Part shown: one piece after another, positions 1 through 64,000 of the stretch
Position numbering within the stretch: position 1 is the first letter of the stretch
How the letters are laid out: each line of letters opens with the position of its first letter
Virus record (IMG/VR): IMGVR_UViG_2687453424_000001
Origin: a virus
Taxonomy: Duplodnaviria; Heunggongvirae; Uroviricota; Caudoviricetes
DNA length: 64,000 bases
Strand: one strand, 5' to 3'
The notes under the pieces: generated by a model
Database searches by the model: none
The model's input: the letters and a program-made list of their open reading frames with translations, nothing else
Told to the model about the DNA's origin: nothing
Translations under genes and position numbers: made by a program

Positions 1-576
1 AGACCATCGAAAGAGTTAGGTTTTAATTCGTACGGATTCGAAATTGATTTACGTATGTTTACGTCTAAATTCGTTATTTTTTAGTATAAATATATTATAT
101 ATACATATTTATCATGAAATCAAATATCGGTATATATCTCTTGATTGTATTGAATTTTATCCACGTGGAGCTGTCGTTAACGTTTTAAAATATCCAAGGC
201 AACTAATCTGGATGGTATTTAATTTGTTTAAAAATTGACATCCCCAATTTCGAAGAAAGAGCGATGTTGTCGCCTGTTGTACTGCCCCAATGGTGGTTCA
301 CATTGTCATTATTATATGCTAATGGACATCTTGGGTTGGTTGTTTTCGATATACTACTTTAAGCAAAAGCTGTATATAGCCCATGTGATGGAAATTCATA
401 TAAAGAAAATTAATAGGTGTGAGGGAAAACATGGAACTCATTGCAGCTTCATTTTCCAACTAAATTCAAACCAAACCAAACCACAATTATTCAGTCCAAA
501 TTATCAAGTGGGGGCAGCATTTTTCTTGGTATCTTCTCGTGGCAATTCATTGTCTGCCTAACTTGAAAAATCTGAA

Positions 577-600
577 AAAGAAAGAAAGAAAGAAAGAAAG
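577..600. repeat. (GAAA)n microsatellite
   Basis: Direct reading: agaaagaaagaaagaaagaaag run. Confidence 0.9.
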
Positions 601-1489
601 ACGTTTAGCTGTCTTTATTCAATCCAAATCTTAAACCCAGGAAGAAGCAGCTAGCTTACTAGCTTTATGCATGTGCAAGAGACTGCATGCTTCTTGAGTG
701 TACTCGTATACTAAAGGAATAGAGAGAAAGAATTGTAGGGTGAGAAGTTGGTGAAATGTTCTAATCATATACGTAATTATCAATTTGTTTCTTAGATTAG
801 TCCAGGCAACTACTCCAATTTTACATGCCAAGGCGATTTTTCTTTAAAAAAGACAATGGGATATTTATCTATATTATGATTCTAGAAAGGAAAGAATTTA
901 TTACAAGAACTATAAATTAAGGAATAGATCTCATATAAACAAAGATATTATAAAAATGTAAAGAAATTCTTTCTGTTCATCTGCGATTGAGATTGTCTCT
1001 TTAAAAATGTATTTGAGAGATAAGTCAAAAATTCTGTTATTGTAACTTTTAATATGATTAGGGATTTTGCAAACATTTTTAATATAAAGAAATAAGAGGT
1101 GACAATTATCTCACTAGGTTGGTCATTTGATAGATTCTATTAATTTATAACACAAGTGAGCAAAGGCAGCCATCACAGATTGGTTTTCTGCTACCAAAAT
1201 TGACACAGACAACAAGTTTTATCCACATCCACTTTATCACTTAGGCTCCTTTTGACTCAGGCAACAATTTTGAATAAAAGGGCATCAAGAATTTATAATA
1301 TGATATGACACAAATTAATATTGCTTCTTGAAATGCTTGCATACAGTAATCTTTTCACATGATCATGTAAAGCTTCAAATTAGCTGATTATAGTACTTTC
1401 AGAAGCTCTATATTTAGGTTGGAGAGGCTTGGGAGTATTATTTAAATGTAAGCGATTGGTACACATCACACAAGTACTATGTATGGAGA

Positions 1490-1738
1490 CTATCTATTGG
1501 ATTTCAAGGATTCAACTTGCGCTTTGCCACATGGACCCTTGGTCCTGATGTAAAGTCTGTACTCATCAAACGTCATGGGATTATACAGAGCCGGCCGGTC
1601 CTTACTCACTAGCTCCTTGGCTGGTTCGATGAGTAAATCACTCTTTGGGTTGTAGAAGAAAGCTAGGGAGACTCGATCTTTTGCTGAATTCACGATTACC
1701 CTGTGTTCAACACTCTTGTAAATTCCATTGCTCAGCAC
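1490..1738 (-). CDS. 2-oxoglutarate/Fe(II)-dependent dioxygenase, JOX/JRG21-like; exon 3 of 3 (includes stop)
   Basis: Minus-strand translation VLSNGIYKSVEHRVIVNSAKDRVSLAFFYNPKSD...MTFDEYRLYIRTKGPCGKAQVESLKSNR*. Contains the distal His (VEHRV) and the RxS 2OG-binding motif (DRVSLAFF). Acceptor AG at 1739-1740 (minus) and phase are consistent with exon 2. TAG stop at 1490-1492. Confidence 0.85.
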   Translation of the reverse strand: MLSNGIYKSVEHRVIVNSAKDRVSLAFFYNPKSDLLIEPAKELVSKDRPALYNPMTFDEYRLYIRTKGPCGKAQVESLKSNR

Positions 1739-1849
1739 CTGAACGTGTTTCATGAAACCTATGATCAGCTTTCTTTTGCTCTTGAAACATGGGGCAATAA
1801 TAATACAGAAGAAATTGGAGTGACAATCCTAGAGAGAAAGATCAGAAAC

Positions 1850-2180
1850 CTGAAGCTGGTCTCCAACGTTGACAATGAAAGCATTAGGAACAGGCTTCAC
1901 GGTGATCCACTTGCCATTCTTACAAACTTGGAGTCCAGCTACGTCGTGATCAGGCAGGAGAATGGTCATGGCACCAGGGTCTGAGTGTGAGGAAAGACCT
2001 AGGGTAAGGTCAGGCTGAGGACACTTTGGATAGAAGTTGACCCTTAAACAGGCACCGATGTCTTCTCCACCGAAGGCTTTCTGCAGGTAATCTTCTGGCA
2101 GTCCAAGATTTGTTGACATCGCCTTCAGCAGCCTTCCACACAGTTTTACAACTTCAGCACCATATTCTGCTACCAGTTCC
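1850..2180 (-). CDS. 2-oxoglutarate/Fe(II)-dependent dioxygenase, JOX/JRG21-like; exon 2 of 3
   Basis: Translation (R)ELVAEYGAEVVKLCGRLLKAMSTNLGLPEDYLQKAFGGEDIGACLRVNFYPKCPQPDLTLGLSSHSDPGAMTILLPDHDVAGLQV...VNVGDQLQ with the HxD iron-binding motif (HSD). Acceptor ...tggatgcag|GGAACTGG and donor CAG|gtttct read directly. Exon lengths 503+331+249 = 1083 nt, in frame. Confidence 0.85.
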
Positions 2181-2898
2181 CTGCATCCAGATGTGAACAG
2201 CTAATGATTAGTAAATTCTGCTACCAGTTCCCTGCATGTTTAAGGTTAAAGCTCTCTCCATTCGTACATGTTACATAAAACAGTAGAAAACAAATACCCT
2301 TTTCATTTTCAACAAAGTTGGGTCTACTATTTTGGTCGGGGATTAATATTTTAACCTGAATTTCTTTCTTTTTCCTTCCTTTTTCTGTTGTGAATTGTAA
2401 GCAAACTTGAAAACGACCAACACTCCTTTGCATGTGAAGTTGCAACTAATTAACTTTTGGTAAGGTTAGGAAAGATTCGAGGGTCAAAACCATCTCCATT
2501 GGATCGATGCAGGCCGTGCGATTTGGATATGGATTTGCTTTTTAATCATTCCATTTTGACTTCATGAAATCGTTTCCCTACCCTTAGAATTTTTGTCTTC
2601 TTTAATTATTGCCTTCAAAAGAGGAGATCAAAGTTGATCAATTAACCTCAGTCAATATGGGGGTGTTTATATCGTGAGACATCAGTTGCAACCCGGGCCA
2701 AATCTAAGATTATTGGTCAGTTGACCGAATCCCACTGTCCTAGTTTTTGTTCTCTTGGCAGATGTAAGAAAAGAGAAAGAATCTCTTTTCGTGCAGAGAG
2801 ACAGGAACAAAAAGAAAACATCAACGTAAATAAAACATCATGGTATCACGTTTTGTAAAAAGATAAAATAAACAATGAGGCAGGCAGGGGGTGCAGAC

Positions 2899-3401
2899 CT
2901 GCAAGATGACGGTTGTGCAGGCCACTTGCTTTGATTCCTCGACGAAACCGGCATGAAGTGAAGAAAAAAGTAATCGCTCCAATCCAGAATCGCTCCTTTC
3001 TCTACTCCCAAGCGACTGCCGTACCCTTCATAGGTACTTGGCTCGTTGGCATACCCTTGCTTCACTTCAAGCGGCAGGCTGAAGAATCGACGCCACACCT
3101 CTCGGATGCGCCTCATCAGCTCGTGGCTAACCCCATGGTTCACCGCCTGGAAGAAACCCCAGTCCCGGCACGTGCTGGAGATGCATCTCAAGGTCTCCTC
3201 CCGCAGGGCTAGGTCTTTCCCGAACAGGTTCTGGAGATCAACGACAGGAATGTCAACATGTTCTTCGATTTTGGAACATGTTTTCAGGCCAGGCCTGTCG
3301 GTTAGCGGCTTGATGTATCGCTCTGGAATGGCACGTATCCCACTGTCAGACAGAGACTGAACTCGAACCACCGGCTCAGGCCAACTCTGGAGACAATTCA
3401 T
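2899..3401 (-). CDS. 2-oxoglutarate/Fe(II)-dependent dioxygenase, JOX/JRG21-like; exon 1 of 3 (start codon at 3399-3401)
   Basis: Translation MNCLQSWPEPVVRVQSLSDSGIRAIPERYIKPLTDRP...IPVVDL...CRDWGFFQAVNHGVSHELM...YEGYGSRLGVEKGAILDWSDYFFLHF...KWPAQPSSC(R). This is the typical DIOX_N region and matches the Arabidopsis JOX/JRG21 (At3g55970 / At5g05600) N-terminus as I recall it. There is an in-frame TAG upstream of the ATG. Donor tcttgcag|gtctgc at 2898/2899. Confidence 0.85.
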
Positions 3402-3521
3402 TCTCTTCTTCTGTTTATATAATTTCAGGGTTTTCTTTCTTGAACAACCCAGACCCTAAAAACAAACGAAAAACCAGAAAAGGAGAAGGATAGAGAGTGT
3501 TAGAAGAAAGCAGAGCTTGTC

Positions 3522-3535
3522 TGCTTATATAGCTT
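3522..3535 (-). promoter_or_regulatory. candidate TATA box for the dioxygenase gene
   Basis: Minus-strand gctatataagcag lies about 125 bp upstream of the ATG at 3401. Position-based inference only. Confidence 0.3.
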
Positions 3536-3850
3536 CGCTGATGGTGAAAAGAAGAGAGGGACTGAAGGGGTTTATATAAGGATTGGAGGGAAACAATTTC
3601 GGCGCCGTGATGGAGTTGATTAGCTCATTACCGTAAATAAAAAGTAGGAAAGCAAGTACATGTGCTGAATATTCAGTGAAGAAAAGTGAATGGAAAGAAA
3701 CAAGATAGCTTAGAATTTGATTTATCTTTCAAGAAAATCATTAAGCAGCAGGCACAAGGCTAGTGGCTGATACAGAGATGGAATGTGTTGGAAAGATGGA
3801 GAAGTAGGCTTATAGATTAATAGAGCAGTGGACTTGTGCTGGAACAAAAC

Positions 3851-3874
3851 AGAGAGAGAGAGAGAGAGAGAGAG
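3851..3874. repeat. (GA)n microsatellite
   Basis: Direct reading: agagagagagagagagagagagag. A second shorter (GA)n lies at about 4083-4100. Confidence 0.9.
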
Positions 3875-5812
3875 CGAATGATTTTTGCTTTTTTGACTCT
3901 GCCGAGTGGGCAGCAAACAAAATTAGGGCAGGTTCCTATTTTATTTCTTGCACGTGTGTTTTATGAGAAAGACAGCAACTCTCTCTCATGTCTTTGGCCA
4001 ACTGTAATTGTCAAATGTGTACGTGGCAATCCTAGATAGTGCGGCAATGGTCCATGTACTTTGTAGGCAAAAAAACAAAAAAAGAAGAGAGAGAGAGAGA
4101 AAAATACTTTTCCTGGTGGAGTTTGGGGGATTTGGAACTTGGATTTTGGAATTTCTTTTCCTTTTATTGGAAGGAAATCAAGGACTTGAGATGGAAAAAG
4201 AAATCCACTCACCAACTTGGTATTTGAGGCACAATTTCATTAAGTAATGTAATTACCTAATGAGCTCTACACAACAAGTCCATTATTGATTTTGGTTTCT
4301 TTGTGATTCACATTTATGGTTGATAGAATAAACATGATAAAAAGGTTAAAATTCGTCATTATTTTTTGATAAAATTAAAAATGTAATAATCATTACAGGA
4401 AAATATCATATTAAATAAATCGAGTTTAATTTTTAAAAAAGTCATATACATATTTATTATTGAACCAAATATCTTAATTTGGACATAACATTTACTGTAC
4501 GTATGCAATGAAGTCAATTAAGTTTACTTCAATCAATCAATCAATCAATTGAAAAGAAAAAGAGAGAACCAAGAGTTTATATAAGAAAGTACTGGAAATC
4601 TCAATTATAAAAATAGGTTTCTCTTGCATTTTTCATATGATACATCATATGGTCCCAATGTTCATCCTTAACATTATTGATTAGTGATTAAAACCGAAAG
4701 CAAAGCAAGTTCAAATCAATGCCAGAAAAGACAATCAAATCAATTGGAAAATGGCTGGCAAGCTTTCCTTTCATTGAATTATTTTTATTTCCCTTAAGAT
4801 TTCAATGACATAAAACGTGGGTTTTGGCCATGCCGCAGCTTTGATCACGATTTGGCAGAACATGAATCTTGCGTGATGGTTCTGTGAAAACTAATCAATA
4901 ATGAGTTTCAAAAAGTCTGCGCCCCAAAAAATCCAAAGCCTTTGGATAACTATGCCGACATGCAAAGGAAACCAATAAAAAAAAAAAAGAAACATCATGA
5001 TTAATTAATTCTCTCTTAACTTACTTTACATATGCACATGAAGTTCATAAGAGAAACATACATATCCTTGTCAGACCACTGCTGGCCAAACCGACATTAT
5101 GTATATCCTAAATTCATTGTTTGGTCGACTTGTTCTTGGCCACAGAATTCATCTGATATCCTCTTCAACCTGTCTAGTCTAGTTCTTTTTTCTGTCCTTT
5201 TCTTCTTCGTAGAGTGAAAAATCAATCGACATTGGAATCTTCATCAATAGAGAATTCCTAATAAAAAATATCTCGGGATATATAGTGTTATTCATTACTG
5301 ATGTATAATTTAATAAAAAAAATTTATTAATAAAAATATAACGTCAAATCAAATGAGTCGGTGTTAAAATTTTTAGACAAAAATTTCCTTCAAAAATATG
5401 TAAGCGAAGGGGAATCCTCTATAAATGTTGGAAGGTGGCATGAAGAATTAGTTCGGATGCTTTCCTTCTTCTAAATCTTATCCAATTGTTGAAAGGAATA
5501 ATAATTACAATAATAATAAGAAGAAAAATAAAGTCTAATGGGTTTTGAAAGATGGGAATACATTATACATGTACCTTTCCCTCTCCTGGTCCTTTAACCT
5601 AAGGCAAAGTGGGCAAGGCTGTAGATTCCATATTCCTCCCTCCTTCCTTCACTTCAAAAGTAAACTTATAACACCTAAAAGAAACCTTGTTGGCTTATTG
5701 GTATTCTCTTTTGCATTTGCTTGATCAATTTGAATTTTGCTATTAAAAGGTAAATTACATTCAATGAACAAGTATTACCTTTTAGAAATACCCGAAAATG
5801 AAATCGTTTTTT

Positions 5813-8800
5813 NNNNNNNNNNNNNNNNNNNNNNNNNNNNNNNNNNNNNNNNNNNNNNNNNNNNNNNNNNNNNNNNNNNNNNNNNNNNNNNNNNNNNNNN
5901 NNNNNNNNNNNNNNNNNNNNNNNNNNNNNNNNNNNNNNNNNNNNNNNNNNNNNNNNNNNNNNNNNNNNNNNNNNNNNNNNNNNNNNNNNNNNNNNNNNNN
6001 NNNNNNNNNNNNNNNNNNNNNNNNNNNNNNNNNNNNNNNNNNNNNNNNNNNNNNNNNNNNNNNNNNNNNNNNNNNNNNNNNNNNNNNNNNNNNNNNNNNN
6101 NNNNNNNNNNNNNNNNNNNNNNNNNNNNNNNNNNNNNNNNNNNNNNNNNNNNNNNNNNNNNNNNNNNNNNNNNNNNNNNNNNNNNNNNNNNNNNNNNNNN
6201 NNNNNNNNNNNNNNNNNNNNNNNNNNNNNNNNNNNNNNNNNNNNNNNNNNNNNNNNNNNNNNNNNNNNNNNNNNNNNNNNNNNNNNNNNNNNNNNNNNNN
6301 NNNNNNNNNNNNNNNNNNNNNNNNNNNNNNNNNNNNNNNNNNNNNNNNNNNNNNNNNNNNNNNNNNNNNNNNNNNNNNNNNNNNNNNNNNNNNNNNNNNN
6401 NNNNNNNNNNNNNNNNNNNNNNNNNNNNNNNNNNNNNNNNNNNNNNNNNNNNNNNNNNNNNNNNNNNNNNNNNNNNNNNNNNNNNNNNNNNNNNNNNNNN
6501 NNNNNNNNNNNNNNNNNNNNNNNNNNNNNNNNNNNNNNNNNNNNNNNNNNNNNNNNNNNNNNNNNNNNNNNNNNNNNNNNNNNNNNNNNNNNNNNNNNNN
6601 NNNNNNNNNNNNNNNNNNNNNNNNNNNNNNNNNNNNNNNNNNNNNNNNNNNNNNNNNNNNNNNNNNNNNNNNNNNNNNNNNNNNNNNNNNNNNNNNNNNN
6701 NNNNNNNNNNNNNNNNNNNNNNNNNNNNNNNNNNNNNNNNNNNNNNNNNNNNNNNNNNNNNNNNNNNNNNNNNNNNNNNNNNNNNNNNNNNNNNNNNNNN
6801 NNNNNNNNNNNNNNNNNNNNNNNNNNNNNNNNNNNNNNNNNNNNNNNNNNNNNNNNNNNNNNNNNNNNNNNNNNNNNNNNNNNNNNNNNNNNNNNNNNNN
6901 NNNNNNNNNNNNNNNNNNNNNNNNNNNNNNNNNNNNNNNNNNNNNNNNNNNNNNNNNNNNNNNNNNNNNNNNNNNNNNNNNNNNNNNNNNNNNNNNNNNN
7001 NNNNNNNNNNNNNNNNNNNNNNNNNNNNNNNNNNNNNNNNNNNNNNNNNNNNNNNNNNNNNNNNNNNNNNNNNNNNNNNNNNNNNNNNNNNNNNNNNNNN
7101 NNNNNNNNNNNNNNNNNNNNNNNNNNNNNNNNNNNNNNNNNNNNNNNNNNNNNNNNNNNNNNNNNNNNNNNNNNNNNNNNNNNNNNNNNNNNNNNNNNNN
7201 NNNNNNNNNNNNNNNNNNNNNNNNNNNNNNNNNNNNNNNNNNNNNNNNNNNNNNNNNNNNNNNNNNNNNNNNNNNNNNNNNNNNNNNNNNNNNNNNNNNN
7301 NNNNNNNNNNNNNNNNNNNNNNNNNNNNNNNNNNNNNNNNNNNNNNNNNNNNNNNNNNNNNNNNNNNNNNNNNNNNNNNNNNNNNNNNNNNNNNNNNNNN
7401 NNNNNNNNNNNNNNNNNNNNNNNNNNNNNNNNNNNNNNNNNNNNNNNNNNNNNNNNNNNNNNNNNNNNNNNNNNNNNNNNNNNNNNNNNNNNNNNNNNNN
7501 NNNNNNNNNNNNNNNNNNNNNNNNNNNNNNNNNNNNNNNNNNNNNNNNNNNNNNNNNNNNNNNNNNNNNNNNNNNNNNNNNNNNNNNNNNNNNNNNNNNN
7601 NNNNNNNNNNNNNNNNNNNNNNNNNNNNNNNNNNNNNNNNNNNNNNNNNNNNNNNNNNNNNNNNNNNNNNNNNNNNNNNNNNNNNNNNNNNNNNNNNNNN
7701 NNNNNNNNNNNNNNNNNNNNNNNNNNNNNNNNNNNNNNNNNNNNNNNNNNNNNNNNNNNNNNNNNNNNNNNNNNNNNNNNNNNNNNNNNNNNNNNNNNNN
7801 NNNNNNNNNNNNNNNNNNNNNNNNNNNNNNNNNNNNNNNNNNNNNNNNNNNNNNNNNNNNNNNNNNNNNNNNNNNNNNNNNNNNNNNNNNNNNNNNNNNN
7901 NNNNNNNNNNNNNNNNNNNNNNNNNNNNNNNNNNNNNNNNNNNNNNNNNNNNNNNNNNNNNNNNNNNNNNNNNNNNNNNNNNNNNNNNNNNNNNNNNNNN
8001 NNNNNNNNNNNNNNNNNNNNNNNNNNNNNNNNNNNNNNNNNNNNNNNNNNNNNNNNNNNNNNNNNNNNNNNNNNNNNNNNNNNNNNNNNNNNNNNNNNNN
8101 NNNNNNNNNNNNNNNNNNNNNNNNNNNNNNNNNNNNNNNNNNNNNNNNNNNNNNNNNNNNNNNNNNNNNNNNNNNNNNNNNNNNNNNNNNNNNNNNNNNN
8201 NNNNNNNNNNNNNNNNNNNNNNNNNNNNNNNNNNNNNNNNNNNNNNNNNNNNNNNNNNNNNNNNNNNNNNNNNNNNNNNNNNNNNNNNNNNNNNNNNNNN
8301 NNNNNNNNNNNNNNNNNNNNNNNNNNNNNNNNNNNNNNNNNNNNNNNNNNNNNNNNNNNNNNNNNNNNNNNNNNNNNNNNNNNNNNNNNNNNNNNNNNNN
8401 NNNNNNNNNNNNNNNNNNNNNNNNNNNNNNNNNNNNNNNNNNNNNNNNNNNNNNNNNNNNNNNNNNNNNNNNNNNNNNNNNNNNNNNNNNNNNNNNNNNN
8501 NNNNNNNNNNNNNNNNNNNNNNNNNNNNNNNNNNNNNNNNNNNNNNNNNNNNNNNNNNNNNNNNNNNNNNNNNNNNNNNNNNNNNNNNNNNNNNNNNNNN
8601 NNNNNNNNNNNNNNNNNNNNNNNNNNNNNNNNNNNNNNNNNNNNNNNNNNNNNNNNNNNNNNNNNNNNNNNNNNNNNNNNNNNNNNNNNNNNNNNNNNNN
8701 NNNNNNNNNNNNNNNNNNNNNNNNNNNNNNNNNNNNNNNNNNNNNNNNNNNNNNNNNNNNNNNNNNNNNNNNNNNNNNNNNNNNNNNNNNNNNNNNNNNN

Positions 8801-10181
8801 NNNNNNNNNNNNNNNNNNNNNNNNNNNNNNNNNNNNNNNNNNNNNNNNNNNNNNNNNNNNNNNNNNNNNNNNNNNNNNNNNNNNNNNNNNNNNNNNNNNN
8901 NNNNNNNNNNNNNNNNNNNNNNNNNNNNNNNNNNNNNNNNNNNNNNNNNNNNNNNNNNNNNNNNNNNNNNNNNNNNNNNNNNNNNNNNNNNNNNNNNNNN
9001 NNNNNNNNNNNNNNNNNNNNNNNNNNNNNNNNNNNNNNNNNNNNNNNNNNNNNNNNNNNNNNNNNNNNNNNNNNNNNNNNNNNNNNNNNNNNNNNNNNNN
9101 NNNNNNNNNNNNNNNNNNNNNNNNNNNNNNNNNNNNNNNNNNNNNNNNNNNNNNNNNNNNNNNNNNNNNNNNNNNNNNNNNNNNNNNNNNNNNNNNNNNN
9201 NNNNNNNNNNNNNNNNNNNNNNNNNNNNNNNNNNNNNNNNNNNNNNNNNNNNNNNNNNNNNNNNNNNNNNNNNNNNNNNNNNNNNNNNNNNNNNNNNNNN
9301 NNNNNNNNNNNNNNNNNNNNNNNNNNNNNNNNNNNNNNNNNNNNNNNNNNNNNNNNNNNNNNNNNNNNNNNNNNNNNNNNNNNNNNNNNNNNNNNNNNNN
9401 NNNNNNNNNNNNNNNNNNNNNNNNNNNNNNNNNNNNNNNNNNNNNNNNNNNNNNNNNNNNNNNNNNNNNNNNNNNNNNNNNNNNNNNNNNNNNNNNNNNN
9501 NNNNNNNNNNNNNNNNNNNNNNNNNNNNNNNNNNNNNNNNNNNNNNNNNNNNNNNNNNNNNNNNNNNNNNNNNNNNNNNNNNNNNNNNNNNNNNNNNNNN
9601 NNNNNNNNNNNNNNNNNNNNNNNNNNNNNNNNNNNNNNNNNNNNNNNNNNNNNNNNNNNNNNNNNNNNNNNNNNNNNNNNNNNNNNNNNNNNNNNNNNNN
9701 NNNNNNNNNNNNNNNNNNNNNNNNNNNNNNNNNNNNNNNNNNNNNNNNNNNNNNNNNNNNNNNNNNNNNNNNNNNNNNNNNNNNNNNNNNNNNNNNNNNN
9801 NNNNNNNNNNNNNNNNNNNNNNNNNNNNNNNNNNNNNNNNNNNNNNNNNNNNNNNNNNNNNNNNNNNNNNNNNNNNNNNNNNNNNNNNNNNNNNNNNNNN
9901 NNNNNNNNNNNNNNNNNNNNNNNNNNNNNNNNNNNNNNNNNNNNNNNNNNNNNNNNNNNNNNNNNNNNNNNNNNNNNNNNNNNNNNNNNNNNNNNNNNNN
10001 NNNNNNNNNNNNNNNNNNNNNNNNNNNNNNNNNNNNNNNNNNNNNNNNNNNNNNNNNNNNNNNNNNNNNNNNNNNNNNNNNNNNNNNNNNNNNNNNNNNN
10101 NNNNNNNNNNNNNNNNNNNNNNNNNNNNNNNNNNNNNNNNNNNNNNNNNNNNNNNNNNNNNNNNNNNNNNNNNNNNNNNNN
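5813..10181. other. assembly gap (N run, 4369 bp)
   Basis: Uninterrupted N. Confidence 1.
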
Positions 10182-10527
10182 TTTTTCATTGACTTTAAAA
10201 AAAAAAAACAACCAAATTTTATAGTATCACAAAGGCCAACACATGTCTTCTTCTATAAAGCGGTTGTGGTGGCCATATACTTATTTATTGCTTAATAGGT
10301 CCATGCATCTCATTTGATATGGATGGGTCACCTGACGTGAAAAACATTCATTTTTGGTGTAGCTTTAGGCCGACATGATCTGCACCCTTATTTATTAATT
10401 CTTTTTAATCACTTAAAAGTTTTGATTCCATGATTTTTCATTTTCCAAATTTCCATTTTTACGTAAAAGATCATGAATTAGAAATCATCTTTTGTTACAG
10501 AATCAATGTATCCTAACGATTGTTCAA

Positions 10528-10905
10528 GAAAAAAATTAGGTCAAAATACCTAAAAAGTCCCTATATTCATGTATTTTGTTCAATTTAATCCATGTACTCA
10601 AAATCGTAACATTTTTATCCTTTAATTTTGAAAATTGTTTCAATTTAGTCCCTCCTTCTAACTACATCTAATTTTACCTTTTAAATTAAAAGATGACATC
10701 AATAATGACATCAACGCTGACGTGACATATTTTGATGACGTGGTACCTTCACGATGACGTGGCATGACACGTGATACCGACATGATGACTGGGCAGTGCC
10801 ATCATTGGAACTAAATTTTGTGCTACGTCATAAGAATTAAATTGAATAAAAATATATAGTATAGAGACTAAATTGAACATAAATGAAATGTTGAGGGACT
10901 AAATT
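10528..10905. repeat. left arm of gap-spanning inverted repeat (TIR-like)
   Basis: The reverse complement of 14444-14819 aligns along this arm, e.g. ...gttgagggactaaatt here versus aatttagtccctcaac at 14444, and ttaggtcaaaatacctaaaaagtccc here versus gacttttcaagtattttgactaa near 14800. I estimate 75-80% identity by eye. Confidence 0.8.
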
Positions 10906-10943
10906 AAAAAATATTTAAAAAATAGTAAATCTTTAAGTAGATG

Positions 10944-13900
10944 NNNNNNNNNNNNNNNNNNNNNNNNNNNNNNNNNNNNNNNNNNNNNNNNNNNNNNNNN
11001 NNNNNNNNNNNNNNNNNNNNNNNNNNNNNNNNNNNNNNNNNNNNNNNNNNNNNNNNNNNNNNNNNNNNNNNNNNNNNNNNNNNNNNNNNNNNNNNNNNNN
11101 NNNNNNNNNNNNNNNNNNNNNNNNNNNNNNNNNNNNNNNNNNNNNNNNNNNNNNNNNNNNNNNNNNNNNNNNNNNNNNNNNNNNNNNNNNNNNNNNNNNN
11201 NNNNNNNNNNNNNNNNNNNNNNNNNNNNNNNNNNNNNNNNNNNNNNNNNNNNNNNNNNNNNNNNNNNNNNNNNNNNNNNNNNNNNNNNNNNNNNNNNNNN
11301 NNNNNNNNNNNNNNNNNNNNNNNNNNNNNNNNNNNNNNNNNNNNNNNNNNNNNNNNNNNNNNNNNNNNNNNNNNNNNNNNNNNNNNNNNNNNNNNNNNNN
11401 NNNNNNNNNNNNNNNNNNNNNNNNNNNNNNNNNNNNNNNNNNNNNNNNNNNNNNNNNNNNNNNNNNNNNNNNNNNNNNNNNNNNNNNNNNNNNNNNNNNN
11501 NNNNNNNNNNNNNNNNNNNNNNNNNNNNNNNNNNNNNNNNNNNNNNNNNNNNNNNNNNNNNNNNNNNNNNNNNNNNNNNNNNNNNNNNNNNNNNNNNNNN
11601 NNNNNNNNNNNNNNNNNNNNNNNNNNNNNNNNNNNNNNNNNNNNNNNNNNNNNNNNNNNNNNNNNNNNNNNNNNNNNNNNNNNNNNNNNNNNNNNNNNNN
11701 NNNNNNNNNNNNNNNNNNNNNNNNNNNNNNNNNNNNNNNNNNNNNNNNNNNNNNNNNNNNNNNNNNNNNNNNNNNNNNNNNNNNNNNNNNNNNNNNNNNN
11801 NNNNNNNNNNNNNNNNNNNNNNNNNNNNNNNNNNNNNNNNNNNNNNNNNNNNNNNNNNNNNNNNNNNNNNNNNNNNNNNNNNNNNNNNNNNNNNNNNNNN
11901 NNNNNNNNNNNNNNNNNNNNNNNNNNNNNNNNNNNNNNNNNNNNNNNNNNNNNNNNNNNNNNNNNNNNNNNNNNNNNNNNNNNNNNNNNNNNNNNNNNNN
12001 NNNNNNNNNNNNNNNNNNNNNNNNNNNNNNNNNNNNNNNNNNNNNNNNNNNNNNNNNNNNNNNNNNNNNNNNNNNNNNNNNNNNNNNNNNNNNNNNNNNN
12101 NNNNNNNNNNNNNNNNNNNNNNNNNNNNNNNNNNNNNNNNNNNNNNNNNNNNNNNNNNNNNNNNNNNNNNNNNNNNNNNNNNNNNNNNNNNNNNNNNNNN
12201 NNNNNNNNNNNNNNNNNNNNNNNNNNNNNNNNNNNNNNNNNNNNNNNNNNNNNNNNNNNNNNNNNNNNNNNNNNNNNNNNNNNNNNNNNNNNNNNNNNNN
12301 NNNNNNNNNNNNNNNNNNNNNNNNNNNNNNNNNNNNNNNNNNNNNNNNNNNNNNNNNNNNNNNNNNNNNNNNNNNNNNNNNNNNNNNNNNNNNNNNNNNN
12401 NNNNNNNNNNNNNNNNNNNNNNNNNNNNNNNNNNNNNNNNNNNNNNNNNNNNNNNNNNNNNNNNNNNNNNNNNNNNNNNNNNNNNNNNNNNNNNNNNNNN
12501 NNNNNNNNNNNNNNNNNNNNNNNNNNNNNNNNNNNNNNNNNNNNNNNNNNNNNNNNNNNNNNNNNNNNNNNNNNNNNNNNNNNNNNNNNNNNNNNNNNNN
12601 NNNNNNNNNNNNNNNNNNNNNNNNNNNNNNNNNNNNNNNNNNNNNNNNNNNNNNNNNNNNNNNNNNNNNNNNNNNNNNNNNNNNNNNNNNNNNNNNNNNN
12701 NNNNNNNNNNNNNNNNNNNNNNNNNNNNNNNNNNNNNNNNNNNNNNNNNNNNNNNNNNNNNNNNNNNNNNNNNNNNNNNNNNNNNNNNNNNNNNNNNNNN
12801 NNNNNNNNNNNNNNNNNNNNNNNNNNNNNNNNNNNNNNNNNNNNNNNNNNNNNNNNNNNNNNNNNNNNNNNNNNNNNNNNNNNNNNNNNNNNNNNNNNNN
12901 NNNNNNNNNNNNNNNNNNNNNNNNNNNNNNNNNNNNNNNNNNNNNNNNNNNNNNNNNNNNNNNNNNNNNNNNNNNNNNNNNNNNNNNNNNNNNNNNNNNN
13001 NNNNNNNNNNNNNNNNNNNNNNNNNNNNNNNNNNNNNNNNNNNNNNNNNNNNNNNNNNNNNNNNNNNNNNNNNNNNNNNNNNNNNNNNNNNNNNNNNNNN
13101 NNNNNNNNNNNNNNNNNNNNNNNNNNNNNNNNNNNNNNNNNNNNNNNNNNNNNNNNNNNNNNNNNNNNNNNNNNNNNNNNNNNNNNNNNNNNNNNNNNNN
13201 NNNNNNNNNNNNNNNNNNNNNNNNNNNNNNNNNNNNNNNNNNNNNNNNNNNNNNNNNNNNNNNNNNNNNNNNNNNNNNNNNNNNNNNNNNNNNNNNNNNN
13301 NNNNNNNNNNNNNNNNNNNNNNNNNNNNNNNNNNNNNNNNNNNNNNNNNNNNNNNNNNNNNNNNNNNNNNNNNNNNNNNNNNNNNNNNNNNNNNNNNNNN
13401 NNNNNNNNNNNNNNNNNNNNNNNNNNNNNNNNNNNNNNNNNNNNNNNNNNNNNNNNNNNNNNNNNNNNNNNNNNNNNNNNNNNNNNNNNNNNNNNNNNNN
13501 NNNNNNNNNNNNNNNNNNNNNNNNNNNNNNNNNNNNNNNNNNNNNNNNNNNNNNNNNNNNNNNNNNNNNNNNNNNNNNNNNNNNNNNNNNNNNNNNNNNN
13601 NNNNNNNNNNNNNNNNNNNNNNNNNNNNNNNNNNNNNNNNNNNNNNNNNNNNNNNNNNNNNNNNNNNNNNNNNNNNNNNNNNNNNNNNNNNNNNNNNNNN
13701 NNNNNNNNNNNNNNNNNNNNNNNNNNNNNNNNNNNNNNNNNNNNNNNNNNNNNNNNNNNNNNNNNNNNNNNNNNNNNNNNNNNNNNNNNNNNNNNNNNNN
13801 NNNNNNNNNNNNNNNNNNNNNNNNNNNNNNNNNNNNNNNNNNNNNNNNNNNNNNNNNNNNNNNNNNNNNNNNNNNNNNNNNNNNNNNNNNNNNNNNNNNN

Positions 13901-14443
13901 NNNNNNNNNNNNNNNNNNNNNNNNNNNNNNNNNNNNNNNNNNNNNNNNNNNNNNNNNNNNNNNNNNNNNNNNNNNNNNNNNNNNNNNNNNNNNNNNNNNN
14001 NNNNNNNNNNNNNNNNNNNNNNNNNNNNNNNNNNNNNNNNNNNNNNNNNNNNNNNNNNNNNNNNNNNNNNNNNNNNNNNNNNNNNNNNNNNNNNNNNNNN
14101 NNNNNNNNNNNNNNNNNNNNNNNNNNNNNNNNNNNNNNNNNNNNNNNNNNNNNNNNNNNNNNNNNNNNNNNNNNNNNNNNNNNNNNNNNNNNNNNNNNNN
14201 NNNNNNNNNNNNNNNNNNNNNNNNNNNNNNNNNNNNNNNNNNNNNNNNNNNNNNNNNNNNNNNNNNNNNNNNNNNNNNNNNNNNNNNNNNNNNNNNNNNN
14301 NNNNNNNNNNNNNNNNNNNNNNNNNNNNNNNNNNNNNNNNNNNNNNNNNNNNNNNNNNNNNNNNNNNNNNNNNNNNNNNNNNNNNNNNNNNNNNNNNNNN
14401 NNNNNNNNNNNNNNNNNNNNNNNNNNNNNNNNNNNNNNNNNNN
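10944..14443. other. assembly gap (N run, 3500 bp)
   Basis: Uninterrupted N. Confidence 1.
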
Positions 14444-14819
14444 AATTTAGTCCCTCAACATCTCAATTTTATTTAATTTAGTCTCTATATTATATATTTT
14501 TATTCAATCTACTCCTCATAATGTGACACAAAAAATTTTTTTGAAAATTTTTTGATTTGCCACGTTAGCACGTTGATGTCACGTCATCAAGTCGATGCCA
14601 CGTGACATACCACGTCATCAAAATATGTCGCATCAATGCTGATGTCACTATTGACATCATCTTTTTAACTGCAAAATTGGATGTTGTTAGAGAGAAAGAC
14701 TAAATTGAAGCAATTATTAAAATTAAAGGACTAAAATGTTACAATTTTGAGTATAAAGATTAAATTAAACAAAATGTATGGTACAAAGACTTTTCAAGTA
14801 TTTTGACTAAAAAATTAAG
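14444..14819. repeat. right arm of gap-spanning inverted repeat (TIR-like)
   Basis: Inverted copy of 10528-10905 (see that entry). Contains the mirrored cluster of acgtg/cacgtg/tgacgtg motifs. Confidence 0.8.
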
Positions 14820-15654
14820 TTAAACTGAAATCTAGAGATATTTTTGACCATATTACGATAAAATAAAGTATATTAACAAAAGAAAAGTCAATAATGCATA
14901 ATGGTGTGATTATTTTGGACAATACCTATAATTTAGATTCAATAAAAGCAGCAATAAAGTATTTCACTTTCCATAAGAAGAGAAAATTAATTTTTTATAA
15001 GAATGTGATCGAACATGCTCGTATATATGTGTTATAAGTGCCATTCATTAGGAGTAAATTATACTGATAGACTTATATTATTTATAATTTAAAATTTTGG
15101 ATGAATTACATTTTCATATTGTATGATTTTTTAATATTTTTATCACTTATTCATATAATCATGAATCCTATTATACAAAAAAAAAATACTATTGTAAGTG
15201 TTTTCTTAATTAATTGGCATCGAACCAAGACTTGTTTAAACATTGTCGTAACGTGCGGGTCCGGGAACCCGACCGTCAGACGTGATGTGAAAAACTCTAA
15301 ATAAAACTAGGAGTCGCCACCAATCTTTTTACTAGGTGCGATTGGTCACTTATTGACTCGATTCTAATCGATGAAACTTTAAATTAATTTTAAGCCCACC
15401 GAAAAAAATCTTAAACTGGTCTACGATTTTCTAGATTTAGGCTCGGGAGTACGGTTACGCTCGGGGAATGACTAGCACCCCTGGACACCCTTTCCATGAA
15501 TGGTACTATTCTTAGATTATCCTATTAGGCTTTAATTTTTAAATTCGTTATATTTTCTTAGTTATTATTCACTTATTTTATTTCCTATTTAACCTAAAAT
15601 AGAATGCAAATGTGAGGCAAGATGAAATGTATGGTGTGAGATAAAAAATACCGA

Positions 15655-15985
15655 ACGAATAACCTTTTATCGAAGATATTTTCCTGAATCCGCCCATCAT
15701 ACTGGTGAGACTCGAGGTATTCTCTCACCTAGGGAATTATCCAAGAAATCCGCCTTCGCAAATTCAACGAATAATTCTCATCATCGGAGTTATCATACGT
15801 TTTTCTTTAAAAATAATGTTTTCGTGCACAATAGACCTAATATGAGTCAAAACCATTTATTAAAGATATTTTTCGAGTCCTCTCATCATACTGGTGGGAT
15901 CTTGGGACACATCTTCACTTAGGGAACTTTTCGAGGGATACCCGCCTTCGTAAGATCCTAGGAAGATCCCATCATCGGGGCTTAA
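15655..15985. repeat. two-copy tandem repeat (unit about 190 bp)
   Basis: Units at about 15661-15790 and 15850-15985 share ...atcgaagatattttc...catcatactggtg(a/g)ga...tagggaa...ccgccttcg...catcatcgg(a/g)g... An adjacent GC-rich island at 15230-15490 sits in an AT-rich context and may be a TE fragment. Confidence 0.6.
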
Positions 15986-16097
15986 ACTCAATATATTTAT
16001 ATGCAATGATATGCATGATGCAACGTATATATGTGCTATACTAATGCAATTATCTTATTTTTTTTATTTATTATTATTTAATTATTATTTTCTATTT

Positions 16098-17085
16098 TAT
16101 ATTACTATTTAAAGTAGGGACCGATAATCTGATCTAATTGATTAATTTGTTCGTACAATTATTCTCTTTTAAGAGTATGCATTGGAAATTAAAAATTCAT
16201 CAGACAATATAAATTTGACAATTTATTTTCGTTTTTAAGAATTTTTTGATAAATATCTCATCTTATACCGTATGTACCGAGCTCAAGACTCGAAATTCAA
16301 CTCATTGTATTCTTGCAATTGGATCTTGTAGCAAGCAAAGGAGTGGAACATTTTGCATTGCAAAGGGAAGTCCGACAGTAAAACAAAGCTCTTGGAGTAA
16401 AAGTCCAAAGAAGCTTGCAGACAAACAAAAAAGGAAACTCATGCAACGTACATGTACTACTATTTATAGTGTCATATATTCTTTTTTTTTTAAGAATATT
16501 TTACGATACAACAGTTAATTAAGAGAGACGAATTGTATCATTCACTTGAAAGATTTATTTGTTATTCTACAATGTTTTATTTTTCGGGTTTTTGTTATCT
16601 TTATGAATCTTAAGATTTAGACTCGATTTCTCTTGAAGATCATTATATGTTAATTGGTTTTTGAAGTAATAAACTCTATTAAATGTAAAGATGTAAACCT
16701 TTGACAAATGATAATCTAACTAATTAGGGAAAGAATAGGTATTAAAAGAAAAAGAAAAGCACAACACTGCACTGCACTGCTAATGTTTACTCTAGCTTCT
16801 ACATGTTAATCAATTACAAGAACAAGTCCAGACAAGACATATTTCTATATGTTACAAATTCAAAGCTCTCTCTTGTCAAAAGATAAGAGCATCGATTTTT
16901 TCTTTAATTTCTAATTAATATGAACATTAGTGAGTATTTTTGCTATTATTGTTTTACAATTTTTTCAACTCTCTTTTTTGACCTTTTAACATTCCTATAT
17001 CAATATGGTGGACTGAAAATTGGATGACCATGTGGTTGTATGATTGATTATTGTTTCGTTTACTTATAAATGTATGTGATGAAAA
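16098..17085. repeat. direct repeat copy A (about 1 kb), paired with 24200-25213
   Basis: Long collinear identity with copy B, about 93% by eye, running from attactatttaaagtag... to ...cgtttacttat(a/t)aatgt(a/g)t(g/a)tgatgaaa. Confidence 0.85.
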
Positions 17086-17733
17086 TAGGGTTCACGTGTA
17101 ATTCATTTTATTTCTAATTTTTAAGATTTTGCATTGATTTTGTGTCATGTCTTGAGTTTGATTTTGATTGCAATGTTGATTTTGATTGCAATGATCTCTA
17201 TGGTTTATATTGGGCTACACTTTGTATAGATATATGCGATCATATCATGAGTCTTATTCAAAAATAAAGTAGGAAAAGAATAAAAGGGTCTCATTCTTTC
17301 CTTGACTTCCTTGCATAGAACACTAAAATGATGCTAAAAACTGTCGATTTCCTTGTCCTTTTAACAAAATTATTTCAATGGGATTTCAATATCTCGAAAG
17401 CTGTGTGGCACATGAAGTTTCCTAATAGAAATTGGTGGGTTTTGATGCATCATTTTCGGAAGGTGAATGCTACGTCCTTTGTGCAAACTTTTTGACACTA
17501 CAAAAAAATTGAGTTTTAATCACACTTTTTTAGACGATATATTTTTTTGTATAATAAAATTTTAAAAAGTGTAGCTATTTAAACTTTTAACTTCACTTTT
17601 TTTACATTTAGTAGCAATATAAAAAAGTACAACCTTTGCTAATGTATGCAATTCCTATCGTTATATTTTATTCATAATGCATCTAAAAATTTATATAATG
17701 AGATTAGATATACAAAAATGTTCTAAAAAATAT

Positions 17734-20700
17734 NNNNNNNNNNNNNNNNNNNNNNNNNNNNNNNNNNNNNNNNNNNNNNNNNNNNNNNNNNNNNNNNNNN
17801 NNNNNNNNNNNNNNNNNNNNNNNNNNNNNNNNNNNNNNNNNNNNNNNNNNNNNNNNNNNNNNNNNNNNNNNNNNNNNNNNNNNNNNNNNNNNNNNNNNNN
17901 NNNNNNNNNNNNNNNNNNNNNNNNNNNNNNNNNNNNNNNNNNNNNNNNNNNNNNNNNNNNNNNNNNNNNNNNNNNNNNNNNNNNNNNNNNNNNNNNNNNN
18001 NNNNNNNNNNNNNNNNNNNNNNNNNNNNNNNNNNNNNNNNNNNNNNNNNNNNNNNNNNNNNNNNNNNNNNNNNNNNNNNNNNNNNNNNNNNNNNNNNNNN
18101 NNNNNNNNNNNNNNNNNNNNNNNNNNNNNNNNNNNNNNNNNNNNNNNNNNNNNNNNNNNNNNNNNNNNNNNNNNNNNNNNNNNNNNNNNNNNNNNNNNNN
18201 NNNNNNNNNNNNNNNNNNNNNNNNNNNNNNNNNNNNNNNNNNNNNNNNNNNNNNNNNNNNNNNNNNNNNNNNNNNNNNNNNNNNNNNNNNNNNNNNNNNN
18301 NNNNNNNNNNNNNNNNNNNNNNNNNNNNNNNNNNNNNNNNNNNNNNNNNNNNNNNNNNNNNNNNNNNNNNNNNNNNNNNNNNNNNNNNNNNNNNNNNNNN
18401 NNNNNNNNNNNNNNNNNNNNNNNNNNNNNNNNNNNNNNNNNNNNNNNNNNNNNNNNNNNNNNNNNNNNNNNNNNNNNNNNNNNNNNNNNNNNNNNNNNNN
18501 NNNNNNNNNNNNNNNNNNNNNNNNNNNNNNNNNNNNNNNNNNNNNNNNNNNNNNNNNNNNNNNNNNNNNNNNNNNNNNNNNNNNNNNNNNNNNNNNNNNN
18601 NNNNNNNNNNNNNNNNNNNNNNNNNNNNNNNNNNNNNNNNNNNNNNNNNNNNNNNNNNNNNNNNNNNNNNNNNNNNNNNNNNNNNNNNNNNNNNNNNNNN
18701 NNNNNNNNNNNNNNNNNNNNNNNNNNNNNNNNNNNNNNNNNNNNNNNNNNNNNNNNNNNNNNNNNNNNNNNNNNNNNNNNNNNNNNNNNNNNNNNNNNNN
18801 NNNNNNNNNNNNNNNNNNNNNNNNNNNNNNNNNNNNNNNNNNNNNNNNNNNNNNNNNNNNNNNNNNNNNNNNNNNNNNNNNNNNNNNNNNNNNNNNNNNN
18901 NNNNNNNNNNNNNNNNNNNNNNNNNNNNNNNNNNNNNNNNNNNNNNNNNNNNNNNNNNNNNNNNNNNNNNNNNNNNNNNNNNNNNNNNNNNNNNNNNNNN
19001 NNNNNNNNNNNNNNNNNNNNNNNNNNNNNNNNNNNNNNNNNNNNNNNNNNNNNNNNNNNNNNNNNNNNNNNNNNNNNNNNNNNNNNNNNNNNNNNNNNNN
19101 NNNNNNNNNNNNNNNNNNNNNNNNNNNNNNNNNNNNNNNNNNNNNNNNNNNNNNNNNNNNNNNNNNNNNNNNNNNNNNNNNNNNNNNNNNNNNNNNNNNN
19201 NNNNNNNNNNNNNNNNNNNNNNNNNNNNNNNNNNNNNNNNNNNNNNNNNNNNNNNNNNNNNNNNNNNNNNNNNNNNNNNNNNNNNNNNNNNNNNNNNNNN
19301 NNNNNNNNNNNNNNNNNNNNNNNNNNNNNNNNNNNNNNNNNNNNNNNNNNNNNNNNNNNNNNNNNNNNNNNNNNNNNNNNNNNNNNNNNNNNNNNNNNNN
19401 NNNNNNNNNNNNNNNNNNNNNNNNNNNNNNNNNNNNNNNNNNNNNNNNNNNNNNNNNNNNNNNNNNNNNNNNNNNNNNNNNNNNNNNNNNNNNNNNNNNN
19501 NNNNNNNNNNNNNNNNNNNNNNNNNNNNNNNNNNNNNNNNNNNNNNNNNNNNNNNNNNNNNNNNNNNNNNNNNNNNNNNNNNNNNNNNNNNNNNNNNNNN
19601 NNNNNNNNNNNNNNNNNNNNNNNNNNNNNNNNNNNNNNNNNNNNNNNNNNNNNNNNNNNNNNNNNNNNNNNNNNNNNNNNNNNNNNNNNNNNNNNNNNNN
19701 NNNNNNNNNNNNNNNNNNNNNNNNNNNNNNNNNNNNNNNNNNNNNNNNNNNNNNNNNNNNNNNNNNNNNNNNNNNNNNNNNNNNNNNNNNNNNNNNNNNN
19801 NNNNNNNNNNNNNNNNNNNNNNNNNNNNNNNNNNNNNNNNNNNNNNNNNNNNNNNNNNNNNNNNNNNNNNNNNNNNNNNNNNNNNNNNNNNNNNNNNNNN
19901 NNNNNNNNNNNNNNNNNNNNNNNNNNNNNNNNNNNNNNNNNNNNNNNNNNNNNNNNNNNNNNNNNNNNNNNNNNNNNNNNNNNNNNNNNNNNNNNNNNNN
20001 NNNNNNNNNNNNNNNNNNNNNNNNNNNNNNNNNNNNNNNNNNNNNNNNNNNNNNNNNNNNNNNNNNNNNNNNNNNNNNNNNNNNNNNNNNNNNNNNNNNN
20101 NNNNNNNNNNNNNNNNNNNNNNNNNNNNNNNNNNNNNNNNNNNNNNNNNNNNNNNNNNNNNNNNNNNNNNNNNNNNNNNNNNNNNNNNNNNNNNNNNNNN
20201 NNNNNNNNNNNNNNNNNNNNNNNNNNNNNNNNNNNNNNNNNNNNNNNNNNNNNNNNNNNNNNNNNNNNNNNNNNNNNNNNNNNNNNNNNNNNNNNNNNNN
20301 NNNNNNNNNNNNNNNNNNNNNNNNNNNNNNNNNNNNNNNNNNNNNNNNNNNNNNNNNNNNNNNNNNNNNNNNNNNNNNNNNNNNNNNNNNNNNNNNNNNN
20401 NNNNNNNNNNNNNNNNNNNNNNNNNNNNNNNNNNNNNNNNNNNNNNNNNNNNNNNNNNNNNNNNNNNNNNNNNNNNNNNNNNNNNNNNNNNNNNNNNNNN
20501 NNNNNNNNNNNNNNNNNNNNNNNNNNNNNNNNNNNNNNNNNNNNNNNNNNNNNNNNNNNNNNNNNNNNNNNNNNNNNNNNNNNNNNNNNNNNNNNNNNNN
20601 NNNNNNNNNNNNNNNNNNNNNNNNNNNNNNNNNNNNNNNNNNNNNNNNNNNNNNNNNNNNNNNNNNNNNNNNNNNNNNNNNNNNNNNNNNNNNNNNNNNN

Positions 20701-22537
20701 NNNNNNNNNNNNNNNNNNNNNNNNNNNNNNNNNNNNNNNNNNNNNNNNNNNNNNNNNNNNNNNNNNNNNNNNNNNNNNNNNNNNNNNNNNNNNNNNNNNN
20801 NNNNNNNNNNNNNNNNNNNNNNNNNNNNNNNNNNNNNNNNNNNNNNNNNNNNNNNNNNNNNNNNNNNNNNNNNNNNNNNNNNNNNNNNNNNNNNNNNNNN
20901 NNNNNNNNNNNNNNNNNNNNNNNNNNNNNNNNNNNNNNNNNNNNNNNNNNNNNNNNNNNNNNNNNNNNNNNNNNNNNNNNNNNNNNNNNNNNNNNNNNNN
21001 NNNNNNNNNNNNNNNNNNNNNNNNNNNNNNNNNNNNNNNNNNNNNNNNNNNNNNNNNNNNNNNNNNNNNNNNNNNNNNNNNNNNNNNNNNNNNNNNNNNN
21101 NNNNNNNNNNNNNNNNNNNNNNNNNNNNNNNNNNNNNNNNNNNNNNNNNNNNNNNNNNNNNNNNNNNNNNNNNNNNNNNNNNNNNNNNNNNNNNNNNNNN
21201 NNNNNNNNNNNNNNNNNNNNNNNNNNNNNNNNNNNNNNNNNNNNNNNNNNNNNNNNNNNNNNNNNNNNNNNNNNNNNNNNNNNNNNNNNNNNNNNNNNNN
21301 NNNNNNNNNNNNNNNNNNNNNNNNNNNNNNNNNNNNNNNNNNNNNNNNNNNNNNNNNNNNNNNNNNNNNNNNNNNNNNNNNNNNNNNNNNNNNNNNNNNN
21401 NNNNNNNNNNNNNNNNNNNNNNNNNNNNNNNNNNNNNNNNNNNNNNNNNNNNNNNNNNNNNNNNNNNNNNNNNNNNNNNNNNNNNNNNNNNNNNNNNNNN
21501 NNNNNNNNNNNNNNNNNNNNNNNNNNNNNNNNNNNNNNNNNNNNNNNNNNNNNNNNNNNNNNNNNNNNNNNNNNNNNNNNNNNNNNNNNNNNNNNNNNNN
21601 NNNNNNNNNNNNNNNNNNNNNNNNNNNNNNNNNNNNNNNNNNNNNNNNNNNNNNNNNNNNNNNNNNNNNNNNNNNNNNNNNNNNNNNNNNNNNNNNNNNN
21701 NNNNNNNNNNNNNNNNNNNNNNNNNNNNNNNNNNNNNNNNNNNNNNNNNNNNNNNNNNNNNNNNNNNNNNNNNNNNNNNNNNNNNNNNNNNNNNNNNNNN
21801 NNNNNNNNNNNNNNNNNNNNNNNNNNNNNNNNNNNNNNNNNNNNNNNNNNNNNNNNNNNNNNNNNNNNNNNNNNNNNNNNNNNNNNNNNNNNNNNNNNNN
21901 NNNNNNNNNNNNNNNNNNNNNNNNNNNNNNNNNNNNNNNNNNNNNNNNNNNNNNNNNNNNNNNNNNNNNNNNNNNNNNNNNNNNNNNNNNNNNNNNNNNN
22001 NNNNNNNNNNNNNNNNNNNNNNNNNNNNNNNNNNNNNNNNNNNNNNNNNNNNNNNNNNNNNNNNNNNNNNNNNNNNNNNNNNNNNNNNNNNNNNNNNNNN
22101 NNNNNNNNNNNNNNNNNNNNNNNNNNNNNNNNNNNNNNNNNNNNNNNNNNNNNNNNNNNNNNNNNNNNNNNNNNNNNNNNNNNNNNNNNNNNNNNNNNNN
22201 NNNNNNNNNNNNNNNNNNNNNNNNNNNNNNNNNNNNNNNNNNNNNNNNNNNNNNNNNNNNNNNNNNNNNNNNNNNNNNNNNNNNNNNNNNNNNNNNNNNN
22301 NNNNNNNNNNNNNNNNNNNNNNNNNNNNNNNNNNNNNNNNNNNNNNNNNNNNNNNNNNNNNNNNNNNNNNNNNNNNNNNNNNNNNNNNNNNNNNNNNNNN
22401 NNNNNNNNNNNNNNNNNNNNNNNNNNNNNNNNNNNNNNNNNNNNNNNNNNNNNNNNNNNNNNNNNNNNNNNNNNNNNNNNNNNNNNNNNNNNNNNNNNNN
22501 NNNNNNNNNNNNNNNNNNNNNNNNNNNNNNNNNNNNN
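17734..22537. other. assembly gap (N run, 4804 bp)
   Basis: Uninterrupted N. Confidence 1.
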
Positions 22538-23039
22538 GAGTTCTTTTTTTAAATGGATTCCATGCATAAGGTGTTTTTGACTATAAGCTTTTTTATAATT
22601 TGAACTGTTTTTTACCAAGAGAATTAAAATTTGGACAAAATTACCTTTAATGAAATCGACCCATTTATTTGGCTCCTCACCTTAACCCAAAACCTATTAA
22701 TGGGTCAAGTATGTTTAAGTTTGCGTCTCAAGCCGACTCATATTCTTTAAGCTTTTCTTGCCAAACTATTCATTTCTAGAGTATTCTTTACTAAAAAAAA
22801 AAGTTTAAGCATTTTGAGCATTTTACAGCAGTTTTTGATACACAAAGAAAATCTGTGAGTGTTTTGAGTATTTTTAAGCATTTTGGAGTAATTTTTAGTA
22901 TATGAAGAAAAACTTTTGAACATTTTGAGCATTATTTGTCAAGTAGGCATATTCGTTAATTATGTTATTAAATAGAATATGGTGTAACGTTTAAAGTTAT
23001 TGATCTTATTAAATGGAATGCAGTAGTTTTGATGATTTT

Positions 23040-23365
23040 TAGAATTACGTGATTAGTTTTTAGGTATTGCGTGACTAACTTTAGATATTGCATAACTGAC
23101 TTTGGGTATTGCGTGACTAGTTTTTGATATGACATTGCGTAATTAGTGTTTGACAAAGCATTACGAGACTAGTTGATAGACATTACGTGACTAGTTAATA
23201 AGGCGTTGCATGACTAGTTAGTAAGGCATTGTGTGACTAAGGCATTATTTAAAAATTAGTCACGTAATACCTAAAACTAATTACGTAATACCTAAAAATC
23301 AATCACGCAGTGATTAAATCACATAATGTCTAAAAATCGGTCTCGCAGTACTTAAAAATCAGTCT
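23040..23365. repeat. palindromic minisatellite array (about 22-bp unit, core attgcgtgactagtt)
   Basis: About nine forward units (attacgtgattagttttt, attgcgtgactaacttt, attgcgtgactagttttt, attacgtgactagttaat, ...) up to about 23245, then about four reverse-complement units (ttagtcacgtaatacctaaaa, taattacgtaatacctaaaa, ...) after a centre near 23250. Confidence 0.8.
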
Positions 23366-24199
23366 AATCAATTTCAACTCCTTAACTTTGGGCTTTTATG
23401 AATAAACTAATAAACTCAATAACCTAAAATACATATTTTTTTTTGCTAAGCCATGAAATTATGCATTTCATAAAAGATAAGTTACAAAACTCCATAATCC
23501 TCCAAAGCAAGACAAAATAAATCCCTATCATGAGGGCCTTGCTCACTCTCCTTATGCAAAAACAAAATATACTCATTTACAAAATATTTCTTGAACAATT
23601 TAAATTCAAAATTTTACAAAAAAAATCAAAATCCCTAGCAAGCATGCTTAACAATCATCTCAATATCAGACACAACAAAACTGTAAACCACCATAAAACC
23701 CATCAAACATACTTTAGCTATTTCTTTTCCCTGAGCCCATCACCTTAACCAATCTAATCCAACTCATCAACATAGGCATCTCCATTGCAGCACACGTTTC
23801 GAAGCAAGTCATCACCAGAAAGCATCCAATTACCAAATTCATTATGCTGCCTGCAATCACCATAGAAGAGCAAAATCGCTGTTCATCGTCATTGAAAACC
23901 CCAAGATTCATCATCTAAAAAAATAAAACAAAATAAGAAAGAGCTTGATGTCATCTTTGGATGGCGAGATAGACAGTATTTGACCAGAAAGAGAAATCAA
24001 AATTTAATTTTAAAATTTTTGTTTGCATGGCGGGATAGAGAAAACTGAAATCATTTTAACTTGTCTAAAATTGTTTAAAAAGTATTGTTGTCAACTCATG
24101 TCAAAAATTGATTAAAAATAATTAAAATTATAAAAAATAATATTTTTGAATTGAGCTTAAAAAGAAAGTTATTTTTCACAATTTTCTCTCTAAATATAA

Positions 24200-25213
24200 A
24201 ATATTACTATTTAAAGTAGAGACTGATAATCCAATCTAATTGATTAATTTGTTTGTTCAATTATTCCCTTTTAAGAGTATGCATTGGAAATTAATAATTC
24301 GTCAGACAATATAAATTGGACAATTTATTTTTATTTTTTAGAATTTTTCGATAAATATCTCATCTTATACCATATGTACTGAGCGCAAGACTCGAAATTC
24401 AACTTATTGTATTCTTGCAGTGGGAGCTTGTAGCAAGCAAAGGAGTGAAACATTTTGCATTGCAAAGGGAAGTCCGATACTAAAACAAAGCTCTTGGAGT
24501 AAAAGTCCCATACCCTTCCATAGTCGTCCTTCACGCACCCCATCCCCAATGAATTTTGCAGACAAACAAAAAAGGAAACTCATACAACGTACGTGTACCA
24601 CTATTTATAGTGTCATATATACTTTTTTAATTTTGTTAGGATACAACAGCTAATTAAAAGAGATGAATTTTATGATTCACTTGAAAGATTTACTTGTCAT
24701 TCTATAATGTTTTATCTTTTGGGTTTTTGTTATCTTTATGAATCGTAAGACTTAGACTCGATTTCTCTTGAAGATCATTATATGTTAATTGGTTTTTGAA
24801 GTAATAACTCTATTAAATGTAAAGATGTAAACCTTTGAAAAATGATAATCTAACTAATTAGGGAAAGGATAGGAATTAAAAGAAAAGGAAAAAGAAAAGC
24901 ACTGCACTGCTATTGTTTACTCTAGCTTCTACATGTTAATCAATTACAAGAACATGGCCAGACAGGACATATTTCTACATGTTACAAATTCAAAGCTCTC
25001 TCTTGTCAAAAGATGAGAGCATCGATTTTTTCTTTAATTTCTAATTAATATGAACATTAGTGAGTATTTTTGCTATTATTGTTTTACAATTTTTTCAACT
25101 CTCTTTTTTGACCTTTTAACATTTCTATATCAATATGGTGGACTGAAAATTGGATGACCACGTGGTTGTATGATTGATTCTTGTTTCGTTTACTTATTAA
25201 TGTGTATGATGAA
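24200..25213. repeat. direct repeat copy B (about 1 kb), paired with 16098-17085
   Basis: Same sequence family as copy A. Carries an extra insertion of about 45 bp (catacccttccatagtcgtccttcacgcaccccatccccaatgaat) relative to A. Confidence 0.85.
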
Positions 25214-27900
25214 AGTTGAAATGACCCAAGGTTAATCAAATCAAAATGAAGTGATTTGCTTGGAAAACAAATTGCTAAATTTCTTCATGAATCATGATAG
25301 CAACCTAGCATGATTAATGTTGCCATTCAAACCATATATGGAATGGGACGACTTTCTCAGTCCAGAAAAAACGCAGTTTTCATACTAATTAGCTTTGAGT
25401 GTCCATTTGTGGAGCATGTTTTTCTGCAGCTGATCTTAATAGAGCCAAAGCCAAAGACACCAAGAAGGCCCTTGGTCCCCCAATGAACCAGGGCTCGGGG
25501 GAGGTCCAGTGTGGAAATGTGTTGGAATTGTGTGGAAGTGTGAACTCCTGGAAATACTTTTGTTCTTTTTTTTATTATATATATATAGCCAATTATTTCG
25601 TTTCTGCTGCGACAATGTTTTCCAGGAGAACCATGTGTGCTTGTCACTGGCCCCTGTAAGAGTCTCTTTATGGCCCTTTGGAAAAGCATTGCCTCGTGAT
25701 GTTGGACGAAGATAAAGAACTTTTTCTGAAAGGGAAATGGGGTGCAAAAAAGTCGTGAGTGCATGTGAACAAGTTATACAAGTAACCACTAACACTAATC
25801 TAGATCGATGACGATGAGTTAAGAATTATACAAGAGCATTTCAATCTTTTCGCCTTCTTAGTGCTTTTGAGTTTTGACCCTTTTCTCTCTTTTTTTTTGG
25901 TTGCTAAAAGTTGCTGTTGAGTATGCATGTTTATCTGAATTCCGCATTGAAAATCTTGGTATTTTGCTCCAAGGAATTCGTCTCAAGCCTCTTACAATTG
26001 AAGAGTTAAAGCAAACCAACCAAATCCCACTACACCTTATCCAAAATTTTTTACTGTGTAAACAATATGAGTTGCTTTCAATGATTGACCCGTAAACCAT
26101 TGACGTATCTCGGGTGTTAGTAGGCAATAGCCCCTGAAACTTGACTGAAGATAAACTAATTATAATTTGTCGTGGTTGTAATTAAAGCAATGATAAAGAA
26201 ATTCCAAGATGTGTAAATATTCATCTCATTGATTTTATATGATATTAGAACAGATGTTATCTCTATTCATTATTTCTTTTACAAACTCTTTTTATAGTTT
26301 ATATCATATGATAAATCCGTGTTACAAAATTAATTATGAACGAAGAAGCCTTGTTGGTTTCTATTGATCTCATGCAGAATCCCGCTGGTTACTCAAAGTA
26401 TTTCAAGTAGAAATTGATGCAAAAGGACCTTCATAGCCAGCAGCAAGGTGGCGACTGTGACTAATGGTATTTGTTTTGAAGAGAGAATTTCGGCAAGTCA
26501 GGACAGATTTGGCTCCTTCGATGTTGCTTGCAGTGCATGATAAAGACTTGAGAGGCACAACCTTTATATTCTTTTTGCGGCCTAACAAAAGACTTTGAAG
26601 CATCTATGCAAATTACGAACAAAGCGTGAGGAGGAAAGATCTGCGTTTGTTCTGCTTGTCTCAACAAACTCCCATCCCTTTCCGCTTCTTTTGTACATTG
26701 GATTGCGCATGCCTCGAGACGACGTAATATCTTGGCTACAGTACAAGGAAGAAGATTCGAAGTGCTATTATTTTCTGCCCACATAGCTGGGTCAACATGT
26801 CAACGGTGAAAGCAGATCAGAAGAGAGAATCAAAGAAAAATGCTGGATGGCTTTGGCTTTTGGGTTTTACTGATTTCAGAAGCATCATCTTCATCTAGCG
26901 ATGCACCAATAATTGTCACATGTACAAAGTCATCAACATTCACAGCAAGGCAATCAAGTTTGAACCGAGAACTGATTGCAAGTTAGACCTTCCTTATGCC
27001 TGCCGTAGGCTAGAAAGATTCGGACAGAATTAACAGTTATATTTAACCTGCCGCTGAATCAACATTGAACCTGCCTACACACAAGAATCTACCTCTGTCG
27101 AAAACTCTATCGACGCTAACGGAACAGTGGGCAAAAATCCACCTTCCAAGCTAATCTTGGGTTAGATAGATATGGTCAGAACTCTGAATAACGATCAAGC
27201 TTGCCCCAAGACCGACGCAAGAGTTAATCTTGGGCTGCAAAAACAGTCAGAATAATGATCAGCCAGCGCCCATCACCAACACAAGAATTAAGCACTGTCG
27301 GCTGTCGCTGACTTTTCGAAACCTATGGTCCAGTGGACTACTAAACAGTCTATACTGAAGCTTTATTCGACAATGGGCTGCAATCTGCCTTCCGAGCCGA
27401 TCATGGACTGGAAAGGTGCGGCCAGAGCCTCCCAAGTGTGACGGCTGTAACGCAATTGGCAAGTGCTGAAATGACCCTACAAAGTGCCAGACATGTCCAA
27501 GCATGCCGATGTAAACTTCTATTTGGAACCCCAAACGCAAGAGGCAAGAGACCATATTTTCTTTAGACAAGAATATATTAAGCACTACACAATTCAATCC
27601 CATGCTGTCAACCAGAAACAATAATCAAAAAAGGTTGGTAGTGGTAAGAGAGAATCATACACGCCTAACTCTATGGCCACAAGGTGTTTTCCACGATTAA
27701 CATTAGCAGAGACAAACAAGATGAACTTGGCCCCTCCATAATTCCTTGTAAAACCACCAGGCAAAAAAGACCCCATTCAATGCAAAGAGCCCTCCTCCGC
27801 AAATAATCACAAGAGAAAGCAAAGTCCAAAGATATACAAGGAATGATTCGGTACTTTTTCTTGCAAGGATGAACAAAACAAAGAACTGGTATGATGATGC

Positions 27901-28050
27901 CTACTCGTTCCCCAAGTTCAGAGAACCATCCTTCATCAGCTTCATGCTTAGACTGTTGAATCTCCCTCTTGAGTAATGTCGAGAAGCCTTTCTCCAATCT
28001 GTACCAGTTTTCATCATGGCTGTGAATTCATCATAGCTGATGCGTCCATC
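27901..28050 (-). CDS. CPK13: calcium-dependent protein kinase (CPK13-like); exon 7 of 7 (includes stop)
   Basis: Translation [49 protein letters not shown], containing EF-hand 4 ([12 protein letters not shown] across the exon 6/7 junction). Acceptor tgtaaatgcag|GATGGACGC. TAG stop at 27901-27903. Confidence 0.9.
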
Positions 28051-28130
28051 CTGCATTTACAAAAGAATTGTCAGTCAAATTGAAACATGCTTAATAAATT
28101 TATTAGTGACAAAAACATACAGGTCATCAC

Positions 28131-28361
28131 CTTGTCTGTGTCCACTTCTTGGAAGATGTCATTTGCAACATTAGTACAATCATCTGCTCCATCCTCCATT
28201 AATGAATCCCGAAGCTCATCAGGCTCAATGTAACCATTGCCATCTTTGTCAAAATAGGAAAAGGCCTTTCGAAGATGCTCATCATTGGCTATTCTTTGAA
28301 GATGGAGAGATACAGCAAGAAATTCCCCATAGTCCAATGTTCCTTTCCCATTAGCATCAAC
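28131..28361 (-). CDS. CPK13: calcium-dependent protein kinase (CPK13-like); exon 6 of 7
   Basis: Translation VDANGKGTLDYGEFLAVSLHLQRIANDEHLRKAFSYFDKDGNGYIEPDELRDSLMEDGADDCTNVANDIFQEVDTDK, carrying EF-hands 2 and 3. Acceptor caacag|GTTGATGC and donor GACAAG|gtgatgac. Confidence 0.9.
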
Positions 28362-29374
28362 CTGTTGTCAACAAACACATTTTTATCATTCAAAATCAAA
28401 AGAAACACAAGCCTAGGCTATGATGCCACTATCTGTGTTAAAATTGGATATGTCAGAACGGACCAAGGGAATTTCAGCCACATTGAGGAAACATCTTGAC
28501 AAGTAGGAAAACTGTTAAAGGTGTCTATCAAATTCAAAATTGATCAACAGTTAAGGAAAAGAGATAAAAGGAGGGGAAGCAGCATTACCAATGGCCTCTA
28601 CTATCAACACCAAAAAATTGCAACCTATAGGAACTACTAAAGTAAAAGCTCTAATAACAACTGTAGAACTCCTGCATAAAAACTAGTATTGGCTGACTAG
28701 CTGCTAAATACTCTCTTTTCCTAAAGACAGTCTATTCTTTCAAAAAACTAAAACGCATTCTTGTTTCTCTACTTGGAAAATGTAGTCACACTGATTCTAG
28801 GCAACCTCAGCCTCCCCATTATTATAGCTTTGTCTGTGCATGTTTACAATTGCAGGAGGTGATGACATTTGGTGGCCAAAGGCCACCTACTCCTTCGAAT
28901 TCTTACTGTAAACTATCATCAGATATCCAACTTCTACAAGGCAGCTCTATCAATTGGACAAACATATTTCATAGGAGAAAGAAAAAAGGAAAGCTACACA
29001 GACATTACTGTTAATACTAATAAACAAAATCACAGTTAAAGACAACAAGAGATCCATGAATCTTTAAAAGAACTGCATAACATAATATATATATATAAAT
29101 ATATTCTGATACCAAATGATTCAGCGTAAATTAGTTAAAGATCTGACATAGGTAGACTCCAACCCAATTGAAATAAGCTCCAATTATAACAAGTCTTGGT
29201 CAACTAGTAGTTCTTATGATCATATTGTAGGACTACACTTACAAAAAGTATATGTACTGAGAAAAAGAAAAAGATTTTTGACTGCTATTTTGATGAGAAT
29301 TAGCACAAACCAGGAAAATAAAGTATCATAATACTTGTTAATTCATGGCAGAGTATAAACCAAAACACACTCAC

Positions 29375-29542
29375 AGCTTCAATAAGCATCTGCACTTCAG
29401 ACTCTGCAAGGTGCGAACCAAAATTTCTAAATCCAGCTTTCAGCTCTTCAATTGAAACGATGCCATCATTGTCAGTGTCCATTTTCTTGAACATTTCTTT
29501 GATGTCTTCAACTTCTTCAATGGATAAGAACTCAGCAATAAC
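29375..29542 (-). CDS. CPK13: calcium-dependent protein kinase (CPK13-like); exon 5 of 7
   Basis: Translation VIAEFLSIEEVEDIKEMFKKMDTDNDGIVSIEELKAGFRNFGSHLAESEVQMLIEA, carrying EF-hand 1. Acceptor aattag|GTTATTGC and donor GAAGCT|gtgagtgt. Confidence 0.9.
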
Positions 29543-29628
29543 CTAATTCAAATTAACCTTTAAGATAACCCCAGCAAGGAAAGAAATGACAAAAGATCTA
29601 GCAGAATTCTTAGCATTAGTGAACCAAC

Positions 29629-29744
29629 CCGCAGGGCTTTTCTTTTGAATCTGTTCATCATTGAAAATTGTTTAAGCCTTGACTTAACAACATCGCCAAG
29701 AGGAACATTGGGAGCTTTTTTAGCATTTTGGAGCCAAGGATGCT
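29629..29744 (-). CDS. CPK13: calcium-dependent protein kinase (CPK13-like); exon 4 of 7
   Basis: Translation (E)[38 protein letters not shown], the CDPK junction/autoinhibitory region. Acceptor cacag|AGCATCC and donor CTGCGG|gttggt. Confidence 0.9.
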
Positions 29745-30034
29745 CTGTGAGAAGAGGCAACACACAGATTAGGCAAACTATCACTAGTTATTAACATTTA
29801 ATGGAGCAAATTAGTAACATAGGTCTTTGTACAATTTTGAAGTAAACTGGGAAAGCTGATATTAAGAAGGTTTTATATCTTATATTTGAAGGTGTAGAAA
29901 AAGCCTATCAGAAGATCAAATAGAATCATCAAAGGCTATGACTACACGCCTACGCACCCCCAGTCCCCATCCAGCTCCCTCCCATGAAACATACACAAGT
30001 TCACCTAGGCATAGCACAGAGGAAATTTTACTAC

Positions 30035-30187
30035 CAAGCACTTGCTTTGCAGTGAGACGAAGCTTTGGGTCCGGTTCCAACATTTGCCTGACTAGACTCT
30101 TAGCACTCTCTGAAATATTTGGCCATGGGTCCCGTTTGAAATCTATTAACCCTCGAAGAATTGCCTGTGCAACACCTTGTTCAGACT
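30035..30187 (-). CDS. CPK13: calcium-dependent protein kinase (CPK13-like); exon 3 of 7
   Basis: Translation (E)[50 protein letters not shown]. Acceptor gatgcag|AGTCTG and donor GTGCTTG|gtagta. Phase 1 in and out. Confidence 0.9.
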
Positions 30188-30245
30188 CTGCATCAAAAGC
30201 ACACTTCAGGTAGGAATAACAATTCAACTTATTTTTGATGCATTA

Positions 30246-30470
<225 letters not shown>

Positions 30471-31932
30471 TTACAAATTATAGGCATTAAAACATAATAT
30501 TAAAAAAAAACACACAATCTACATAATAGAAGGAAACGTGGTCAAACTCTAAGTACGCAGACCTTATCCTACTTATCATAATATGTTCCATCCTTACTAT
30601 TTCATATCCCCACCAGTGTCCCCATAACACATCCAACCCAACCACACAGTTTTTGTGAACAAAACTGGGAAATTATTGATCAGACAGAGATAATTAGGCA
30701 GAAACTTTTTAGCACATGAAACCTTGGACTTATGGCTCCTGCTATACCAGTTTCCTGGAAATGCAAGTATTAAAAGAATTGATACAAGCAAACTCAGCCC
30801 CATCTTGAGTTATAGAACATGAAAATCTTCAAAAAACCTGAAGCAGACAGAACCTTTATAGCATACTAAACAATTACAAAAATTGGACCATTCATCGGGG
30901 GCAAGGAAAATCTACTTTATTTGAGACACATCCACTATAAGGCTAACCACTGCAGTACCCATGACAGCTCACGAAAAGGAAGCAGGAAACTTGTATCCAT
31001 TCAATAAAGCTATAGTTCAGAGTTTCCCTAGTGTGACCATGCAAGATAACTTTAAGAGAAAATTCTTGTCACAAACATAACTGAGCATCACCATTGTACT
31101 GACAACTCAATGGCCATTGGTGAATGGATCAGTATGAAGAAAAAATTGAAGATTAAAAATCAGATAAAGAGCAGCAATTACCATATCTAAAACTTATAAT
31201 GTTTCATCCTCAATTTGAGGTAAGTAATCAGTATTATAGATTTAAACCATGGAGAAAGATATATACAATATTCTTTTTTAGGAGAAGAAAAGAGAAAATC
31301 AAAAGACTCCAAAGTGTTCAACTGTGACAGATAATGAAAAAGAAAATACATAAACAAATAATAAAACAAACCTACCAGACTTGCAAGAAAAAAAGTAAGC
31401 TTCCACCTTCCACAATAAGAGGAAAGGAACCAATAGTGATTCAAGTTGTAAAAGCACAGACAAAGTACATGAAAAATTGTTGTTAGCAAGGCTGAAACAT
31501 GCGCAACCACATTCCTCTGTTCGTTCATTTCAGGCAATATAAGTGCCTAGTAACATTGCTTCAAAGGGATTGGACCTACTACAGTAGCTCATAAAAGCTA
31601 CCTTAAAGCATAGGCATAGCCAAATAAAATTAACCAAAGTGCGTATTTCGTCACTACAAAAACCATAAACAAACAAATAAACAGATAAATGCACAAAGGG
31701 TACACCACATCGGCATGTCCAATCCCACAAACTTAGATCATTCTTTCATGCACTTTTTCTTCAGGGTCAAATGTTTTCGTGACAAAATCAGAACCCAGCT
31801 TGGCAAAATACAATCTTTGCTGCATAATTAAATACTTCTAACCAAGCATTATCACTCATAATTCGAACTAAAGATGGTACATTCTTGAAAAGGCACTCAG
31901 TTATTTATACATTCAAACTTTGAACAATTTAC

Positions 31933-32548
31933 CTGGCTTGAAAAATATTGATAACCCAAAATCGATAGCTTTTAACGGCGAATTCTCTTTCTTATTAGCG
32001 AACAAAAAATTCTCAGGCTTCAAATCTCTATGAATCACTCCATGCTTATGACAAAGCTGAACCACTTCCACAATCGTCCTCGTCACCGCCGCGGCGGCTC
32101 TCTCCGTGTAATGTCCTCTGGCCACGATCCTATCGAAGAGTTCACCACCTTCACAAAGCTCCATCACCAAATGAACCGCATTGTCATCCTCGCAAGCTTC
32201 TTTCAAGCTCACGATACTCGAATTCTTCGGCAAATGCTTCATTATCGCAACTTCCCGTCTCACATCCTCGATATCCACGGCCGTCCTCAGCTTCCTCTTC
32301 GAGATAGACTTGCACGCGAGCAACTCGCGCGTGCCGCGGTCGATGCAAAGGTAAGTAACCCCGAACTCACCTCGTCCCAGCTCGCGATCCACCAGGTACT
32401 TCTCCTCGATGTTCTCCTTCGGAACCCCGTTCAGCACCGTGATCGGCGGCTTCTGCTTGGAAACGGAATCTTTACGGGCGTGATCGTGTGCGGAGAAGTT
32501 CGATTTTACGTCCTCCCTCGCGACAGCCGCTGGAGATCTACAACAATT
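31933..32548 (-). CDS. CPK13: calcium-dependent protein kinase (CPK13-like); exon 1 of 7, 5'-truncated by the adjacent gap (MG of MGNCC is inside the N run)
   Basis: Translation [68 protein letters not shown]...[33 protein letters not shown](G). This has the Ser/Thr kinase catalytic motifs ([11 protein letters not shown]) and closely matches the Arabidopsis CPK13 N-terminus [17 protein letters not shown] as I recall it. Donor AAGCCAG|gtaaat at 31932/31933. Confidence 0.9.
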
Positions 32549-35500
32549 NNNNNNNNNNNNNNNNNNNNNNNNNNNNNNNNNNNNNNNNNNNNNNNNNNNN
32601 NNNNNNNNNNNNNNNNNNNNNNNNNNNNNNNNNNNNNNNNNNNNNNNNNNNNNNNNNNNNNNNNNNNNNNNNNNNNNNNNNNNNNNNNNNNNNNNNNNNN
32701 NNNNNNNNNNNNNNNNNNNNNNNNNNNNNNNNNNNNNNNNNNNNNNNNNNNNNNNNNNNNNNNNNNNNNNNNNNNNNNNNNNNNNNNNNNNNNNNNNNNN
32801 NNNNNNNNNNNNNNNNNNNNNNNNNNNNNNNNNNNNNNNNNNNNNNNNNNNNNNNNNNNNNNNNNNNNNNNNNNNNNNNNNNNNNNNNNNNNNNNNNNNN
32901 NNNNNNNNNNNNNNNNNNNNNNNNNNNNNNNNNNNNNNNNNNNNNNNNNNNNNNNNNNNNNNNNNNNNNNNNNNNNNNNNNNNNNNNNNNNNNNNNNNNN
33001 NNNNNNNNNNNNNNNNNNNNNNNNNNNNNNNNNNNNNNNNNNNNNNNNNNNNNNNNNNNNNNNNNNNNNNNNNNNNNNNNNNNNNNNNNNNNNNNNNNNN
33101 NNNNNNNNNNNNNNNNNNNNNNNNNNNNNNNNNNNNNNNNNNNNNNNNNNNNNNNNNNNNNNNNNNNNNNNNNNNNNNNNNNNNNNNNNNNNNNNNNNNN
33201 NNNNNNNNNNNNNNNNNNNNNNNNNNNNNNNNNNNNNNNNNNNNNNNNNNNNNNNNNNNNNNNNNNNNNNNNNNNNNNNNNNNNNNNNNNNNNNNNNNNN
33301 NNNNNNNNNNNNNNNNNNNNNNNNNNNNNNNNNNNNNNNNNNNNNNNNNNNNNNNNNNNNNNNNNNNNNNNNNNNNNNNNNNNNNNNNNNNNNNNNNNNN
33401 NNNNNNNNNNNNNNNNNNNNNNNNNNNNNNNNNNNNNNNNNNNNNNNNNNNNNNNNNNNNNNNNNNNNNNNNNNNNNNNNNNNNNNNNNNNNNNNNNNNN
33501 NNNNNNNNNNNNNNNNNNNNNNNNNNNNNNNNNNNNNNNNNNNNNNNNNNNNNNNNNNNNNNNNNNNNNNNNNNNNNNNNNNNNNNNNNNNNNNNNNNNN
33601 NNNNNNNNNNNNNNNNNNNNNNNNNNNNNNNNNNNNNNNNNNNNNNNNNNNNNNNNNNNNNNNNNNNNNNNNNNNNNNNNNNNNNNNNNNNNNNNNNNNN
33701 NNNNNNNNNNNNNNNNNNNNNNNNNNNNNNNNNNNNNNNNNNNNNNNNNNNNNNNNNNNNNNNNNNNNNNNNNNNNNNNNNNNNNNNNNNNNNNNNNNNN
33801 NNNNNNNNNNNNNNNNNNNNNNNNNNNNNNNNNNNNNNNNNNNNNNNNNNNNNNNNNNNNNNNNNNNNNNNNNNNNNNNNNNNNNNNNNNNNNNNNNNNN
33901 NNNNNNNNNNNNNNNNNNNNNNNNNNNNNNNNNNNNNNNNNNNNNNNNNNNNNNNNNNNNNNNNNNNNNNNNNNNNNNNNNNNNNNNNNNNNNNNNNNNN
34001 NNNNNNNNNNNNNNNNNNNNNNNNNNNNNNNNNNNNNNNNNNNNNNNNNNNNNNNNNNNNNNNNNNNNNNNNNNNNNNNNNNNNNNNNNNNNNNNNNNNN
34101 NNNNNNNNNNNNNNNNNNNNNNNNNNNNNNNNNNNNNNNNNNNNNNNNNNNNNNNNNNNNNNNNNNNNNNNNNNNNNNNNNNNNNNNNNNNNNNNNNNNN
34201 NNNNNNNNNNNNNNNNNNNNNNNNNNNNNNNNNNNNNNNNNNNNNNNNNNNNNNNNNNNNNNNNNNNNNNNNNNNNNNNNNNNNNNNNNNNNNNNNNNNN
34301 NNNNNNNNNNNNNNNNNNNNNNNNNNNNNNNNNNNNNNNNNNNNNNNNNNNNNNNNNNNNNNNNNNNNNNNNNNNNNNNNNNNNNNNNNNNNNNNNNNNN
34401 NNNNNNNNNNNNNNNNNNNNNNNNNNNNNNNNNNNNNNNNNNNNNNNNNNNNNNNNNNNNNNNNNNNNNNNNNNNNNNNNNNNNNNNNNNNNNNNNNNNN
34501 NNNNNNNNNNNNNNNNNNNNNNNNNNNNNNNNNNNNNNNNNNNNNNNNNNNNNNNNNNNNNNNNNNNNNNNNNNNNNNNNNNNNNNNNNNNNNNNNNNNN
34601 NNNNNNNNNNNNNNNNNNNNNNNNNNNNNNNNNNNNNNNNNNNNNNNNNNNNNNNNNNNNNNNNNNNNNNNNNNNNNNNNNNNNNNNNNNNNNNNNNNNN
34701 NNNNNNNNNNNNNNNNNNNNNNNNNNNNNNNNNNNNNNNNNNNNNNNNNNNNNNNNNNNNNNNNNNNNNNNNNNNNNNNNNNNNNNNNNNNNNNNNNNNN
34801 NNNNNNNNNNNNNNNNNNNNNNNNNNNNNNNNNNNNNNNNNNNNNNNNNNNNNNNNNNNNNNNNNNNNNNNNNNNNNNNNNNNNNNNNNNNNNNNNNNNN
34901 NNNNNNNNNNNNNNNNNNNNNNNNNNNNNNNNNNNNNNNNNNNNNNNNNNNNNNNNNNNNNNNNNNNNNNNNNNNNNNNNNNNNNNNNNNNNNNNNNNNN
35001 NNNNNNNNNNNNNNNNNNNNNNNNNNNNNNNNNNNNNNNNNNNNNNNNNNNNNNNNNNNNNNNNNNNNNNNNNNNNNNNNNNNNNNNNNNNNNNNNNNNN
35101 NNNNNNNNNNNNNNNNNNNNNNNNNNNNNNNNNNNNNNNNNNNNNNNNNNNNNNNNNNNNNNNNNNNNNNNNNNNNNNNNNNNNNNNNNNNNNNNNNNNN
35201 NNNNNNNNNNNNNNNNNNNNNNNNNNNNNNNNNNNNNNNNNNNNNNNNNNNNNNNNNNNNNNNNNNNNNNNNNNNNNNNNNNNNNNNNNNNNNNNNNNNN
35301 NNNNNNNNNNNNNNNNNNNNNNNNNNNNNNNNNNNNNNNNNNNNNNNNNNNNNNNNNNNNNNNNNNNNNNNNNNNNNNNNNNNNNNNNNNNNNNNNNNNN
35401 NNNNNNNNNNNNNNNNNNNNNNNNNNNNNNNNNNNNNNNNNNNNNNNNNNNNNNNNNNNNNNNNNNNNNNNNNNNNNNNNNNNNNNNNNNNNNNNNNNNN

Positions 35501-37313
35501 NNNNNNNNNNNNNNNNNNNNNNNNNNNNNNNNNNNNNNNNNNNNNNNNNNNNNNNNNNNNNNNNNNNNNNNNNNNNNNNNNNNNNNNNNNNNNNNNNNNN
35601 NNNNNNNNNNNNNNNNNNNNNNNNNNNNNNNNNNNNNNNNNNNNNNNNNNNNNNNNNNNNNNNNNNNNNNNNNNNNNNNNNNNNNNNNNNNNNNNNNNNN
35701 NNNNNNNNNNNNNNNNNNNNNNNNNNNNNNNNNNNNNNNNNNNNNNNNNNNNNNNNNNNNNNNNNNNNNNNNNNNNNNNNNNNNNNNNNNNNNNNNNNNN
35801 NNNNNNNNNNNNNNNNNNNNNNNNNNNNNNNNNNNNNNNNNNNNNNNNNNNNNNNNNNNNNNNNNNNNNNNNNNNNNNNNNNNNNNNNNNNNNNNNNNNN
35901 NNNNNNNNNNNNNNNNNNNNNNNNNNNNNNNNNNNNNNNNNNNNNNNNNNNNNNNNNNNNNNNNNNNNNNNNNNNNNNNNNNNNNNNNNNNNNNNNNNNN
36001 NNNNNNNNNNNNNNNNNNNNNNNNNNNNNNNNNNNNNNNNNNNNNNNNNNNNNNNNNNNNNNNNNNNNNNNNNNNNNNNNNNNNNNNNNNNNNNNNNNNN
36101 NNNNNNNNNNNNNNNNNNNNNNNNNNNNNNNNNNNNNNNNNNNNNNNNNNNNNNNNNNNNNNNNNNNNNNNNNNNNNNNNNNNNNNNNNNNNNNNNNNNN
36201 NNNNNNNNNNNNNNNNNNNNNNNNNNNNNNNNNNNNNNNNNNNNNNNNNNNNNNNNNNNNNNNNNNNNNNNNNNNNNNNNNNNNNNNNNNNNNNNNNNNN
36301 NNNNNNNNNNNNNNNNNNNNNNNNNNNNNNNNNNNNNNNNNNNNNNNNNNNNNNNNNNNNNNNNNNNNNNNNNNNNNNNNNNNNNNNNNNNNNNNNNNNN
36401 NNNNNNNNNNNNNNNNNNNNNNNNNNNNNNNNNNNNNNNNNNNNNNNNNNNNNNNNNNNNNNNNNNNNNNNNNNNNNNNNNNNNNNNNNNNNNNNNNNNN
36501 NNNNNNNNNNNNNNNNNNNNNNNNNNNNNNNNNNNNNNNNNNNNNNNNNNNNNNNNNNNNNNNNNNNNNNNNNNNNNNNNNNNNNNNNNNNNNNNNNNNN
36601 NNNNNNNNNNNNNNNNNNNNNNNNNNNNNNNNNNNNNNNNNNNNNNNNNNNNNNNNNNNNNNNNNNNNNNNNNNNNNNNNNNNNNNNNNNNNNNNNNNNN
36701 NNNNNNNNNNNNNNNNNNNNNNNNNNNNNNNNNNNNNNNNNNNNNNNNNNNNNNNNNNNNNNNNNNNNNNNNNNNNNNNNNNNNNNNNNNNNNNNNNNNN
36801 NNNNNNNNNNNNNNNNNNNNNNNNNNNNNNNNNNNNNNNNNNNNNNNNNNNNNNNNNNNNNNNNNNNNNNNNNNNNNNNNNNNNNNNNNNNNNNNNNNNN
36901 NNNNNNNNNNNNNNNNNNNNNNNNNNNNNNNNNNNNNNNNNNNNNNNNNNNNNNNNNNNNNNNNNNNNNNNNNNNNNNNNNNNNNNNNNNNNNNNNNNNN
37001 NNNNNNNNNNNNNNNNNNNNNNNNNNNNNNNNNNNNNNNNNNNNNNNNNNNNNNNNNNNNNNNNNNNNNNNNNNNNNNNNNNNNNNNNNNNNNNNNNNNN
37101 NNNNNNNNNNNNNNNNNNNNNNNNNNNNNNNNNNNNNNNNNNNNNNNNNNNNNNNNNNNNNNNNNNNNNNNNNNNNNNNNNNNNNNNNNNNNNNNNNNNN
37201 NNNNNNNNNNNNNNNNNNNNNNNNNNNNNNNNNNNNNNNNNNNNNNNNNNNNNNNNNNNNNNNNNNNNNNNNNNNNNNNNNNNNNNNNNNNNNNNNNNNN
37301 NNNNNNNNNNNNN
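32549..37313. other. assembly gap (N run, 4765 bp)
   Basis: Uninterrupted N. It hides the CPK start codon and proximal promoter. Confidence 1.
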
Positions 37314-37329
37314 TAATTTAATTTAATTT

Positions 37330-37500
37330 TAATTTATTTTTTTTAAAGCGTGGATGTTCTTTGATTCTGTGAACTTTGTCGGCTAATCGAAGAGAGAGAA
37401 ACGGAAACGGGACGGTGGAGTGGGAAAAGAGACGGAGCGCTGAAGGTTGGTGGGGATTGGTTGAGTGTTTTGCGTTATACCGGGGGATTGTGCGCATTTT
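37330..37500 (-). other. candidate non-coding 5' leader exon of the CPK gene (hypothesis)
   Basis: Minus strand reads ctctcttttcccactccaccgtcccgtttccgtttctctctcttcgattagccgacaaag, a pyrimidine-rich block typical of plant 5'-UTRs, directly across the gap from the CPK start and flanked by AT-rich DNA. No splice site is verifiable because of the gap. Confidence 0.25.
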
Positions 37501-38405
37501 AACAAACAACTAGAAAACAGACAGAATGATAGGACTTTGAATTAATTAATTTTATTTTTATTATCAAAACCCCTTTTCTTTAATCATAATATTTTCTATT
37601 CCCAATGTCTAAGTCTCGTTTTTATAATAATAATATACACGCTTAATGTTTTTTAATATAAAAAATTAGGAAAAATAAGAATTTAAATTTTTTTTATAAA
37701 GTATTATTTTAAATAAAGAAAAAGGGAGGAAGAAAGTATAAATTCGATGGACTATTTATTCAATGTGAAATCTCTTTTTACATGATAAATTATTTTTTTA
37801 TTTATAACAAAGTGAGAAAACTTGGATTGTGTTGTTGACTCTTGCAGTCAGACTTATGCCCATTGTTTAAAAATTTTGGGTAATAATTACTATCAAAACT
37901 AGGCGAAGGATAACAAAATTTTGGGTCAAATTTGAAATTCTAAATAATTATTATCAAATTGACATAACCTTTAAAAAATTAAGTAAATCAACAAAAGAAA
38001 TACGAGAGAAAAAAAATACGAATTTAATTCTTTTTTAATATTTTATTTTTAAATTTCGTTACTTTCATAAAAAAGAAATTAGAGAAAGACATGCGTATCT
38101 TTTTTTATTATTTAAATGACCTAAAATCGAATTTACTTATTAAGAGTAATTAAACAAGAATTATGCAGATGTTGGTGGTCAAAATCACAAATGAAATATG
38201 TCAAAGGGAATCATCAAGATTTACAGCACTTTTGGTTCACGGAGTAGATAAAAATGGAATAAAATAGTTATTACGTGGGAATAGAATGAGGTGGGAATAG
38301 AATAGAATAAGTATTATGTAGTTTGGTATGATGAATGGAATAGAGTAGGAATAATTATTATGACTTATTACAGTGTTTGGTTGGTAACAATAACTTTGAA
38401 ATAAG

Positions 38406-39563
38406 NNNNNNNNNNNNNNNNNNNNNNNNNNNNNNNNNNNNNNNNNNNNNNNNNNNNNNNNNNNNNNNNNNNNNNNNNNNNNNNNNNNNNNNNNNNNNNN
38501 NNNNNNNNNNNNNNNNNNNNNNNNNNNNNNNNNNNNNNNNNNNNNNNNNNNNNNNNNNNNNNNNNNNNNNNNNNNNNNNNNNNNNNNNNNNNNNNNNNNN
38601 NNNNNNNNNNNNNNNNNNNNNNNNNNNNNNNNNNNNNNNNNNNNNNNNNNNNNNNNNNNNNNNNNNNNNNNNNNNNNNNNNNNNNNNNNNNNNNNNNNNN
38701 NNNNNNNNNNNNNNNNNNNNNNNNNNNNNNNNNNNNNNNNNNNNNNNNNNNNNNNNNNNNNNNNNNNNNNNNNNNNNNNNNNNNNNNNNNNNNNNNNNNN
38801 NNNNNNNNNNNNNNNNNNNNNNNNNNNNNNNNNNNNNNNNNNNNNNNNNNNNNNNNNNNNNNNNNNNNNNNNNNNNNNNNNNNNNNNNNNNNNNNNNNNN
38901 NNNNNNNNNNNNNNNNNNNNNNNNNNNNNNNNNNNNNNNNNNNNNNNNNNNNNNNNNNNNNNNNNNNNNNNNNNNNNNNNNNNNNNNNNNNNNNNNNNNN
39001 NNNNNNNNNNNNNNNNNNNNNNNNNNNNNNNNNNNNNNNNNNNNNNNNNNNNNNNNNNNNNNNNNNNNNNNNNNNNNNNNNNNNNNNNNNNNNNNNNNNN
39101 NNNNNNNNNNNNNNNNNNNNNNNNNNNNNNNNNNNNNNNNNNNNNNNNNNNNNNNNNNNNNNNNNNNNNNNNNNNNNNNNNNNNNNNNNNNNNNNNNNNN
39201 NNNNNNNNNNNNNNNNNNNNNNNNNNNNNNNNNNNNNNNNNNNNNNNNNNNNNNNNNNNNNNNNNNNNNNNNNNNNNNNNNNNNNNNNNNNNNNNNNNNN
39301 NNNNNNNNNNNNNNNNNNNNNNNNNNNNNNNNNNNNNNNNNNNNNNNNNNNNNNNNNNNNNNNNNNNNNNNNNNNNNNNNNNNNNNNNNNNNNNNNNNNN
39401 NNNNNNNNNNNNNNNNNNNNNNNNNNNNNNNNNNNNNNNNNNNNNNNNNNNNNNNNNNNNNNNNNNNNNNNNNNNNNNNNNNNNNNNNNNNNNNNNNNNN
39501 NNNNNNNNNNNNNNNNNNNNNNNNNNNNNNNNNNNNNNNNNNNNNNNNNNNNNNNNNNNNNNN
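38406..39563. other. assembly gap (N run, 1158 bp)
   Basis: Uninterrupted N. Confidence 1.
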
Positions 39564-39824
39564 TCGGAAAGGTAATCGGTGTAACAAAACGTCGATCTAG
39601 CGCACCATGTGGCCGGATCTGGCCACTATGGCGCCAGATAGGCGCTTCCCCACGGCTGGATCTGGCCGTGGAGTGCCAGATCCAACCGTGGGATTTGATC
39701 GGGAAGTACCAAATCCGGTGCTTCCCGCGACGAGATCTGGCCGTTGAGTGCCAGATCTGGCTGGATCTCGGTTCAATATTGTCGAAAAGGACTAGATCGA
39801 CGTTTTCGGATCATATTCGGTTGC

Positions 39825-39868
39825 TGCCGTCGTCGTCGTCGTCGTCGCCGTTGCCGCCGCCGTCGTCG
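39825..39868. repeat. (CGT)n / (GCC)n trinucleotide microsatellite
   Basis: Direct reading: gccgtcgtcgtcgtcgtcgtcgccgttgccgccgccgtcgtcgg. Confidence 0.85.
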
Positions 39869-41066
39869 GTGTTGAGTTCTAGTTAGAGAGAGAATGAGAG
39901 AGGGAGAAGAGAGAGAAAGAAAAGGGAAAATGGGAAAAAAAGTATTTATAGGTATAGGGTTGTAATATTTTTAGGTTATAAGGGCTATTTTGGTCATTAT
40001 ATATTTGAAAGCTATTCCATGAGCCATGGAATAGCTATTACCGGGGGGGAAGGGAATAGCTAAATATGACTTTTAACCTATTTAACAAAATTTTTATTCC
40101 TGCGGAATTGCTATTTCGTATTTCAATTTGGTACCAAACAAAGGAATAGGAAATGACCGGGAATAGAGGGGGAATAGCATATGACCGGTAATGGGTAGGA
40201 CAATAGGAAAATGTAGAAAGGAAAGAGAACTATACAAGAGGAAAAGATGCCACTTTGTCTCTTTTCATTTGCAGACATTTGATATTGAGAAGGGACCTCT
40301 GTGTCTGTCTCTTTTGTGTTCATTAGTCTTTGTTGTAAGTCCAAAGGTGTGGGTCTCATTTTGACCCTCCATCAACCAGCTTCCCCTCCGGCCTGTTCCT
40401 TTGTTGCTTGCATTTGTGAGCAGAAACCTTGATAATTAAGAAAGAAAATTCATCATTGTTTTTGGAATGGGAAGCTTGTTTTGATTGATGGGTCCTGTTT
40501 GATTTCACAAAGGCCAACTTACTTTTTTGTGCTAGGTTTTTTTTTTTTCTATTTTTTAAAATTTTTCATTATTTCTTTTGTAAATACCGATTATCTTACT
40601 CCGATTTGATAATTTTAAACACGAATCATTTACATGACATAAAATTAAGTGAATTTTTTAATTTAAAATTATCGTATTTCATATCTTAAACGAATTTAGA
40701 CACAATAATTTTCACTTCTTAAATGAGTTAAGCTCGTTTAATTCACATATGACACATTAATATATTTAATTAATTGTATTATCATGTCAATTTATATAAT
40801 ATGACATATTTAACTTGTTTAATGAATTTATCGTATTATAATCATGTCATATAAAATTTAATTTGATTTGTTTAATAACTTATTAATCATGTTACATTAT
40901 GTATCCCATATGCATTATACTTATCCGTATACATGTGTAGAATTTTAATTCATTTAATCAATTATATCTTATTTGTATTTATCCATATAACTATTAAATT
41001 CTACGTAAACATGAAATACTGGATGCATTCTTACTTGCTTCAAATTAAAATAAAAAAAGTTAAATA

Positions 41067-44000
41067 NNNNNNNNNNNNNNNNNNNNNNNNNNNNNNNNNN
41101 NNNNNNNNNNNNNNNNNNNNNNNNNNNNNNNNNNNNNNNNNNNNNNNNNNNNNNNNNNNNNNNNNNNNNNNNNNNNNNNNNNNNNNNNNNNNNNNNNNNN
41201 NNNNNNNNNNNNNNNNNNNNNNNNNNNNNNNNNNNNNNNNNNNNNNNNNNNNNNNNNNNNNNNNNNNNNNNNNNNNNNNNNNNNNNNNNNNNNNNNNNNN
41301 NNNNNNNNNNNNNNNNNNNNNNNNNNNNNNNNNNNNNNNNNNNNNNNNNNNNNNNNNNNNNNNNNNNNNNNNNNNNNNNNNNNNNNNNNNNNNNNNNNNN
41401 NNNNNNNNNNNNNNNNNNNNNNNNNNNNNNNNNNNNNNNNNNNNNNNNNNNNNNNNNNNNNNNNNNNNNNNNNNNNNNNNNNNNNNNNNNNNNNNNNNNN
41501 NNNNNNNNNNNNNNNNNNNNNNNNNNNNNNNNNNNNNNNNNNNNNNNNNNNNNNNNNNNNNNNNNNNNNNNNNNNNNNNNNNNNNNNNNNNNNNNNNNNN
41601 NNNNNNNNNNNNNNNNNNNNNNNNNNNNNNNNNNNNNNNNNNNNNNNNNNNNNNNNNNNNNNNNNNNNNNNNNNNNNNNNNNNNNNNNNNNNNNNNNNNN
41701 NNNNNNNNNNNNNNNNNNNNNNNNNNNNNNNNNNNNNNNNNNNNNNNNNNNNNNNNNNNNNNNNNNNNNNNNNNNNNNNNNNNNNNNNNNNNNNNNNNNN
41801 NNNNNNNNNNNNNNNNNNNNNNNNNNNNNNNNNNNNNNNNNNNNNNNNNNNNNNNNNNNNNNNNNNNNNNNNNNNNNNNNNNNNNNNNNNNNNNNNNNNN
41901 NNNNNNNNNNNNNNNNNNNNNNNNNNNNNNNNNNNNNNNNNNNNNNNNNNNNNNNNNNNNNNNNNNNNNNNNNNNNNNNNNNNNNNNNNNNNNNNNNNNN
42001 NNNNNNNNNNNNNNNNNNNNNNNNNNNNNNNNNNNNNNNNNNNNNNNNNNNNNNNNNNNNNNNNNNNNNNNNNNNNNNNNNNNNNNNNNNNNNNNNNNNN
42101 NNNNNNNNNNNNNNNNNNNNNNNNNNNNNNNNNNNNNNNNNNNNNNNNNNNNNNNNNNNNNNNNNNNNNNNNNNNNNNNNNNNNNNNNNNNNNNNNNNNN
42201 NNNNNNNNNNNNNNNNNNNNNNNNNNNNNNNNNNNNNNNNNNNNNNNNNNNNNNNNNNNNNNNNNNNNNNNNNNNNNNNNNNNNNNNNNNNNNNNNNNNN
42301 NNNNNNNNNNNNNNNNNNNNNNNNNNNNNNNNNNNNNNNNNNNNNNNNNNNNNNNNNNNNNNNNNNNNNNNNNNNNNNNNNNNNNNNNNNNNNNNNNNNN
42401 NNNNNNNNNNNNNNNNNNNNNNNNNNNNNNNNNNNNNNNNNNNNNNNNNNNNNNNNNNNNNNNNNNNNNNNNNNNNNNNNNNNNNNNNNNNNNNNNNNNN
42501 NNNNNNNNNNNNNNNNNNNNNNNNNNNNNNNNNNNNNNNNNNNNNNNNNNNNNNNNNNNNNNNNNNNNNNNNNNNNNNNNNNNNNNNNNNNNNNNNNNNN
42601 NNNNNNNNNNNNNNNNNNNNNNNNNNNNNNNNNNNNNNNNNNNNNNNNNNNNNNNNNNNNNNNNNNNNNNNNNNNNNNNNNNNNNNNNNNNNNNNNNNNN
42701 NNNNNNNNNNNNNNNNNNNNNNNNNNNNNNNNNNNNNNNNNNNNNNNNNNNNNNNNNNNNNNNNNNNNNNNNNNNNNNNNNNNNNNNNNNNNNNNNNNNN
42801 NNNNNNNNNNNNNNNNNNNNNNNNNNNNNNNNNNNNNNNNNNNNNNNNNNNNNNNNNNNNNNNNNNNNNNNNNNNNNNNNNNNNNNNNNNNNNNNNNNNN
42901 NNNNNNNNNNNNNNNNNNNNNNNNNNNNNNNNNNNNNNNNNNNNNNNNNNNNNNNNNNNNNNNNNNNNNNNNNNNNNNNNNNNNNNNNNNNNNNNNNNNN
43001 NNNNNNNNNNNNNNNNNNNNNNNNNNNNNNNNNNNNNNNNNNNNNNNNNNNNNNNNNNNNNNNNNNNNNNNNNNNNNNNNNNNNNNNNNNNNNNNNNNNN
43101 NNNNNNNNNNNNNNNNNNNNNNNNNNNNNNNNNNNNNNNNNNNNNNNNNNNNNNNNNNNNNNNNNNNNNNNNNNNNNNNNNNNNNNNNNNNNNNNNNNNN
43201 NNNNNNNNNNNNNNNNNNNNNNNNNNNNNNNNNNNNNNNNNNNNNNNNNNNNNNNNNNNNNNNNNNNNNNNNNNNNNNNNNNNNNNNNNNNNNNNNNNNN
43301 NNNNNNNNNNNNNNNNNNNNNNNNNNNNNNNNNNNNNNNNNNNNNNNNNNNNNNNNNNNNNNNNNNNNNNNNNNNNNNNNNNNNNNNNNNNNNNNNNNNN
43401 NNNNNNNNNNNNNNNNNNNNNNNNNNNNNNNNNNNNNNNNNNNNNNNNNNNNNNNNNNNNNNNNNNNNNNNNNNNNNNNNNNNNNNNNNNNNNNNNNNNN
43501 NNNNNNNNNNNNNNNNNNNNNNNNNNNNNNNNNNNNNNNNNNNNNNNNNNNNNNNNNNNNNNNNNNNNNNNNNNNNNNNNNNNNNNNNNNNNNNNNNNNN
43601 NNNNNNNNNNNNNNNNNNNNNNNNNNNNNNNNNNNNNNNNNNNNNNNNNNNNNNNNNNNNNNNNNNNNNNNNNNNNNNNNNNNNNNNNNNNNNNNNNNNN
43701 NNNNNNNNNNNNNNNNNNNNNNNNNNNNNNNNNNNNNNNNNNNNNNNNNNNNNNNNNNNNNNNNNNNNNNNNNNNNNNNNNNNNNNNNNNNNNNNNNNNN
43801 NNNNNNNNNNNNNNNNNNNNNNNNNNNNNNNNNNNNNNNNNNNNNNNNNNNNNNNNNNNNNNNNNNNNNNNNNNNNNNNNNNNNNNNNNNNNNNNNNNNN
43901 NNNNNNNNNNNNNNNNNNNNNNNNNNNNNNNNNNNNNNNNNNNNNNNNNNNNNNNNNNNNNNNNNNNNNNNNNNNNNNNNNNNNNNNNNNNNNNNNNNNN

Positions 44001-45703
44001 NNNNNNNNNNNNNNNNNNNNNNNNNNNNNNNNNNNNNNNNNNNNNNNNNNNNNNNNNNNNNNNNNNNNNNNNNNNNNNNNNNNNNNNNNNNNNNNNNNNN
44101 NNNNNNNNNNNNNNNNNNNNNNNNNNNNNNNNNNNNNNNNNNNNNNNNNNNNNNNNNNNNNNNNNNNNNNNNNNNNNNNNNNNNNNNNNNNNNNNNNNNN
44201 NNNNNNNNNNNNNNNNNNNNNNNNNNNNNNNNNNNNNNNNNNNNNNNNNNNNNNNNNNNNNNNNNNNNNNNNNNNNNNNNNNNNNNNNNNNNNNNNNNNN
44301 NNNNNNNNNNNNNNNNNNNNNNNNNNNNNNNNNNNNNNNNNNNNNNNNNNNNNNNNNNNNNNNNNNNNNNNNNNNNNNNNNNNNNNNNNNNNNNNNNNNN
44401 NNNNNNNNNNNNNNNNNNNNNNNNNNNNNNNNNNNNNNNNNNNNNNNNNNNNNNNNNNNNNNNNNNNNNNNNNNNNNNNNNNNNNNNNNNNNNNNNNNNN
44501 NNNNNNNNNNNNNNNNNNNNNNNNNNNNNNNNNNNNNNNNNNNNNNNNNNNNNNNNNNNNNNNNNNNNNNNNNNNNNNNNNNNNNNNNNNNNNNNNNNNN
44601 NNNNNNNNNNNNNNNNNNNNNNNNNNNNNNNNNNNNNNNNNNNNNNNNNNNNNNNNNNNNNNNNNNNNNNNNNNNNNNNNNNNNNNNNNNNNNNNNNNNN
44701 NNNNNNNNNNNNNNNNNNNNNNNNNNNNNNNNNNNNNNNNNNNNNNNNNNNNNNNNNNNNNNNNNNNNNNNNNNNNNNNNNNNNNNNNNNNNNNNNNNNN
44801 NNNNNNNNNNNNNNNNNNNNNNNNNNNNNNNNNNNNNNNNNNNNNNNNNNNNNNNNNNNNNNNNNNNNNNNNNNNNNNNNNNNNNNNNNNNNNNNNNNNN
44901 NNNNNNNNNNNNNNNNNNNNNNNNNNNNNNNNNNNNNNNNNNNNNNNNNNNNNNNNNNNNNNNNNNNNNNNNNNNNNNNNNNNNNNNNNNNNNNNNNNNN
45001 NNNNNNNNNNNNNNNNNNNNNNNNNNNNNNNNNNNNNNNNNNNNNNNNNNNNNNNNNNNNNNNNNNNNNNNNNNNNNNNNNNNNNNNNNNNNNNNNNNNN
45101 NNNNNNNNNNNNNNNNNNNNNNNNNNNNNNNNNNNNNNNNNNNNNNNNNNNNNNNNNNNNNNNNNNNNNNNNNNNNNNNNNNNNNNNNNNNNNNNNNNNN
45201 NNNNNNNNNNNNNNNNNNNNNNNNNNNNNNNNNNNNNNNNNNNNNNNNNNNNNNNNNNNNNNNNNNNNNNNNNNNNNNNNNNNNNNNNNNNNNNNNNNNN
45301 NNNNNNNNNNNNNNNNNNNNNNNNNNNNNNNNNNNNNNNNNNNNNNNNNNNNNNNNNNNNNNNNNNNNNNNNNNNNNNNNNNNNNNNNNNNNNNNNNNNN
45401 NNNNNNNNNNNNNNNNNNNNNNNNNNNNNNNNNNNNNNNNNNNNNNNNNNNNNNNNNNNNNNNNNNNNNNNNNNNNNNNNNNNNNNNNNNNNNNNNNNNN
45501 NNNNNNNNNNNNNNNNNNNNNNNNNNNNNNNNNNNNNNNNNNNNNNNNNNNNNNNNNNNNNNNNNNNNNNNNNNNNNNNNNNNNNNNNNNNNNNNNNNNN
45601 NNNNNNNNNNNNNNNNNNNNNNNNNNNNNNNNNNNNNNNNNNNNNNNNNNNNNNNNNNNNNNNNNNNNNNNNNNNNNNNNNNNNNNNNNNNNNNNNNNNN
45701 NNN
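41067..45703. other. assembly gap (N run, 4637 bp)
   Basis: Uninterrupted N. Confidence 1.
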
Positions 45704-48700
45704 CCTGTTGGGAAAACTTTTAAGGATTATTTATGGGCAATAAAGCAACAGAAACACAACCCTGATCCATATAATACTAGTGGCCCCCCAATAATCACAT
45801 GGCCCAGTTCCATTCTCATTTCTTAACAAAATCAAAGCAAATGCGTGAGCATTTCAACAGCTTCGTCGGTTCGATTTTTAAAATTTTAAAAATTAAATTA
45901 AATGAATTTTTTATGAAAATAATTAAATTCGATTGAATCCATTAATACCCAAATCAAAAACACGATTCAAATTCGATTAATTATTTCGATTTTAATCAAG
46001 TGATACTCATTTTTATAATAGATATGACATTAATTTTCAACCATACTACTCAAACTCGAAGATGCTTCAACTTTCAACGCGTTTCTCTATATATTTTGAA
46101 CAATTTAATTAGAAATTTTATTTATCTTTAATATGTTAAAGTGTAGGATATATGTCTGATATGAGTAGACATAAATAAAACGGTCAAATGAATTAGTCAG
46201 GAATGGAGAACAAAAGGGTCCAGAAGCCATTAACACCCTTTATGAACCTATAGTCAATTGATTTCTCACCTTGCTTATAAAAATACCCTTTGGCCCTACA
46301 CTCTCATTGAATTTGGGAAAAACCTGTAAAAAGTGAGGCAAAGTTGAGTCGTTACTGTGAAGATTGTAGGGGAGGGGAAATTAAATCAAAGAGAAGAACA
46401 AAAGATGGATGTAAGCTCTTATTCTACGTAAGCTAAATTAATCACCAGTCATTAACTGAGTTGATGTTGCTAGCAGCACGAGGTATCGTCACAGTAAAGC
46501 TAAAGACAAATTAATTAAAGGTATTGGAATTTCAATTTACTCTTGTCAACCAAAAAAATGAAGAAGAAACACAATGGTTTTTGGGGTGCTCCCTTTCAGA
46601 TTTGGTGTTGGCATTTTCTGCAACACGTTATCTGAATTTTCGTCTTTAATAGTAGAAAAGGATACAAAAATTCAGCATCTCATCATCTTGGTCTGATTAT
46701 TTTAATAACCCACATTAAAAAATGGTAGAGAAATTAAGGAGAGCAAAGGACAATGGGCAGCATTTAAGGTCAAGAACGACAAAGGGATTTGACTATTTAA
46801 GAGAGTTACAATAAGGTTGAGGGAACCCCCTGTTAAAAGGAAACTCTATAATTGAGATTTTACTTTTACAAAAAAATGGAGAAGTCATTTGTACGAAAGA
46901 TTTCGGTTCTATCGATCTAACAATGAACGAGTTCGTCTCACTTAAAACGTAATTGAAAGACAAATTAAATGATTATTAGAAAAAAATTCTTTAATTAGGA
47001 TTTTTTTAAAAAAATAAAAAAATCACTTCTACGTAAGATTTCGGTTTTTACCAACTTAACAATTGATTTGCCTTTCTTTCCTGTAAATATGTGGCTATTC
47101 TTCTTTTTCCTTGCTTATGCAAGAAAACTTGGTATACTGTTGGAAGGATTATGAAATCCTGGAAACTAGACGTGCAACAGATGCATTGGTGCAATTATGC
47201 TTGTTGAACCAAACTTTTATTGGAATTATGGGAAAAAGACTATTTCAATGTTGAGAATTTGGGATGGCGAATGTTGAAGGGTTGCCAGGTCCACGAGCCA
47301 AGGTCTCTCCTCCATTTCCCAGGCAACTTCCAAGTCTATGACCTTTCCCTGTAGAAGAAGCAAACGAAAAATAAAGCCGATATCAAAATCCTGAGAAGAT
47401 AACATTGCAATGAAATTGCAAGTAAGCTTCTAGCTTGGAGATGAGGATGAAATTTTGGGTTGTTTTAGTTAAAATTGGATTACCATTCACTGCCTTCTAG
47501 AAAGGGTCCAAAAGGACAAAAAAAAGTCCTGATTTTTCCTTTCTTTTCTTATTATTGGGCATGTGCTTGCACATTCCTTAAGACCCATGAGAAATTCAAG
47601 GTGATGGAATTTAGCTACACTCTATTGACCACGTGTTGAGAGTATGAATTTTCTATAAATAGTCAAATTTTTCAATGTGGTTTACATTAGGCTAACATAA
47701 TCTTTAGATATAGACTGATAAATTATTAATTATATGCTAGTGGATATTTAATTAATGTGTAACACATTTAATAATCAAACACTCCTCTCAAAAATAAAAT
47801 TCAAATTTTCGTAATATAACATATTTTCAACAATTATATTTCATTAAATTTAGAATCTATTTCGTTTAAAGTTATCTTGTTTAATTTTAATTTAATATAT
47901 TTTTCTTTATGTCGTTACCCATTTATCAAGTTCATTGTATTTATTTATTTTTATTGTTGATAATGAAGTTGTTCTTGTTTTCAATTTTTTTTATGAAATT
48001 ATTATTTTACTTTTGCATATAATATAATTGAAAAATGTGGCTTACCTACATGATTTACATGGGGAAAACATAAATCTACCTTTAAGGTTGTTGAAAATGG
48101 ACTATGCAAATCTCCATGTGCCATAAGTTTGATATGTTCTCACCATGTCGATGGAAGAGAATATATAATTAAACAAAAGGAAAATGGCTTCCTTCTAATA
48201 GTTCTGTTATAGGAAAGAACAAAGGAAAGTTTCTTTGCTCAACCTTTTTCCTTTTCTACTTGGCATGAATGGCCTCCATTTAATTTGGATTTCCATTTTC
48301 CACTAAGATGTTAGGTGTAACAACGATTTCGATTTCCTTTTTAAAATTTGGTCTACATGCTTTTGATGTCGACTAAAAATCAATAGAGCCATGGAATTCC
48401 ATAAAATCCAATTTCCTGATATAGTTTATCTTAAATTATACTCTCTTTTTTTTATTATTTGATTTTTAATAAATTAATTAGTTTTACATTCAAAATTAAT
48501 CATAAAGGCTCCAAACACAACTGGTATTAGATTATTTCATGTTCATATGCGTAGATAAACGTAGCAAGGGATGCTTCGATCGCTCTGCATGCTGCTCTGT
48601 TTCATTACCGTTTTATGATAATTTTTTTTTAATAAAATTAAGAAATGAAATCAATTCTTATGCAAGAAGAGAAAAAAAAAAAAAGAAGGAAAAGACAGTT

Positions 48701-50827
48701 TTAAAGCAAAGTCTTAAGAGAAGTTTACATAGAGAAATGCTTTTTCTTTTGGATAAATATAGAATATGATAAAGCAGATCCATCAACTTTCCATTTGGAA
48801 ATTACGTAATGTTGCATACTCTATATTGACATTGAACCTTTACGAGATTTCCACACCGCCACAAGATACACTCGTATGAACATCTTAAATTTGATCCTGG
48901 AAATATTTATATAGATGCTAAAGGATGGTTGATATTTGCTTTTTATCCACAGTTTTGGAATCTCATTCCTGTGGTTAAGAGGGGGGCAGTACAAGATTCA
49001 AATCTCTCAAAGAATTTCGCACCAAAATTTGTCTCAGAAAAGCCCTGCACCTGCATATATCCCTTTCACAGCTTATTGATTATAGTTAGATTCAATATTA
49101 GTTCCTATTTCTTGTTCACATAACTTGACGACTTGATTATATGATCTTTTGATATCAATTATCATATAACAATATATGTTACGTAAATAGAAAATAAATA
49201 CAACTGTTGAAATGTCATCTTGTATAAAGCCGAATTGTCCTTTTCTTGCGTGTCTGTTTTAAGCTTACAAGAAAATTGGAACCCAAAGAGTAAATTAGTA
49301 ATTCAGTTCTGAAAATGAACATGGAGTACACACGTGCCACTAGTGTTGAGACAATTTGCAACAATTCAAAGGGCAAACCGGCGACCATCTCCGGGGGCAG
49401 GTGATCCAACTTTGACAGAAACATTGCCAAACGTAAAGAGATAAAAAGGAGAACTGAAGAGAAGGAAAGGTCATCCCCCCACGAAACAAACTGTCTTTCG
49501 CTTCAAAAAAGCAAGAGAGAGAAATCCAGGAGACGGTCAACGGGAACGAATTTTACTACCTCCACCAGCCAATGGGAATTGGCAAAATTTAAAGTTGGTC
49601 AAGGTCTCAACAATGACTCACCCTTTCTCTATCCACTTCTGCCACCCTCTCCGGTTCGTCCGGCGACAAACCGTAGCACGGTTCCACGTGTGTTTGCTTC
49701 AGGAGGAAATCAACATCAATTAGAAAATGGGAATTTTTTTTCGGCCCTTTTCCACTCTATGCCTTCACGATTACATCAGAGTCTTTTCGCAATGTAATTT
49801 GGGTTTTGTCAAAACACACAGTGTTAGCCTTCAAAAGCCATTCTTCTTTACTTAAATGCTTGATTGATTTAATTTTCCAGAAAATAAAAATAAAATTTTT
49901 AATTACAATTATTTTATATTAATTTTTGAAAAAAATTATAATATAAATACTCAATACTCTTTTATATGAAAAATAAATCTATTTAGACCGGTTGGGTTGC
50001 GATGACCTTGAATTAGTACTCCCTGAACATTTTTAATCATACAGGGAGTACGGAAAAATAAATATACTGATTAGTTTGATCCTAGTTACAATTAGAATTG
50101 ACAAGTTTATGTTCATATACACAAACAATTGCCGGAAAGGATTGTTCTGCTCATACTTAATTATCGAGAAAAATTAATGGCCTTCCCCCTAAATTTATGT
50201 ACACCAATAAATAGTATCAAAATTGGGTAAAATTAAAAAAAATTCAAAACACTAAAAATAACACTTTAATCCCTTTTATTTTAAAATAATATTTTGTCTT
50301 TGACGTTTAACATGATTAGTAAATAATCAAAAAAATTAAACGGAATACTATATAAATATTTTAAGATACAAATTATCTTAAAGTGTCTTTTTGAAATGTT
50401 TCAAAAAAATTCAATTTCGATCACTTTACATAATCAATTTTAATAAAAAAAACTCATAATAAGCATAGAAAAATAAAAAACAAAATATATCCAAACTCGT
50501 TGAATATTAAGATACAAAGTGATGACGTAGCATTTTTGCATTAAGAAATTTCATATTTTCAAAATTAAATATATAAATAAAAATTTCAAAATATTATAAA
50601 TCGAAATTTCCTATTAATGACAATTTGGTATCCTCAAAGCAATTGCTATTGAAACTTCATTTTTCCTTTGAAAAGTATGGTGCATACGATTTTGAGATAT
50701 CCTAAAGCTCAACTGCACACGCATACAAACTCGATCCAAACTCTTGGAAGGTAGAAGAAGGTGCCGGATTGCCAAATTCCACAGTTTTACTATTTTGCTA
50801 TAAACTTTGATTAATTGTAGGTCAAGT

Positions 50828-50852
50828 GAAAGAAAGAAAGAAAGAAAGAAAG
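50828..50852. repeat. (GAAA)n microsatellite
   Basis: Direct reading: gaaagaaagaaagaaagaaagaaag. Confidence 0.9.
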
Positions 50853-52325
50853 GAGAAAGGAAGCATGAAAGGAAGATGAGAATAGAAAATCAGCCGTTTA
50901 GATAAAGATGAACATTAGGTTTGATTTTATCCATTCAATTGATTTTATTTTAAATTTTGAAAAATTGTATCAATCGAATTTTCACAAAATAAAATCAAAA
51001 TCTCTTGAATTATAATAAAAAATAAAAATTTTCATGAAATTTTTTTAAAAAATAATTGATTATTTTCATTTCTATAAATTAATTTAAAAATGAAAATAAA
51101 AATATCTTTCTCTTTTTCCACCTTAAAATCTGGGTGCTACATATATAGTAATGATTACCGTGGCCACCCTTTGCATTTCCTTCCCATAAACAAAATTGAT
51201 CATGTTCATATTACCATGATTATCCCCCAAAAATTTAAAAAAGGAAAAAATAAAGGAAGAAAGGTAATGGGTCAAAATGTCAAATACTTGGGAAAGGGGA
51301 CTAGAGACTAAGGAATAGGTCATGGGTTCATAGGTGTGAACCATAGGTCAGTGGGTCCCTTCATTCTTTTTCCATCATTAAATATGTGCATGCATGCCAC
51401 GTGGATGGTGATCGGAGGAGTCTACACGTGGGACATGACTGAATAACGCGTAGATGATGATCATTCAAAAGGACCAAAAAAAAAAAAAGAAGAAGAATGA
51501 ACGGCTTAAAGCTAAAAATATTTTAATTAAAATCATAAAAAATAAAGTAAAAAATATAAATATAACTTTTTTTTTATCTTTTTCACTTTTAGATTTTTTG
51601 CAATCCATGCAAAAATAAAAAAGCATTACCGCCTCCACGTACAGTCTTGGAAAGCCGTTCTTGTCACCTTCACACGGGTTCAAAAGAGAATAGACCACAA
51701 AGTTGACAATATGTTAATAATAAATAAATAAATAATATAGTAAAAAATTTCACCTACAAATTTTCCCCGTAATTTTAATATTTTTCACGTAATATTCTAC
51801 GTTTTCAATAAAATAAAAATTTTATTTGATAAAATTATTATGTAAACGTAAATTTTATTTTAAAAAGATTAAGAAAAAAAGAGAAATGAATAAGCTTGTG
51901 ATGCAAGTAATGTATGACTGGTTGCAGGGGAATAAAGCACCCACCACCAGGAAGACATGGTCGTCCGTCAGCGTGACGCCACGTGAACGCAATGGGAACA
52001 AAATGGTCCGAGATGGGGACAAAAAAAAATTAAAAAAAAAAGGGAACAGGAGAGAGAGAGTTTCCGCGTAGACAGATAGAGACCGAGGGAGGGGCGAGGT
52101 AGGGGAAGAAAAGAGAAAAGAGAATGAGAGGAAAGAAAAGCTTTCCTTGGTTTCGTTTTCTTACATCTGAACGAATAATAAAAACGCTCGCTTTGACACC
52201 TAAGCTTAAGCAAATCTATCTTTCTTCCAATCCCTTTATATTTTTTTTCTTTTTCTTTTTGAGGTTTCTTGAAGGGATTCTTGTGTTTGATCTTCTTGAG
52301 GGTTCACACTTGTTGTTCACACCTT

Positions 52326-52340
52326 CTCCATATAAATCTC
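52326..52340 (+). promoter_or_regulatory. candidate TATA box for the trihelix gene
   Basis: ctccatataaatctc lies about 150 bp upstream of the ATG at 52487. CACGTG G-box-like cores occur further upstream, around 51400 and 51985. Position-based inference only. Confidence 0.3.
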
Positions 52341-52486
52341 TGCTGGTATTTCTCTCTCCATCTTTTCTTCTTTTCTTTTCTCTTATTTTTTTTTTGGCTG
52401 TTTGAATGATAATCTTTTTGGTGGGTGCAAAAGGGAAGTCTCGGAAATCCTGTTTGCTTTGTCTGATTTGCTTGTGGTAGTTGGTC

Positions 52487-52750
52487 ATGGAGGGACGCCA
52501 TCACCATCCCCATCCACCTCAGCAACAGACTATGGGTGTTAACGTCGATGTTGATAGATTTCCTCAATGGAGTATTCAGGAGACGAAGGAGTTCCTGATG
52601 ATCAGAGCAGAGCTGGATCGGAGTTTCATGGAGACCAAGAGGAACAAGATGCTTTGGGAAGTTATCTCTACAAGGATGAGGGAAAAGGGTTATAATCGCA
52701 GCGCTGAACAGTGCAAGTGCAAGTGGAAAAACCTCGTTACTAGATATAAG
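52487..52750 (+). CDS. trihelix transcription factor, GT-3a/GT-3b-like; exon 1 of 2
   Basis: Translation MEGRHHHPHPPQQQTMGVNVDVDRFPQWSIQETKEFLMIRAELDRSFMETKRNKMLWEVISTRMREKGYNRSAEQCKCKWKNLVTRYK, a trihelix/Myb-SANT-like DNA-binding domain that matches Arabidopsis GT-3a (...IPQWSIEETKELLAIREELDQTFMETKRNKLLWEVV...SAEQCKSKWKNLVTRYK) as I recall it. This is the first ATG after an in-frame TAG. Donor AAG|gtaatc at 52750/52751. Confidence 0.85.
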
Positions 52751-52921
52751 GTAATCTAATATTCGAATTTTCCTTTTACCCTTTTTAGACGCAACGAATT
52801 ACGTTTCCAGGTAGCTTGTTTCTATTTTTGTTTAGCTAAAATAAATATGTATAACGAAAACCCTATTATCTATATATCACTGACATGGCAAGTGTTTATT
52901 TAATTGCCTGGTGATGTTCAG

Positions 52922-53458
52922 GGGTGTGAAACCATGGAAGCAGACGCCATGCGACAACAATTCCCATTTTACAATGAGTTGCAGGCCATATTCTCGTCAA
53001 GGATGCAAAGTATTCTATGGACCGATGAAGGAGGAGTGACCGGGTCGAAGAAGAAGGCAGTGCAGCTATCTTCAGAAGAGGATGAAGATATGGAGGAAAG
53101 CGAGTTAGATAAGGGTAGTGGCATTAGGAAGAAGAAAAAGGGGAAAACGGGTATTGGTGGGGGTGCAAGCGGAAGCAGCAATAATATAAAGGAGATTTTA
53201 GAGGATTTCATGAGGCAACAGATGCAGATGGAAATGCAATGGAGAGAAGCGTTCGAGGCAAGGGAAAACGAAAGGCGGTTGAAAGAGATGGAGTGGAGAC
53301 AGACCATGCAAGCGTTGGAGAATGAAAGGATAATGATGGATAGAAGATGGAGAGAAAAGGAAGAGCAAAGAAGAGTGAGGGAAGAAGCTAGGGCTGAGAA
53401 GAGAGACGCTCTCATCACAGCACTATTAAACAAGCTCAGAAGAGAAGAACACATGTAG
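52922..53458 (+). CDS. trihelix transcription factor, GT-3a/GT-3b-like; exon 2 of 2 (includes stop)
   Basis: Acceptor gatgttcag|GGGTGT. Translation GCETMEADAMRQQFPFYNELQAIFSSRMQ...IKEILEDFMRQQMQMEMQWREAFEARENERRLKEMEWRQTMQALENERIMMDRRWREKEEQRRVREEARAEKRDALITALLNKLRREEHM*. This is the conserved QQFPFYNE motif followed by a charged coiled-coil-like tail, as in GT-3. TAG stop at 53456-53458. Confidence 0.85.
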   Translation, partial: GCETMEADAMRQQFPFYNELQAIFSSRMQSILWTDEGGVTGSKKKAVQLSSEEDEDMEESELDKGSGIRKKKKGKTGIGGGASGSSNNIKEILEDFMRQQMQMEMQWREAFEARENERRLKEMEWRQTMQALENERIMMDRRWREKEEQRRVREEARAEKRDALITALLNKLRREEHM

Positions 53459-56400
53459 TACTAGTACTCCTCATCAAGTCAGCTTCTGAATCAGGTCACT
53501 TGTTTATTTTTCTTGTTTTTTTTGGAGAAGAGGAAGCTTTTCTGAGAGGTTTGTCCTGGAACTCTCATTCTGAGATCGATGTTTATTTTTTTAGTTCTAT
53601 GGATTTCCCTCCTCCTGTTTTGCCCACCGAGGCTTTCTTTTAGCTAGTAAAAGAATATAGAGCTTCCATTTTCCTTAGTTTTATATTGTTATTTTCTTCT
53701 TCAAGCCATCCTGTTATCATTGAGAGGTGACCATGAAGGCGCATTTCAAAAGCATCATGAATAAAAAGCTCCAAGCTCTCTAGATATCTCGGTGGTAGTT
53801 AAAAGAAACCAACCTACACAGCAAATGATCCACAAACGATAGTGTTCGAGATAATGGCTAAGGAAAGTAAATATTCTATGGAACATCAAATAGATTCATA
53901 GTGGACACTGCTGAAAATGGTCCATTCTTGCTAATTGCCTCTCAACTTCTCCAATGTTCCGTACCTTTCACTTACCTATACATACACCAATCTCTTCATA
54001 AATGTCCCTGGTCTGCATGTCTACCAGTGCCACTCCAGCTTGTGTCGTGCTTTCCCTTGACATTCATCAACCCATTTGTGGGAGCTTCCAATCCCACAAA
54101 TTTAAACCCCAAAGTTGTTAACAGCTAGCTTAGCTTTTTTACAATAACAATTTGGGTTTTTTCGTTACAATATCATCAGTATTTTCTTGCTTGACAAAAT
54201 CGACCAGAACAGGCTGACCAAGAGTGATGGCTGTCAAAACATGTGCTTGACTTTCTAGGATTATTACATCCTTGTGTTTGTTTCTACATTCTTCTGATGA
54301 GGTAGGGTAAAACTAGTGAGTTCAATGAGTGATAAAGAAGGTTACCATATGGGAGCCATACTCACAAAAATGATGCCCCTCCACGCAAAACTATAACAGG
54401 AAAACATGTCAAATTAGGGAGATTTAGATGAAAGGGTTCTATCTTGATAGAGAGTAGAGCTGAAATGGGTCTAGCGGATTTATAACATGTTGAAGCTCAG
54501 CTTCTTTGCTTTTGTTAATTTTTAGTACTAATAATCATTTGATTTTGTGCTTCAAATCACAAATAAAAAAATCATATAGTATACATTAATTATTATTTAT
54601 TTATATGTTCATACTGAAGCCAGTCGTTATCTCATTTACTATTGCATTTGTCTCATTGTAAGATGAGTTTGAGTGGCTTGCAATGCAAGTTTTCCTGGAT
54701 CATGTTTGTCACTGTGAGAATAATTCAAGACCAATTATTTCTTATACTCTTATAAATTATTTGATGTGAACCTAAAACCAACTTTAAGCTTTACTTTATA
54801 TATATGAATATGAATTAGGCATATTTCGTTTGCATTCAATCAAGGTGTTTTAAGGTATGCATGCACTAAAATCAGACCAATACTTACTTAAAATTAAGGG
54901 AAAAAAAACCTTAGAATATACATTAATGGACTTCCTTTCTAAAAGCTCTTTCATTTCACTTTATGAATTCGAAAGTTAATATTAAAATGAGATGAGGATC
55001 TTATTATAATAATTAACTTTAAGATTTCACTTTTTCAAGGTGTTTAAGTATATTTTGTGTTAGTTGGTAAGATCATGATAGCAAATGTATCAGTATGTGG
55101 GGTTGATTTCTAGGGTTATATATGTAGCTGACATTCTGTGTCTAGCTAGCACCTTCAAACATGAAAAAAGAAAGAGAGAAAAGAAAAGAAAATTCAATCC
55201 AAAAAAAAGAAAGAAAATAAAATAGCATCATGGGCCATTATGAACAAGAATTTTCTACCGTATAGTCTTTTTGTTTTTGTTGATGAAGACAGTGAATTAT
55301 TGTTAGACCCTCATGATTTGTATTTTTCAACTGGTGTATCAATTCAGTGAAAGTAGTGGAAGGTAGCTAGCTTGTTAGAGCTGACTCAAGGTTCTATCAT
55401 GTACCAAAAGACTGATATTCATGCTCAAAATGATGTTTTGCAAAATGTACGAGAAATTATCTAAAAAGGTTTGTCCAATCAAAAATAAGAATAATTTGTT
55501 TTCTTATACTTTGTTTGAGATAATGGTTCATTACATGTAAGTTGTCTAAATATAGACTTTTTGAGTATTGTTTCTTGTCACAATGACAAGTTAAGGACTC
55601 ATAAACTGTTTACTTTTACCATCTTGTTTACTTTATATGATTTGTACGTGGTCTCTTCTTAAAAGGCAAATAAAAAGTCTCGTATTTAAATTTAAATATG
55701 TGAAGAATATGAACTCGAGCAAAGAAAACTACAGAATAAGAAGAAATTTAACTTTGATTTGTGGATTATATCTGAAATTGATGTATGTTATGCTAGTAGT
55801 ACTCGTTTGAATGCAGCAGACTTTGAAGAATTTCTACCATATGAAAAAGTGTGAAAGCAAGCAATGAGTCTTCATGCGGTTGGAATACAAATTGGTATGC
55901 TTGAGTTTGCTTTTCACATCTCTCAGCAATCAGTCTTCATGTGATTACATTTGCAAGTGATGATTCAAGTAATTAATGTCATGCTGACTCTAAGCTTTCT
56001 TGAGTTATGGCTTTTTGTCAAACATTCTTTGCAAAGGTTCTGTGCTAGCATTCATTGCTGCATCTTTGCAAATCCCCTTATGTATGAACACTAATGATTT
56101 TGCCCTTTATTGTCTCTTGATCTTTTGCAACTGACTTGATATCATTTCATTCTTTTCCAGTTTACACTTTTACCTTATACCGTATTTATATATAGACAGT
56201 ATCCTTAGCAAGTTCATCAATCAATTCATTTACAGCCTAAAACTGTTCAATTGAGATTTAAAAGGTTCAGGATAGAATTTTTCGACCATTACCCATTACC
56301 CTCCTCGCCATTGACTCTATTTTTCTGTCTGCAAAAAATATGAACTGGTTCCATTTTTGTATGATTGCAAAGGAAACTATTTTCTCCACTATAGCTTTTT

Positions 56401-57234
56401 CATCATCACAGCCAGATATATACCTTGTTTAGGACAACCAACGGCAAATAATTGTACTGCTTGTTTGACTGTATGTATCTTCTCTTTGGTTTGATTTTCA
56501 AAATGGGATTTCACCTATATCATTGCTGGTTGTCATGTATTGGAGACCACCACAGTTACAGAAAATTTCACCGCGTTAATCCAGTCAACAGCTAGCTTGA
56601 GAGACATATCCTGAAACATGCAGACAACAAGGTGTCCAAATTTGCTGGACAGCTAACGTTGTAACCGTGTTTTTCTCTGGCAGGAGAGGCAAGAGATGAT
56701 AGTTATAAAATTCACCGACGTATATCTGTATGGTGTCTTGTGCCAGGATTTACCAGTAGAAAAACTTTGCAAATAGTAGCTGCCATTTCCCAATCAGGTT
56801 CAGATTGCCATTTCTACCAGATTCAGGCTTGTCAATTTGCCTGAGCAAATGCATAGGAAAAGTTCAGTCGATCCGAACCTATAATAAATATATACGTATA
56901 TTTCAGGATTTAGTTATCACCAACTTCTGCTGGTTTTCCATACCATGTTTCATTATTCTTGGAATGTTTTTATTTGCATATGCAAGAAAGTCAAAGCCAG
57001 CTAAATCTATACGGACTGTGTTGCATTTTAATTAATTACCATGTGAACCAAGAACCCACAATGCAACACTTTCTCTGACCAGACAAAACTACAGTTTTGG
57101 AGATCACGGTTGTAGTAGAAAACAAATTCAATAAAGTATAAGCTTGGTTAATTAATTAATTAATCTTTAACTATCACACTTCCTCACTCGTGTTCCATAC
57201 TACTTCAAAGGAAACCAATAAAAAAATATAATAA

Positions 57235-60200
57235 NNNNNNNNNNNNNNNNNNNNNNNNNNNNNNNNNNNNNNNNNNNNNNNNNNNNNNNNNNNNNNNNNN
57301 NNNNNNNNNNNNNNNNNNNNNNNNNNNNNNNNNNNNNNNNNNNNNNNNNNNNNNNNNNNNNNNNNNNNNNNNNNNNNNNNNNNNNNNNNNNNNNNNNNNN
57401 NNNNNNNNNNNNNNNNNNNNNNNNNNNNNNNNNNNNNNNNNNNNNNNNNNNNNNNNNNNNNNNNNNNNNNNNNNNNNNNNNNNNNNNNNNNNNNNNNNNN
57501 NNNNNNNNNNNNNNNNNNNNNNNNNNNNNNNNNNNNNNNNNNNNNNNNNNNNNNNNNNNNNNNNNNNNNNNNNNNNNNNNNNNNNNNNNNNNNNNNNNNN
57601 NNNNNNNNNNNNNNNNNNNNNNNNNNNNNNNNNNNNNNNNNNNNNNNNNNNNNNNNNNNNNNNNNNNNNNNNNNNNNNNNNNNNNNNNNNNNNNNNNNNN
57701 NNNNNNNNNNNNNNNNNNNNNNNNNNNNNNNNNNNNNNNNNNNNNNNNNNNNNNNNNNNNNNNNNNNNNNNNNNNNNNNNNNNNNNNNNNNNNNNNNNNN
57801 NNNNNNNNNNNNNNNNNNNNNNNNNNNNNNNNNNNNNNNNNNNNNNNNNNNNNNNNNNNNNNNNNNNNNNNNNNNNNNNNNNNNNNNNNNNNNNNNNNNN
57901 NNNNNNNNNNNNNNNNNNNNNNNNNNNNNNNNNNNNNNNNNNNNNNNNNNNNNNNNNNNNNNNNNNNNNNNNNNNNNNNNNNNNNNNNNNNNNNNNNNNN
58001 NNNNNNNNNNNNNNNNNNNNNNNNNNNNNNNNNNNNNNNNNNNNNNNNNNNNNNNNNNNNNNNNNNNNNNNNNNNNNNNNNNNNNNNNNNNNNNNNNNNN
58101 NNNNNNNNNNNNNNNNNNNNNNNNNNNNNNNNNNNNNNNNNNNNNNNNNNNNNNNNNNNNNNNNNNNNNNNNNNNNNNNNNNNNNNNNNNNNNNNNNNNN
58201 NNNNNNNNNNNNNNNNNNNNNNNNNNNNNNNNNNNNNNNNNNNNNNNNNNNNNNNNNNNNNNNNNNNNNNNNNNNNNNNNNNNNNNNNNNNNNNNNNNNN
58301 NNNNNNNNNNNNNNNNNNNNNNNNNNNNNNNNNNNNNNNNNNNNNNNNNNNNNNNNNNNNNNNNNNNNNNNNNNNNNNNNNNNNNNNNNNNNNNNNNNNN
58401 NNNNNNNNNNNNNNNNNNNNNNNNNNNNNNNNNNNNNNNNNNNNNNNNNNNNNNNNNNNNNNNNNNNNNNNNNNNNNNNNNNNNNNNNNNNNNNNNNNNN
58501 NNNNNNNNNNNNNNNNNNNNNNNNNNNNNNNNNNNNNNNNNNNNNNNNNNNNNNNNNNNNNNNNNNNNNNNNNNNNNNNNNNNNNNNNNNNNNNNNNNNN
58601 NNNNNNNNNNNNNNNNNNNNNNNNNNNNNNNNNNNNNNNNNNNNNNNNNNNNNNNNNNNNNNNNNNNNNNNNNNNNNNNNNNNNNNNNNNNNNNNNNNNN
58701 NNNNNNNNNNNNNNNNNNNNNNNNNNNNNNNNNNNNNNNNNNNNNNNNNNNNNNNNNNNNNNNNNNNNNNNNNNNNNNNNNNNNNNNNNNNNNNNNNNNN
58801 NNNNNNNNNNNNNNNNNNNNNNNNNNNNNNNNNNNNNNNNNNNNNNNNNNNNNNNNNNNNNNNNNNNNNNNNNNNNNNNNNNNNNNNNNNNNNNNNNNNN
58901 NNNNNNNNNNNNNNNNNNNNNNNNNNNNNNNNNNNNNNNNNNNNNNNNNNNNNNNNNNNNNNNNNNNNNNNNNNNNNNNNNNNNNNNNNNNNNNNNNNNN
59001 NNNNNNNNNNNNNNNNNNNNNNNNNNNNNNNNNNNNNNNNNNNNNNNNNNNNNNNNNNNNNNNNNNNNNNNNNNNNNNNNNNNNNNNNNNNNNNNNNNNN
59101 NNNNNNNNNNNNNNNNNNNNNNNNNNNNNNNNNNNNNNNNNNNNNNNNNNNNNNNNNNNNNNNNNNNNNNNNNNNNNNNNNNNNNNNNNNNNNNNNNNNN
59201 NNNNNNNNNNNNNNNNNNNNNNNNNNNNNNNNNNNNNNNNNNNNNNNNNNNNNNNNNNNNNNNNNNNNNNNNNNNNNNNNNNNNNNNNNNNNNNNNNNNN
59301 NNNNNNNNNNNNNNNNNNNNNNNNNNNNNNNNNNNNNNNNNNNNNNNNNNNNNNNNNNNNNNNNNNNNNNNNNNNNNNNNNNNNNNNNNNNNNNNNNNNN
59401 NNNNNNNNNNNNNNNNNNNNNNNNNNNNNNNNNNNNNNNNNNNNNNNNNNNNNNNNNNNNNNNNNNNNNNNNNNNNNNNNNNNNNNNNNNNNNNNNNNNN
59501 NNNNNNNNNNNNNNNNNNNNNNNNNNNNNNNNNNNNNNNNNNNNNNNNNNNNNNNNNNNNNNNNNNNNNNNNNNNNNNNNNNNNNNNNNNNNNNNNNNNN
59601 NNNNNNNNNNNNNNNNNNNNNNNNNNNNNNNNNNNNNNNNNNNNNNNNNNNNNNNNNNNNNNNNNNNNNNNNNNNNNNNNNNNNNNNNNNNNNNNNNNNN
59701 NNNNNNNNNNNNNNNNNNNNNNNNNNNNNNNNNNNNNNNNNNNNNNNNNNNNNNNNNNNNNNNNNNNNNNNNNNNNNNNNNNNNNNNNNNNNNNNNNNNN
59801 NNNNNNNNNNNNNNNNNNNNNNNNNNNNNNNNNNNNNNNNNNNNNNNNNNNNNNNNNNNNNNNNNNNNNNNNNNNNNNNNNNNNNNNNNNNNNNNNNNNN
59901 NNNNNNNNNNNNNNNNNNNNNNNNNNNNNNNNNNNNNNNNNNNNNNNNNNNNNNNNNNNNNNNNNNNNNNNNNNNNNNNNNNNNNNNNNNNNNNNNNNNN
60001 NNNNNNNNNNNNNNNNNNNNNNNNNNNNNNNNNNNNNNNNNNNNNNNNNNNNNNNNNNNNNNNNNNNNNNNNNNNNNNNNNNNNNNNNNNNNNNNNNNNN
60101 NNNNNNNNNNNNNNNNNNNNNNNNNNNNNNNNNNNNNNNNNNNNNNNNNNNNNNNNNNNNNNNNNNNNNNNNNNNNNNNNNNNNNNNNNNNNNNNNNNNN

Positions 60201-62389
60201 NNNNNNNNNNNNNNNNNNNNNNNNNNNNNNNNNNNNNNNNNNNNNNNNNNNNNNNNNNNNNNNNNNNNNNNNNNNNNNNNNNNNNNNNNNNNNNNNNNNN
60301 NNNNNNNNNNNNNNNNNNNNNNNNNNNNNNNNNNNNNNNNNNNNNNNNNNNNNNNNNNNNNNNNNNNNNNNNNNNNNNNNNNNNNNNNNNNNNNNNNNNN
60401 NNNNNNNNNNNNNNNNNNNNNNNNNNNNNNNNNNNNNNNNNNNNNNNNNNNNNNNNNNNNNNNNNNNNNNNNNNNNNNNNNNNNNNNNNNNNNNNNNNNN
60501 NNNNNNNNNNNNNNNNNNNNNNNNNNNNNNNNNNNNNNNNNNNNNNNNNNNNNNNNNNNNNNNNNNNNNNNNNNNNNNNNNNNNNNNNNNNNNNNNNNNN
60601 NNNNNNNNNNNNNNNNNNNNNNNNNNNNNNNNNNNNNNNNNNNNNNNNNNNNNNNNNNNNNNNNNNNNNNNNNNNNNNNNNNNNNNNNNNNNNNNNNNNN
60701 NNNNNNNNNNNNNNNNNNNNNNNNNNNNNNNNNNNNNNNNNNNNNNNNNNNNNNNNNNNNNNNNNNNNNNNNNNNNNNNNNNNNNNNNNNNNNNNNNNNN
60801 NNNNNNNNNNNNNNNNNNNNNNNNNNNNNNNNNNNNNNNNNNNNNNNNNNNNNNNNNNNNNNNNNNNNNNNNNNNNNNNNNNNNNNNNNNNNNNNNNNNN
60901 NNNNNNNNNNNNNNNNNNNNNNNNNNNNNNNNNNNNNNNNNNNNNNNNNNNNNNNNNNNNNNNNNNNNNNNNNNNNNNNNNNNNNNNNNNNNNNNNNNNN
61001 NNNNNNNNNNNNNNNNNNNNNNNNNNNNNNNNNNNNNNNNNNNNNNNNNNNNNNNNNNNNNNNNNNNNNNNNNNNNNNNNNNNNNNNNNNNNNNNNNNNN
61101 NNNNNNNNNNNNNNNNNNNNNNNNNNNNNNNNNNNNNNNNNNNNNNNNNNNNNNNNNNNNNNNNNNNNNNNNNNNNNNNNNNNNNNNNNNNNNNNNNNNN
61201 NNNNNNNNNNNNNNNNNNNNNNNNNNNNNNNNNNNNNNNNNNNNNNNNNNNNNNNNNNNNNNNNNNNNNNNNNNNNNNNNNNNNNNNNNNNNNNNNNNNN
61301 NNNNNNNNNNNNNNNNNNNNNNNNNNNNNNNNNNNNNNNNNNNNNNNNNNNNNNNNNNNNNNNNNNNNNNNNNNNNNNNNNNNNNNNNNNNNNNNNNNNN
61401 NNNNNNNNNNNNNNNNNNNNNNNNNNNNNNNNNNNNNNNNNNNNNNNNNNNNNNNNNNNNNNNNNNNNNNNNNNNNNNNNNNNNNNNNNNNNNNNNNNNN
61501 NNNNNNNNNNNNNNNNNNNNNNNNNNNNNNNNNNNNNNNNNNNNNNNNNNNNNNNNNNNNNNNNNNNNNNNNNNNNNNNNNNNNNNNNNNNNNNNNNNNN
61601 NNNNNNNNNNNNNNNNNNNNNNNNNNNNNNNNNNNNNNNNNNNNNNNNNNNNNNNNNNNNNNNNNNNNNNNNNNNNNNNNNNNNNNNNNNNNNNNNNNNN
61701 NNNNNNNNNNNNNNNNNNNNNNNNNNNNNNNNNNNNNNNNNNNNNNNNNNNNNNNNNNNNNNNNNNNNNNNNNNNNNNNNNNNNNNNNNNNNNNNNNNNN
61801 NNNNNNNNNNNNNNNNNNNNNNNNNNNNNNNNNNNNNNNNNNNNNNNNNNNNNNNNNNNNNNNNNNNNNNNNNNNNNNNNNNNNNNNNNNNNNNNNNNNN
61901 NNNNNNNNNNNNNNNNNNNNNNNNNNNNNNNNNNNNNNNNNNNNNNNNNNNNNNNNNNNNNNNNNNNNNNNNNNNNNNNNNNNNNNNNNNNNNNNNNNNN
62001 NNNNNNNNNNNNNNNNNNNNNNNNNNNNNNNNNNNNNNNNNNNNNNNNNNNNNNNNNNNNNNNNNNNNNNNNNNNNNNNNNNNNNNNNNNNNNNNNNNNN
62101 NNNNNNNNNNNNNNNNNNNNNNNNNNNNNNNNNNNNNNNNNNNNNNNNNNNNNNNNNNNNNNNNNNNNNNNNNNNNNNNNNNNNNNNNNNNNNNNNNNNN
62201 NNNNNNNNNNNNNNNNNNNNNNNNNNNNNNNNNNNNNNNNNNNNNNNNNNNNNNNNNNNNNNNNNNNNNNNNNNNNNNNNNNNNNNNNNNNNNNNNNNNN
62301 NNNNNNNNNNNNNNNNNNNNNNNNNNNNNNNNNNNNNNNNNNNNNNNNNNNNNNNNNNNNNNNNNNNNNNNNNNNNNNNNNNNNNNNNN
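57235..62389. other. assembly gap (N run, 5155 bp)
   Basis: Uninterrupted N. Confidence 1.
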
Positions 62390-63264
62390 AACAAAATTTT
62401 TAAAAAAAGAGCTTAAAAAAAATCTACAAATAGAAGCTTTTTCTTCTCTTCTTTTAAAAATATAAAAGAATTTTTATGTTTGTTTCAAAAATATCCTCAT
62501 TTATTAAAAATAATTACAATATTACATTTTAAAAAAATACCTTCTATGATAATTTTAACAAAAATATAACTTATAACAAAAACTTATAAAAAGAAATTTA
62601 CCAAACAACTTTAGTTTAATTTTAAAAGCTATTATTTTTCATAAGAGCTTCATAATAACTTTTAAGTTAGAAAAAAACCAGGCTAAACAAACTCTAAAGC
62701 AATTTACTTTGTATTATAACTTTATTAATTAATTACATTGTTAATTTTTTTAAAAATAATATTTTAAAAAAATACACAATTTTATTGTTAGGTGTCAAAG
62801 CTCAGATTGAATGAGATTTATAATACACTAGAATGAAAAAAAAAAAAACCCCAAACATATCCCACGCCCAAAATTGAAGATACTTGTACTACTAATAAAA
62901 TAAATTTGAAATAAAATTAATGGTTAAAGATTTAAAATTCATTTTATTGTATATTAAAATTAGGAATAATCTATTGTATCATGCTAACTGACATGATTAT
63001 TACTTGGTATACCAAGGTCCCAAAAGCCCGAAAATTTAACTAAGAGCCATTAAATTTATAAAGGGTGAGCAGTTGGCGGATTGTTATGCTACCTCACTAG
63101 TAAAGGTTTGTTTGTAACAAATCATTTAGAGTTGCCCCTATGACCTGATAATAACATGTCTTAGTTCCTTTATAATTAAAAATGTAACCCTCTCTGAACT
63201 TGTTAATCATTGCACAAAAAGTAAAAATGTAACCGTCTTTGAACTTGTTAACCCTTGCTTCTAT

Positions 63265-63592
63265 GGTTGTGTTTTTCGTAATTCCTTTTCTGTATGCTGA
63301 GCTCAGATATGGCAGAAAGAAAATGCGTCTTGATCACCAAATTGAAGATAAGCAACATGAACAAGGAGATTCTCAATGAGGAAGGGGCAAATCCTGTCGG
63401 TGATTCTAATGAAGAAGGCCACGACGTACGGTTGTGTTTATCGTAATTCCTTTCTGTGCGCTGATCTCAGATATGGCAGAAAGAAAGTGCGTCTTGATCA
63501 CCAAGTTAAGGATGAGCAACAAGAACAAGGAGATTCTCAATGAGGAAGGAGCTGATTCTACCGGTGATTCTAATAAAGAAGGCCATGGCGTA
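63265..63592 (+). repeat. tandem duplication (2 x about 164 bp) covering the 5'-UTR, ATG and first about 40 codons of the SAP30-like gene
   Basis: Copy 1 (63265-63428) reads ggttgtgtttttcgtaattcc...atatggcagaaagaaaatgcgtcttgatcaccaa...gaaggccacgacgta. Copy 2 (63429-63592) reads ggttgtgtttatcgtaattcc...atatggcagaaagaaagtgcgtcttgatcaccaa...gaaggccatggcgta. Identity is about 88% by eye. Confidence 0.85.
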
Positions 63593-63840
63593 AAATTGAA
63601 TGTGAACTTGGTAAAACTCGGGACAGATTCATTGAGAAGATATTGCAAGTTCTACAATATTGACAACATCGATTCTGATTCATCAAGGAACAAATGCTCA
63701 ATGCTCAGTGCTGTGCAGCAGCATTTTGCCTCACAACCACCATTGGATGAGCAACAAGTGATTCCTAACTTCGTTGATGCAGCGAGGAGACTGCACAAGG
63801 ATGGAAAGCCTAAAGATCGAGTGATTCATCATGCAATTGC
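63473..63840 (+). CDS. SAP30-like (Sin3-associated polypeptide, histone deacetylase complex subunit) protein; 5' part of CDS, 3' boundary unresolved and runs off the window
   Basis: Translation MAERKCVLITKLRMSNKNKEILNEEGADSTGDSNKEGHGVKLNVNLVKLGTDSLRRYCKFYNIDNIDSDSSRNKCSMLSAVQQHFASQPPLDEQQVIPNFVDAARRLHKDGKPKD. The pattern (V-x-L-x-KL...LRRY...F-N-...L...AVQ-HF-SQ...DE-QVI-x-F-V-x-AA-RL) matches the SAP30 Sin3-binding domain as I recall it. The open frame continues to 64000 but probably contains an intron that I cannot place. Confidence 0.55.
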
Positions 63841-64000
63841 TGGACTGATTCTGTTGAGGCAAATATATATATATATAATTTATGGATTTTGGTGGTTGAC
63901 GGATGATCTGGCTGCTGTTGGATATCTTTTACTTTTCTATGATGTTGAAATTTCTAAGGATCAGAATGATGCAGGTCCTTTTCTCTTTTTGCCTATCTAA

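What the first reader, a model, noticed from the sequence alone, without database searches (positions are those of the whole stretch)
10528..14819. Sized assembly gap sits exactly between two ~380-bp inverted-repeat arms
The sequence on either side of the 3.5-kb gap is a mutual reverse complement, including mirrored clusters of ACGTG / TGACGTG motifs. That suggests either a long-TIR DNA transposon (MULE-like or foldback) with unassembled interior, or a large palindrome that broke the assembly. Either way the gap is probably not random sequence, and its size estimate may be wrong if the arms actually abut.
Basis: seen in the sequence. Interest (0 to 1): 0.55.

Follow-up and report, generated by a model that had tools for sequence, protein, structure and literature searches.

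The report
Old Mutator-like transposon spanning a gap
The two mirror-image stretches either side of the gap are most likely the long inverted ends of one old, decayed Mutator-like DNA transposon in the cacao genome whose middle was never assembled, which is an ordinary feature of plant genomes.

Summary
Window 10540-10905 aligns to the reverse complement of 14444-14807 (372 columns, 76% identity; 82% without gaps; E = 3e-67), and both arms carry mirrored TGACGTG/ACGTG clusters. The window is Theobroma cacao nuclear DNA in a very gappy scaffold: 7 sized gaps, 44% N.

The new result is a perfect 9-bp direct repeat, AAAAAATTA, at 10530-10538 and 14809-14817. It lies just outside the arms, one base beyond each end of the aligned homology. 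Its chance probability is 3e-4 to 3e-2, depending on the null. Long inverted ends of at least 366 bp plus a 9-bp target-site duplication are the signature of a Mutator-like (MULE/foldback-type) DNA transposon inserted once, spanning 10539-14808.

The arms have diverged (K2P 0.215, transitions 46 to transversions 18), so the copy is an old fossil. Each arm is modular: oppositely oriented TTCAATTTAGTCCCT motifs surround a TGAC(G/A)T array.

The arms do not directly abut, because 38 nt of non-palindromic interior are visible at 10906-10943. I could not read the gap or find other family copies, so the interior (transposase, captured DNA or a nested repeat) is unknown. The idea that a palindrome broke the assembly is not supported. 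This is an ordinary finding of low interest.

The parts
10530..10538 (+). Left copy of the 9-bp target-site duplication, AAAAAATTA
   Evidence: Identical 9-mer at 14809-14817, immediately outside both ends of the element, one base beyond the aligned homology. Chance of a direct repeat of 9 nt or more so placed: 3.2e-4 for random site pairs, 2.1e-3 for AT-rich flanks, 2.9e-2 if both flanks hold an A6 run.
10539..10905 (+). Left terminal inverted repeat (arm). Its terminus reads GGTCAAAATACCTAAAAAGTCCC.
   Evidence: blastn against the reverse complement of 14444-14807: 76.1% over 372 columns, E = 3e-67. Alignment; 81.8% identity excluding gaps.
10579..10653 (+). Two subterminal copies of the motif TTCAATTTAGTCCCT in forward orientation (10579-10593, 10639-10653)
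   Evidence: Motif scan with up to 3 mismatches: 7 of the 8 window hits lie in the two arms.
10691..10790 (+). Array of about seven TGAC(G/A)T-core repeats, including 3 copies of TGACGTG and 2 of GATGACGTGG (ACGT-core cluster), in the left arm
   Evidence: TGACGTG count is 6 observed against 1.1 expected in the window. TRF finds a short 12-nt period at 10693-10715.
10832..10908 (-). Three copies of the same TTCAATTTAGTCCCT motif in reverse orientation (10832-10846, 10863-10877, 10894-10908), with a TATA-like stretch AAAAATATATAGTATAG between them
   Evidence: These give the arm its own foldback potential: the repeat finder I7, I9, I12, I17 and ssDNA fold z = -4.10.
10906..10943 (+). Visible start of the element's interior, or a continuation of the TIR whose partner is hidden in the gap
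   Evidence: This stretch does not read back into the complementary arm sequence AATTTAGTCCCTCAAC with which the right contig begins, so the arms do not directly abut.
10944..14443 (.). Sized assembly gap (3500 N), the unassembled interior of the element
   Evidence: Content unknown.
14444..14808 (-). Right terminal inverted repeat (arm), cut off at its inner end by the gap. On the minus strand its terminus reads AGTCAAAATACTTGAAAAGTC.
   Evidence: It carries the mirrored ACGT-core cluster at about 14561-14617 and motif copies at 14472-14486 and 14695-14709. ssDNA fold z = -4.42.
14809..14817 (+). Right copy of the 9-bp target-site duplication, AAAAAATTA

Best explanation
A single non-LTR, cut-and-paste DNA transposon of the Mutator superfamily (a MULE with long, modular, foldback-like terminal inverted repeats) inserted once into an A/T-rich intergenic site of the Theobroma cacao genome. 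The site lies about 7 kb upstream of a 2-oxoglutarate dioxygenase gene. Shown here: two inverted arms of at least 366 bp at 10539-10905 and 14444-14808, bounded by a perfect 9-bp direct repeat AAAAAATTA. Inferred from what is known of MULEs: a MURA-type DDE transposase bound the arms, probably at the repeated subterminal motifs (TTCAATTTAGTCCCT and/or the TGAC(G/A)T array). It excised the element and made a 9-nt staggered cut at the target, and repair of that cut created the duplication. The arms have since diverged (K2P 0.215, transitions exceeding transversions 2.6 to 1). The copy is therefore an immobile fossil, roughly 8-27 My old if the arms were identical at insertion. The interior (nominally 3.5 kb) was not assembled. 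It may hold a decayed mudrA-like gene, captured host fragments (Pack-MULE), or a nested repeat. The gap is one of many in a low-contiguity scaffold and was not caused by the inverted repeat.
For: The inverted homology is highly significant and unique in the window. A perfect 9-bp direct repeat lies at 10530-10538 and 14809-14817, just outside both arms and one base beyond the aligned homology, with empirical chance 3.2e-4 to 2.9e-2. The 9-mer occurs only 7 times on the + strand in 35.6 kb. A 9-nt duplication with long modular TIRs is what the literature gives for MULEs and foldback-type MULEs: MuTAnT, and FARE1 and Jittery as cited there (PMC4486113), and Tm1 (PMC3169594). The arms show a modular build of repeated motifs in both orientations plus a TGAC(G/A)T array, and each arm folds alone (z = -4.1 and -4.4). 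The duplication links the small 762-bp island contig to the right-hand contig, which supports the scaffold's order and orientation. A same-family MITE landing independently within about 4 kb in inverted orientation has a prior of roughly 0.5-1%. This is my arithmetic from 13 families and 10,364 copies in 327 Mb of cacao (P-MITE, PMC3964958). Mutator elements are present in cacao and abundant in Malvaceae.
Against: No transposase and no interior sequence were seen, because of the gap. No second family copy could be retrieved, so mobility, family boundaries and the TSD length rest on this one locus (searches were empty). The duplication lies in A-rich, low-complexity DNA. Under the strictest null, with both flanks holding an A6 run, chance is 3%. 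The first base of the two termini differs (G against A). With arms at about 82% identity, an intact 9/9 duplication is expected only about 17% of the time if the arms were identical at insertion (0.82^9). Each arm has some hairpin potential of its own, which a free-standing MITE would also show.
Confidence: 0.65

Rival explanations
1. Two independent insertions of a short (about 370-400 bp), partly palindromic non-autonomous element (MITE) lie in opposite orientations about 3.5 kb apart. The gap then holds ordinary host or other repeat DNA.
For: Each arm alone folds better than its shuffles (z = -4.10 and -4.42). Each contains the same motif in both orientations around a central cluster. The arms are only 76-82% identical, which is typical of separate members of an old family. 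A-rich strings resembling the left flank (AAAAAATAT at 10906 and AAAAAATAG at 10921, each 7/9) follow the left arm.
Against: The perfect 9-bp direct repeat lies at the outer ends of the pair, not around one arm. The left arm's two ends are not inverted repeats of each other: GGTCAAAATACC at the outer end against ...GGGACTAAATT or ...AATATTTA at the inner end. The outermost 17 nt are shared by both arms but have no partner inside the arm. Self-reverse-complement alignment of each arm is only about 2 SD above shuffles. The prior for a same-family copy this close and inverted is about 0.5-1% (numbers).
Confidence: 0.14
2. This is a foldback-type non-autonomous element made almost entirely of its two arms (total about 0.8-1 kb). 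The 3.5-kb gap size is a scaffolding overestimate.
For: Foldback MULEs such as MuTAnT (292 bp with 144-bp TIRs) are built this way. The gap size is a suspiciously round 3500, unlike the other six gaps. The 762-bp island contig is small relative to the inferred library span.
Against: At least 38 nt of the left contig past the homology do not turn back into the other arm, and the two contigs share no overlap. Scaffolders normally give small or minimal N runs to near-abutting contigs. No data here contradict the size estimate.
Confidence: 0.1
3. This is an assembly artefact. The 762-bp island contig (10182-10943) is misplaced, misoriented or a haplotype variant, so the two arms are not really a convergent pair at one locus. 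Alternatively it is a non-transposon inverted segmental duplication or palindrome.
For: The island is flanked by gaps on both sides, and the scaffold is 44% N.
Against: The contig's unique flank (10182-10529) has no homology to the right-hand flank, and 76% identity is far too low for alleles. The 9-bp duplication joins the island's flank to the right contig's flank in exactly the present order and orientation. The homology ends sharply next to that duplication, as at a transposon terminus.
Confidence: 0.06

Closest known systems
MuTAnT and AutoMuTAnT, Mutator-like elements of Medicago truncatula (PMC4486113)
   Same: Long TIRs built from modules that give a foldback structure, 9-nt target-site duplication, insertion into A/T-rich DNA near genes, and many decayed copies.
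   Different: MuTAnT TIRs are about 144 bp, start with GGGG and target (TA)n microsatellites. Here the arms are at least 366 bp, start with GGTC or AGTC, and the target is AAAAAATTA. No sequence similarity was tested or expected, and no autonomous partner was identified here.
FARE1 foldback elements of Arabidopsis (Windsor and Waddell 2000), now classed as MULEs; described here only as cited in PMC4486113 and PMC3169594
   Same: Long, internally repetitive inverted ends, and classification with Mutator-like elements.
   Different: The FARE paper itself could not be read, so the detailed comparison rests on secondary citation. FARE1 is about 1 kb by my recollection, whereas this element is nominally 4.27 kb.
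MuDR/Mu and Jittery of maize (autonomous MULEs)
   Same: Long TIRs (about 215 bp in MuDR from general knowledge; 181 bp in Jittery), a 9-bp duplication, and a total size of about 4-5 kb, comparable to the nominal 4,270 bp here. MuDR's TIRs contain inward-reading promoters (general knowledge). Each arm here has an ACGT-element cluster followed about 80 bp further inward by a TATA-like stretch.
   Different: No mudrA-like coding sequence was seen, because the interior is a gap. The arms are longer and far more diverged from each other. The promoter analogy is inference only.
Tm1 Mutator/foldback family of root-knot nematodes (PMC3169594)
   Same: Composite TIRs of variable length with internal short repeats, 9-bp target-site duplications, MITE-like and transposase-encoding members, and short asymmetric non-matching bases at the extreme termini.
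   Different: Animal host and the Phantom subclass. Its TIR repeats are tandem 14-mers, not inverted motif pairs.

Membership tests
Mutator superfamily (MULE) | Target-site duplication of 9-11 bp flanking the element | tested here: met
   Perfect 9-bp AAAAAATTA at 10530-10538 and 14809-14817. Chance is 3.2e-4 to 2.9e-2. This rests on a single locus in low-complexity DNA.
Mutator superfamily (MULE) | Long terminal inverted repeats (about 100 bp to several hundred bp) | tested here: met
   At least 366 bp, 76% identity with gaps and 82% without, E = 3e-67.
Mutator superfamily (MULE) | MURA-type DDE transposase (MULE domain) in the element, or in an autonomous relative sharing the TIRs | not testable with these tools
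   The interior is 3500 N.
Mutator superfamily (MULE) | Multiple genomic copies with different flanks, each with its own 9-bp duplication | not testable with these tools
   There is no other copy in the window. A six-frame protein search, two metagenome scans and one prokaryote-genome scan found nothing. The single IMG/VR hit is a chance 19-mer.
Foldback-type elements (FARE/MuTAnT-like) | TIRs built from repeated modules, giving hairpin potential | tested here: met
   TTCAATTTAGTCCCT occurs twice forward and three times reversed in the left arm, around a TGAC(G/A)T array. Folds give z = -4.1 and -4.4. The palindromy is at motif level only: self-alignment is about 2 SD above shuffles.
Foldback-type elements (FARE/MuTAnT-like) | TIRs make up most of the element, with little or no interior | tested here: inconclusive
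   The nominal interior is 3.5 kb plus 38 nt. The arms do not directly abut. The gap size itself is unverified.
MITE (two separate copies) | Each copy under 800 bp has matching inverted termini at its own two ends | tested here: not met
   The left arm's outer 17 nt (GGTCAAAATACCTAAAA) have no inverted partner at 10890-10943 (3/17 matches in register; sequence). The internal pairs I7, I9, I12 and I17 imply inconsistent end points.
MITE (two separate copies) | Each copy has its own target-site duplication | tested here: inconclusive
   The best candidates after the left arm match the left flank at only 7/9 (10906-10914 and 10921-10929). That level is common by chance in A-run flanks: 7 or more matched in about 12.5% of cases. 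The inner end of the right copy lies in the gap.
hAT superfamily | 8-bp duplication with short (about 5-27 bp) TIRs | tested here: not met
   The arms are at least 366 bp. An 8-bp reading with TAG termini gives only 6/8 identity, and the maximal exact repeat is 9 bp.
PIF/Harbinger (Tourist), Tc1/mariner (Stowaway), CACTA | TTA/TAA or TA duplication; CACTA termini with a 3-bp duplication | tested here: not met
   The bases flanking any plausible terminus do not form matching TWA or TA repeats, and the termini read GGTC/AGTC, not CACTA.
LTR retrotransposon | Direct long terminal repeats with TG...CA ends | tested here: not met
   The arms are inverted, not direct, and have no TG...CA ends.

The most novel reading that the evidence does not exclude
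The arms may be more than decaying transposon ends. Each carries a dense, conserved array of bZIP-type ACGT elements (TGACGTGG, a G-box/C-box hybrid) followed about 80 bp further inward by a TATA-like stretch. The arms could therefore act as hormone- or stress-responsive promoters or enhancers reading into the element, or as a cis-regulatory module that the family spread near genes. Here the copy lies about 7 kb upstream of a jasmonate-induced-oxygenase-like 2OG dioxygenase gene. Alternatively, the convergent arms could form a hairpin-RNA/siRNA locus.
Probability: 0.08. Interest if true: 0.35.

Novelty: new member of a known kind. Interest (0 to 1): 0.12.

Why it matters
It matters mainly for housekeeping. 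The result explains one scaffold gap as a transposon interior. The target-site duplication also supports the placement and orientation of a 762-bp island contig. The result shows how to tell a transposon from an assembly-breaking palindrome. For cacao biology it adds one old Mutator-like insertion between a 2OG dioxygenase gene and a CDPK gene. The ACGT-element array in the arms is a modest lead for transposon-borne cis-regulatory motifs, but nothing here suggests a new mechanism.

Tried and rejected
1. Reading the gap in a better assembly. The window is T. cacao: the window ORF equals P0001, and its 90% cluster holds KAK6290647.1 from the Pound 7 chromosome. The only Logan contig is 1.6 kb, at 99.9% identity to the window.

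2. Exact look-ups of five ORFs in or beside the arms: none is on record.

3. A six-frame translation of both arms and their flanks as a 2,169-aa query against 5.8 billion proteins, to catch ORFs called on other family copies: nothing at E <= 1.

4. A CDPK exon query, to reach the locus from the right: no cacao representative came back. The gene's stop codon (about 27904) is in any case more than 10 kb from the arm.

5. Exact-pattern scans with conserved 22-mer and 33-mer arm segments in JGI metagenomes and in GTDB genomes: no hits. An 18-mer in IMG/VR gave one hit with no homology beyond 19 nt, which is chance.

6. A literature search for the terminal and subterminal motifs as text: only unrelated primers and binding sites. 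A search for the run accession DRR396126 found nothing.

7. Rfam on the whole window: no family.

8. TRF on the arms: only trivial two-copy repeats.

9. Rejected readings: a haplotig or misoriented contig, an LTR pair, and hAT, PIF or CACTA elements (see the membership table).
Full report
**Setting.** The window is plant nuclear DNA with seven sized N-runs making up 28,388 of 64,000 bases (44%). The gaps are at 5813-10181, 10944-14443 (exactly 3500 N), 17734-22537, 32549-37313, 38406-39563, 41067-45703 and 57235-62389. The left arm sits on a 762-bp island contig (10182-10943) that lies between two gaps.

The species is Theobroma cacao. Exon 1 of a 2-oxoglutarate dioxygenase gene (window 2838-3401, minus strand) is identical to a database ORF. 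That ORF's 90% cluster contains KAK6290647.1, POUND7_002188 [Theobroma cacao]. A Logan contig from run DRR396126 matches the window at 99.9%. The other genes are a CDPK13-like kinase (minus strand, last coding exon at 27904-28056) and a trihelix-type ORF pair at 52481-53458.

**Check of the observation.** blastn of the two flanking contigs against the window gives one non-self hit: 10540-10905 against 14807-14444 on the opposite strand, 76.1% identity over 372 columns, E = 3e-67. A contig-against-contig search confirms that it is the only such pair. The repeat finder resolves it into collinear blocks of 81-90% complementarity. A global alignment gives 287 matches, 46 transitions, 18 transversions and 30 gap columns, which is 81.8% identity excluding gaps.

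TGACGTG occurs six times in the window against 1.1 expected (no shuffle of 100 reaches six). Five of the six are in the arms, three on the + strand in the left arm and two on the - strand in the right. ACGTG/CACGT occurs 11 times in about 0.77 kb of arms, out of 53 in 35.6 kb of sequence.

The arms are about 366 bp. Only the right arm touches the gap, and the left contig has 38 further bases (10906-10943).

**What lies at the ends.** The inverted homology stops sharply at 10540 and 14807. One base further out on each side lies the same 9-mer in direct orientation: AAAAAATTA at 10530-10538 and at 14809-14817. The element is therefore 10539-14808. Its termini read GGTCAAAATAC on the left and AGTCAAAATAC on the right (reverse complement).

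I estimated how often a direct repeat of at least 9 nt falls within 2 nt of both of two chosen boundaries, drawing random position pairs from this window. The rate was 3.2e-4 for any pair, 2.1e-3 when both flanks are at least 80% A+T, and 2.9e-2 when both flanks contain an A6 run. On the + strand the 9-mer occurs 7 times in 35.6 kb. So the repeat is unlikely to be chance, though it sits in low-complexity DNA. Readings as an 8-bp (hAT), 3-bp (PIF, CACTA) or 2-bp (Tc1/mariner) duplication fit worse or not at all.

**Anatomy of the arms.** Each arm is modular, and the right arm mirrors the left. From the outside inward, the left arm contains:
- the 17-nt terminus;
- two forward copies of a 15-nt motif, TTCAATTTAGTCCCT (10579, 10639);
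- an array of about seven TGAC(G/A)T cores at 12-19 nt spacing (10691-10790), which includes the TGACGTG and GATGACGTGG copies;
- three reverse copies of the 15-nt motif (10832, 10863, 10894), with an AAAAATATATAGTATAG stretch among them.

Seven of the eight window matches to the 15-nt motif (up to 3 mismatches) are in the arms.

Because the motif occurs in both orientations, each arm alone folds better than its shuffles as single-stranded DNA (z = -4.10 and -4.42). This is motif-level symmetry, not a clean hairpin. The internal inverted pairs imply inconsistent symmetry centres (I7/I9/I12/I17). The self-reverse-complement alignment score is only about 2 SD above shuffles.

**One element or two.** I weighed a single long-TIR element against two independent copies of a short MITE.

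Evidence for a single element:
- The 9-bp duplication brackets the pair, not one arm.
- The left arm's outermost 17 nt are shared with the right arm but have no inverted partner at the left arm's own inner end. The left arm therefore fails the MITE criterion of matching termini.
- An independent same-family insertion within about 4 kb and in inverted orientation is a priori rare. P-MITE lists 13 MITE families with 10,364 copies in 327 Mb of cacao, or about one copy of an average family per 400 kb. That gives roughly 0.5-1%, by my arithmetic assuming random placement.

Evidence for two copies:
- The arms are only 76-82% identical.
- Each arm has foldback potential.
- Weak 7/9 look-alikes of the flank string follow the left arm.

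I put the single-element reading at about 0.65-0.75 including its foldback variant, and the two-MITE reading at about 0.14.

**Superfamily.** Long TIRs plus a 9-bp duplication point to Mutator-like elements. The literature I could read states that 9-nt duplications are typical of MULEs. It also states that families with long modular foldback TIRs (MuTAnT, Jittery, FARE1) are classed as MULEs (PMC4486113). Tm1 combines composite TIRs, 9-bp duplications and a MULE transposase (PMC3169594). Mutator elements are recorded in cacao (PMC3726317) and are abundant in another Malvaceae genome (PMC11470940).

The defining protein could not be examined, because the interior is the gap. Membership is therefore met on two structural criteria and untested on the transposase and on copy number.

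**Mechanism and age.** The sequence shows inverted arms, a duplication and sharp termini. The rest is inferred from MULE biology: a MURA-type DDE transposase binds the arms, excises the element, and inserts it at a 9-nt staggered cut whose repair yields the duplication. The repeated 15-nt motif and the TGAC(G/A)T array are the natural candidates for binding sites.

A second possibility comes by analogy with MuDR, whose TIRs hold inward promoters (general knowledge). On that reading the ACGT-element cluster and the TATA-like stretch about 80 bp further inward would form a promoter. Neither idea was testable here.

The divergence between the arms (K2P 0.215, ts:tv 2.6) corresponds to about 8, 15 or 27 My at 1.3e-8, 7e-9 or 4e-9 substitutions per site per year, if the arms were identical at insertion. 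Either way the copy is an old, presumably immobile fossil. With 82% identity per site, an intact 9/9 duplication has a probability of about 0.17. That is acceptable, but it is a reminder that the arms may never have been identical.

**The gap.** The claim that the inverted repeat caused the gap is not supported. Gaps occur every 5-9 kb throughout this scaffold, and arms that differ at one site in five do not collapse in assembly.

The arms do not directly abut. The 38 nt after the left arm (AAAAAATATTTAAAAAATAGTAAATCTTTAAGTAGATG) do not turn back into AATTTAGTCCCTCAAC, with which the right contig begins.

The size of 3500 is oddly round compared with the other gaps (4369, 4804, 4765, 1158, 4637, 5155) and is unverified. 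A second gap (17734-22537) also sits between repeats, here a 1,026-bp direct pair at 88.7% identity (16099-17084 and 24201-25214). This fits the general idea that gaps in this scaffold tend to be interiors of repeated elements.

**What could not be done.** I could not read the gap or collect other family members. The attempts and their outcomes are listed under Tried and rejected. The tools' DNA collections do not include plant genomes.

**Verdict.** It is best explained as an ordinary, ancient Mutator-like long-TIR transposon whose interior is unassembled. It is a new member of a known kind at most, and quite possibly already present in cacao repeat libraries that I could not query. Interest is low.

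Noticed in passing
window 16099-17084 and 24201-25214: A 1,026-bp direct repeat at 88.7% identity flanks another sized gap (17734-22537). It may be the two ends of a second repeated element (an LTR-like pair, about 9.1 kb in total) or a local duplication. The blast boundaries do not show obvious TG...CA ends.
   Followed up: partly
window 1829-2119 (minus strand) versus protein P0121 (KAK6290647.1, POUND7_002188): The deposited 296-aa Pound 7 gene model skips about 63 residues that the window encodes in exon 2: [63 protein letters not shown]. These include the HxD iron-binding motif of 2OG dioxygenases. The model is probably mis-spliced.
   Followed up: no
window 10944-14443 and the other six gaps: The gap in the finding is exactly 3500 N, while the other gaps have non-round sizes (4369, 4804, 4765, 1158, 4637, 5155). 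Five of the seven gaps are 4.4-5.2 kb. N makes up 44% of the window, which is unusually high for published cacao assemblies.
   Followed up: no
window 63262-63428 and 63427-63592: A tandem duplication of a 167-bp unit at 87% identity overlaps the start of an ORF that runs off the window end.
   Followed up: no
window 15661-15787 and 15851-15978; 23033-23091 and 23242-23301; 62731-62786: Further small repeats: a 130-bp direct pair (74%), a 60-bp inverted pair 150 bp apart (85%, possibly a small MITE), and a 56-bp palindrome next to the last gap.
   Followed up: no
window 10333-10339: The sixth TGACGTG of the window lies in the unique flank 200 bp outside the left arm. Its context (CTGACGTGAAAAACATTCAT) is 75% like the first arm copy (CTGACGTGACATATTTTGAT). 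This may be chance or a remnant of an older insertion.
   Followed up: no
L002 5843-5861 (IMGVR_UViG_3300048573_000395): An exact 19-nt match to the inner arm motif ATGTTGAGGGACTAAATT(A) occurs in a viral contig. There is no homology beyond it, so it is a chance hit.
   Followed up: yes

What the first reader, a model, noticed from the sequence alone, without database searches (positions are those of the whole stretch)
16098..25213. ~1-kb direct repeats 8 kb apart: candidate LTR pair or two copies of a dispersed repeat
Copies A (16098-17085) and B (24200-25213) are collinear and about 93% identical, with one roughly 45-bp indel in B. They flank a 4.8-kb gap and 1.6 kb of repeat-rich sequence. 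If they are the LTRs of one retroelement, their divergence would date the insertion. I could not see canonical TG...CA ends or a primer-binding site, so two independent insertions of a non-autonomous element or a segmental duplication remain possible.
Basis: partly seen in the sequence, partly recalled or inferred. Interest (0 to 1): 0.5.

Follow-up and report, generated by a model that had tools for sequence, protein, structure and literature searches.

The report
Old tandem duplication in cacao spacer
The two 1-kb repeats are not the ends of a retroelement but the largest intact pieces of an old, ordinary tandem duplication of about 1.6 kb of cacao intergenic DNA that transposons later split, and the "4.8-kb gap" between them is an assembly gap that really hides only 264 bases.

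Summary
The repeat is real: A 16099-17085 and B 24201-25215 are collinear and 93.0% identical excluding gaps, with a 39-bp indel. The window is Theobroma cacao; its CDPK13 gene model is 100% identical to EOY07185.1. Four independent N-free cacao assemblies cover the locus. In them the 4804-bp N run between A and B is only 264 bp, so the copies start 3.57 kb apart, not 8.1 kb, and the whole interior is readable. A and B are the distal blocks of a head-to-tail tandem duplication of a ~1.6-kb unit (blocks X-Y-Z-A). Unit 2 starts at the base after A ends (window 17086). With later insertions removed, the units align end to end (1567 vs 1610 bp, 93.2%). Those insertions are a 315-bp CACTA MITE (CACTACAA...TTGTAGTG, 3-bp TSD TGA), a 1655-bp Mutator-like element (perfect 9-bp TSD TAAATATAA, window 22538-24190) and a 1.2-kb indel in unit 1. 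Every LTR hallmark fails: no TG...CA, TSD, PBS, PPT or gag/pol, and the "internal" blocks also lie upstream of A. Verdict: ordinary intergenic tandem duplication plus nested DNA transposons, seen through a poor assembly. Low interest. Unresolved: the window's own left flank of A (14444-16098) is absent from all four other assemblies.

The parts
16099..17085 (.). Copy A: distal ~1-kb block of duplication unit 1. The proximal blocks X1, Y1 and Z1 of unit 1 are not visible in this window.
   Evidence: 99.9% identical to L009 21922-20936. Homologous to B at 93.0% excluding gaps. In L009-L012, block Z1 directly abuts its left end.
17086..17157 (.). Block X2: first block of unit 2. It begins TAGGGTTCACG immediately after the last base of A, which is the head-to-tail junction.
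   Evidence: 97.2% identical to X1 (L009rc 930-1001), which lies 1.7 kb upstream of A in the gap-free assemblies.
17173..17493 (.). Block Y2 of unit 2.
   Evidence: 93.8% identical to Y1 (L009rc 2226-2546).
17496..17733 (.). Visible 238 bp of a 315-bp CACTA-type MITE inserted into unit 2. The last 77 bp lie in the N run.
   Evidence: Termini CACTACAA...TTGTAGTG, a 3-bp TSD TGA on both sides, and an empty paralogous site in unit 1. Window coordinates. Family criteria from PMC4938662.
17734..22537 (.). Assembly gap of 4804 N that really hides 264 bp: a poly-A run and the end of the MITE, its TGA TSD, and block Z2 (184 bp) ending in the left copy of the 9-bp TSD.
   Evidence: Window 17733 and 22538 map to L009 20287 and 20022. 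The hidden sequence is printed. Z2 = L009rc 4450-4633, 94% identical to Z1.
22538..24190 (.). Mutator-like non-autonomous DNA transposon (1653 bp here, 1655 bp in L009) inserted between Z2 and B. It carries internal inverted and tandem subrepeats (23037-23318).
   Evidence: A perfect 9-bp TSD TAAATATAA on both sides, present only once at the paralogous site of unit 1. No transposase domain. TIRs weak, 13 of 30. MULE TSD range of 8-11 bp from PMC3903597.
24191..24199 (.). Right copy of the 9-bp target-site duplication, TAAATATAA. It is also the true left end of B's homology to unit 1.
24201..25215 (.). Copy B: distal ~1-kb block of unit 2. The duplication ends at ...GATGAAAG, followed by unique sequence TTGAAATGACCC.
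24507..24545 (.). 39-bp G+C-rich indel present in B and absent in A.

Best explanation
A and B are paralogous blocks of one old local tandem duplication. A ~1.6-kb stretch of non-coding DNA lies about 2.7 kb downstream of the cacao CDPK13 stop codon. It runs from TAGGGTTCACG... to ...GATGAAA(A/G) and was duplicated head to tail. The junction has at most 1 nt of microhomology, so I infer an end-joining or replication-type event rather than homologous unequal crossing-over. Both copies then decayed neutrally to about 93% identity (JC distance 0.07, roughly 3-15 My depending on the rate assumed). Three later events broke up the collinearity. A 315-bp CACTA MITE and a 1.65-kb Mutator-like element inserted into unit 2, and a 1.2-kb indel arose in unit 1. 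The distal 1 kb escaped all of these, so it stands out as a clean repeat pair. In this window's assembly, a gap with a grossly inflated length hides block Z2. In addition, the part of unit 1 upstream of A is replaced by unrelated sequence. Together these made the pair look like isolated 1-kb repeats 8 kb apart. Shown: the architecture, junctions, TSDs, identities and presence in four assemblies. Inferred: the duplication mechanism, neutrality and age.
For: Species and orthology: the spliced CDPK13 model is 100% identical over 525 aa to T. cacao EOY07185.1. Gap-free loci L009 and L010 match the window at 99.9% and show 264 bp in place of the 4804 N. Self-comparison of L009 gives four collinear duplicated blocks: X 97%, Y 93.8%, Z 94% and A/B 88.8% including gaps. 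Unit 1 ends at 3720 and unit 2 starts at 3722. Base-level junctions: X1 and X2 both start TAGGGTTCACG, and A ends ...GATGAAAA directly before X2. With the insertions removed, the units align globally: 1567 vs 1610 bp, 1448 matches, 106 mismatches, 93.18%. The insertions carry diagnostic signatures and have empty paralogous sites: CACTA termini with a 3-bp TGA TSD, and a perfect 9-bp TSD TAAATATAA. All four assemblies share the whole architecture, including two (L011, L012) that differ from L009 by about 2%, so it is not an assembly artefact. There is no coding or RNA signal: Pfam six-frame scan negative; the ORF open in both copies has no homologue among 5.8e9 proteins; Rfam negative; no tRNA.
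Against: No whole cacao genome could be searched, so I cannot show that the 1.6-kb unit is absent elsewhere. If it were dispersed, a mobile-element origin of the unit would have to be reconsidered. No close outgroup (Herrania, T. grandiflorum) was available to show the single-copy ancestral state. Gossypium and Hibiscus loci have no homologue of the unit at all. Identity along the unit is mildly heterogeneous (87-97% per 150 bp; chi-square p=0.03). That could mean local gene conversion or constraint rather than pure neutrality. The window's own sequence left of A (14444-16098) disagrees with all four other assemblies and is unexplained.
Confidence: 0.87

Rival explanations
1. A and B are the LTRs of a retroelement, either autonomous with gag/pol hidden in the gap, or a non-autonomous LARD/TRIM-like element or tandem LTR complex.
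For: Two direct repeats of LTR-like length (987 and 1015 bp) with sharp ends in the window and 93% identity. In the raw window a 4.8-kb N run could have hidden a coding region.
Against: The ends are ATATTAC...GATGAAA, not TG...CA. No TSD of 4 bp or more is found even allowing 4 bp of boundary slack. There is no TGG within 25 nt of either inner boundary in either orientation, and no polypurine tract: the longest purine runs are 8 and 5 nt, and the 8-nt run does not abut the boundary. The gap is really 264 bp. The full 2.58-kb interior consists of X2, Y2, a CACTA MITE, Z2 and a MULE-like element, with no Pfam hit. Blocks X, Y and Z of the supposed interior also lie upstream of A with no third LTR to their left.
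Confidence: 0.02
2. The ~1.6-kb unit, or the 1-kb block, is a member of a dispersed non-autonomous transposon family. Two copies sit side by side through adjacent insertion or rolling-circle (Helitron-like) tandem copying.
For: Sharp, identical boundaries in both units. The genome-wide copy number could not be measured. Helitrons are known from general knowledge to form tandem arrays.
Against: No TIR (12-14 of 40 matches), no TSD around either copy or around the pair, no 5'-TC...CTRR-3' in either orientation, and no poly(A) tail. The units abut with 0-1 nt between them, which adjacent independent insertions would rarely give. There are no further copies in the 36 kb of readable window sequence or in the roughly 100 kb of cacao loci held. 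An exact 26-mer is absent from the metagenome contigs.
Confidence: 0.07
3. The pair is an assembly artefact: two haplotype or allelic contigs, or a collapsed repeat, placed in series within a gappy scaffold.
For: The window's assembly is clearly poor here. It is 44% N, its gap lengths are inflated 4- to 18-fold, and one contig (14444-17733) has a left part found in no other assembly.
Against: Both copies, in the same order and with the same private substitutions and insertions, are present in four independent N-free chromosome-scale assemblies.
Confidence: 0.02

Closest known systems
Local tandem (segmental) duplication of intergenic DNA, later fragmented by nested transposon insertions
   Same: Two same-orientation units abut head to tail. 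Homology spans the whole unit once younger insertions are removed, divergence is roughly uniform at about 7%, and there are no mobile-element termini.
   Different: Nothing unusual. Only the distal 1 kb is uninterrupted, and in this assembly the proximal part of unit 1 is not visible.
LTR retrotransposon / LARD / TRIM (paired long terminal repeats)
   Same: A pair of ~1-kb direct repeats a few kb apart with LTR-like divergence.
   Different: All defining features are lacking (TG...CA, 4-6-bp TSD, PBS, PPT, gag/pol), and the 'internal' blocks recur upstream of the left repeat.
CACTA (En/Spm) superfamily MITE
   Same: The 315-bp insertion in unit 2 has 5'-CACTACAA...TTGTAGTG-3' termini and a 3-bp TSD (TGA), as the superfamily is defined (PMC4938662).
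   Different: It is non-autonomous, and no family assignment was possible because there is no TE library. Only the first 8 nt of the TIR are perfect.
Mutator-like element (MULE), non-autonomous or non-TIR type
   Same: A perfect 9-bp TSD within the 8-11-bp range used to define MULEs (PMC3903597), an AT-rich target and internal inverted subrepeats.
   Different: The terminal inverted repeats are poor (13 of 30; both ends start GAG) and there is no transposase. Membership therefore rests on TSD length alone.

Membership tests
LTR retrotransposon (LTR pair) | LTRs begin TG and end CA | tested here: not met
   A and B begin ATATTAC and end GATGAAA(A/G).
LTR retrotransposon (LTR pair) | 4-6-bp target-site duplication outside the pair | tested here: not met
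   The best match between left-of-A and right-of-B is 2 bp, even with 4 bp of slack at each boundary.
LTR retrotransposon (LTR pair) | Primer-binding site (TGG..., complementary to a tRNA 3' end) next to the 5' LTR | tested here: not met
   No TGG within 25 nt inside either repeat, in either orientation.
LTR retrotransposon (LTR pair) | Polypurine tract next to the 3' LTR | tested here: not met
   The longest purine runs in the 40 nt at the inner boundaries are 8 and 5 nt, and purine content next to the boundaries is 0.4-0.5.
LTR retrotransposon (LTR pair) | gag/pol (autonomous), or at least an internal region private to the element | tested here: not met
   The gap resolves to 264 bp. Pfam six-frame scan of the interior is negative. 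Interior blocks X, Y and Z are also present upstream of A.
Tandem segmental duplication | Two collinear, same-orientation units that abut head to tail | tested here: met
   Unit 1 ends at L009rc 3720 and unit 2 starts at 3722. In the window, A ends at 17085 and X2 starts at 17086.
Tandem segmental duplication | Homology over the whole unit once younger insertions are removed | tested here: met
   1567 vs 1610 bp, 93.18% identity, 69 gap columns.
Tandem segmental duplication | Real in the genome, meaning reproducible in independent assemblies | tested here: met
   Present in L009, L010, L011 and L012, four N-free assemblies.
Tandem segmental duplication | Single-copy state in a close outgroup | not testable with these tools
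   No Herrania or other Theobroma locus is available. Gossypium and Hibiscus loci have no homologue of the unit.
Dispersed non-autonomous transposon (TIR element, Helitron, SINE) | Terminal signatures (TIR, 5'-TC...CTRR-3', or poly(A)) and a TSD around each copy | tested here: not met
   TIR 12-14 of 40 matches, no TSD longer than 4 bp, and no Helitron or poly(A) ends in either orientation.
Dispersed non-autonomous transposon (TIR element, Helitron, SINE) | Many copies dispersed in the genome | not testable with these tools
   No cacao genome search is available. There are no extra copies in the window or in the fetched cacao loci, and no hit in the metagenome contigs.
CACTA superfamily (the 315-bp insertion) | 5'-CACTA...TAGTG-3' termini and a 3-bp TSD | tested here: met
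   CACTACAA...TTGTAGTG, TGA on both sides, and an empty site in unit 1. Criteria from PMC4938662.
Mutator-like elements (the 1.65-kb insertion) | 8-11-bp TSD | tested here: met
   Perfect 9-bp TAAATATAA on both sides, single at the paralogous empty site. Criterion from PMC3903597.
Mutator-like elements (the 1.65-kb insertion) | Long terminal inverted repeats and/or MURA-type transposase | tested here: not met
   The best TIR match is 13 of 30 and there is no Pfam domain. It can only be called MULE-like, possibly a non-TIR MULE.

The most novel reading that the evidence does not exclude
The duplicated 1.6-kb unit is not neutral junk. It might be a lineage-specific regulatory or non-coding-RNA module downstream of CDPK13 whose 3' ~320 bp is kept similar (97%) by constraint or gene conversion. 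Alternatively the unit might represent an undescribed mobile element without classical termini that copies itself in tandem.
Probability: 0.05. Interest if true: 0.3.

Novelty: already known. Interest (0 to 1): 0.08.

Why it matters
It matters mainly as a caution. The repeat pair passes length, identity and spacing filters for LTR candidates. Dating an 'insertion' from its 7% divergence would have produced a spurious retroelement and a spurious age. The case also shows that N-run lengths in this assembly cannot be trusted. The four runs that could be checked stand for only 264-336 bp of low-complexity DNA but are written as 1.2-4.8 kb. Contig ends also coincide with repeat boundaries. Biologically it is a routine example of how plant intergenic DNA grows: a small tandem duplication followed by nested MITE and MULE insertions, all fixed across divergent cacao haplotypes.

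Tried and rejected
1. Exact-product look-ups of window ORFs (135 aa and 174 aa) found nothing on record.

2. The first CDPK exon search returned only exon-sized hits. Their loci (L001-L005) were other genera, with only exons aligning at 74-88%.

3. A search with the ORF that is open in both copies (16219-16515 / 24342-24650, kept in frame by the 39-bp indel) gave no homologue in 5.8e9 proteins. I treat the ORF as chance and non-coding.

4. An exact 26-mer from the A=B identical stretch had 0 hits in the metagenome contigs.

I redid it with X-masked six-frame strings, and it was negative.

6. Gossypium and Hibiscus orthologous loci align through the CDPK introns at only 77-81%, and the intergenic region is not conserved. 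They are useless for the repeat, but they first hinted that the N runs are inflated.

The window-specific flank 14444-16098 therefore stays unexplained.

8. I considered microhomology-mediated unequal crossing-over at a shared GTGAT near the breakpoints. I rejected it because the observed junction (GTGATGAAAA|TAGGG) is not the one that crossover would produce.

9. I retract an earlier side remark that CDPK exon 1 has a non-GT donor. The sequence reads CCAG|GTAAAT.

Full report
OBSERVATION. The window is AT-rich plant DNA of which 44% is N, in seven runs. Self-BLAST of the whole window gives one collinear HSP, 24201-25214 vs 16099-17084 (88.7% over 1026 columns, E=0). There is no third copy, and the visible flanks are not similar. 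Global alignment gives 908 matches, 68 mismatches and 50 gap columns. That is 93.0% identity excluding gaps and 88.5% including them. The indels are 39 bp (B 24507-24545), 6, 4 and 1 bp.

LTR TESTS IN THE WINDOW. The copies begin ATATTAC and end GATGAAA(A/G), so there are no TG...CA ends. No TSD of 4 bp or more joins left-of-A to right-of-B, even with 4 bp of slack at each boundary. No TSD flanks either copy on its own, and there are no terminal inverted repeats. No TGG occurs within 25 nt of either inner boundary in either orientation, so there is no primer-binding site. There is also no polypurine tract. Six-frame Pfam scans of the visible interior (17086-17733 and 22538-24200) and of copy A found no gag, pol, RT, integrase or transposase domain. 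Rfam found nothing. One reading frame is open in both copies, but it has no homologue among 5.8 billion predicted proteins. I treat it as chance.

WHOSE GENOME. The gene on the minus strand to the right of B is a seven-exon CDPK13 (27904-32548; its first two codons lie in the next N run). Full-length hits are Malvaceae. Within the 90% clusters, the model is 100% identical over 525 residues to Theobroma cacao EOY07185.1. Gossypium and Hibiscus loci align only at 77-81%, through the introns, and have nothing like the repeat.

THE GAP-FREE LOCUS. Four independent cacao assemblies carry the gene and are N-free over 24.6 kb: L009 (GCA_036851155.1), L010 (Matina 1-6, GCA_000403535.1), L011 (GCA_036851125.1) and L012 (GCA_036851095.1). 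The window matches L009 and L010 at 99.9%. Window 16099-17733 maps to L009 21922-20287, and window 22538-32548 maps to L009 20022-10007. The 4804-bp N run therefore stands for 264 bp. Three other N runs (4765, 1158 and 4637 N) stand for 336, 304 and 325 bp. What they hide is poly-A, a C-rich tract with (GA)n, a 9%-GC AT tract and (TA)n. They are genuine assembly gaps at low-complexity DNA with inflated lengths. The published history of cacao assemblies includes misassembled contigs, tens of Mb of gaps and mate-pair scaffolding (PMC5603072). I could not establish which assembly the window comes from.

WHAT A AND B ARE. In window orientation (L009rc), self-comparison gives four collinear duplicated blocks:
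- X: 930-1001 vs 3722-3793, 97%.
- Y: 2226-2546 vs 3809-4129, 93.8%.
- Z: 2550-2732 vs 4450-4633, 94%.
- A/B: 2724-3720 vs 6289-7312.

Unit 1 ends at 3720 and unit 2 begins at 3722. At base level, X1 and X2 both start TAGGGTTCACG. X2 follows the last base of A (...GATGAAAA|TAGGG). After B the sequence continues into unique DNA (...GATGAAAG|TTGAAATG). This is a head-to-tail tandem duplication of a unit of about 1.6 kb. The junction has at most 1 nt of microhomology.

The blocks are separated by three later events:
- A 315-bp element between Y2 and Z2. It has termini CACTACAA...TTGTAGTG and TGA on both sides, and the paralogous site in unit 1 is empty. This is a CACTA-type MITE by the superfamily's definition (PMC4938662).
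- A 1655-bp element between Z2 and B (window 22538-24190). It is flanked by a perfect 9-bp duplication TAAATATAA that occurs once in unit 1. The TSD length is that of Mutator-like elements, 8-11 bp (PMC3903597). Its TIRs are poor and it has no transposase, so I call it only MULE-like.
- A 1224-bp indel between X1 and Y1 in unit 1, with no recognisable termini.

With these removed, the units align globally: 1567 vs 1610 bp, 93.18% identity, JC distance 0.0715. All four assemblies share the complete architecture, including L011 and L012, which differ from L009 by about 2%. The duplication and all three later events therefore predate the split of these haplotypes, and the pair is not an assembly artefact. 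The divergence corresponds to roughly 3 My (1.3e-8 per site per year), 5 My (7e-9) or 15 My (2.5e-9). The rate is assumed, not measured. Identity varies mildly along the unit (chi-square p=0.03). The 97% over the last ~320 bp is within what noise or a little gene conversion would give.

WHY IT LOOKED LIKE AN LTR PAIR. In this window the right-hand contig starts exactly at the first base of the MULE-like element (22538). The N run hides Z2 and the end of the MITE. X2 and Y2 have no visible partner because the proximal part of unit 1 is missing from the window. Only the two distal blocks remained recognisable, separated by an inflated gap.

UNRESOLVED. In all four other assemblies Z1 abuts A. 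In the window the 1655 bp to the left of A (14444-16098) are unrelated sequence found in none of them. The break lies 1 bp from the site paralogous to the MULE-like target in unit 2. This is either a genotype-specific insertion or a chimeric contig.

VERDICT. The feature is real but ordinary. It is an old intergenic tandem duplication fragmented by a CACTA MITE and a MULE-like element, seen through a gappy assembly. Residual uncertainty of about 10% concerns whether the 1.6-kb unit also exists elsewhere in the genome, which a single BLAST against a complete cacao assembly would settle.

Noticed in passing
window 17734-22537, 32549-37313, 38406-39563, 41067-45703: All four N runs that could be checked are inflated about 4- to 18-fold. 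They correspond to 264, 336, 304 and 325 bp of low-complexity DNA in N-free cacao assemblies: poly-A, a C-rich tract with (GA)n, a 9%-GC AT tract and (TA)n. N-run lengths in this window should not be read as distances.
   Followed up: yes
window 14444-16098: The 1655 bp directly left of copy A are absent from all four other cacao assemblies, where block Z1 abuts A. The break (16098|16099) lies 1 bp from the site paralogous to the MULE-like target in unit 2. This is either a genotype-specific insertion or a chimeric contig.
   Followed up: partly
window 10540-10905 and 14444-14807: An inverted repeat of about 365 bp (76% identity) flanks the N run 10944-14443. It may be the long terminal inverted repeats of a MULE-like or foldback element whose interior was not assembled.
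   Followed up: no
window 15661-15787 / 15851-15978 and 63262-63428 / 63427-63592: Two short local tandem repeats: units spaced about 190 bp apart at 74% identity inside the unexplained left flank, and units of about 165 bp at 87% near the end of the window.
   Followed up: no
window 27904-32548 (-): A complete seven-exon CDPK13 gene, 100% identical in protein to T. cacao EOY07185.1. Its ATG and the next two bases lie in the adjacent N run. All splice sites read are canonical; an earlier suspicion of a non-GT donor at exon 1 was checked and retracted.
   Followed up: yes
window 1493-3401 (-), 52481-53455 (+), 63413-63997 (+): Other genes in the window: a three-exon 2OG-Fe(II) oxygenase, a trihelix factor (Myb_DNA-bind_4 in the L011/L012 annotation) and a SAP30-like ORF. 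The region is ordinary gene-bearing euchromatin.
   Followed up: partly
L009rc 15898-17007 (about window 38226-40187): A segment of about 1.1 kb upstream of CDPK13 is present in the window, L009 and L010 but absent from L011 and L012. It is a presence/absence polymorphism between two cacao haplotype groups that differ by about 2% across the locus.
   Followed up: no
L010 18015-18804 (about window 23750-24545, minus strand): The Matina 1-6 annotation carries an 89-aa gene model with no Pfam domain. It spans the end of the MULE-like element and the start of copy B, and is probably an ab initio artefact on transposon and duplicated DNA.
   Followed up: no

What the first reader, a model, noticed from the sequence alone, without database searches (positions are those of the whole stretch)
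23040..23365. Palindromic minisatellite: forward 22-bp units followed by their reverse complements
About nine units with core attgcgtgactag are followed, after a centre near 23250, by about four units of the reverse complement (ctagtcacgtaat...). Such an array could fold into a long hairpin. It lies inside the putative element bounded by the 1-kb direct repeats, and may be a subterminal repeat region of a transposon or a hairpin-RNA / small-RNA-producing locus.
Basis: seen in the sequence. Interest (0 to 1): 0.45.

Follow-up and report, generated by a model that had tools for sequence, protein, structure and literature searches.

The report
Degenerate head-to-head 22-bp repeat array
A 350-base non-coding stretch of a plant genome really does carry about nine copies of a 22-base unit followed by about five copies in the opposite orientation. 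It looks like a decaying leftover of a DNA-transposon end or foldback element, and that is an ordinary thing to find.

Summary
Nine forward units (core ATTRCGTGACTAG, period 21-26 bp) lie at 23040-23249. Five reverse-complement units lie at 23251-23353, with a doubtful sixth ending at 23375. The core is confined to this spot in the window. The reverse units are significantly similar to the forward ones: R1 matches F2 at 19 of 21 positions, and the best inverted block matches in 48 of 55 columns. The strand folds far better than shuffled sequence (z -6.8 as DNA, -8 as RNA).

The window is plant nuclear DNA, 44% of it masked as N. The array is intergenic and non-coding, with no Rfam or Pfam match. 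It lies 500 bp from a 4.8-kb masked block.

The 1-kb direct repeats around it lack every LTR hallmark I could check. I found no terminal inverted repeat plus target-site duplication around the array. There is no mirrored copy on the other side of the masked block, and no second copy in any collection I could reach.

My best reading, at moderate confidence, is a decayed relic of a class II transposon: a cluster of transposase-binding subterminal or foldback repeats. The main rival is a local minisatellite that underwent an inverted duplication. A hairpin-RNA locus is neither shown nor excluded. Interest is low.

The parts
23040..23249 (+). Forward array of nine units, F1-F9. Each unit is a 4-nt prefix, the 13-nt core ATTRCGTGACTAG and a T-rich spacer. 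F1-F4 have a 21-bp period and spacer TTTTTAGGT. F5-F9 have a 22-26-bp period and spacer TTRATAAGGC.
23018..23039 (+). Possible very degenerate unit F0. Its TGATGATTTTT part belongs to the left inverted arm.
   Evidence: weak
23241..23250 (.). The point where orientation switches (GGCATTATTT). F9 and R1 form a 17-nt, 82% complementary inverted pair (23224-23240 / 23256-23272) separated by 15 nt; this part covers the left portion of that 15-nt gap (23241-23255).
   Evidence: (I11)
23251..23353 (-). Reverse array R1-R5. On the + strand each unit begins with AAAAA. R1 and R2 are well conserved. R3-R5 are degenerate, and R4 carries a deletion of about 6 nt.
23354..23375 (-). Doubtful sixth reverse unit R6. 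It keeps the AAAAA phase, but its core is at chance level (11/21 or fewer).
23030..23082 (+). Left arm of the best-supported inverted block (F1-F2). It pairs with 23252-23305.
   Evidence: 48 of 55 columns; score 69 against a shuffle maximum of 38; dominant anti-diagonal centred at 23167
23252..23305 (-). Right arm of the best-supported inverted block (R1-R2 and the start of R3).
22804..23019 (+). Unrelated short tandem repeats directly upstream of the array: a 60-bp unit x 2.2 at 22804-22935 and a 41-bp unit x 2 at 22955-23019. With the array they make 22800-23375 a composite repeat zone.
   Evidence: (D6, D7, D9)
16099..17085 (+). Left copy of the 1-kb direct repeat. It is context only and is not shown to be part of the same element.
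24201..25213 (+). Right copy of the 1-kb direct repeat (91% identical). It has an extra 39-bp GC-rich insert at about 24508-24546.
17734..22537 (.). A 4804-bp run of N (masked). Its content is unknown. It lies 500 bp upstream of the array.

Best explanation
The array is a decayed, non-coding relic of a class II (cut-and-paste) transposon end, or of a small foldback-type non-autonomous element.

It is a cluster of copies of one 13-bp protein-binding motif, ATTRCGTGACTAG. The copies are spaced two helical turns apart (21-23 bp) and sit in head-to-head orientation. This is the arrangement of the subterminal repeats that transposases of CACTA, hAT, Mutator, P/Galileo and Foldback elements bind in order to bring the two ends together.

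Shown: the units, their two orientations, their phasing, the inverted F1-F2 / R2-R1 block, the lack of coding capacity, and the single occurrence in the window.

Inferred: that the motif was a transposase-binding site; that the two orientations are the two ends of an element whose interior was lost, or the internally repetitive arms of a foldback element; and that it is now immobile and drifting. On this reading the ability to fold is a by-product of the inverted arrangement.
For: (1) Closely spaced direct and inverted copies of a short motif over a few hundred bp is the defining anatomy of transposon subterminal regions (PMC8978399; Galileo and Foldback TIRs, PMC3688188 abstract). This array has that anatomy.
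(2) The outer units F1-F2 and R2-R1 form a 53-bp inverted pair (48 of 55 columns) enclosing seven forward units. That is a TIR-with-internal-array layout.
(3) The region is non-coding: only short ORFs without Pfam hits and no RNA family.
(4) It sits in a transposon-rich intergenic stretch. A long-TIR element lies at 10542-14810. A perfect CACTA-type 13-mer, CACTACAAAAAAA, lies at 17496 and is the only perfect copy in the window. Other tandem repeats abut the array.
(5) The outer units are the most degenerate, and 4 of 14 units have lost the core CpG through CG>CA or CG>TG transitions. Both fit neutral decay.
Against: No canonical TIR (at least 10 of 12 nt) plus TSD pair exists around the array. 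The only TSD-like flank is 7 of 9 (GCAGTAGTT / GCAGTGATT), which is not significant once the number of trials is counted.

Reverse units R3-R5 lie outside the best inverted block, so the 'complete small element' reading is untidy.

No mirrored array exists left of the masked block. No inverted repeat links the two flanks of that block. The CACTA-like 13-mer has no inverted partner.

No second copy of the family was found anywhere I could search: the window, the metagenome pattern scan (where the only arrays are unrelated), an ORF-proxy protein search, and plasmid and phage collections. The source genome itself could not be searched, so copy number, the key criterion for mobility, is unknown.

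CpG observed/expected is higher in the array (1.33) than in its flanks (0.36-0.54). That is not what heavy long-term methylation of an old transposon predicts.
Confidence: 0.45

Rival explanations
1. A locally born minisatellite, never mobile. A 21-23-bp unit expanded by replication slippage or unequal exchange. Part of it, the F1-F2 dimer, was later copied in inverted orientation by fork template-switching or fold-back repair. The whole array has drifted since.
For: It occurs once in the window and no relatives were found. No TIR/TSD pair surrounds it. Inverted symmetry does not extend beyond the array. The array has two sub-types with different periods, as expected from stepwise local expansion. 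The block similarities are not collinear: F1-F2 pairs with R2-R1 and F6-F7 pairs with R5-R4, and these pairings cross. That points to several rearrangement events, not one clean pair of ends. Unrelated minisatellites abut it.
Against: Arrays carrying both orientations of a motif with an ACGT core at two-turn spacing are far more typical of transposon ends than of ordinary minisatellites. That is a prior from my own knowledge of plant repeats and was not tested here. The surroundings are transposon-rich.
Confidence: 0.3
2. The hypervariable 3' untranslated region of an LTR retrotransposon. The 1-kb direct repeats would be the LTRs, the masked 4.8 kb would be gag-pol, and the array would be one of the tandem repeats that some plant Ty3/gypsy lineages carry between pol and the 3' LTR.
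For: The geometry fits: 1-kb repeat, 650 bp, 4.8 kb masked, 1.66 kb holding three different tandem-repeat families, then a 1-kb repeat. From memory, Macas et al. 2009 (Gene 448:198) described such 3'-UTR arrays in Ogre-type elements. I did not check that paper here.
Against: The repeats start with ATATTAC and end with GATGAAA. They have no TG..CA ends in either orientation. No primer-binding site follows the left repeat. No polypurine tract abuts the right repeat. The 5-bp flanks differ (ATTTT against GTTGA).
Confidence: 0.08
3. A functional hairpin-RNA locus. A transcript through the array folds back on itself and is diced into small RNAs, as at a young MIR-like or hpRNA locus. This could coexist with a transposon origin.
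For: The folding energy is far below shuffled sequence: RNA -103 kcal/mol (z -8.0) and DNA -50 kcal/mol (z -6.8). The minimum-energy fold contains a nearly continuous stem of about 27 bp between F4 and R1.
Against: The arms are only 73-87% complementary and unequal, 9 units against 5. Pairing has several competing registers, and the centroid structure keeps only part of the minimum-energy fold. The two best block pairings cross and cannot coexist in one hairpin. No Rfam family matches at E up to 1. I have no evidence of transcription.
Confidence: 0.07
4. A cis-regulatory cluster of host transcription-factor sites, for example for bZIP-type factors that recognise ACGT cores. It would act on a neighbouring gene.
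For: The ACGT/GCGT core is the best-kept part of the unit, and CpG is retained (observed/expected 1.33 against 0.36-0.54 in the flanks). The sites fall on the same helical face.
Against: The nearest visible gene, the CDPK, ends about 2 kb away and points toward the array with its 3' end. The units drift freely outside the core, and the outer units drift inside it too. There is no conservation data.
Confidence: 0.05

Closest known systems
Subterminal repeat regions (subTIRs) of CACTA (En/Spm-type) transposons
   Same: Several hundred bp of closely spaced direct and inverted copies of a 10-20-bp motif (PMC8978399). Non-coding. Other tandem arrays lie next to it. A perfect CACTACAAAAAAA 13-mer lies 5.5 kb upstream, on the far side of the masked block.
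   Different: No TAGTG terminus or inverted partner of that 13-mer lies to the right of the array. No 3-bp target-site duplication is visible. The region after the 13-mer (17496-17733) does not carry the array's motif.
Foldback-type elements and MITEs with internally repetitive arms (Drosophila FB and Galileo; plant FARE and SoFT, the last two cited from memory)
   Same: Inverted arms built from tandem sub-repeats, no coding capacity and a small size of about 280-350 bp. In Galileo the repeated arms hold multiple transposase (THAP) binding sites (PMC3688188).
   Different: The arms here are short and unequal. The units between them are all forward. The flanking duplication is at best 7 of 9. 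Multi-copy status is unknown.
Tandem repeats in the 3' UTR of plant LTR retrotransposons (Ogre/Tat type; cited from memory)
   Same: The array lies between a 4.8-kb central block and a downstream 1-kb direct repeat, and several unrelated arrays sit side by side.
   Different: The flanking 1-kb repeats fail every LTR test available. Such arrays are normally in one orientation only.
Inverted-duplication hairpin loci (young MIR genes, hpRNA loci)
   Same: An inverted repeat whose transcript would fold (z -8).
   Different: Low and register-ambiguous complementarity, no Rfam match, and no expression data.

Membership tests
CACTA transposon (subterminal region) | Terminal inverted repeats CACTA...TAGTG at the element ends | tested here: not met
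   One perfect CACTACAAAAAAA lies at 17496 (+). No inverted partner with 3 or fewer mismatches lies between the array and the right 1-kb repeat. The only TAGTG there (23144) is inside unit F5 and has no TIR context.
CACTA transposon (subterminal region) | Mirrored subterminal repeat zones with the same motif at both ends | tested here: not met
   Every hit on the array's motif (2 or fewer mismatches) outside 23044-23289 is an isolated hit far away. None lies in 17086-17733. That region has a different motif, CACTTTTTT. The masked part could not be seen.
CACTA transposon (subterminal region) | 3-bp target-site duplication | tested here: not met
   The flank of the 17496 13-mer is TGA. No matching end was found.
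CACTA transposon (subterminal region) | Internal transposase gene (Transposase_21/24 type) | not testable with these tools
   17734-22537 is N.
Foldback element / MITE with repetitive arms | Inverted terminal arms made of tandem sub-repeats | tested here: met
   23030-23082 against 23252-23305: 48 of 55 columns, score 69 against a shuffle maximum of 38. Each arm is two 21-bp units.
Foldback element / MITE with repetitive arms | Target-site duplication directly flanking the arms | tested here: inconclusive
   A systematic scan found no TIR (10 of 12 or better) plus TSD pair. The best candidate is GCAGTAGTT / GCAGTGATT (7 of 9), offset by 1 nt from each arm. It is not significant after multiple testing.
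Foldback element / MITE with repetitive arms | Many dispersed copies in the genome | not testable with these tools
   The source genome is not in any searchable collection. There is one copy in the 36 kb of readable window. Proxy searches were negative.
Foldback element / MITE with repetitive arms | No coding capacity | tested here: met
   The longest ORF is 62 aa, an artefact of the 21-bp period. It has no Pfam hit.
LTR retrotransposon | LTRs ending in TG...CA, with a PBS after the 5' LTR, a PPT before the 3' LTR and a 5-bp TSD | tested here: not met
   The repeat ends are ATATTAC...GATGAAA. The next bases after the left repeat are ATAGGGTTCACG, which is no tRNA-complementary site. There is no adjacent purine tract. 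The flanks are ATTTT against GTTGA.
Known RNA families including plant MIR families (Rfam 15) | Match to a covariance model | tested here: not met
   The only match at E up to 1 in 22538-25300 is a sub-threshold RT-6 hit at 24078-24124, outside the array.
Small-RNA-producing hairpin locus | Small-RNA reads mapping to both arms | not testable with these tools
   No expression data are available.
Plasmid or phage iteron origin | Iterons next to a rep gene, in a prokaryotic or episomal context | tested here: not met
   The window is plant nuclear DNA with intron-containing CDPK and 2OG-oxygenase genes. blastn found no match in plasmid or phage collections.

The most novel reading that the evidence does not exclude
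The array is the only visible member of an undescribed foldback-type transposon family in a poorly sampled eudicot lineage. Its transcript forms a hairpin that feeds small-RNA silencing of the family. The relatively well-kept CpG-containing core would then reflect continued protein binding, not drift.
Probability: 0.08. Interest if true: 0.3.

Novelty: new member of a known kind. Interest (0 to 1): 0.14.

Why it matters
It matters little beyond annotation. If the transposon reading is right, the 13-bp core is a candidate transposase-binding site, and the array could seed a repeat-library entry for an under-sampled plant genome. If it is a local minisatellite, it is a possible polymorphic marker. 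Nothing here bears on an open biological question.

Tried and rejected
(1) LTR retrotransposon bounded by the 1-kb repeats. Rejected: no TG..CA ends, PBS, PPT or TSD in either orientation.

(2) A class II element spanning the masked block. The best inverted alignment between the two flanks is low-complexity and no better than shuffles (38 against a mean of 33 and a maximum of 42).

(3) A CACTA element starting at 17496. No partner terminus exists, and the subterminal motif differs.

(4) Extension of the palindrome beyond the array. Not significant (81 against a mean of 73; 50 of 300 shuffles score at least as high). The 22-nt pair 22990-23011 / 23408-23429 (I8) is therefore treated as chance.

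(5) A 30-nt AT-rich inverted pair, 22589-22618 / 24107-24137 (score 35 against a shuffle maximum of 32). Noted, but it is low-complexity and has no convincing TSD.

(6) A TIR plus TSD scan around the array. It gave zero candidates.

(7) A metagenome scan for two adjacent units. It returned 14 loci. Only L009, L011 and L014 hold arrays. Their units differ (20, 26 and 24 bp), and they lie in unrelated eukaryote-like contigs that contain simple repeats. I judge these to be chance sharers of the ACGTGAC core.

(8) Using the 62-aa ORF created by the 21-bp period as a proxy to find other copies among 5.8 billion predicted proteins. No candidate was found. Exact look-ups of four local ORFs found nothing on record.

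(9) Species identification. The JOX-like exon is 100% identical to a protein on Logan run DRR396126, whose 1617-nt contig is 99.9% identical to the window. The best named relatives are Salix and Populus at about 70%.

(10) Plasmid and phage blastn, Rfam and Pfam. All were negative.

(11) Reading the masks as exact transposon boundaries. Rejected, because mask 32549-37313 starts two codons into the CDPK coding sequence.

Full report
CONTEXT

The window is plant (eudicot) nuclear DNA. It carries an intron-containing JOX-like 2-oxoglutarate oxygenase gene on the minus strand at 1490-3401. It also carries a calcium-dependent protein kinase (CDPK) gene on the minus strand from about 28000 to beyond 32548.

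One exon is 100% identical to a protein from Logan run DRR396126, and that contig is 99.9% identical to the window over 1617 nt. The nearest named relatives are Salix and Populus at about 70% identity, so the species is not a well-sampled one. No paper mentions the run.

Seven runs of N cover 44% of the window. They are not exact feature boundaries: the one starting at 32549 begins two codons into the CDPK coding sequence. The finding lies in an AT-rich, non-coding interval (23-32% GC). It is 500 bp downstream of the masked block 17734-22537 and 840 bp upstream of the right copy of a 1-kb direct repeat.

Nine forward units have cores at 23044, 23066, 23087, 23108, 23134, 23160, 23182, 23205 and 23228, with 0-4 mismatches to ATTRCGTGACTAG. 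TRF reports the same array with periods of 21, 22, 23 and 26 bp.

From 23251 the units run in reverse complement. On the plus strand each begins with an A4-5 tract, and tracts of four or more A start at 23251, 23273, 23294, 23332 and 23354; R4, at 23316, begins with only AAA. R1 and R2 are clear family members: R1 matches F2 at 19/21 and R2 matches F1 at 17/21. R3, R4 and R5 are degenerate at 14-16/21. A sixth unit, R6, is at chance level (11/21 or fewer). Random local 21-mers share 6.1 +/- 2.2 positions.

The motif with up to 2 mismatches occurs 14 times in the window against 4.0 expected. No shuffle out of 100 reaches 14, and 10 of the 14 hits are in the array. The best inverted local alignment is 23030-23082 against 23252-23305, with 48 of 55 columns matching. 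It scores 69, against a mean of 27 and a maximum of 38 in 200 shuffles.

The 341-nt strand folds at -50 kcal/mol as DNA (z -6.8) and -103 kcal/mol as RNA (z -8.0). No shuffle out of 100 folds as well.

FINE STRUCTURE

There are two sub-types. F1-F4 and all reverse units have a 21-22-bp period and spacer TTTTTAGGT. F5-F9 have a 22-26-bp period and spacer TTRATAAGGC.

The orientation switches at about 23250, but the dominant mirror axis is at 23167, because F1-F2 matches R2-R1 best. A weaker block, F6-F7 against R5-R4 (35 nt, 74%, I4), crosses the first pairing. The two cannot both form in one hairpin. This points to a history of several duplications, not one clean palindrome.

Inverted symmetry does not extend beyond the array. 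The arms are unequal. The minimum-energy fold uses F4:R1 and F1-F2:R2-R3, and the centroid structure keeps only part of that. So 'a long hairpin' overstates it. What forms is an imperfect stem of about 90 nt, with several competing registers, around a loop of about 125 nt.

The core CpG is intact in 10 of 14 units, and the four losses are all CG>CA or CG>TG transitions. CpG observed/expected is 1.33 in the array against 0.36-0.54 in the flanks.

SURROUNDINGS

The 1-kb direct repeats (16099-17085 and 24201-25213, 91% identical) are not LTRs by any criterion I could test. Their ends are ATATTAC...GATGAAA. There is no primer-binding site, no adjacent polypurine tract, and the 5-bp flanks differ.

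The two flanks of the masked block share no inverted repeat above background.

A perfect CACTA-type 13-mer, CACTACAAAAAAA, lies at 17496 and is the only perfect copy in the window. My own rough composition-based estimate is that about 0.005 such matches are expected in the readable sequence. But it has no inverted partner. The 240 bp after it carry a different short motif, CACTTTTTT, in both orientations, and not the array's motif.

Directly upstream of the array lie two unrelated short tandem repeats, a 60-bp unit x 2.2 and a 41-bp unit x 2.

The interval has no ORF longer than 72 aa. The 62-aa ORF across F1-F5 is an artefact of the 21-bp period, which reads as LVTQYLK repeats. None of the ORFs has a Pfam hit. 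No Rfam family matches at E up to 1 within the array.

RELATIVES ELSEWHERE

None were found. The source genome is not in any searchable collection.

A metagenome scan for two adjacent units returned 14 loci, a number my own rough estimate would put near chance for a pattern of about 20 specified bases. Three of them (L009, L011, L014) hold arrays that share the ACGTGAC core. Their units are 20, 26 and 24 bp, and they sit in unrelated eukaryote-like contigs that contain simple repeats.

A protein-level proxy search with the array's ORF found no candidate among 5.8 billion sequences. Exact look-ups of four local ORFs found nothing on record. Plasmid and phage collections gave no match.

INTERPRETATION

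The anatomy is many copies of one short motif, in phase with the helix, in both orientations, over about 350 non-coding bp, inside a repeat-rich and transposon-rich interval. That is the anatomy of the transposase-binding subterminal regions of class II transposons. [quoted passage not shown] It is also the anatomy of the internally repetitive arms of foldback-type elements such as Galileo (PMC3688188).

I therefore favour a decayed transposon-end or foldback relic, at confidence 0.45. The claim is limited by three things: the failed TIR/TSD tests, the missing mirrored end, and the unknown copy number.

The main rival, at 0.30, is a locally expanded minisatellite that underwent an inverted duplication. 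It explains the single occurrence and the non-collinear block similarities equally well.

The LTR-retrotransposon 3'-UTR reading (0.08) fails the LTR tests. A functional hairpin-RNA locus (0.07) and a host transcription-factor site cluster (0.05) are neither supported nor excluded.

VERDICT

Its interpretation is partly supported: the transposon-like anatomy holds, but the 'element bounded by 1-kb repeats' does not hold as an LTR element, and the small-RNA idea could not be tested. This is an ordinary kind of plant repeat. At most it is a new member of a known kind, and interest is low.

Noticed in passing
window 10542-10943 and 14444-14810: Inverted arms of about 370 bp flank the masked block 10944-14443 (81-86% complementary). 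The arms carry TTTAGTCCCT-type motifs and several TGACGTGRCA / GACGTGACA motifs. This looks like a Mutator-like or foldback long-TIR element. Its motifs share the ACGTGAC heptamer with the array.
   Followed up: partly
window 17496-17508: A perfect CACTA-type terminal 13-mer, CACTACAAAAAAA, the only perfect copy in the window. It is followed by direct and inverted CACTTTTTT motifs. No inverted partner terminus was found.
   Followed up: partly
window 16099-17085 and 24201-25213: 1-kb direct repeats, 91% identical, that lack LTR hallmarks. The right copy has an extra 39-bp GC-rich insert at about 24508-24546. Their origin (segmental duplication, or two copies of an unknown element) is unresolved.
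   Followed up: partly
window 32414-32548 (minus strand): The CDPK N-terminus reads [11 protein letters not shown]... right up to the edge of the N run. The mask therefore starts about two codons into the coding sequence (MG missing). The masks are not aligned to gene or transposon boundaries.
   Followed up: yes
window 63265-63592: A 164-bp unit repeated twice in tandem (87% identical, TRF score 516). It is the strongest tandem repeat in the readable part of the window.
   Followed up: no
window 22589-22618 and 24107-24137: A 30-nt AT-rich inverted pair (24 of 30; score 35 against a shuffle maximum of 32) brackets a 1.55-kb segment that contains the array. It could be weak TIRs or low-complexity coincidence. 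No convincing target-site duplication was seen.
   Followed up: partly
window 22804-23019: Two further short tandem repeats abut the array: a 60-bp unit x 2.2 (TTTAAGCATTTTGAGCATTTTACAGCAG...) and a 41-bp unit x 2 (GTTATTGATCTTATTAAATGGAAT...).
   Followed up: partly
L011 2001-2240; L009 1300-1730; L014 1095-1320 (metagenome contigs): Unrelated eukaryote-like contigs hold arrays of 26-, 20- and 24-bp units that contain the same (T)TRCGTGAC(TA) core. In L011, eight forward units with the exact 13-mer ATTGCGTGACTAG are followed by one inverted unit, which echoes the layout in the window. I judged this to be chance selection by the search pattern.
   Followed up: partly
window 1846-3462 vs L015; window 2897-3453 vs L016: A Logan contig from run DRR396126 is 99.9% identical to the window, so it is the same species. 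An ENA metagenome-assembly contig is 87.5% identical, so it is a related species. No named close relative exists in the protein collection; the best are Salix and Populus at about 70%.
   Followed up: yes

Follow-up and report, generated by a model that had tools for sequence, protein, structure and literature searches.

The gene that runs on the minus strand into a long run of Ns in the stretch of DNA analysed here (the window, 64,000 nucleotides) is, judged by its sequence, CPK13 of Theobroma cacao, orthologous to the Arabidopsis calcium-dependent protein kinase of that name (subgroup III), and the run of Ns, drawn as 4,765 positions, replaces 336 bp of real DNA. This gap is a product of the assembly, and the "large leader intron" that seemed to span it is an artefact of its drawn length. 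As a whole, we have high confidence in a model that combines cacao CPK13, a 336-bp gap, an unspliced first exon and a conserved C-rich block serving as promoter and/or 5′ end of the leader.

Identity and exon structure of the kinase gene

Once completed with Met-Gly, the translation of the window matches Theobroma cacao "CPK13 isoform 2" (EOY07185.1/KAK6290648.1, 527 aa) exactly, and the locus DNA is 99.6–99.9% identical, so the first-pass annotation was right to call the gene CPK13-like. The exact protein is on record from genome assemblies only (chromosome records CM001883.1 and CM072262.1), in which the locus lies at CM001883.1:765,812–790,466 and CM072262.1:40,571,091–40,595,745; relative to these records the window is short of 336 bp, the start codon among them, and carries Ns instead. 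The cacao CPK13 gene is thus already known, and its correct model is already in the public annotation. Against the database copy of Arabidopsis CPK13 with which all identity figures were computed (At3g51850, CDPKD_ARATH, our P0257), the MG-completed protein shows 89% identity along its entire length; the best 120 full-length matches listed range from 73 to 97% identity, the named ones being mostly CPK13 with a few "CPK7", and a CPK32-like match reaches just 69% over exon 1. By sequence identity CPK13 is the nearest Arabidopsis CPK, placing the protein in the CPK13 orthogroup (subgroup III).

The domain content is that of a CDPK/CPK: a Pkinase domain (PF00069, E = 4.8e-76) at residues 54–311, a 22-residue stretch that aligns with the autoinhibitory junction of AtCPK13, and a calmodulin-like domain with EF-hand_7 pairs (two stretches) and EF-hand_1 (three stretches) at residues ~354–494. 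The predicted N-terminal acylation motif, Gly2 and Cys4-Cys5 of MGNCC, is present as well, with NCC read in the window and MG supplied by the gapless cacao assemblies. All eight of the closest homologs fetched contain the 18-residue MGNCC start stretch, which forms the first residues in seven of them; the homolog P0007 has a 24-residue extension upstream of it. Arabidopsis CPK13 shares both the 18-residue start and the seven coding exons. For Arabidopsis CPK13, the passage of PMC6387338 that cites Ronzier et al. (2014) reports weak sensitivity to calcium, inhibition of the K+ channels KAT1/KAT2 and GORK, and a lowering of light-induced stomatal opening.

The seven coding exons run on the minus strand from 32548 down to 27901 (Table 1), and all introns are GT–AG. 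The visible part of exon 1 encodes kinase subdomains I–VII and, ahead of them, the N-terminal variable domain. Read from 32548, the minus strand gives AAT TGT TGT AGA TCT CCA GCG GCT GTC, or NCCRSPAAV, in a frame that stays open down to 31933 and is followed by the GT donor; the coding sequence does therefore enter the N run at Asn3, as had been noted. Because homologs begin with MGNCC, the missing ATG GGN must be the first six nucleotides inside the run, and the gapless assemblies read GTGAA ATGGGG AATTGTTGT at exactly that place. The methionine listed at 32437, the start of an open reading frame at 31913..32437, was rightly recognised as a GTG, the codon for the valine of ITVLNG, and a gene model drawn only from this assembly would indeed be 5′-truncated.

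Table 1. Features of the CPK13 locus in window coordinates.
Feature	Position	Strand	Details and basis
Conserved C-rich upstream block	37344..37450	-	~365–470 bp upstream of the ATG in real DNA; composition, conservation, mRNA contigs L015 and L026
AGCCGACAA, invariant	37384–37376	-	Alignment A3
GCCGAC, DRE/CRT-like core inside AGCCGACAA	37378..37383	-	Alignment A3
A/T-rich stretch at far gap edge	37314..37343	-	Runs on inside the gap into TATA-like TATATAAAAAAAA, near L001 9680
Assembly gap, 4,765 N	32549..37313		Real sequence 336 bp (L001/L002 9671–10006)
Hidden ATG GGG (Met1-Gly2)	32549..32554	-	Gapless assemblies, directly before AATTGTTGT; homolog N-termini
Exon 1, visible coding part	31933..32548	-	Asn3 to first base of codon 208; donor GTAAAT
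Coding exon 2	30320..30463	-	Acceptor CAG, donor GTAAGT
Coding exon 3	30035..30187	-	
Exon 3 extension, 81 nt	29954..30034	-	To alternative GT donor; 27 extra residues of annotated "isoform 1" (554 aa)
Coding exon 4	29629..29744	-	Donor GTTGGT
Coding exon 5	29375..29542	-	Junction and first EF hand
Coding exon 6	28131..28361	-	EF hands
Coding exon 7	27901..28050	-	Ends in TAG stop, 27903–27901

The true size of the gap

Both flanks of the gap align with two gapless cacao assemblies (L001 and L002) at 99.8–99.9% identity: L001 8577–9670 corresponds to window 38405–37314 and L001 10007–20022 to window 32548–22538, the gap edges being AATTGTTGT on the coding side and AAATTAAATTA on the far side. 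L002, an independent Matina assembly, gives the same gap size as L001, and the in-gap sequence is identical between the two. What has been lost is ~330 nt of leader plus ATGGGG, so that the N run in the CPK13 leader is written about 14 times too long, which makes the C-rich block look falsely remote from the coding sequence.

The other three N runs in the window that can be tested in the same way stand at 4637 N for 325 bp, 1158 N for 304 bp and 4804 N for 264 bp, so that all four are oversized, by factors of about 4 to 18, which points to a systematic error in gap size rather than to four insertions. Besides these four, the window has three further N runs, at 5813–10181, 10944–14443 and 57235–62389. 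The hidden 336 bp are of low complexity, with (CT)13, long A/T runs and long G runs, which is typical of sequencing drop-out. Were the length of the N run instead correct, the sequenced accession would have to carry in its CPK13 leader an insertion of ~4.4 kb (e.g., a transposon) that both reference assemblies lack; this is very improbable, given that N runs of 1.2–4.8 kb replace only 264–336 bp in every testable case and that the hidden piece is of the kind prone to drop out.

The leader and the C-rich upstream block

With the gap really 336 bp, the block lies close upstream of the ATG on continuous DNA, positions 37330–37500 falling 347–517 bp before it. The first-pass annotation had described these positions on the minus strand as a pyrimidine-rich, UTR-like block. 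The block is certainly present, with 58% pyrimidine, 35% C and 10.5% G (34% G+C in the non-N background of the window), rising to 78% pyrimidine and 48% C in the core at 37401–37450, but it is better called C-rich than simply pyrimidine-rich; "UTR-like" is fair because two other species have a homolog of the block in long mRNA leaders. Nor is the block a mere accident of base composition, since the region aligns with upstream DNA of the Gossypium ortholog (L001 9389–9704 with L005 691–1055, E = 5e-30). Upstream of Arabidopsis CPK13, no C-rich block is recognisable. RCCGAC is the known consensus of DREB sites, from which the GCCGAC within the invariant AGCCGACAA may be regarded as a candidate DREB site. 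The block was also considered as a known RNA and rejected: the single Rfam match was sub-threshold and lay elsewhere (15.4 bits against a cut-off of 35.6 bits), and a tRNA search of the block found none.

The same annotation had gone further and taken 37330–37500 for a separate non-coding leader exon, joined to the gene across a 5′-UTR intron of several kilobases. The block is C/T-rich and conserved, leader introns are frequent in plant genes, and the N run as drawn is 4.8 kb long, all of which would suit such an exon; the likeness to plant genes with 5′-UTR introns is nevertheless superficial, because the separation of several kilobases is an artefact of N length and the ortholog leaders are unspliced. 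The mRNA contigs of Gossypium D, Gossypium A and Arabidopsis (L008 and L009, L013 and L014, L024 and L025) are collinear with their own genomes (L005, L010 and L016) from the 5′ end through exon 1, over leaders of 304 nt in Gossypium D, 257 nt in Gossypium A and 219–228 nt in Arabidopsis, and these leaders are therefore without a 5′-UTR intron and without a spliced leader exon.

Contigs from two further species carry the homolog of the block itself, joined directly and in genomic order to the remaining leader, in leaders of 405 nt (L015) and 478 nt (L026). Each gives one collinear match (L015 58–219 with L001 9574–9715, E = 4e-11; L026 49–307 with L001 9514–9774, E = 2e-9) that extends across L001 9670/9671, the distal edge of the gap. 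The hidden piece is likewise homologous to the Gossypium leader (L008 25–299 with L001 9696–9974, E = 3.5e-30; alignments A1 and A2), and no GT/AG pair kept between cacao and Gossypium was seen in these two alignments, which were read by eye rather than with a splice-site scan. With a true distance of 336 bp in two assemblies, we find the separate exon and its large intron scarcely credible. The short gap, the collinear ortholog mRNAs and the contiguous block in L015 and L026 together show that the block does not form a leader exon of its own: it belongs to the proximal promoter, to the 5′ part of the exon that holds the ATG, or to both.

A possible splice acceptor at the first bases of L008, beside TTTTTTTAAG in the D-genome copy, was rejected: AAGGATTAT is found at this place in the A-genome copy, which is collinear with the contig, and cacao has no AG there. 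Two exact-pattern scans of a metagenome collection for the cacao leader gave no matches.

Transcription starts and conserved leader elements

The hidden piece contains, in order, a TATA-like box, ATATCAAACGAC, (CT)13, an ATG-TGA mini-uORF, the telo-box-like AAACCCTAGCTAA and a G-rich tract. The promoter had been placed inside the gap, and this holds for the TATA-like box and a likely proximal start; beyond it, in the visible sequence, are the conserved region upstream and a probable distal start. The ATATCAAACGAC motif is conserved, and several ortholog mRNA contigs start there. From these other species, we infer that in cacao the first exon would run without a splice from its 5′ end to the ATG and beyond, and that the block would serve as proximal promoter for a TATA-driven start inside the gap and, by analogy with the species of L015 and L026, would also supply the first part of longer leaders that begin at a distal start.

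It is a real possibility, which we do not favor but take seriously, that the block is purely an untranscribed proximal promoter and that the sole cacao start lies in the hidden 336 bp near ATATCAAACGAC, ~25–35 nt downstream of the TATA-like box, so that the leader would be unspliced and ~290 nt long. Two independent Arabidopsis contigs begin no more than 9 nt apart, just past the homologous AAATATCAAAAAC, Gossypium L013 and the contig L027 also begin at or near a motif of the AAATATCAAAAAC type, and in cacao TATATAAAAAAAA lies a few tens of nucleotides upstream of the ATATCAAACGAC motif. The Gossypium mRNA contigs lack the block, ending 200 bp short of it. Set against this are the long leaders of L015 and L026, which contain its homolog, and L008, which begins upstream of the Gossypium TATA-like element; moreover, where the DNA is A/T-rich, the end of a short-read contig is a poor guide to where transcription begins. 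The block may be transcribed in some lineages only; alternatively, L015 and L026 could have been lengthened by unprocessed or contaminant reads.

The architecture of the leader is the sole mildly interesting by-product of an otherwise ordinary finding. Common to the rosid CPK13 orthologs, downstream of (CT)n, is a module composed of a start-stop mini-uORF (ATG-TGA or ATG-TAA, often ATGATGTRA) with AAACCCTAGCTAA and an inverted TTAGGGTTT immediately behind it. ATGTGA or ATGTAA is found in cacao (L001 9859–9864), in Gossypium and in four further transcript sets (L003/L015, L004, L026–L028 and L029–L030). The Arabidopsis CPK13 leader is unspliced and shares with cacao both a (CT)n tract and AATGTG-AACCCTAG. 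It lacks the start-stop pair, and its upstream ATG opens a 10-codon uORF. An ATG followed immediately by a stop recalls Arabidopsis NIP5;1, in which a minimal AUG-stop uORF (AUGUAA) mediates boron-dependent ribosome stalling (PMC11915504), with the differences that the stop in CPK13 is mostly TGA and that the CPK13 likeness is one of leader sequence.

The mini-uORF may just as well be conserved on account of the telo-box-like DNA motif next to it. A hairpin of the two telo-box-like arms that follow the mini-uORF is not supported as an RNA structure, RNAalifold giving eight pairs, none with a compensatory change, and a covariation term of +0.37. That the module truly controls CPK13 expression, whether by start-stop stalling or by chromatin recruitment of the telo-box/GAGA type, seems to us rather unlikely on the sequence evidence, though if it were so, this control module would be invisible to any analysis based on the gapped assembly.

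The lesson from the CPK13 gap is a practical one, about the assembly and not about biology: N-run lengths in this cacao assembly are untrustworthy, and gene models beside its gaps will be 5′-truncated or have false long introns. The conserved plan of the CPK13 leader, with its (CT)n tract, start-stop uORF, telo-box-like pair and GCCGAC block, may serve as a guide for promoter and leader studies on a kinase that in Arabidopsis regulates guard-cell K+ channels.

CPK13 gene and its product

Out of the N run at 32549-37313 the minus strand reads AAT TGT TGT AGA TCT CCA GCG GCT GTC (NCCRSPAAV), and the frame of exon 1 stays open for 616 nt, up to a GT donor at 31932. Guided by tblastn and by GT-AG boundaries, we rebuilt seven coding exons, which encode 525 residues followed by TAG. 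The first-pass annotation had correctly noted that the "M" at 32437 is a GTG: the mechanical ORF list starts there, and the codon is the valine of ...ITVLNG.... It had also placed the missing start correctly, since Met-Gly is encoded by the six gap bases next to the visible sequence, as seen from the start motif of the homologs and from GTGAA-ATGGGG in the gapless Theobroma cacao assemblies. The common N-terminal motif of 18 residues is found in 8/8 of the closest homologs fetched and stands at the very start in 7/8, the exception being protein P0007, with a 24-residue extension upstream of it.

With exon 1 as the query, the best matches are Malvaceae "calcium-dependent protein kinase 13" proteins (95-96% identity). 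Completed with MG, the protein (527 aa) is identical to T. cacao "Calcium-dependent protein kinase 13 isoform 2" (EOY07185.1/KAK6290648.1) and shares 89% identity along its entire length with Arabidopsis CPK13 (CDPKD_ARATH), so the name CPK13 holds and the gene is an already known one. The kinase domain (residues 54-311) and EF hands are as expected of the family; by orthology, the product would be a membrane-targeted CDPK, with a putative MGNCC acylation motif recognised at the level of the family. PMC6387338 (citing Ronzier et al. 2014) reports that Arabidopsis CPK13 has weak calcium sensitivity, inhibits the KAT1/KAT2 and GORK channels and limits light-induced stomatal opening.

In cacao, the annotated "isoform 1" (554 aa) results from an alternative GT donor that lies 81 nt inside intron 3 (30034-29954, minus). 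The 27 residues gained stand directly in front of EHPWLQ, where the kinase domain ends, and the isoform may be non-productive or mis-annotated.

Features of the CPK13 locus (window positions unless a sequence handle is given; real lengths from gapless cacao assemblies)
Feature	Position	Strand	N	Real length	Basis or location
Coding exon 1 (visible part)	32548-31933	minus			tblastn + GT-AG
Coding exon 2	30463-30320	minus			tblastn + GT-AG
Coding exon 3	30187-30035	minus			tblastn + GT-AG
Coding exon 4	29744-29629	minus			tblastn + GT-AG
Coding exon 5	29542-29375	minus			tblastn + GT-AG
Coding exon 6	28361-28131	minus			tblastn + GT-AG
Coding exon 7	28050-27901	minus			tblastn + GT-AG
N run	17734-22537		4804	264 bp
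N run	32549-37313		4765	336 bp
N run	38406-39563		1158	304 bp
N run	41067-45703		4637	325 bp
Mini-uORF/telo-box-like module, cacao	L001 9851-9895				within N run 32549-37313
Module in other leaders	L008 ~200-245; L015 ~317-365; L026 ~408-460; L004 ~29-60; L029 ~150-195

Size of the gap and continuity of the first exon

The locus was compared with two gapless cacao assemblies, L001 (GCA_036851155.1) and L002 (Matina, GCA_000403535.1). Window 38405-37314 corresponds to L001 8577-9670 (99.8% identity) and window 32548-22538 to L001 10007-20022 (99.9% identity), with the same coordinates in L002; because the flanks align up to 9670 and again from 10007, the 4,765 N stand for only 336 bp (L001 9671-10006). 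This hidden piece is identical in L001 and L002. It begins with an A/T-rich stretch containing TATATAAAAAAAA, followed by ATATCAAACGAC, a (CT)13 tract, CTGTAATGTGAAACCCTAGCTAAGC and G-rich tracts, and ends with GTGAA-ATGGGG adjoining AATTGTTGT; its low-complexity content accounts for its loss from the assembly.

The first-pass annotation had suggested a large 5'-UTR intron spanning the gap, with a separate leader exon at 37330-37500. Neither survives comparison of spliced ortholog mRNA contigs with genomic DNA of close orthologs: Gossypium D04 (L008 and L009, leaders of 304 and 194 nt, against L005), Gossypium A04 (L013 and L014, 257 and 113 nt, against L010) and Arabidopsis At3g51850 (L024 and L025, 219 and 228 nt, against L016). 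All six contigs have every coding intron spliced out, and their first alignment block is unbroken from the 5' terminus of the contig through the whole of exon 1; these three genes lack a 5'-UTR intron. The cacao in-gap sequence itself aligns with ortholog leaders (L008 25-299 with L001 9696-9974, E = 3.5e-30; also the Gossypium alignments A1 and A2). In two further spliced contigs, from other species, the leader is longer (L015, 405 nt; L026, 478 nt), and the homolog of the supposed leader exon runs without interruption into the leader sequence downstream, in the order of the cacao genome; each contig crosses the distal gap edge in one collinear alignment (L015 58-219 with L001 9574-9715; L026 49-307 with L001 9514-9774). 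The first exon is continuous, and the apparent intron and leader exon are artefacts of the wrong N-run length.

Nor is this gap the only oversized one. The window is 44% N, spread over seven runs, and 4/4 of those covered by gapless loci are too long: a systematic gap-sizing error, not biology, which makes distances across gaps unreliable in this assembly.

Downstream of CPK13, two direct copies of ~1 kb (~92% identity) lie at 25214-24191 and 17084-16099, with N run 17734-22537 between them, adjoining further sub-repeats of 93-94% identity (L001 20023-20847 and 21924-22430); the two copies may be an LTR pair or a tandem duplication. A convergent Alfin/PHD-finger gene lies ~1.25 kb downstream of CPK13 in Gossypium (L005 7509-7762, L010 7517-7771); none was called ≤10 kb downstream in the cacao loci.

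C-rich block and transcription starts

The "pyrimidine-rich" block beyond the gap (37330-37500, minus) is real, and "C-rich" describes it better (58% pyrimidine, 35% C, 10.5% G), with 78% pyrimidine in its core at 37401-37450. On continuous DNA it occupies the stretch 347-517 bp upstream of the ATG, and it is conserved in the DNA that precedes both Gossypium homoeologs (E = 5e-30). Within it, AGCCGACAA (37384-37376, minus) does not vary between cacao, the two homoeologs and two mRNA leaders of other species, and CCGTCCCGTT (37415-37406, minus) is conserved for the most part. AGCCGACAA contains GCCGAC, a DRE/CRT-type core, which from the known consensus is a putative DREB site.

L027, the shorter contig from the species of L026, begins at the ATCAAAAG motif, near which both Arabidopsis contigs and Gossypium L013 also have their 5' ends. 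For cacao's own start usage, we infer that the proximal start is TATA-driven and probably falls within the hidden 336 bp; the leader would then measure ~290 nt, and the C-rich block would be the proximal promoter of that start. In at least two relatives, longer leaders starting further upstream also have the block as their 5' portion.

The contig 5' ends form two classes, one at the ATATCAAAAG motif, about -230 to -260 (position 1 of L027, L013 and L025), and one at least 405-478 nt upstream, including the C-rich block (L015, L026). The pattern may reflect two clusters of transcription starts in CPK13 genes, or else contigs that broke within the A/T-rich spacer during assembly.

A start-stop element in the leader

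An ATG directly followed by TGA or TAA, often as ATGATGTRA, is common to the CPK13 leaders of cacao, Gossypium and four other transcript sets. On its 3' side stands a telo-box-like AAACCCTAGCTAA, with an inverted TTAGGGTTT further downstream; the module sits 60-142 nt upstream of the main ATG. Arabidopsis keeps the ATG without the immediate stop, ATGTGG opening a uORF of 10 codons. The hairpin predicted between the two telo-box-like arms has no compensatory or covariation support. Polycomb is known to be recruited through telo-box/GAGA motifs (PMC7797069), and in NIP5;1 AUG-stop elements are known to act as regulators (PMC11915504); the CPK13 leaders share the ATG-stop with NIP5;1, and the module may have either role in CPK13.

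What the first reader, a model, noticed from the sequence alone, without database searches (positions are those of the whole stretch)
63265..63840. Tandem duplication of the 5' end of the SAP30-like gene
The 164-bp unit carrying the leader, ATG and the first codons (MAERKCVLITKL...) is present twice in tandem. The two ATGs (63309 and 63473) are 164 bp apart, so they are out of frame with each other, and the upstream copy terminates at a TAA after about 46 codons (MAERKCVLITKLKISNMNKEILNEEGANPVGDSNEEGHDVRLCLS*). This could act as an upstream ORF, an alternative promoter or first exon, or be a recent non-functional duplicate.
Basis: seen in the sequence. Interest (0 to 1): 0.5.

Follow-up and report, generated by a model that had tools for sequence, protein, structure and literature searches.

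The report
Duplicated gene start in cacao SAP30-like paralogue
A 164-base piece carrying the start of a small, truncated SAP30-like gene of cacao really is present twice in a row, but it looks like an ordinary old duplication whose extra upstream copy most likely only hampers translation of a weakly constrained gene copy.

Summary
Window 63262-63592 holds two head-to-tail copies of a 164-bp unit, 87% identical. The two ATGs at 63309 and 63473 are out of frame with each other. The upstream ATG opens a 45-codon ORF that stops 26 nt before the second ATG. The window is Theobroma cacao chromosome sequence. The duplication is also present in two other cacao assemblies and in a contig assembled from an independent genomic read set, so it is not an assembly error. 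The downstream ORF carries a full Pfam SAP30_Sin3_bdg domain but lacks the N-terminal region of canonical ~200-aa plant SAP30-like proteins. It is one of four short cacao paralogues, and the other three carry the unit only once. Homology among the paralogues extends at least 250 nt upstream of the unit, so no promoter was duplicated. Copy 1 has lost the family's ancestral start codon (ATG to ATA). Two public gene models disagree. One starts at ATG2. The other starts at ATG1 and removes a 71-nt intron (63400-63470) to join the copies in frame. I found no transcript evidence. The most likely reading is that copy 1 is a relic in the 5' leader and acts, at most, as an inhibitory upstream ORF. This is ordinary and of low interest.

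The parts
63262..63425 (+). Copy 1 of the 164-bp unit: 47 nt of leader plus ATG1 and 39 codons.
   Evidence: TRF, the repeat finder and MAFFT. 15 of 117 coding positions differ from copy 2.
63426..63592 (+). Copy 2 of the unit. It runs on into the SAP30 Sin3-binding-domain ORF.
63309..63446 (+). 45-codon ORF opened by ATG1, out of frame with the main ORF, with a TAA at 63444-63446, 26 nt before ATG2. It is a candidate upstream ORF. The context cagatATGgc has a purine at -3 and G at +4, identical to the context of ATG2.
   Evidence: A gene caller also called it on Logan contig L001. It has no Pfam hit.
63473..64000 (+). Main ORF from ATG2, 175 codons unspliced. The last ~58 codons run through an (AT)n microsatellite and have no counterpart in the paralogues, so the true 3' end is uncertain.
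   Evidence: WRX25421.1 (139 aa) starts here.
63512..63514 (+). Ancestral start codon of the short-paralogue family (MSNKN...). It is conserved in paralogues A, C and D. The homologous codon in copy 1 (63348-63350) is ATA.
63617..63787 (+). SAP30_Sin3_bdg domain (PF13867), residues 49-105 of the 175-aa ORF, covering profile positions 1-53 of 53.
   Evidence: 57.8 bits against a cut-off of 22.2, E 1.4e-15.
63400..63470 (+). 71-nt GT..AG interval that the Matina gene model EOY07182.1 (TCM_021681) treats as an intron. Removing it joins copy 1 to copy 2 in frame (..EEGANPV-D-MAERK..).
   Evidence: Translating 63309-63399 joined to 63471-63973 reproduces the first 198 residues of EOY07182.1 exactly. 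The interval is 45% G+C and 34% T.
63174..63258 (+). Separate 45-bp tandem repeat (2 copies, 88% identical) directly upstream of copy 1, in the leader/promoter region shared with the paralogues.
   Evidence: Family D4. Homology to the paralogues' upstream regions.

Best explanation
This is an old, fixed 164-bp tandem duplication inside the 5' end of a truncated SAP30-like paralogue of Theobroma cacao (TCM_021681). The gene has the Sin3-binding domain only and sits in a cluster of three such copies, with a fourth on another chromosome. The unit starts in the shared leader and ends 39 codons into the ORF, so it carried an ATG but no promoter. Copy 2 stayed attached to the domain and is the gene's working start. 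Copy 1 is a relic in the 5' leader. If the gene is transcribed from the upstream region it shares with its paralogues, scanning ribosomes meet ATG1 first, in as good a context as ATG2. They would then translate a 45-codon out-of-frame ORF that ends 26 nt before ATG2. That should lower translation of the SAP30-like ORF and may expose the mRNA to nonsense-mediated decay. I read this as a by-product of local duplication in a weakly constrained gene copy, not as an evolved regulator. What is shown: the duplication, its fixation, its restriction to this paralogue, the lack of a duplicated promoter, and the loss of the ancestral ATG in copy 1. What is inferred: the position of the transcription start, the uORF effect, and the absence of adaptive function.
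For: The duplication is real and is fixed in three assemblies plus one independent genomic read set. Paralogues A, C and D each have a single copy of the unit. Paralogue homology continues at least 250 nt upstream of the unit's start, and that part is not repeated before copy 2. A, C and D have TATTGCAG where this gene has TATGGCAG, so the MAERK ATG is specific to this paralogue. The family start ATG (MSNKN) is kept in copy 2 and is ATA in copy 1. Polarising the copy differences with paralogue D gives 1 synonymous and 4 non-synonymous changes on the copy-1 lineage, close to the neutral ratio, and 4 synonymous and 5 non-synonymous on the copy-2 lineage (alignment, tests). Both ATGs have the same context. 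uORFs longer than 35 codons can trigger NMD in plants (PMC3315328). The gene as a whole looks weakly constrained. Domain dN/dS is 0.5-0.9 against its paralogues. It has a compensated -1/+7 frameshift and no stop where its paralogues have theirs. The two public gene models conflict. Only three proteins sit in the 90% cluster, none with a RefSeq XP accession.
Against: No transcript data could be reached. The only Logan contig carrying these ORFs comes from a run that also covers intergenic DNA, so it is genomic. The transcription start is therefore unknown, and the gene may not be expressed at all. The compensated frameshift in the domain and the overall copy1-copy2 dN/dS of 0.3 hint at some coding constraint. 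The substitution counts are far too small for significance (p 0.07-1.0). A public model (EOY07182.1) offers a spliced, in-frame alternative.
Confidence: 0.42

Rival explanations
1. In-frame N-terminal repeat. The transcript starts at or before ATG1, and a 71-nt intron (63400-63470) is spliced out. The result is a protein whose first 30 residues are followed by a near-copy of themselves and then the SAP30 domain, as in gene model EOY07182.1.
For: GT and AG sit exactly where needed, and the frame is restored through one joining codon, GAT. The spliced translation matches EOY07182.1 for 198 of 198 residues. The acceptor lies in sequence that is pyrimidine-rich and ends in CAG in both copies.
Against: The rest of that model is clearly unreliable. 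It reads through an (AT)n microsatellite and fuses the next paralogue fragment to reach 339 aa. The other annotation, WRX25421.1, starts at ATG2. The interval is 45% G+C and half of it is former coding sequence. From general knowledge, dicot introns are usually much more A+U-rich. No protein with the spliced junction exists in the 5.8-billion-protein collection other than EOY07182.1 itself.
Confidence: 0.12
2. Copy 1 is never part of the mature mRNA. Either transcription starts inside or after copy 1, or an upstream non-coding exon is spliced to the duplicated acceptor in front of copy 2 (..ctcAG|atATGgcAG|aaag). In that case copy 1 is promoter or intron sequence with no effect on translation.
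For: Paralogues A, C and D have a GTGAAT...TTGCAG pair upstream of their start codon that could be a short 5'-UTR intron. The unit begins inside that interval, so its acceptor-like end was duplicated.
Against: At the homologous position this gene has GTTAAC/GTTAAT instead of GTGAAT, which is a poorer donor. None of these introns is supported by transcripts. No promoter-like sequence was duplicated along with copy 2.
Confidence: 0.2
3. The whole gene is an unexpressed pseudogene, and the duplication is one of several lesions with no functional consequence.
For: Domain dN/dS is up to 0.89 against paralogue D. There is a -1/+7 frame disturbance, and the stop codon found in the paralogues is absent. 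Gene models conflict and there is no RefSeq-type protein in the cluster. Neighbouring fragment C is truncated by a stop inside the domain. No transcript-derived ORF was found in the collection.
Against: The domain ORF is intact and scores well above the Pfam threshold over the full profile. The frameshift is compensated within four codons, which is unlikely without selection for the reading frame. Failing to find transcripts in this collection is weak evidence of absence.
Confidence: 0.25
4. Assembly artefact: a falsely expanded repeat.
For: None found.
Against: Both copies, with their 21 fixed differences, appear in three independently built cacao assemblies and in a short-read contig from another accession.
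Confidence: 0.01

Closest known systems
Plant SAP30-like proteins (Arabidopsis AFR1/At1g75060 and AFR2/At1g19330; about 200-aa orthologues in Citrus, Melia, Gossypium, Corchorus and Camellia)
   Same: It has a C-terminal Sin3-binding region (Pfam PF13867) covered over the full profile. That region aligns well with these proteins. AFR1 and AFR2 were recognised through this same region (PMC3760768).
   Different: It lacks the conserved N-terminal block (..VLKNGVEVKLQRNALSVLE..PTGNEVD..) of the ~200-aa proteins. It belongs to a group of short, domain-only copies seen so far in Malvaceae: Theobroma, Pterospermum and Reevesia. Binding to Sin3/SNL proteins is untested.
Upstream ORFs that repress translation or trigger NMD in plant mRNAs
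   Same: It has an out-of-frame AUG in good context, a 45-codon ORF and a 26-nt gap before the main AUG. The length is above the 35-codon size reported to trigger NMD in plants (PMC3315328).
   Different: Its peptide is not conserved. It is a frame-shifted copy of the gene's own N-terminus, is found only in this paralogue, and shows a neutral-looking substitution pattern. Its presence in the mRNA is not shown.
Small tandem segmental duplications within genes (replication slippage or unequal exchange), including the proposed origin of introns by tandem duplication
   Same: The copies are head-to-tail with no spacer and share a few bases at the junctions (..cTAtGG.. and ..gTAcGG..). The neighbourhood has other local repeats of 45 bp, 7 bp and about 253 bp.
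   Different: The intron in model EOY07182.1 is 71 nt, not one unit length, and no AGGT site is shared by both copies (read from the sequence). The classic duplication-to-intron scheme therefore does not apply.

Membership tests
SAP30 / SAP30-like (Sin3-associated polypeptide 30) | Sin3-binding region (Pfam PF13867 SAP30_Sin3_bdg) present | tested here: met
   57.8 bits (cut-off 22.2), E 1.4e-15, residues 49-105, profile positions 1-53 of 53.
SAP30 / SAP30-like (Sin3-associated polypeptide 30) | N-terminal SAP30 zinc-finger domain, as in animal SAP30 and SAP30L | tested here: not met
   no Pfam family other than PF13867 passes threshold in the 175-aa ORF. From general knowledge, plant SAP30-related proteins also lack it.
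Canonical plant SAP30-like (AFR1/AFR2-type, about 200 aa) | Conserved N-terminal block upstream of the Sin3-binding region | tested here: not met
   the window protein and cacao paralogues P0002 and P0007 begin about 30-45 residues before the domain and have nothing aligned to the VLKNGVEVKLQRNALSVLE block.
Canonical plant SAP30-like (AFR1/AFR2-type, about 200 aa) | Physical association with Sin3/SNL and HDA19-type deacetylase | not testable with these tools
   Needs two-hybrid or co-immunoprecipitation experiments. Shown for AFR1 and AFR2 in PMC3760768.
Regulatory upstream ORF | AUG and in-frame stop upstream of the main AUG on the same strand | tested here: met
   ORF 63309-63446, main AUG at 63473.
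Regulatory upstream ORF | The ORF lies within the mature 5' UTR, meaning the transcription start is upstream and the ORF is not spliced out | not testable with these tools
   No transcript data. Logan run DRR396118 is genomic.
Regulatory upstream ORF | Conservation of the uORF in orthologues or paralogues | tested here: not met
   Paralogues A, C and D have a single unit and no ATG at the homologous position. Orthologues from other species could not be obtained.
Tandem duplication | Two adjacent head-to-tail copies, well above chance similarity, reproducible across assemblies | tested here: met

The most novel reading that the evidence does not exclude
The duplication, together with the ATG that arose only in this paralogue, gave the cacao SAP30-like copy a new layer of control or a new product. 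One version is a young 45-codon uORF that makes expression of a Sin3-binding-domain-only protein (a possible competitor of full-length SAP30-like proteins for Sin3) conditional. The other is a newly born 71-nt intron that yields a protein with a repeated N-terminal peptide.
Probability: 0.1. Interest if true: 0.3.

Novelty: new member of a known kind. Interest (0 to 1): 0.1.

Why it matters
It matters little beyond annotation. The duplication explains why two public cacao gene models for this locus disagree about the start codon: EOY07182.1 starts at ATG1 with a 71-nt intron, and WRX25421.1 starts at ATG2. It also shows that the family's ancestral start is a third ATG, at 63512. If the locus proves to be expressed, it would be a small, datable example of a tandem duplication turning a gene's own N-terminus into an upstream ORF, in a family of domain-only SAP30-like copies that may be restricted to Malvaceae.

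Tried and rejected
1. I searched for transcript evidence. The only contig in the public collection that carries either ORF exactly is Logan DRR396118_380252. I tested whether that run is RNA-seq by looking up an intergenic ORF (51090-51311). The same run covers it, so it is genomic sequencing and says nothing about transcription. A second intergenic ORF was not on record.

2. Literature searches for the run accession and for the locus tags TCM_021681 and TCM_021680 found nothing about this gene.

3. I compared the Pterospermum homologue locus (L003) and Logan contig L006 with the window at the DNA level and got no alignment. They cannot date the duplication.

4. I looked by eye for an AGGT site shared by both copies, which would allow exactly one unit to be spliced out. 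There is none.

5. A relative-rate and dN/dS comparison of the two copies gave counts too small to be significant.

6. I did not use the bacterial promoter/terminator scan, tRNA, Rfam, phage or plasmid tools, because the window is plant nuclear DNA.

7. I did not run structure prediction. The domain assignment is already clear, and a structure would not bear on the duplication.

Full report
**Observation**

The region was read directly. Tandem Repeats Finder reports one array at 63265-63592 with period 164, 2.0 copies, 87% matches, no indels and score 516. The repeat finder finds the same pair with 164-nt spacing. MAFFT places copy 1 at 63262-63425 and copy 2 at 63426-63592, with a single 1-nt indel in the 47-nt leader part.

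ATG1 (63309) opens a 45-codon ORF, MAERKCVLITKLKISNMNKEILNEEGANPVGDSNEEGHDVRLCLS, which stops at the TAA at 63444-63446. ATG2 (63473) opens a 175-codon ORF that ends at the last base of the window. The 164-nt offset puts the two ATGs in different frames, and 26 nt separate the first stop from ATG2. The unit is found nowhere else in the unmasked part of the window.

**Where the window comes from, and whether the repeat is an artefact**

44% of the window is hard-masked N, in seven blocks. The 175-aa ORF is identical to a protein called on a 930-nt Logan contig of run DRR396118. That contig is 100% identical to window 63167-64000 and contains both copies.

The 90% cluster of that protein holds two Theobroma cacao entries: EOY07182.1 (TCM_021681, Matina 1-6 assembly) and WRX25421.1. 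Window 62390-64000 aligns at 98.0% to GCA_035896635.1 (CP139295.1) and at 99.3% to GCA_000403535.1 (CM001883.1). Window 50074-57234 aligns at 99.9% to the latter. The window is therefore cacao. A three-way alignment shows both copies in all three assemblies, with only two SNPs in the duplicated stretch.

Run DRR396118 also yields a contig over intergenic DNA at 50549-51472, with five mismatches to the window. It is therefore genomic sequencing of another accession. That confirms the repeat independently but gives no information about transcription.

**What the gene is**

The ATG2 ORF has a complete Pfam SAP30_Sin3_bdg domain at residues 49-105, covering profile positions 1-53 of 53, with 57.8 bits against a cut-off of 22.2. 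The 45-aa ORF matches nothing.

A profile search found canonical ~200-aa SAP30-like proteins in Citrus, Melia, Gossypium, Corchorus and Camellia. It also found short proteins in Theobroma, Pterospermum and Reevesia. In the alignment, the canonical proteins share an N-terminal block (VLKNGVEVKLQRNALSVLE..PTGNEVD) that the window protein and its cacao relatives lack.

The window gene, which I call B, is one of four short cacao copies:
- A is TCM_021680 / WRX25419.1, 82 aa.
- C is a fragment, QQP08_017907, with a stop inside the domain. A and C lie within 5 kb of B.
- D is 101 aa and lies on another chromosome.

Arabidopsis AFR1 and AFR2 were identified as SAP30 relatives through this same Sin3-binding region (PMC3760768).

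**Anatomy of the duplication relative to the paralogues**

A, C and D each contain the unit once. Their similarity to B continues at least 250 nt upstream of where the unit begins. The duplicated piece therefore starts inside the shared leader and does not include whatever promoter the family uses. Copy 2 has only copy 1 in front of it.

At the position of the MAERK ATG, A, C and D read TATTGCAG where B reads TATGGCAG in both copies. That ATG therefore arose in B before the tandem duplication.

The start codon annotated in A, C and D (ATG AGC A/GAC AAG, MS[N/D]K) is conserved in copy 2 at 63512. It is ATA in copy 1.

A, C and D also have a GTGAAT...TTGCAG pair in the leader that could be a short 5'-UTR intron. 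B has GTTAAC/GTTAAT at the donor position. None of this is backed by transcripts.

**Age and selection**

The copies differ at 15 of 117 coding positions (12.8%) and to a similar degree in the leader. B differs from its neighbour A by dS 0.16 in the domain. The tandem duplication is thus about as old as the A/B split, and it is far older than the 0.6-2% differences among cacao assemblies. It is not recent.

I polarised the differences using D (alignment). The copy-1 lineage has 7 substitutions: 2 in the leader, 1 synonymous and 4 non-synonymous, including the loss of the ancestral ATG. The copy-2 lineage has 11 substitutions plus one indel: 2 in the leader, 4 synonymous and 5 non-synonymous. 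The copy-1 ratio is what neutrality predicts. The copy-2 ratio leans towards constraint, but neither is significant (p = 1.0 and 0.07).

Domain dN/dS among the paralogues is 0.5-0.9. B also has a 1-nt deletion followed by a 7-nt duplication (63690-63712) that restores the frame after four codons. It lacks a stop where its paralogues end, so its ORF runs on through an (AT)n microsatellite. The locus is weakly constrained, though the compensated frameshift hints that the frame has mattered.

**Existing annotations**

WRX25421.1 (139 aa) starts at ATG2. EOY07182.1 (339 aa) starts at ATG1. Joining 63309-63399 to 63471-63973 reproduces the first 198 residues of EOY07182.1 exactly. That model therefore removes a 71-nt GT..AG interval (63400-63470) and joins the copies in frame through a GAT codon.

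The same model then reads through the microsatellite and fuses fragment C, so it is not trustworthy. The 71-nt interval is 45% G+C, and half of it is former coding sequence. From general knowledge of dicot introns, that is unfavourable for splicing. No other protein with that junction exists in the collection searched.

**Most likely mechanism**

Several observations point the same way:
- No promoter was duplicated.
- Copy 1 lost the family start codon.
- Copy 1 shows a neutral-looking substitution pattern.
- Both MAERK ATGs share the same good context, cagatATGgc.

Given these, the simplest reading is that copy 1 is a relic lying in the 5' leader. If it is transcribed, it would be translated first as a 45-codon out-of-frame uORF ending 26 nt before ATG2. 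That should reduce main-ORF translation. Its length is above the 35-codon size reported to trigger NMD in plants (PMC3315328). This effect is inferred, not shown.

The rivals are:
- Copy 1 is absent from the mature mRNA because of a downstream start or splicing to the duplicated acceptor.
- The copies are spliced in frame as in EOY07182.1.
- The whole gene is a silent pseudogene.

Transcript data would separate all of these at once.

**Verdict**

The feature is real and correctly described. It is a small tandem duplication in a weakly constrained, truncated, lineage-restricted paralogue. Nothing suggests a function beyond a possible incidental uORF. Its practical value is in resolving conflicting gene models. 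Interest is low.

Noticed in passing
window 63174-63258: A separate 45-bp tandem repeat (2 copies, 88% identical) lies immediately upstream of copy 1, within leader/promoter sequence shared with the paralogues. Together with the 164-bp unit, it shows the 5' region of this gene has been duplicated locally at least twice.
   Followed up: partly
window 63690-63712: Compensated frameshift inside the SAP30 domain. Relative to paralogues A, C and D, the gene has lost one G (AGGGAA to AGGAA) and gained 7 nt by duplication of AATGCTC. This changes ..REQMLNAVQQ.. to ..RNKCSMLSAVQQ.. and restores the frame.
   Followed up: partly
window 63820-64000: The ORF has no stop where its paralogues end. It continues for about 58 codons through an (AT)7.5 microsatellite (63863-63877), giving a hydrophobic tail. 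Public models handle this differently: WRX25421.1 places a donor at 63819 and a ~2.1-kb intron, while EOY07182.1 reads through.
   Followed up: partly
window 62390-62639; L004 8826-9328; L002 16561-16810: An AT-rich unit of about 250 bp upstream of the gene is tandemly repeated in the other cacao assemblies. In the window one copy abuts the masked block 57235-62389. That masked block is 5155 nt, whereas the Matina assembly has only about 1.9 kb between the flanking matches, so the window probably carries a larger insertion or repeat expansion.
   Followed up: no
window 62397-62695 vs L002 10436-10728 (inverted): About 300 nt upstream of the window gene is 82-85% identical, in inverted orientation, to sequence just downstream of paralogue A. 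The local SAP30-like cluster therefore arose in part by an inverted segmental duplication.
   Followed up: no
window 52481-53458 (+): The neighbouring gene is a trihelix-type gene (Pfam Myb_DNA-bind_4). It is annotated as a 266-aa product at the matching place in the Matina assembly (L004 2417-3388).
   Followed up: no
L002 10240-10345: The 3' end of paralogue A is itself tandemly duplicated. About 60 nt, ..cattgcacgagtaacaagtgattgctgaattcgttgatgc..aggactcggcccaaggataaaaaaaattaaagagacct, repeat after the stop codon. This is another small local duplication in the same gene family.
   Followed up: no
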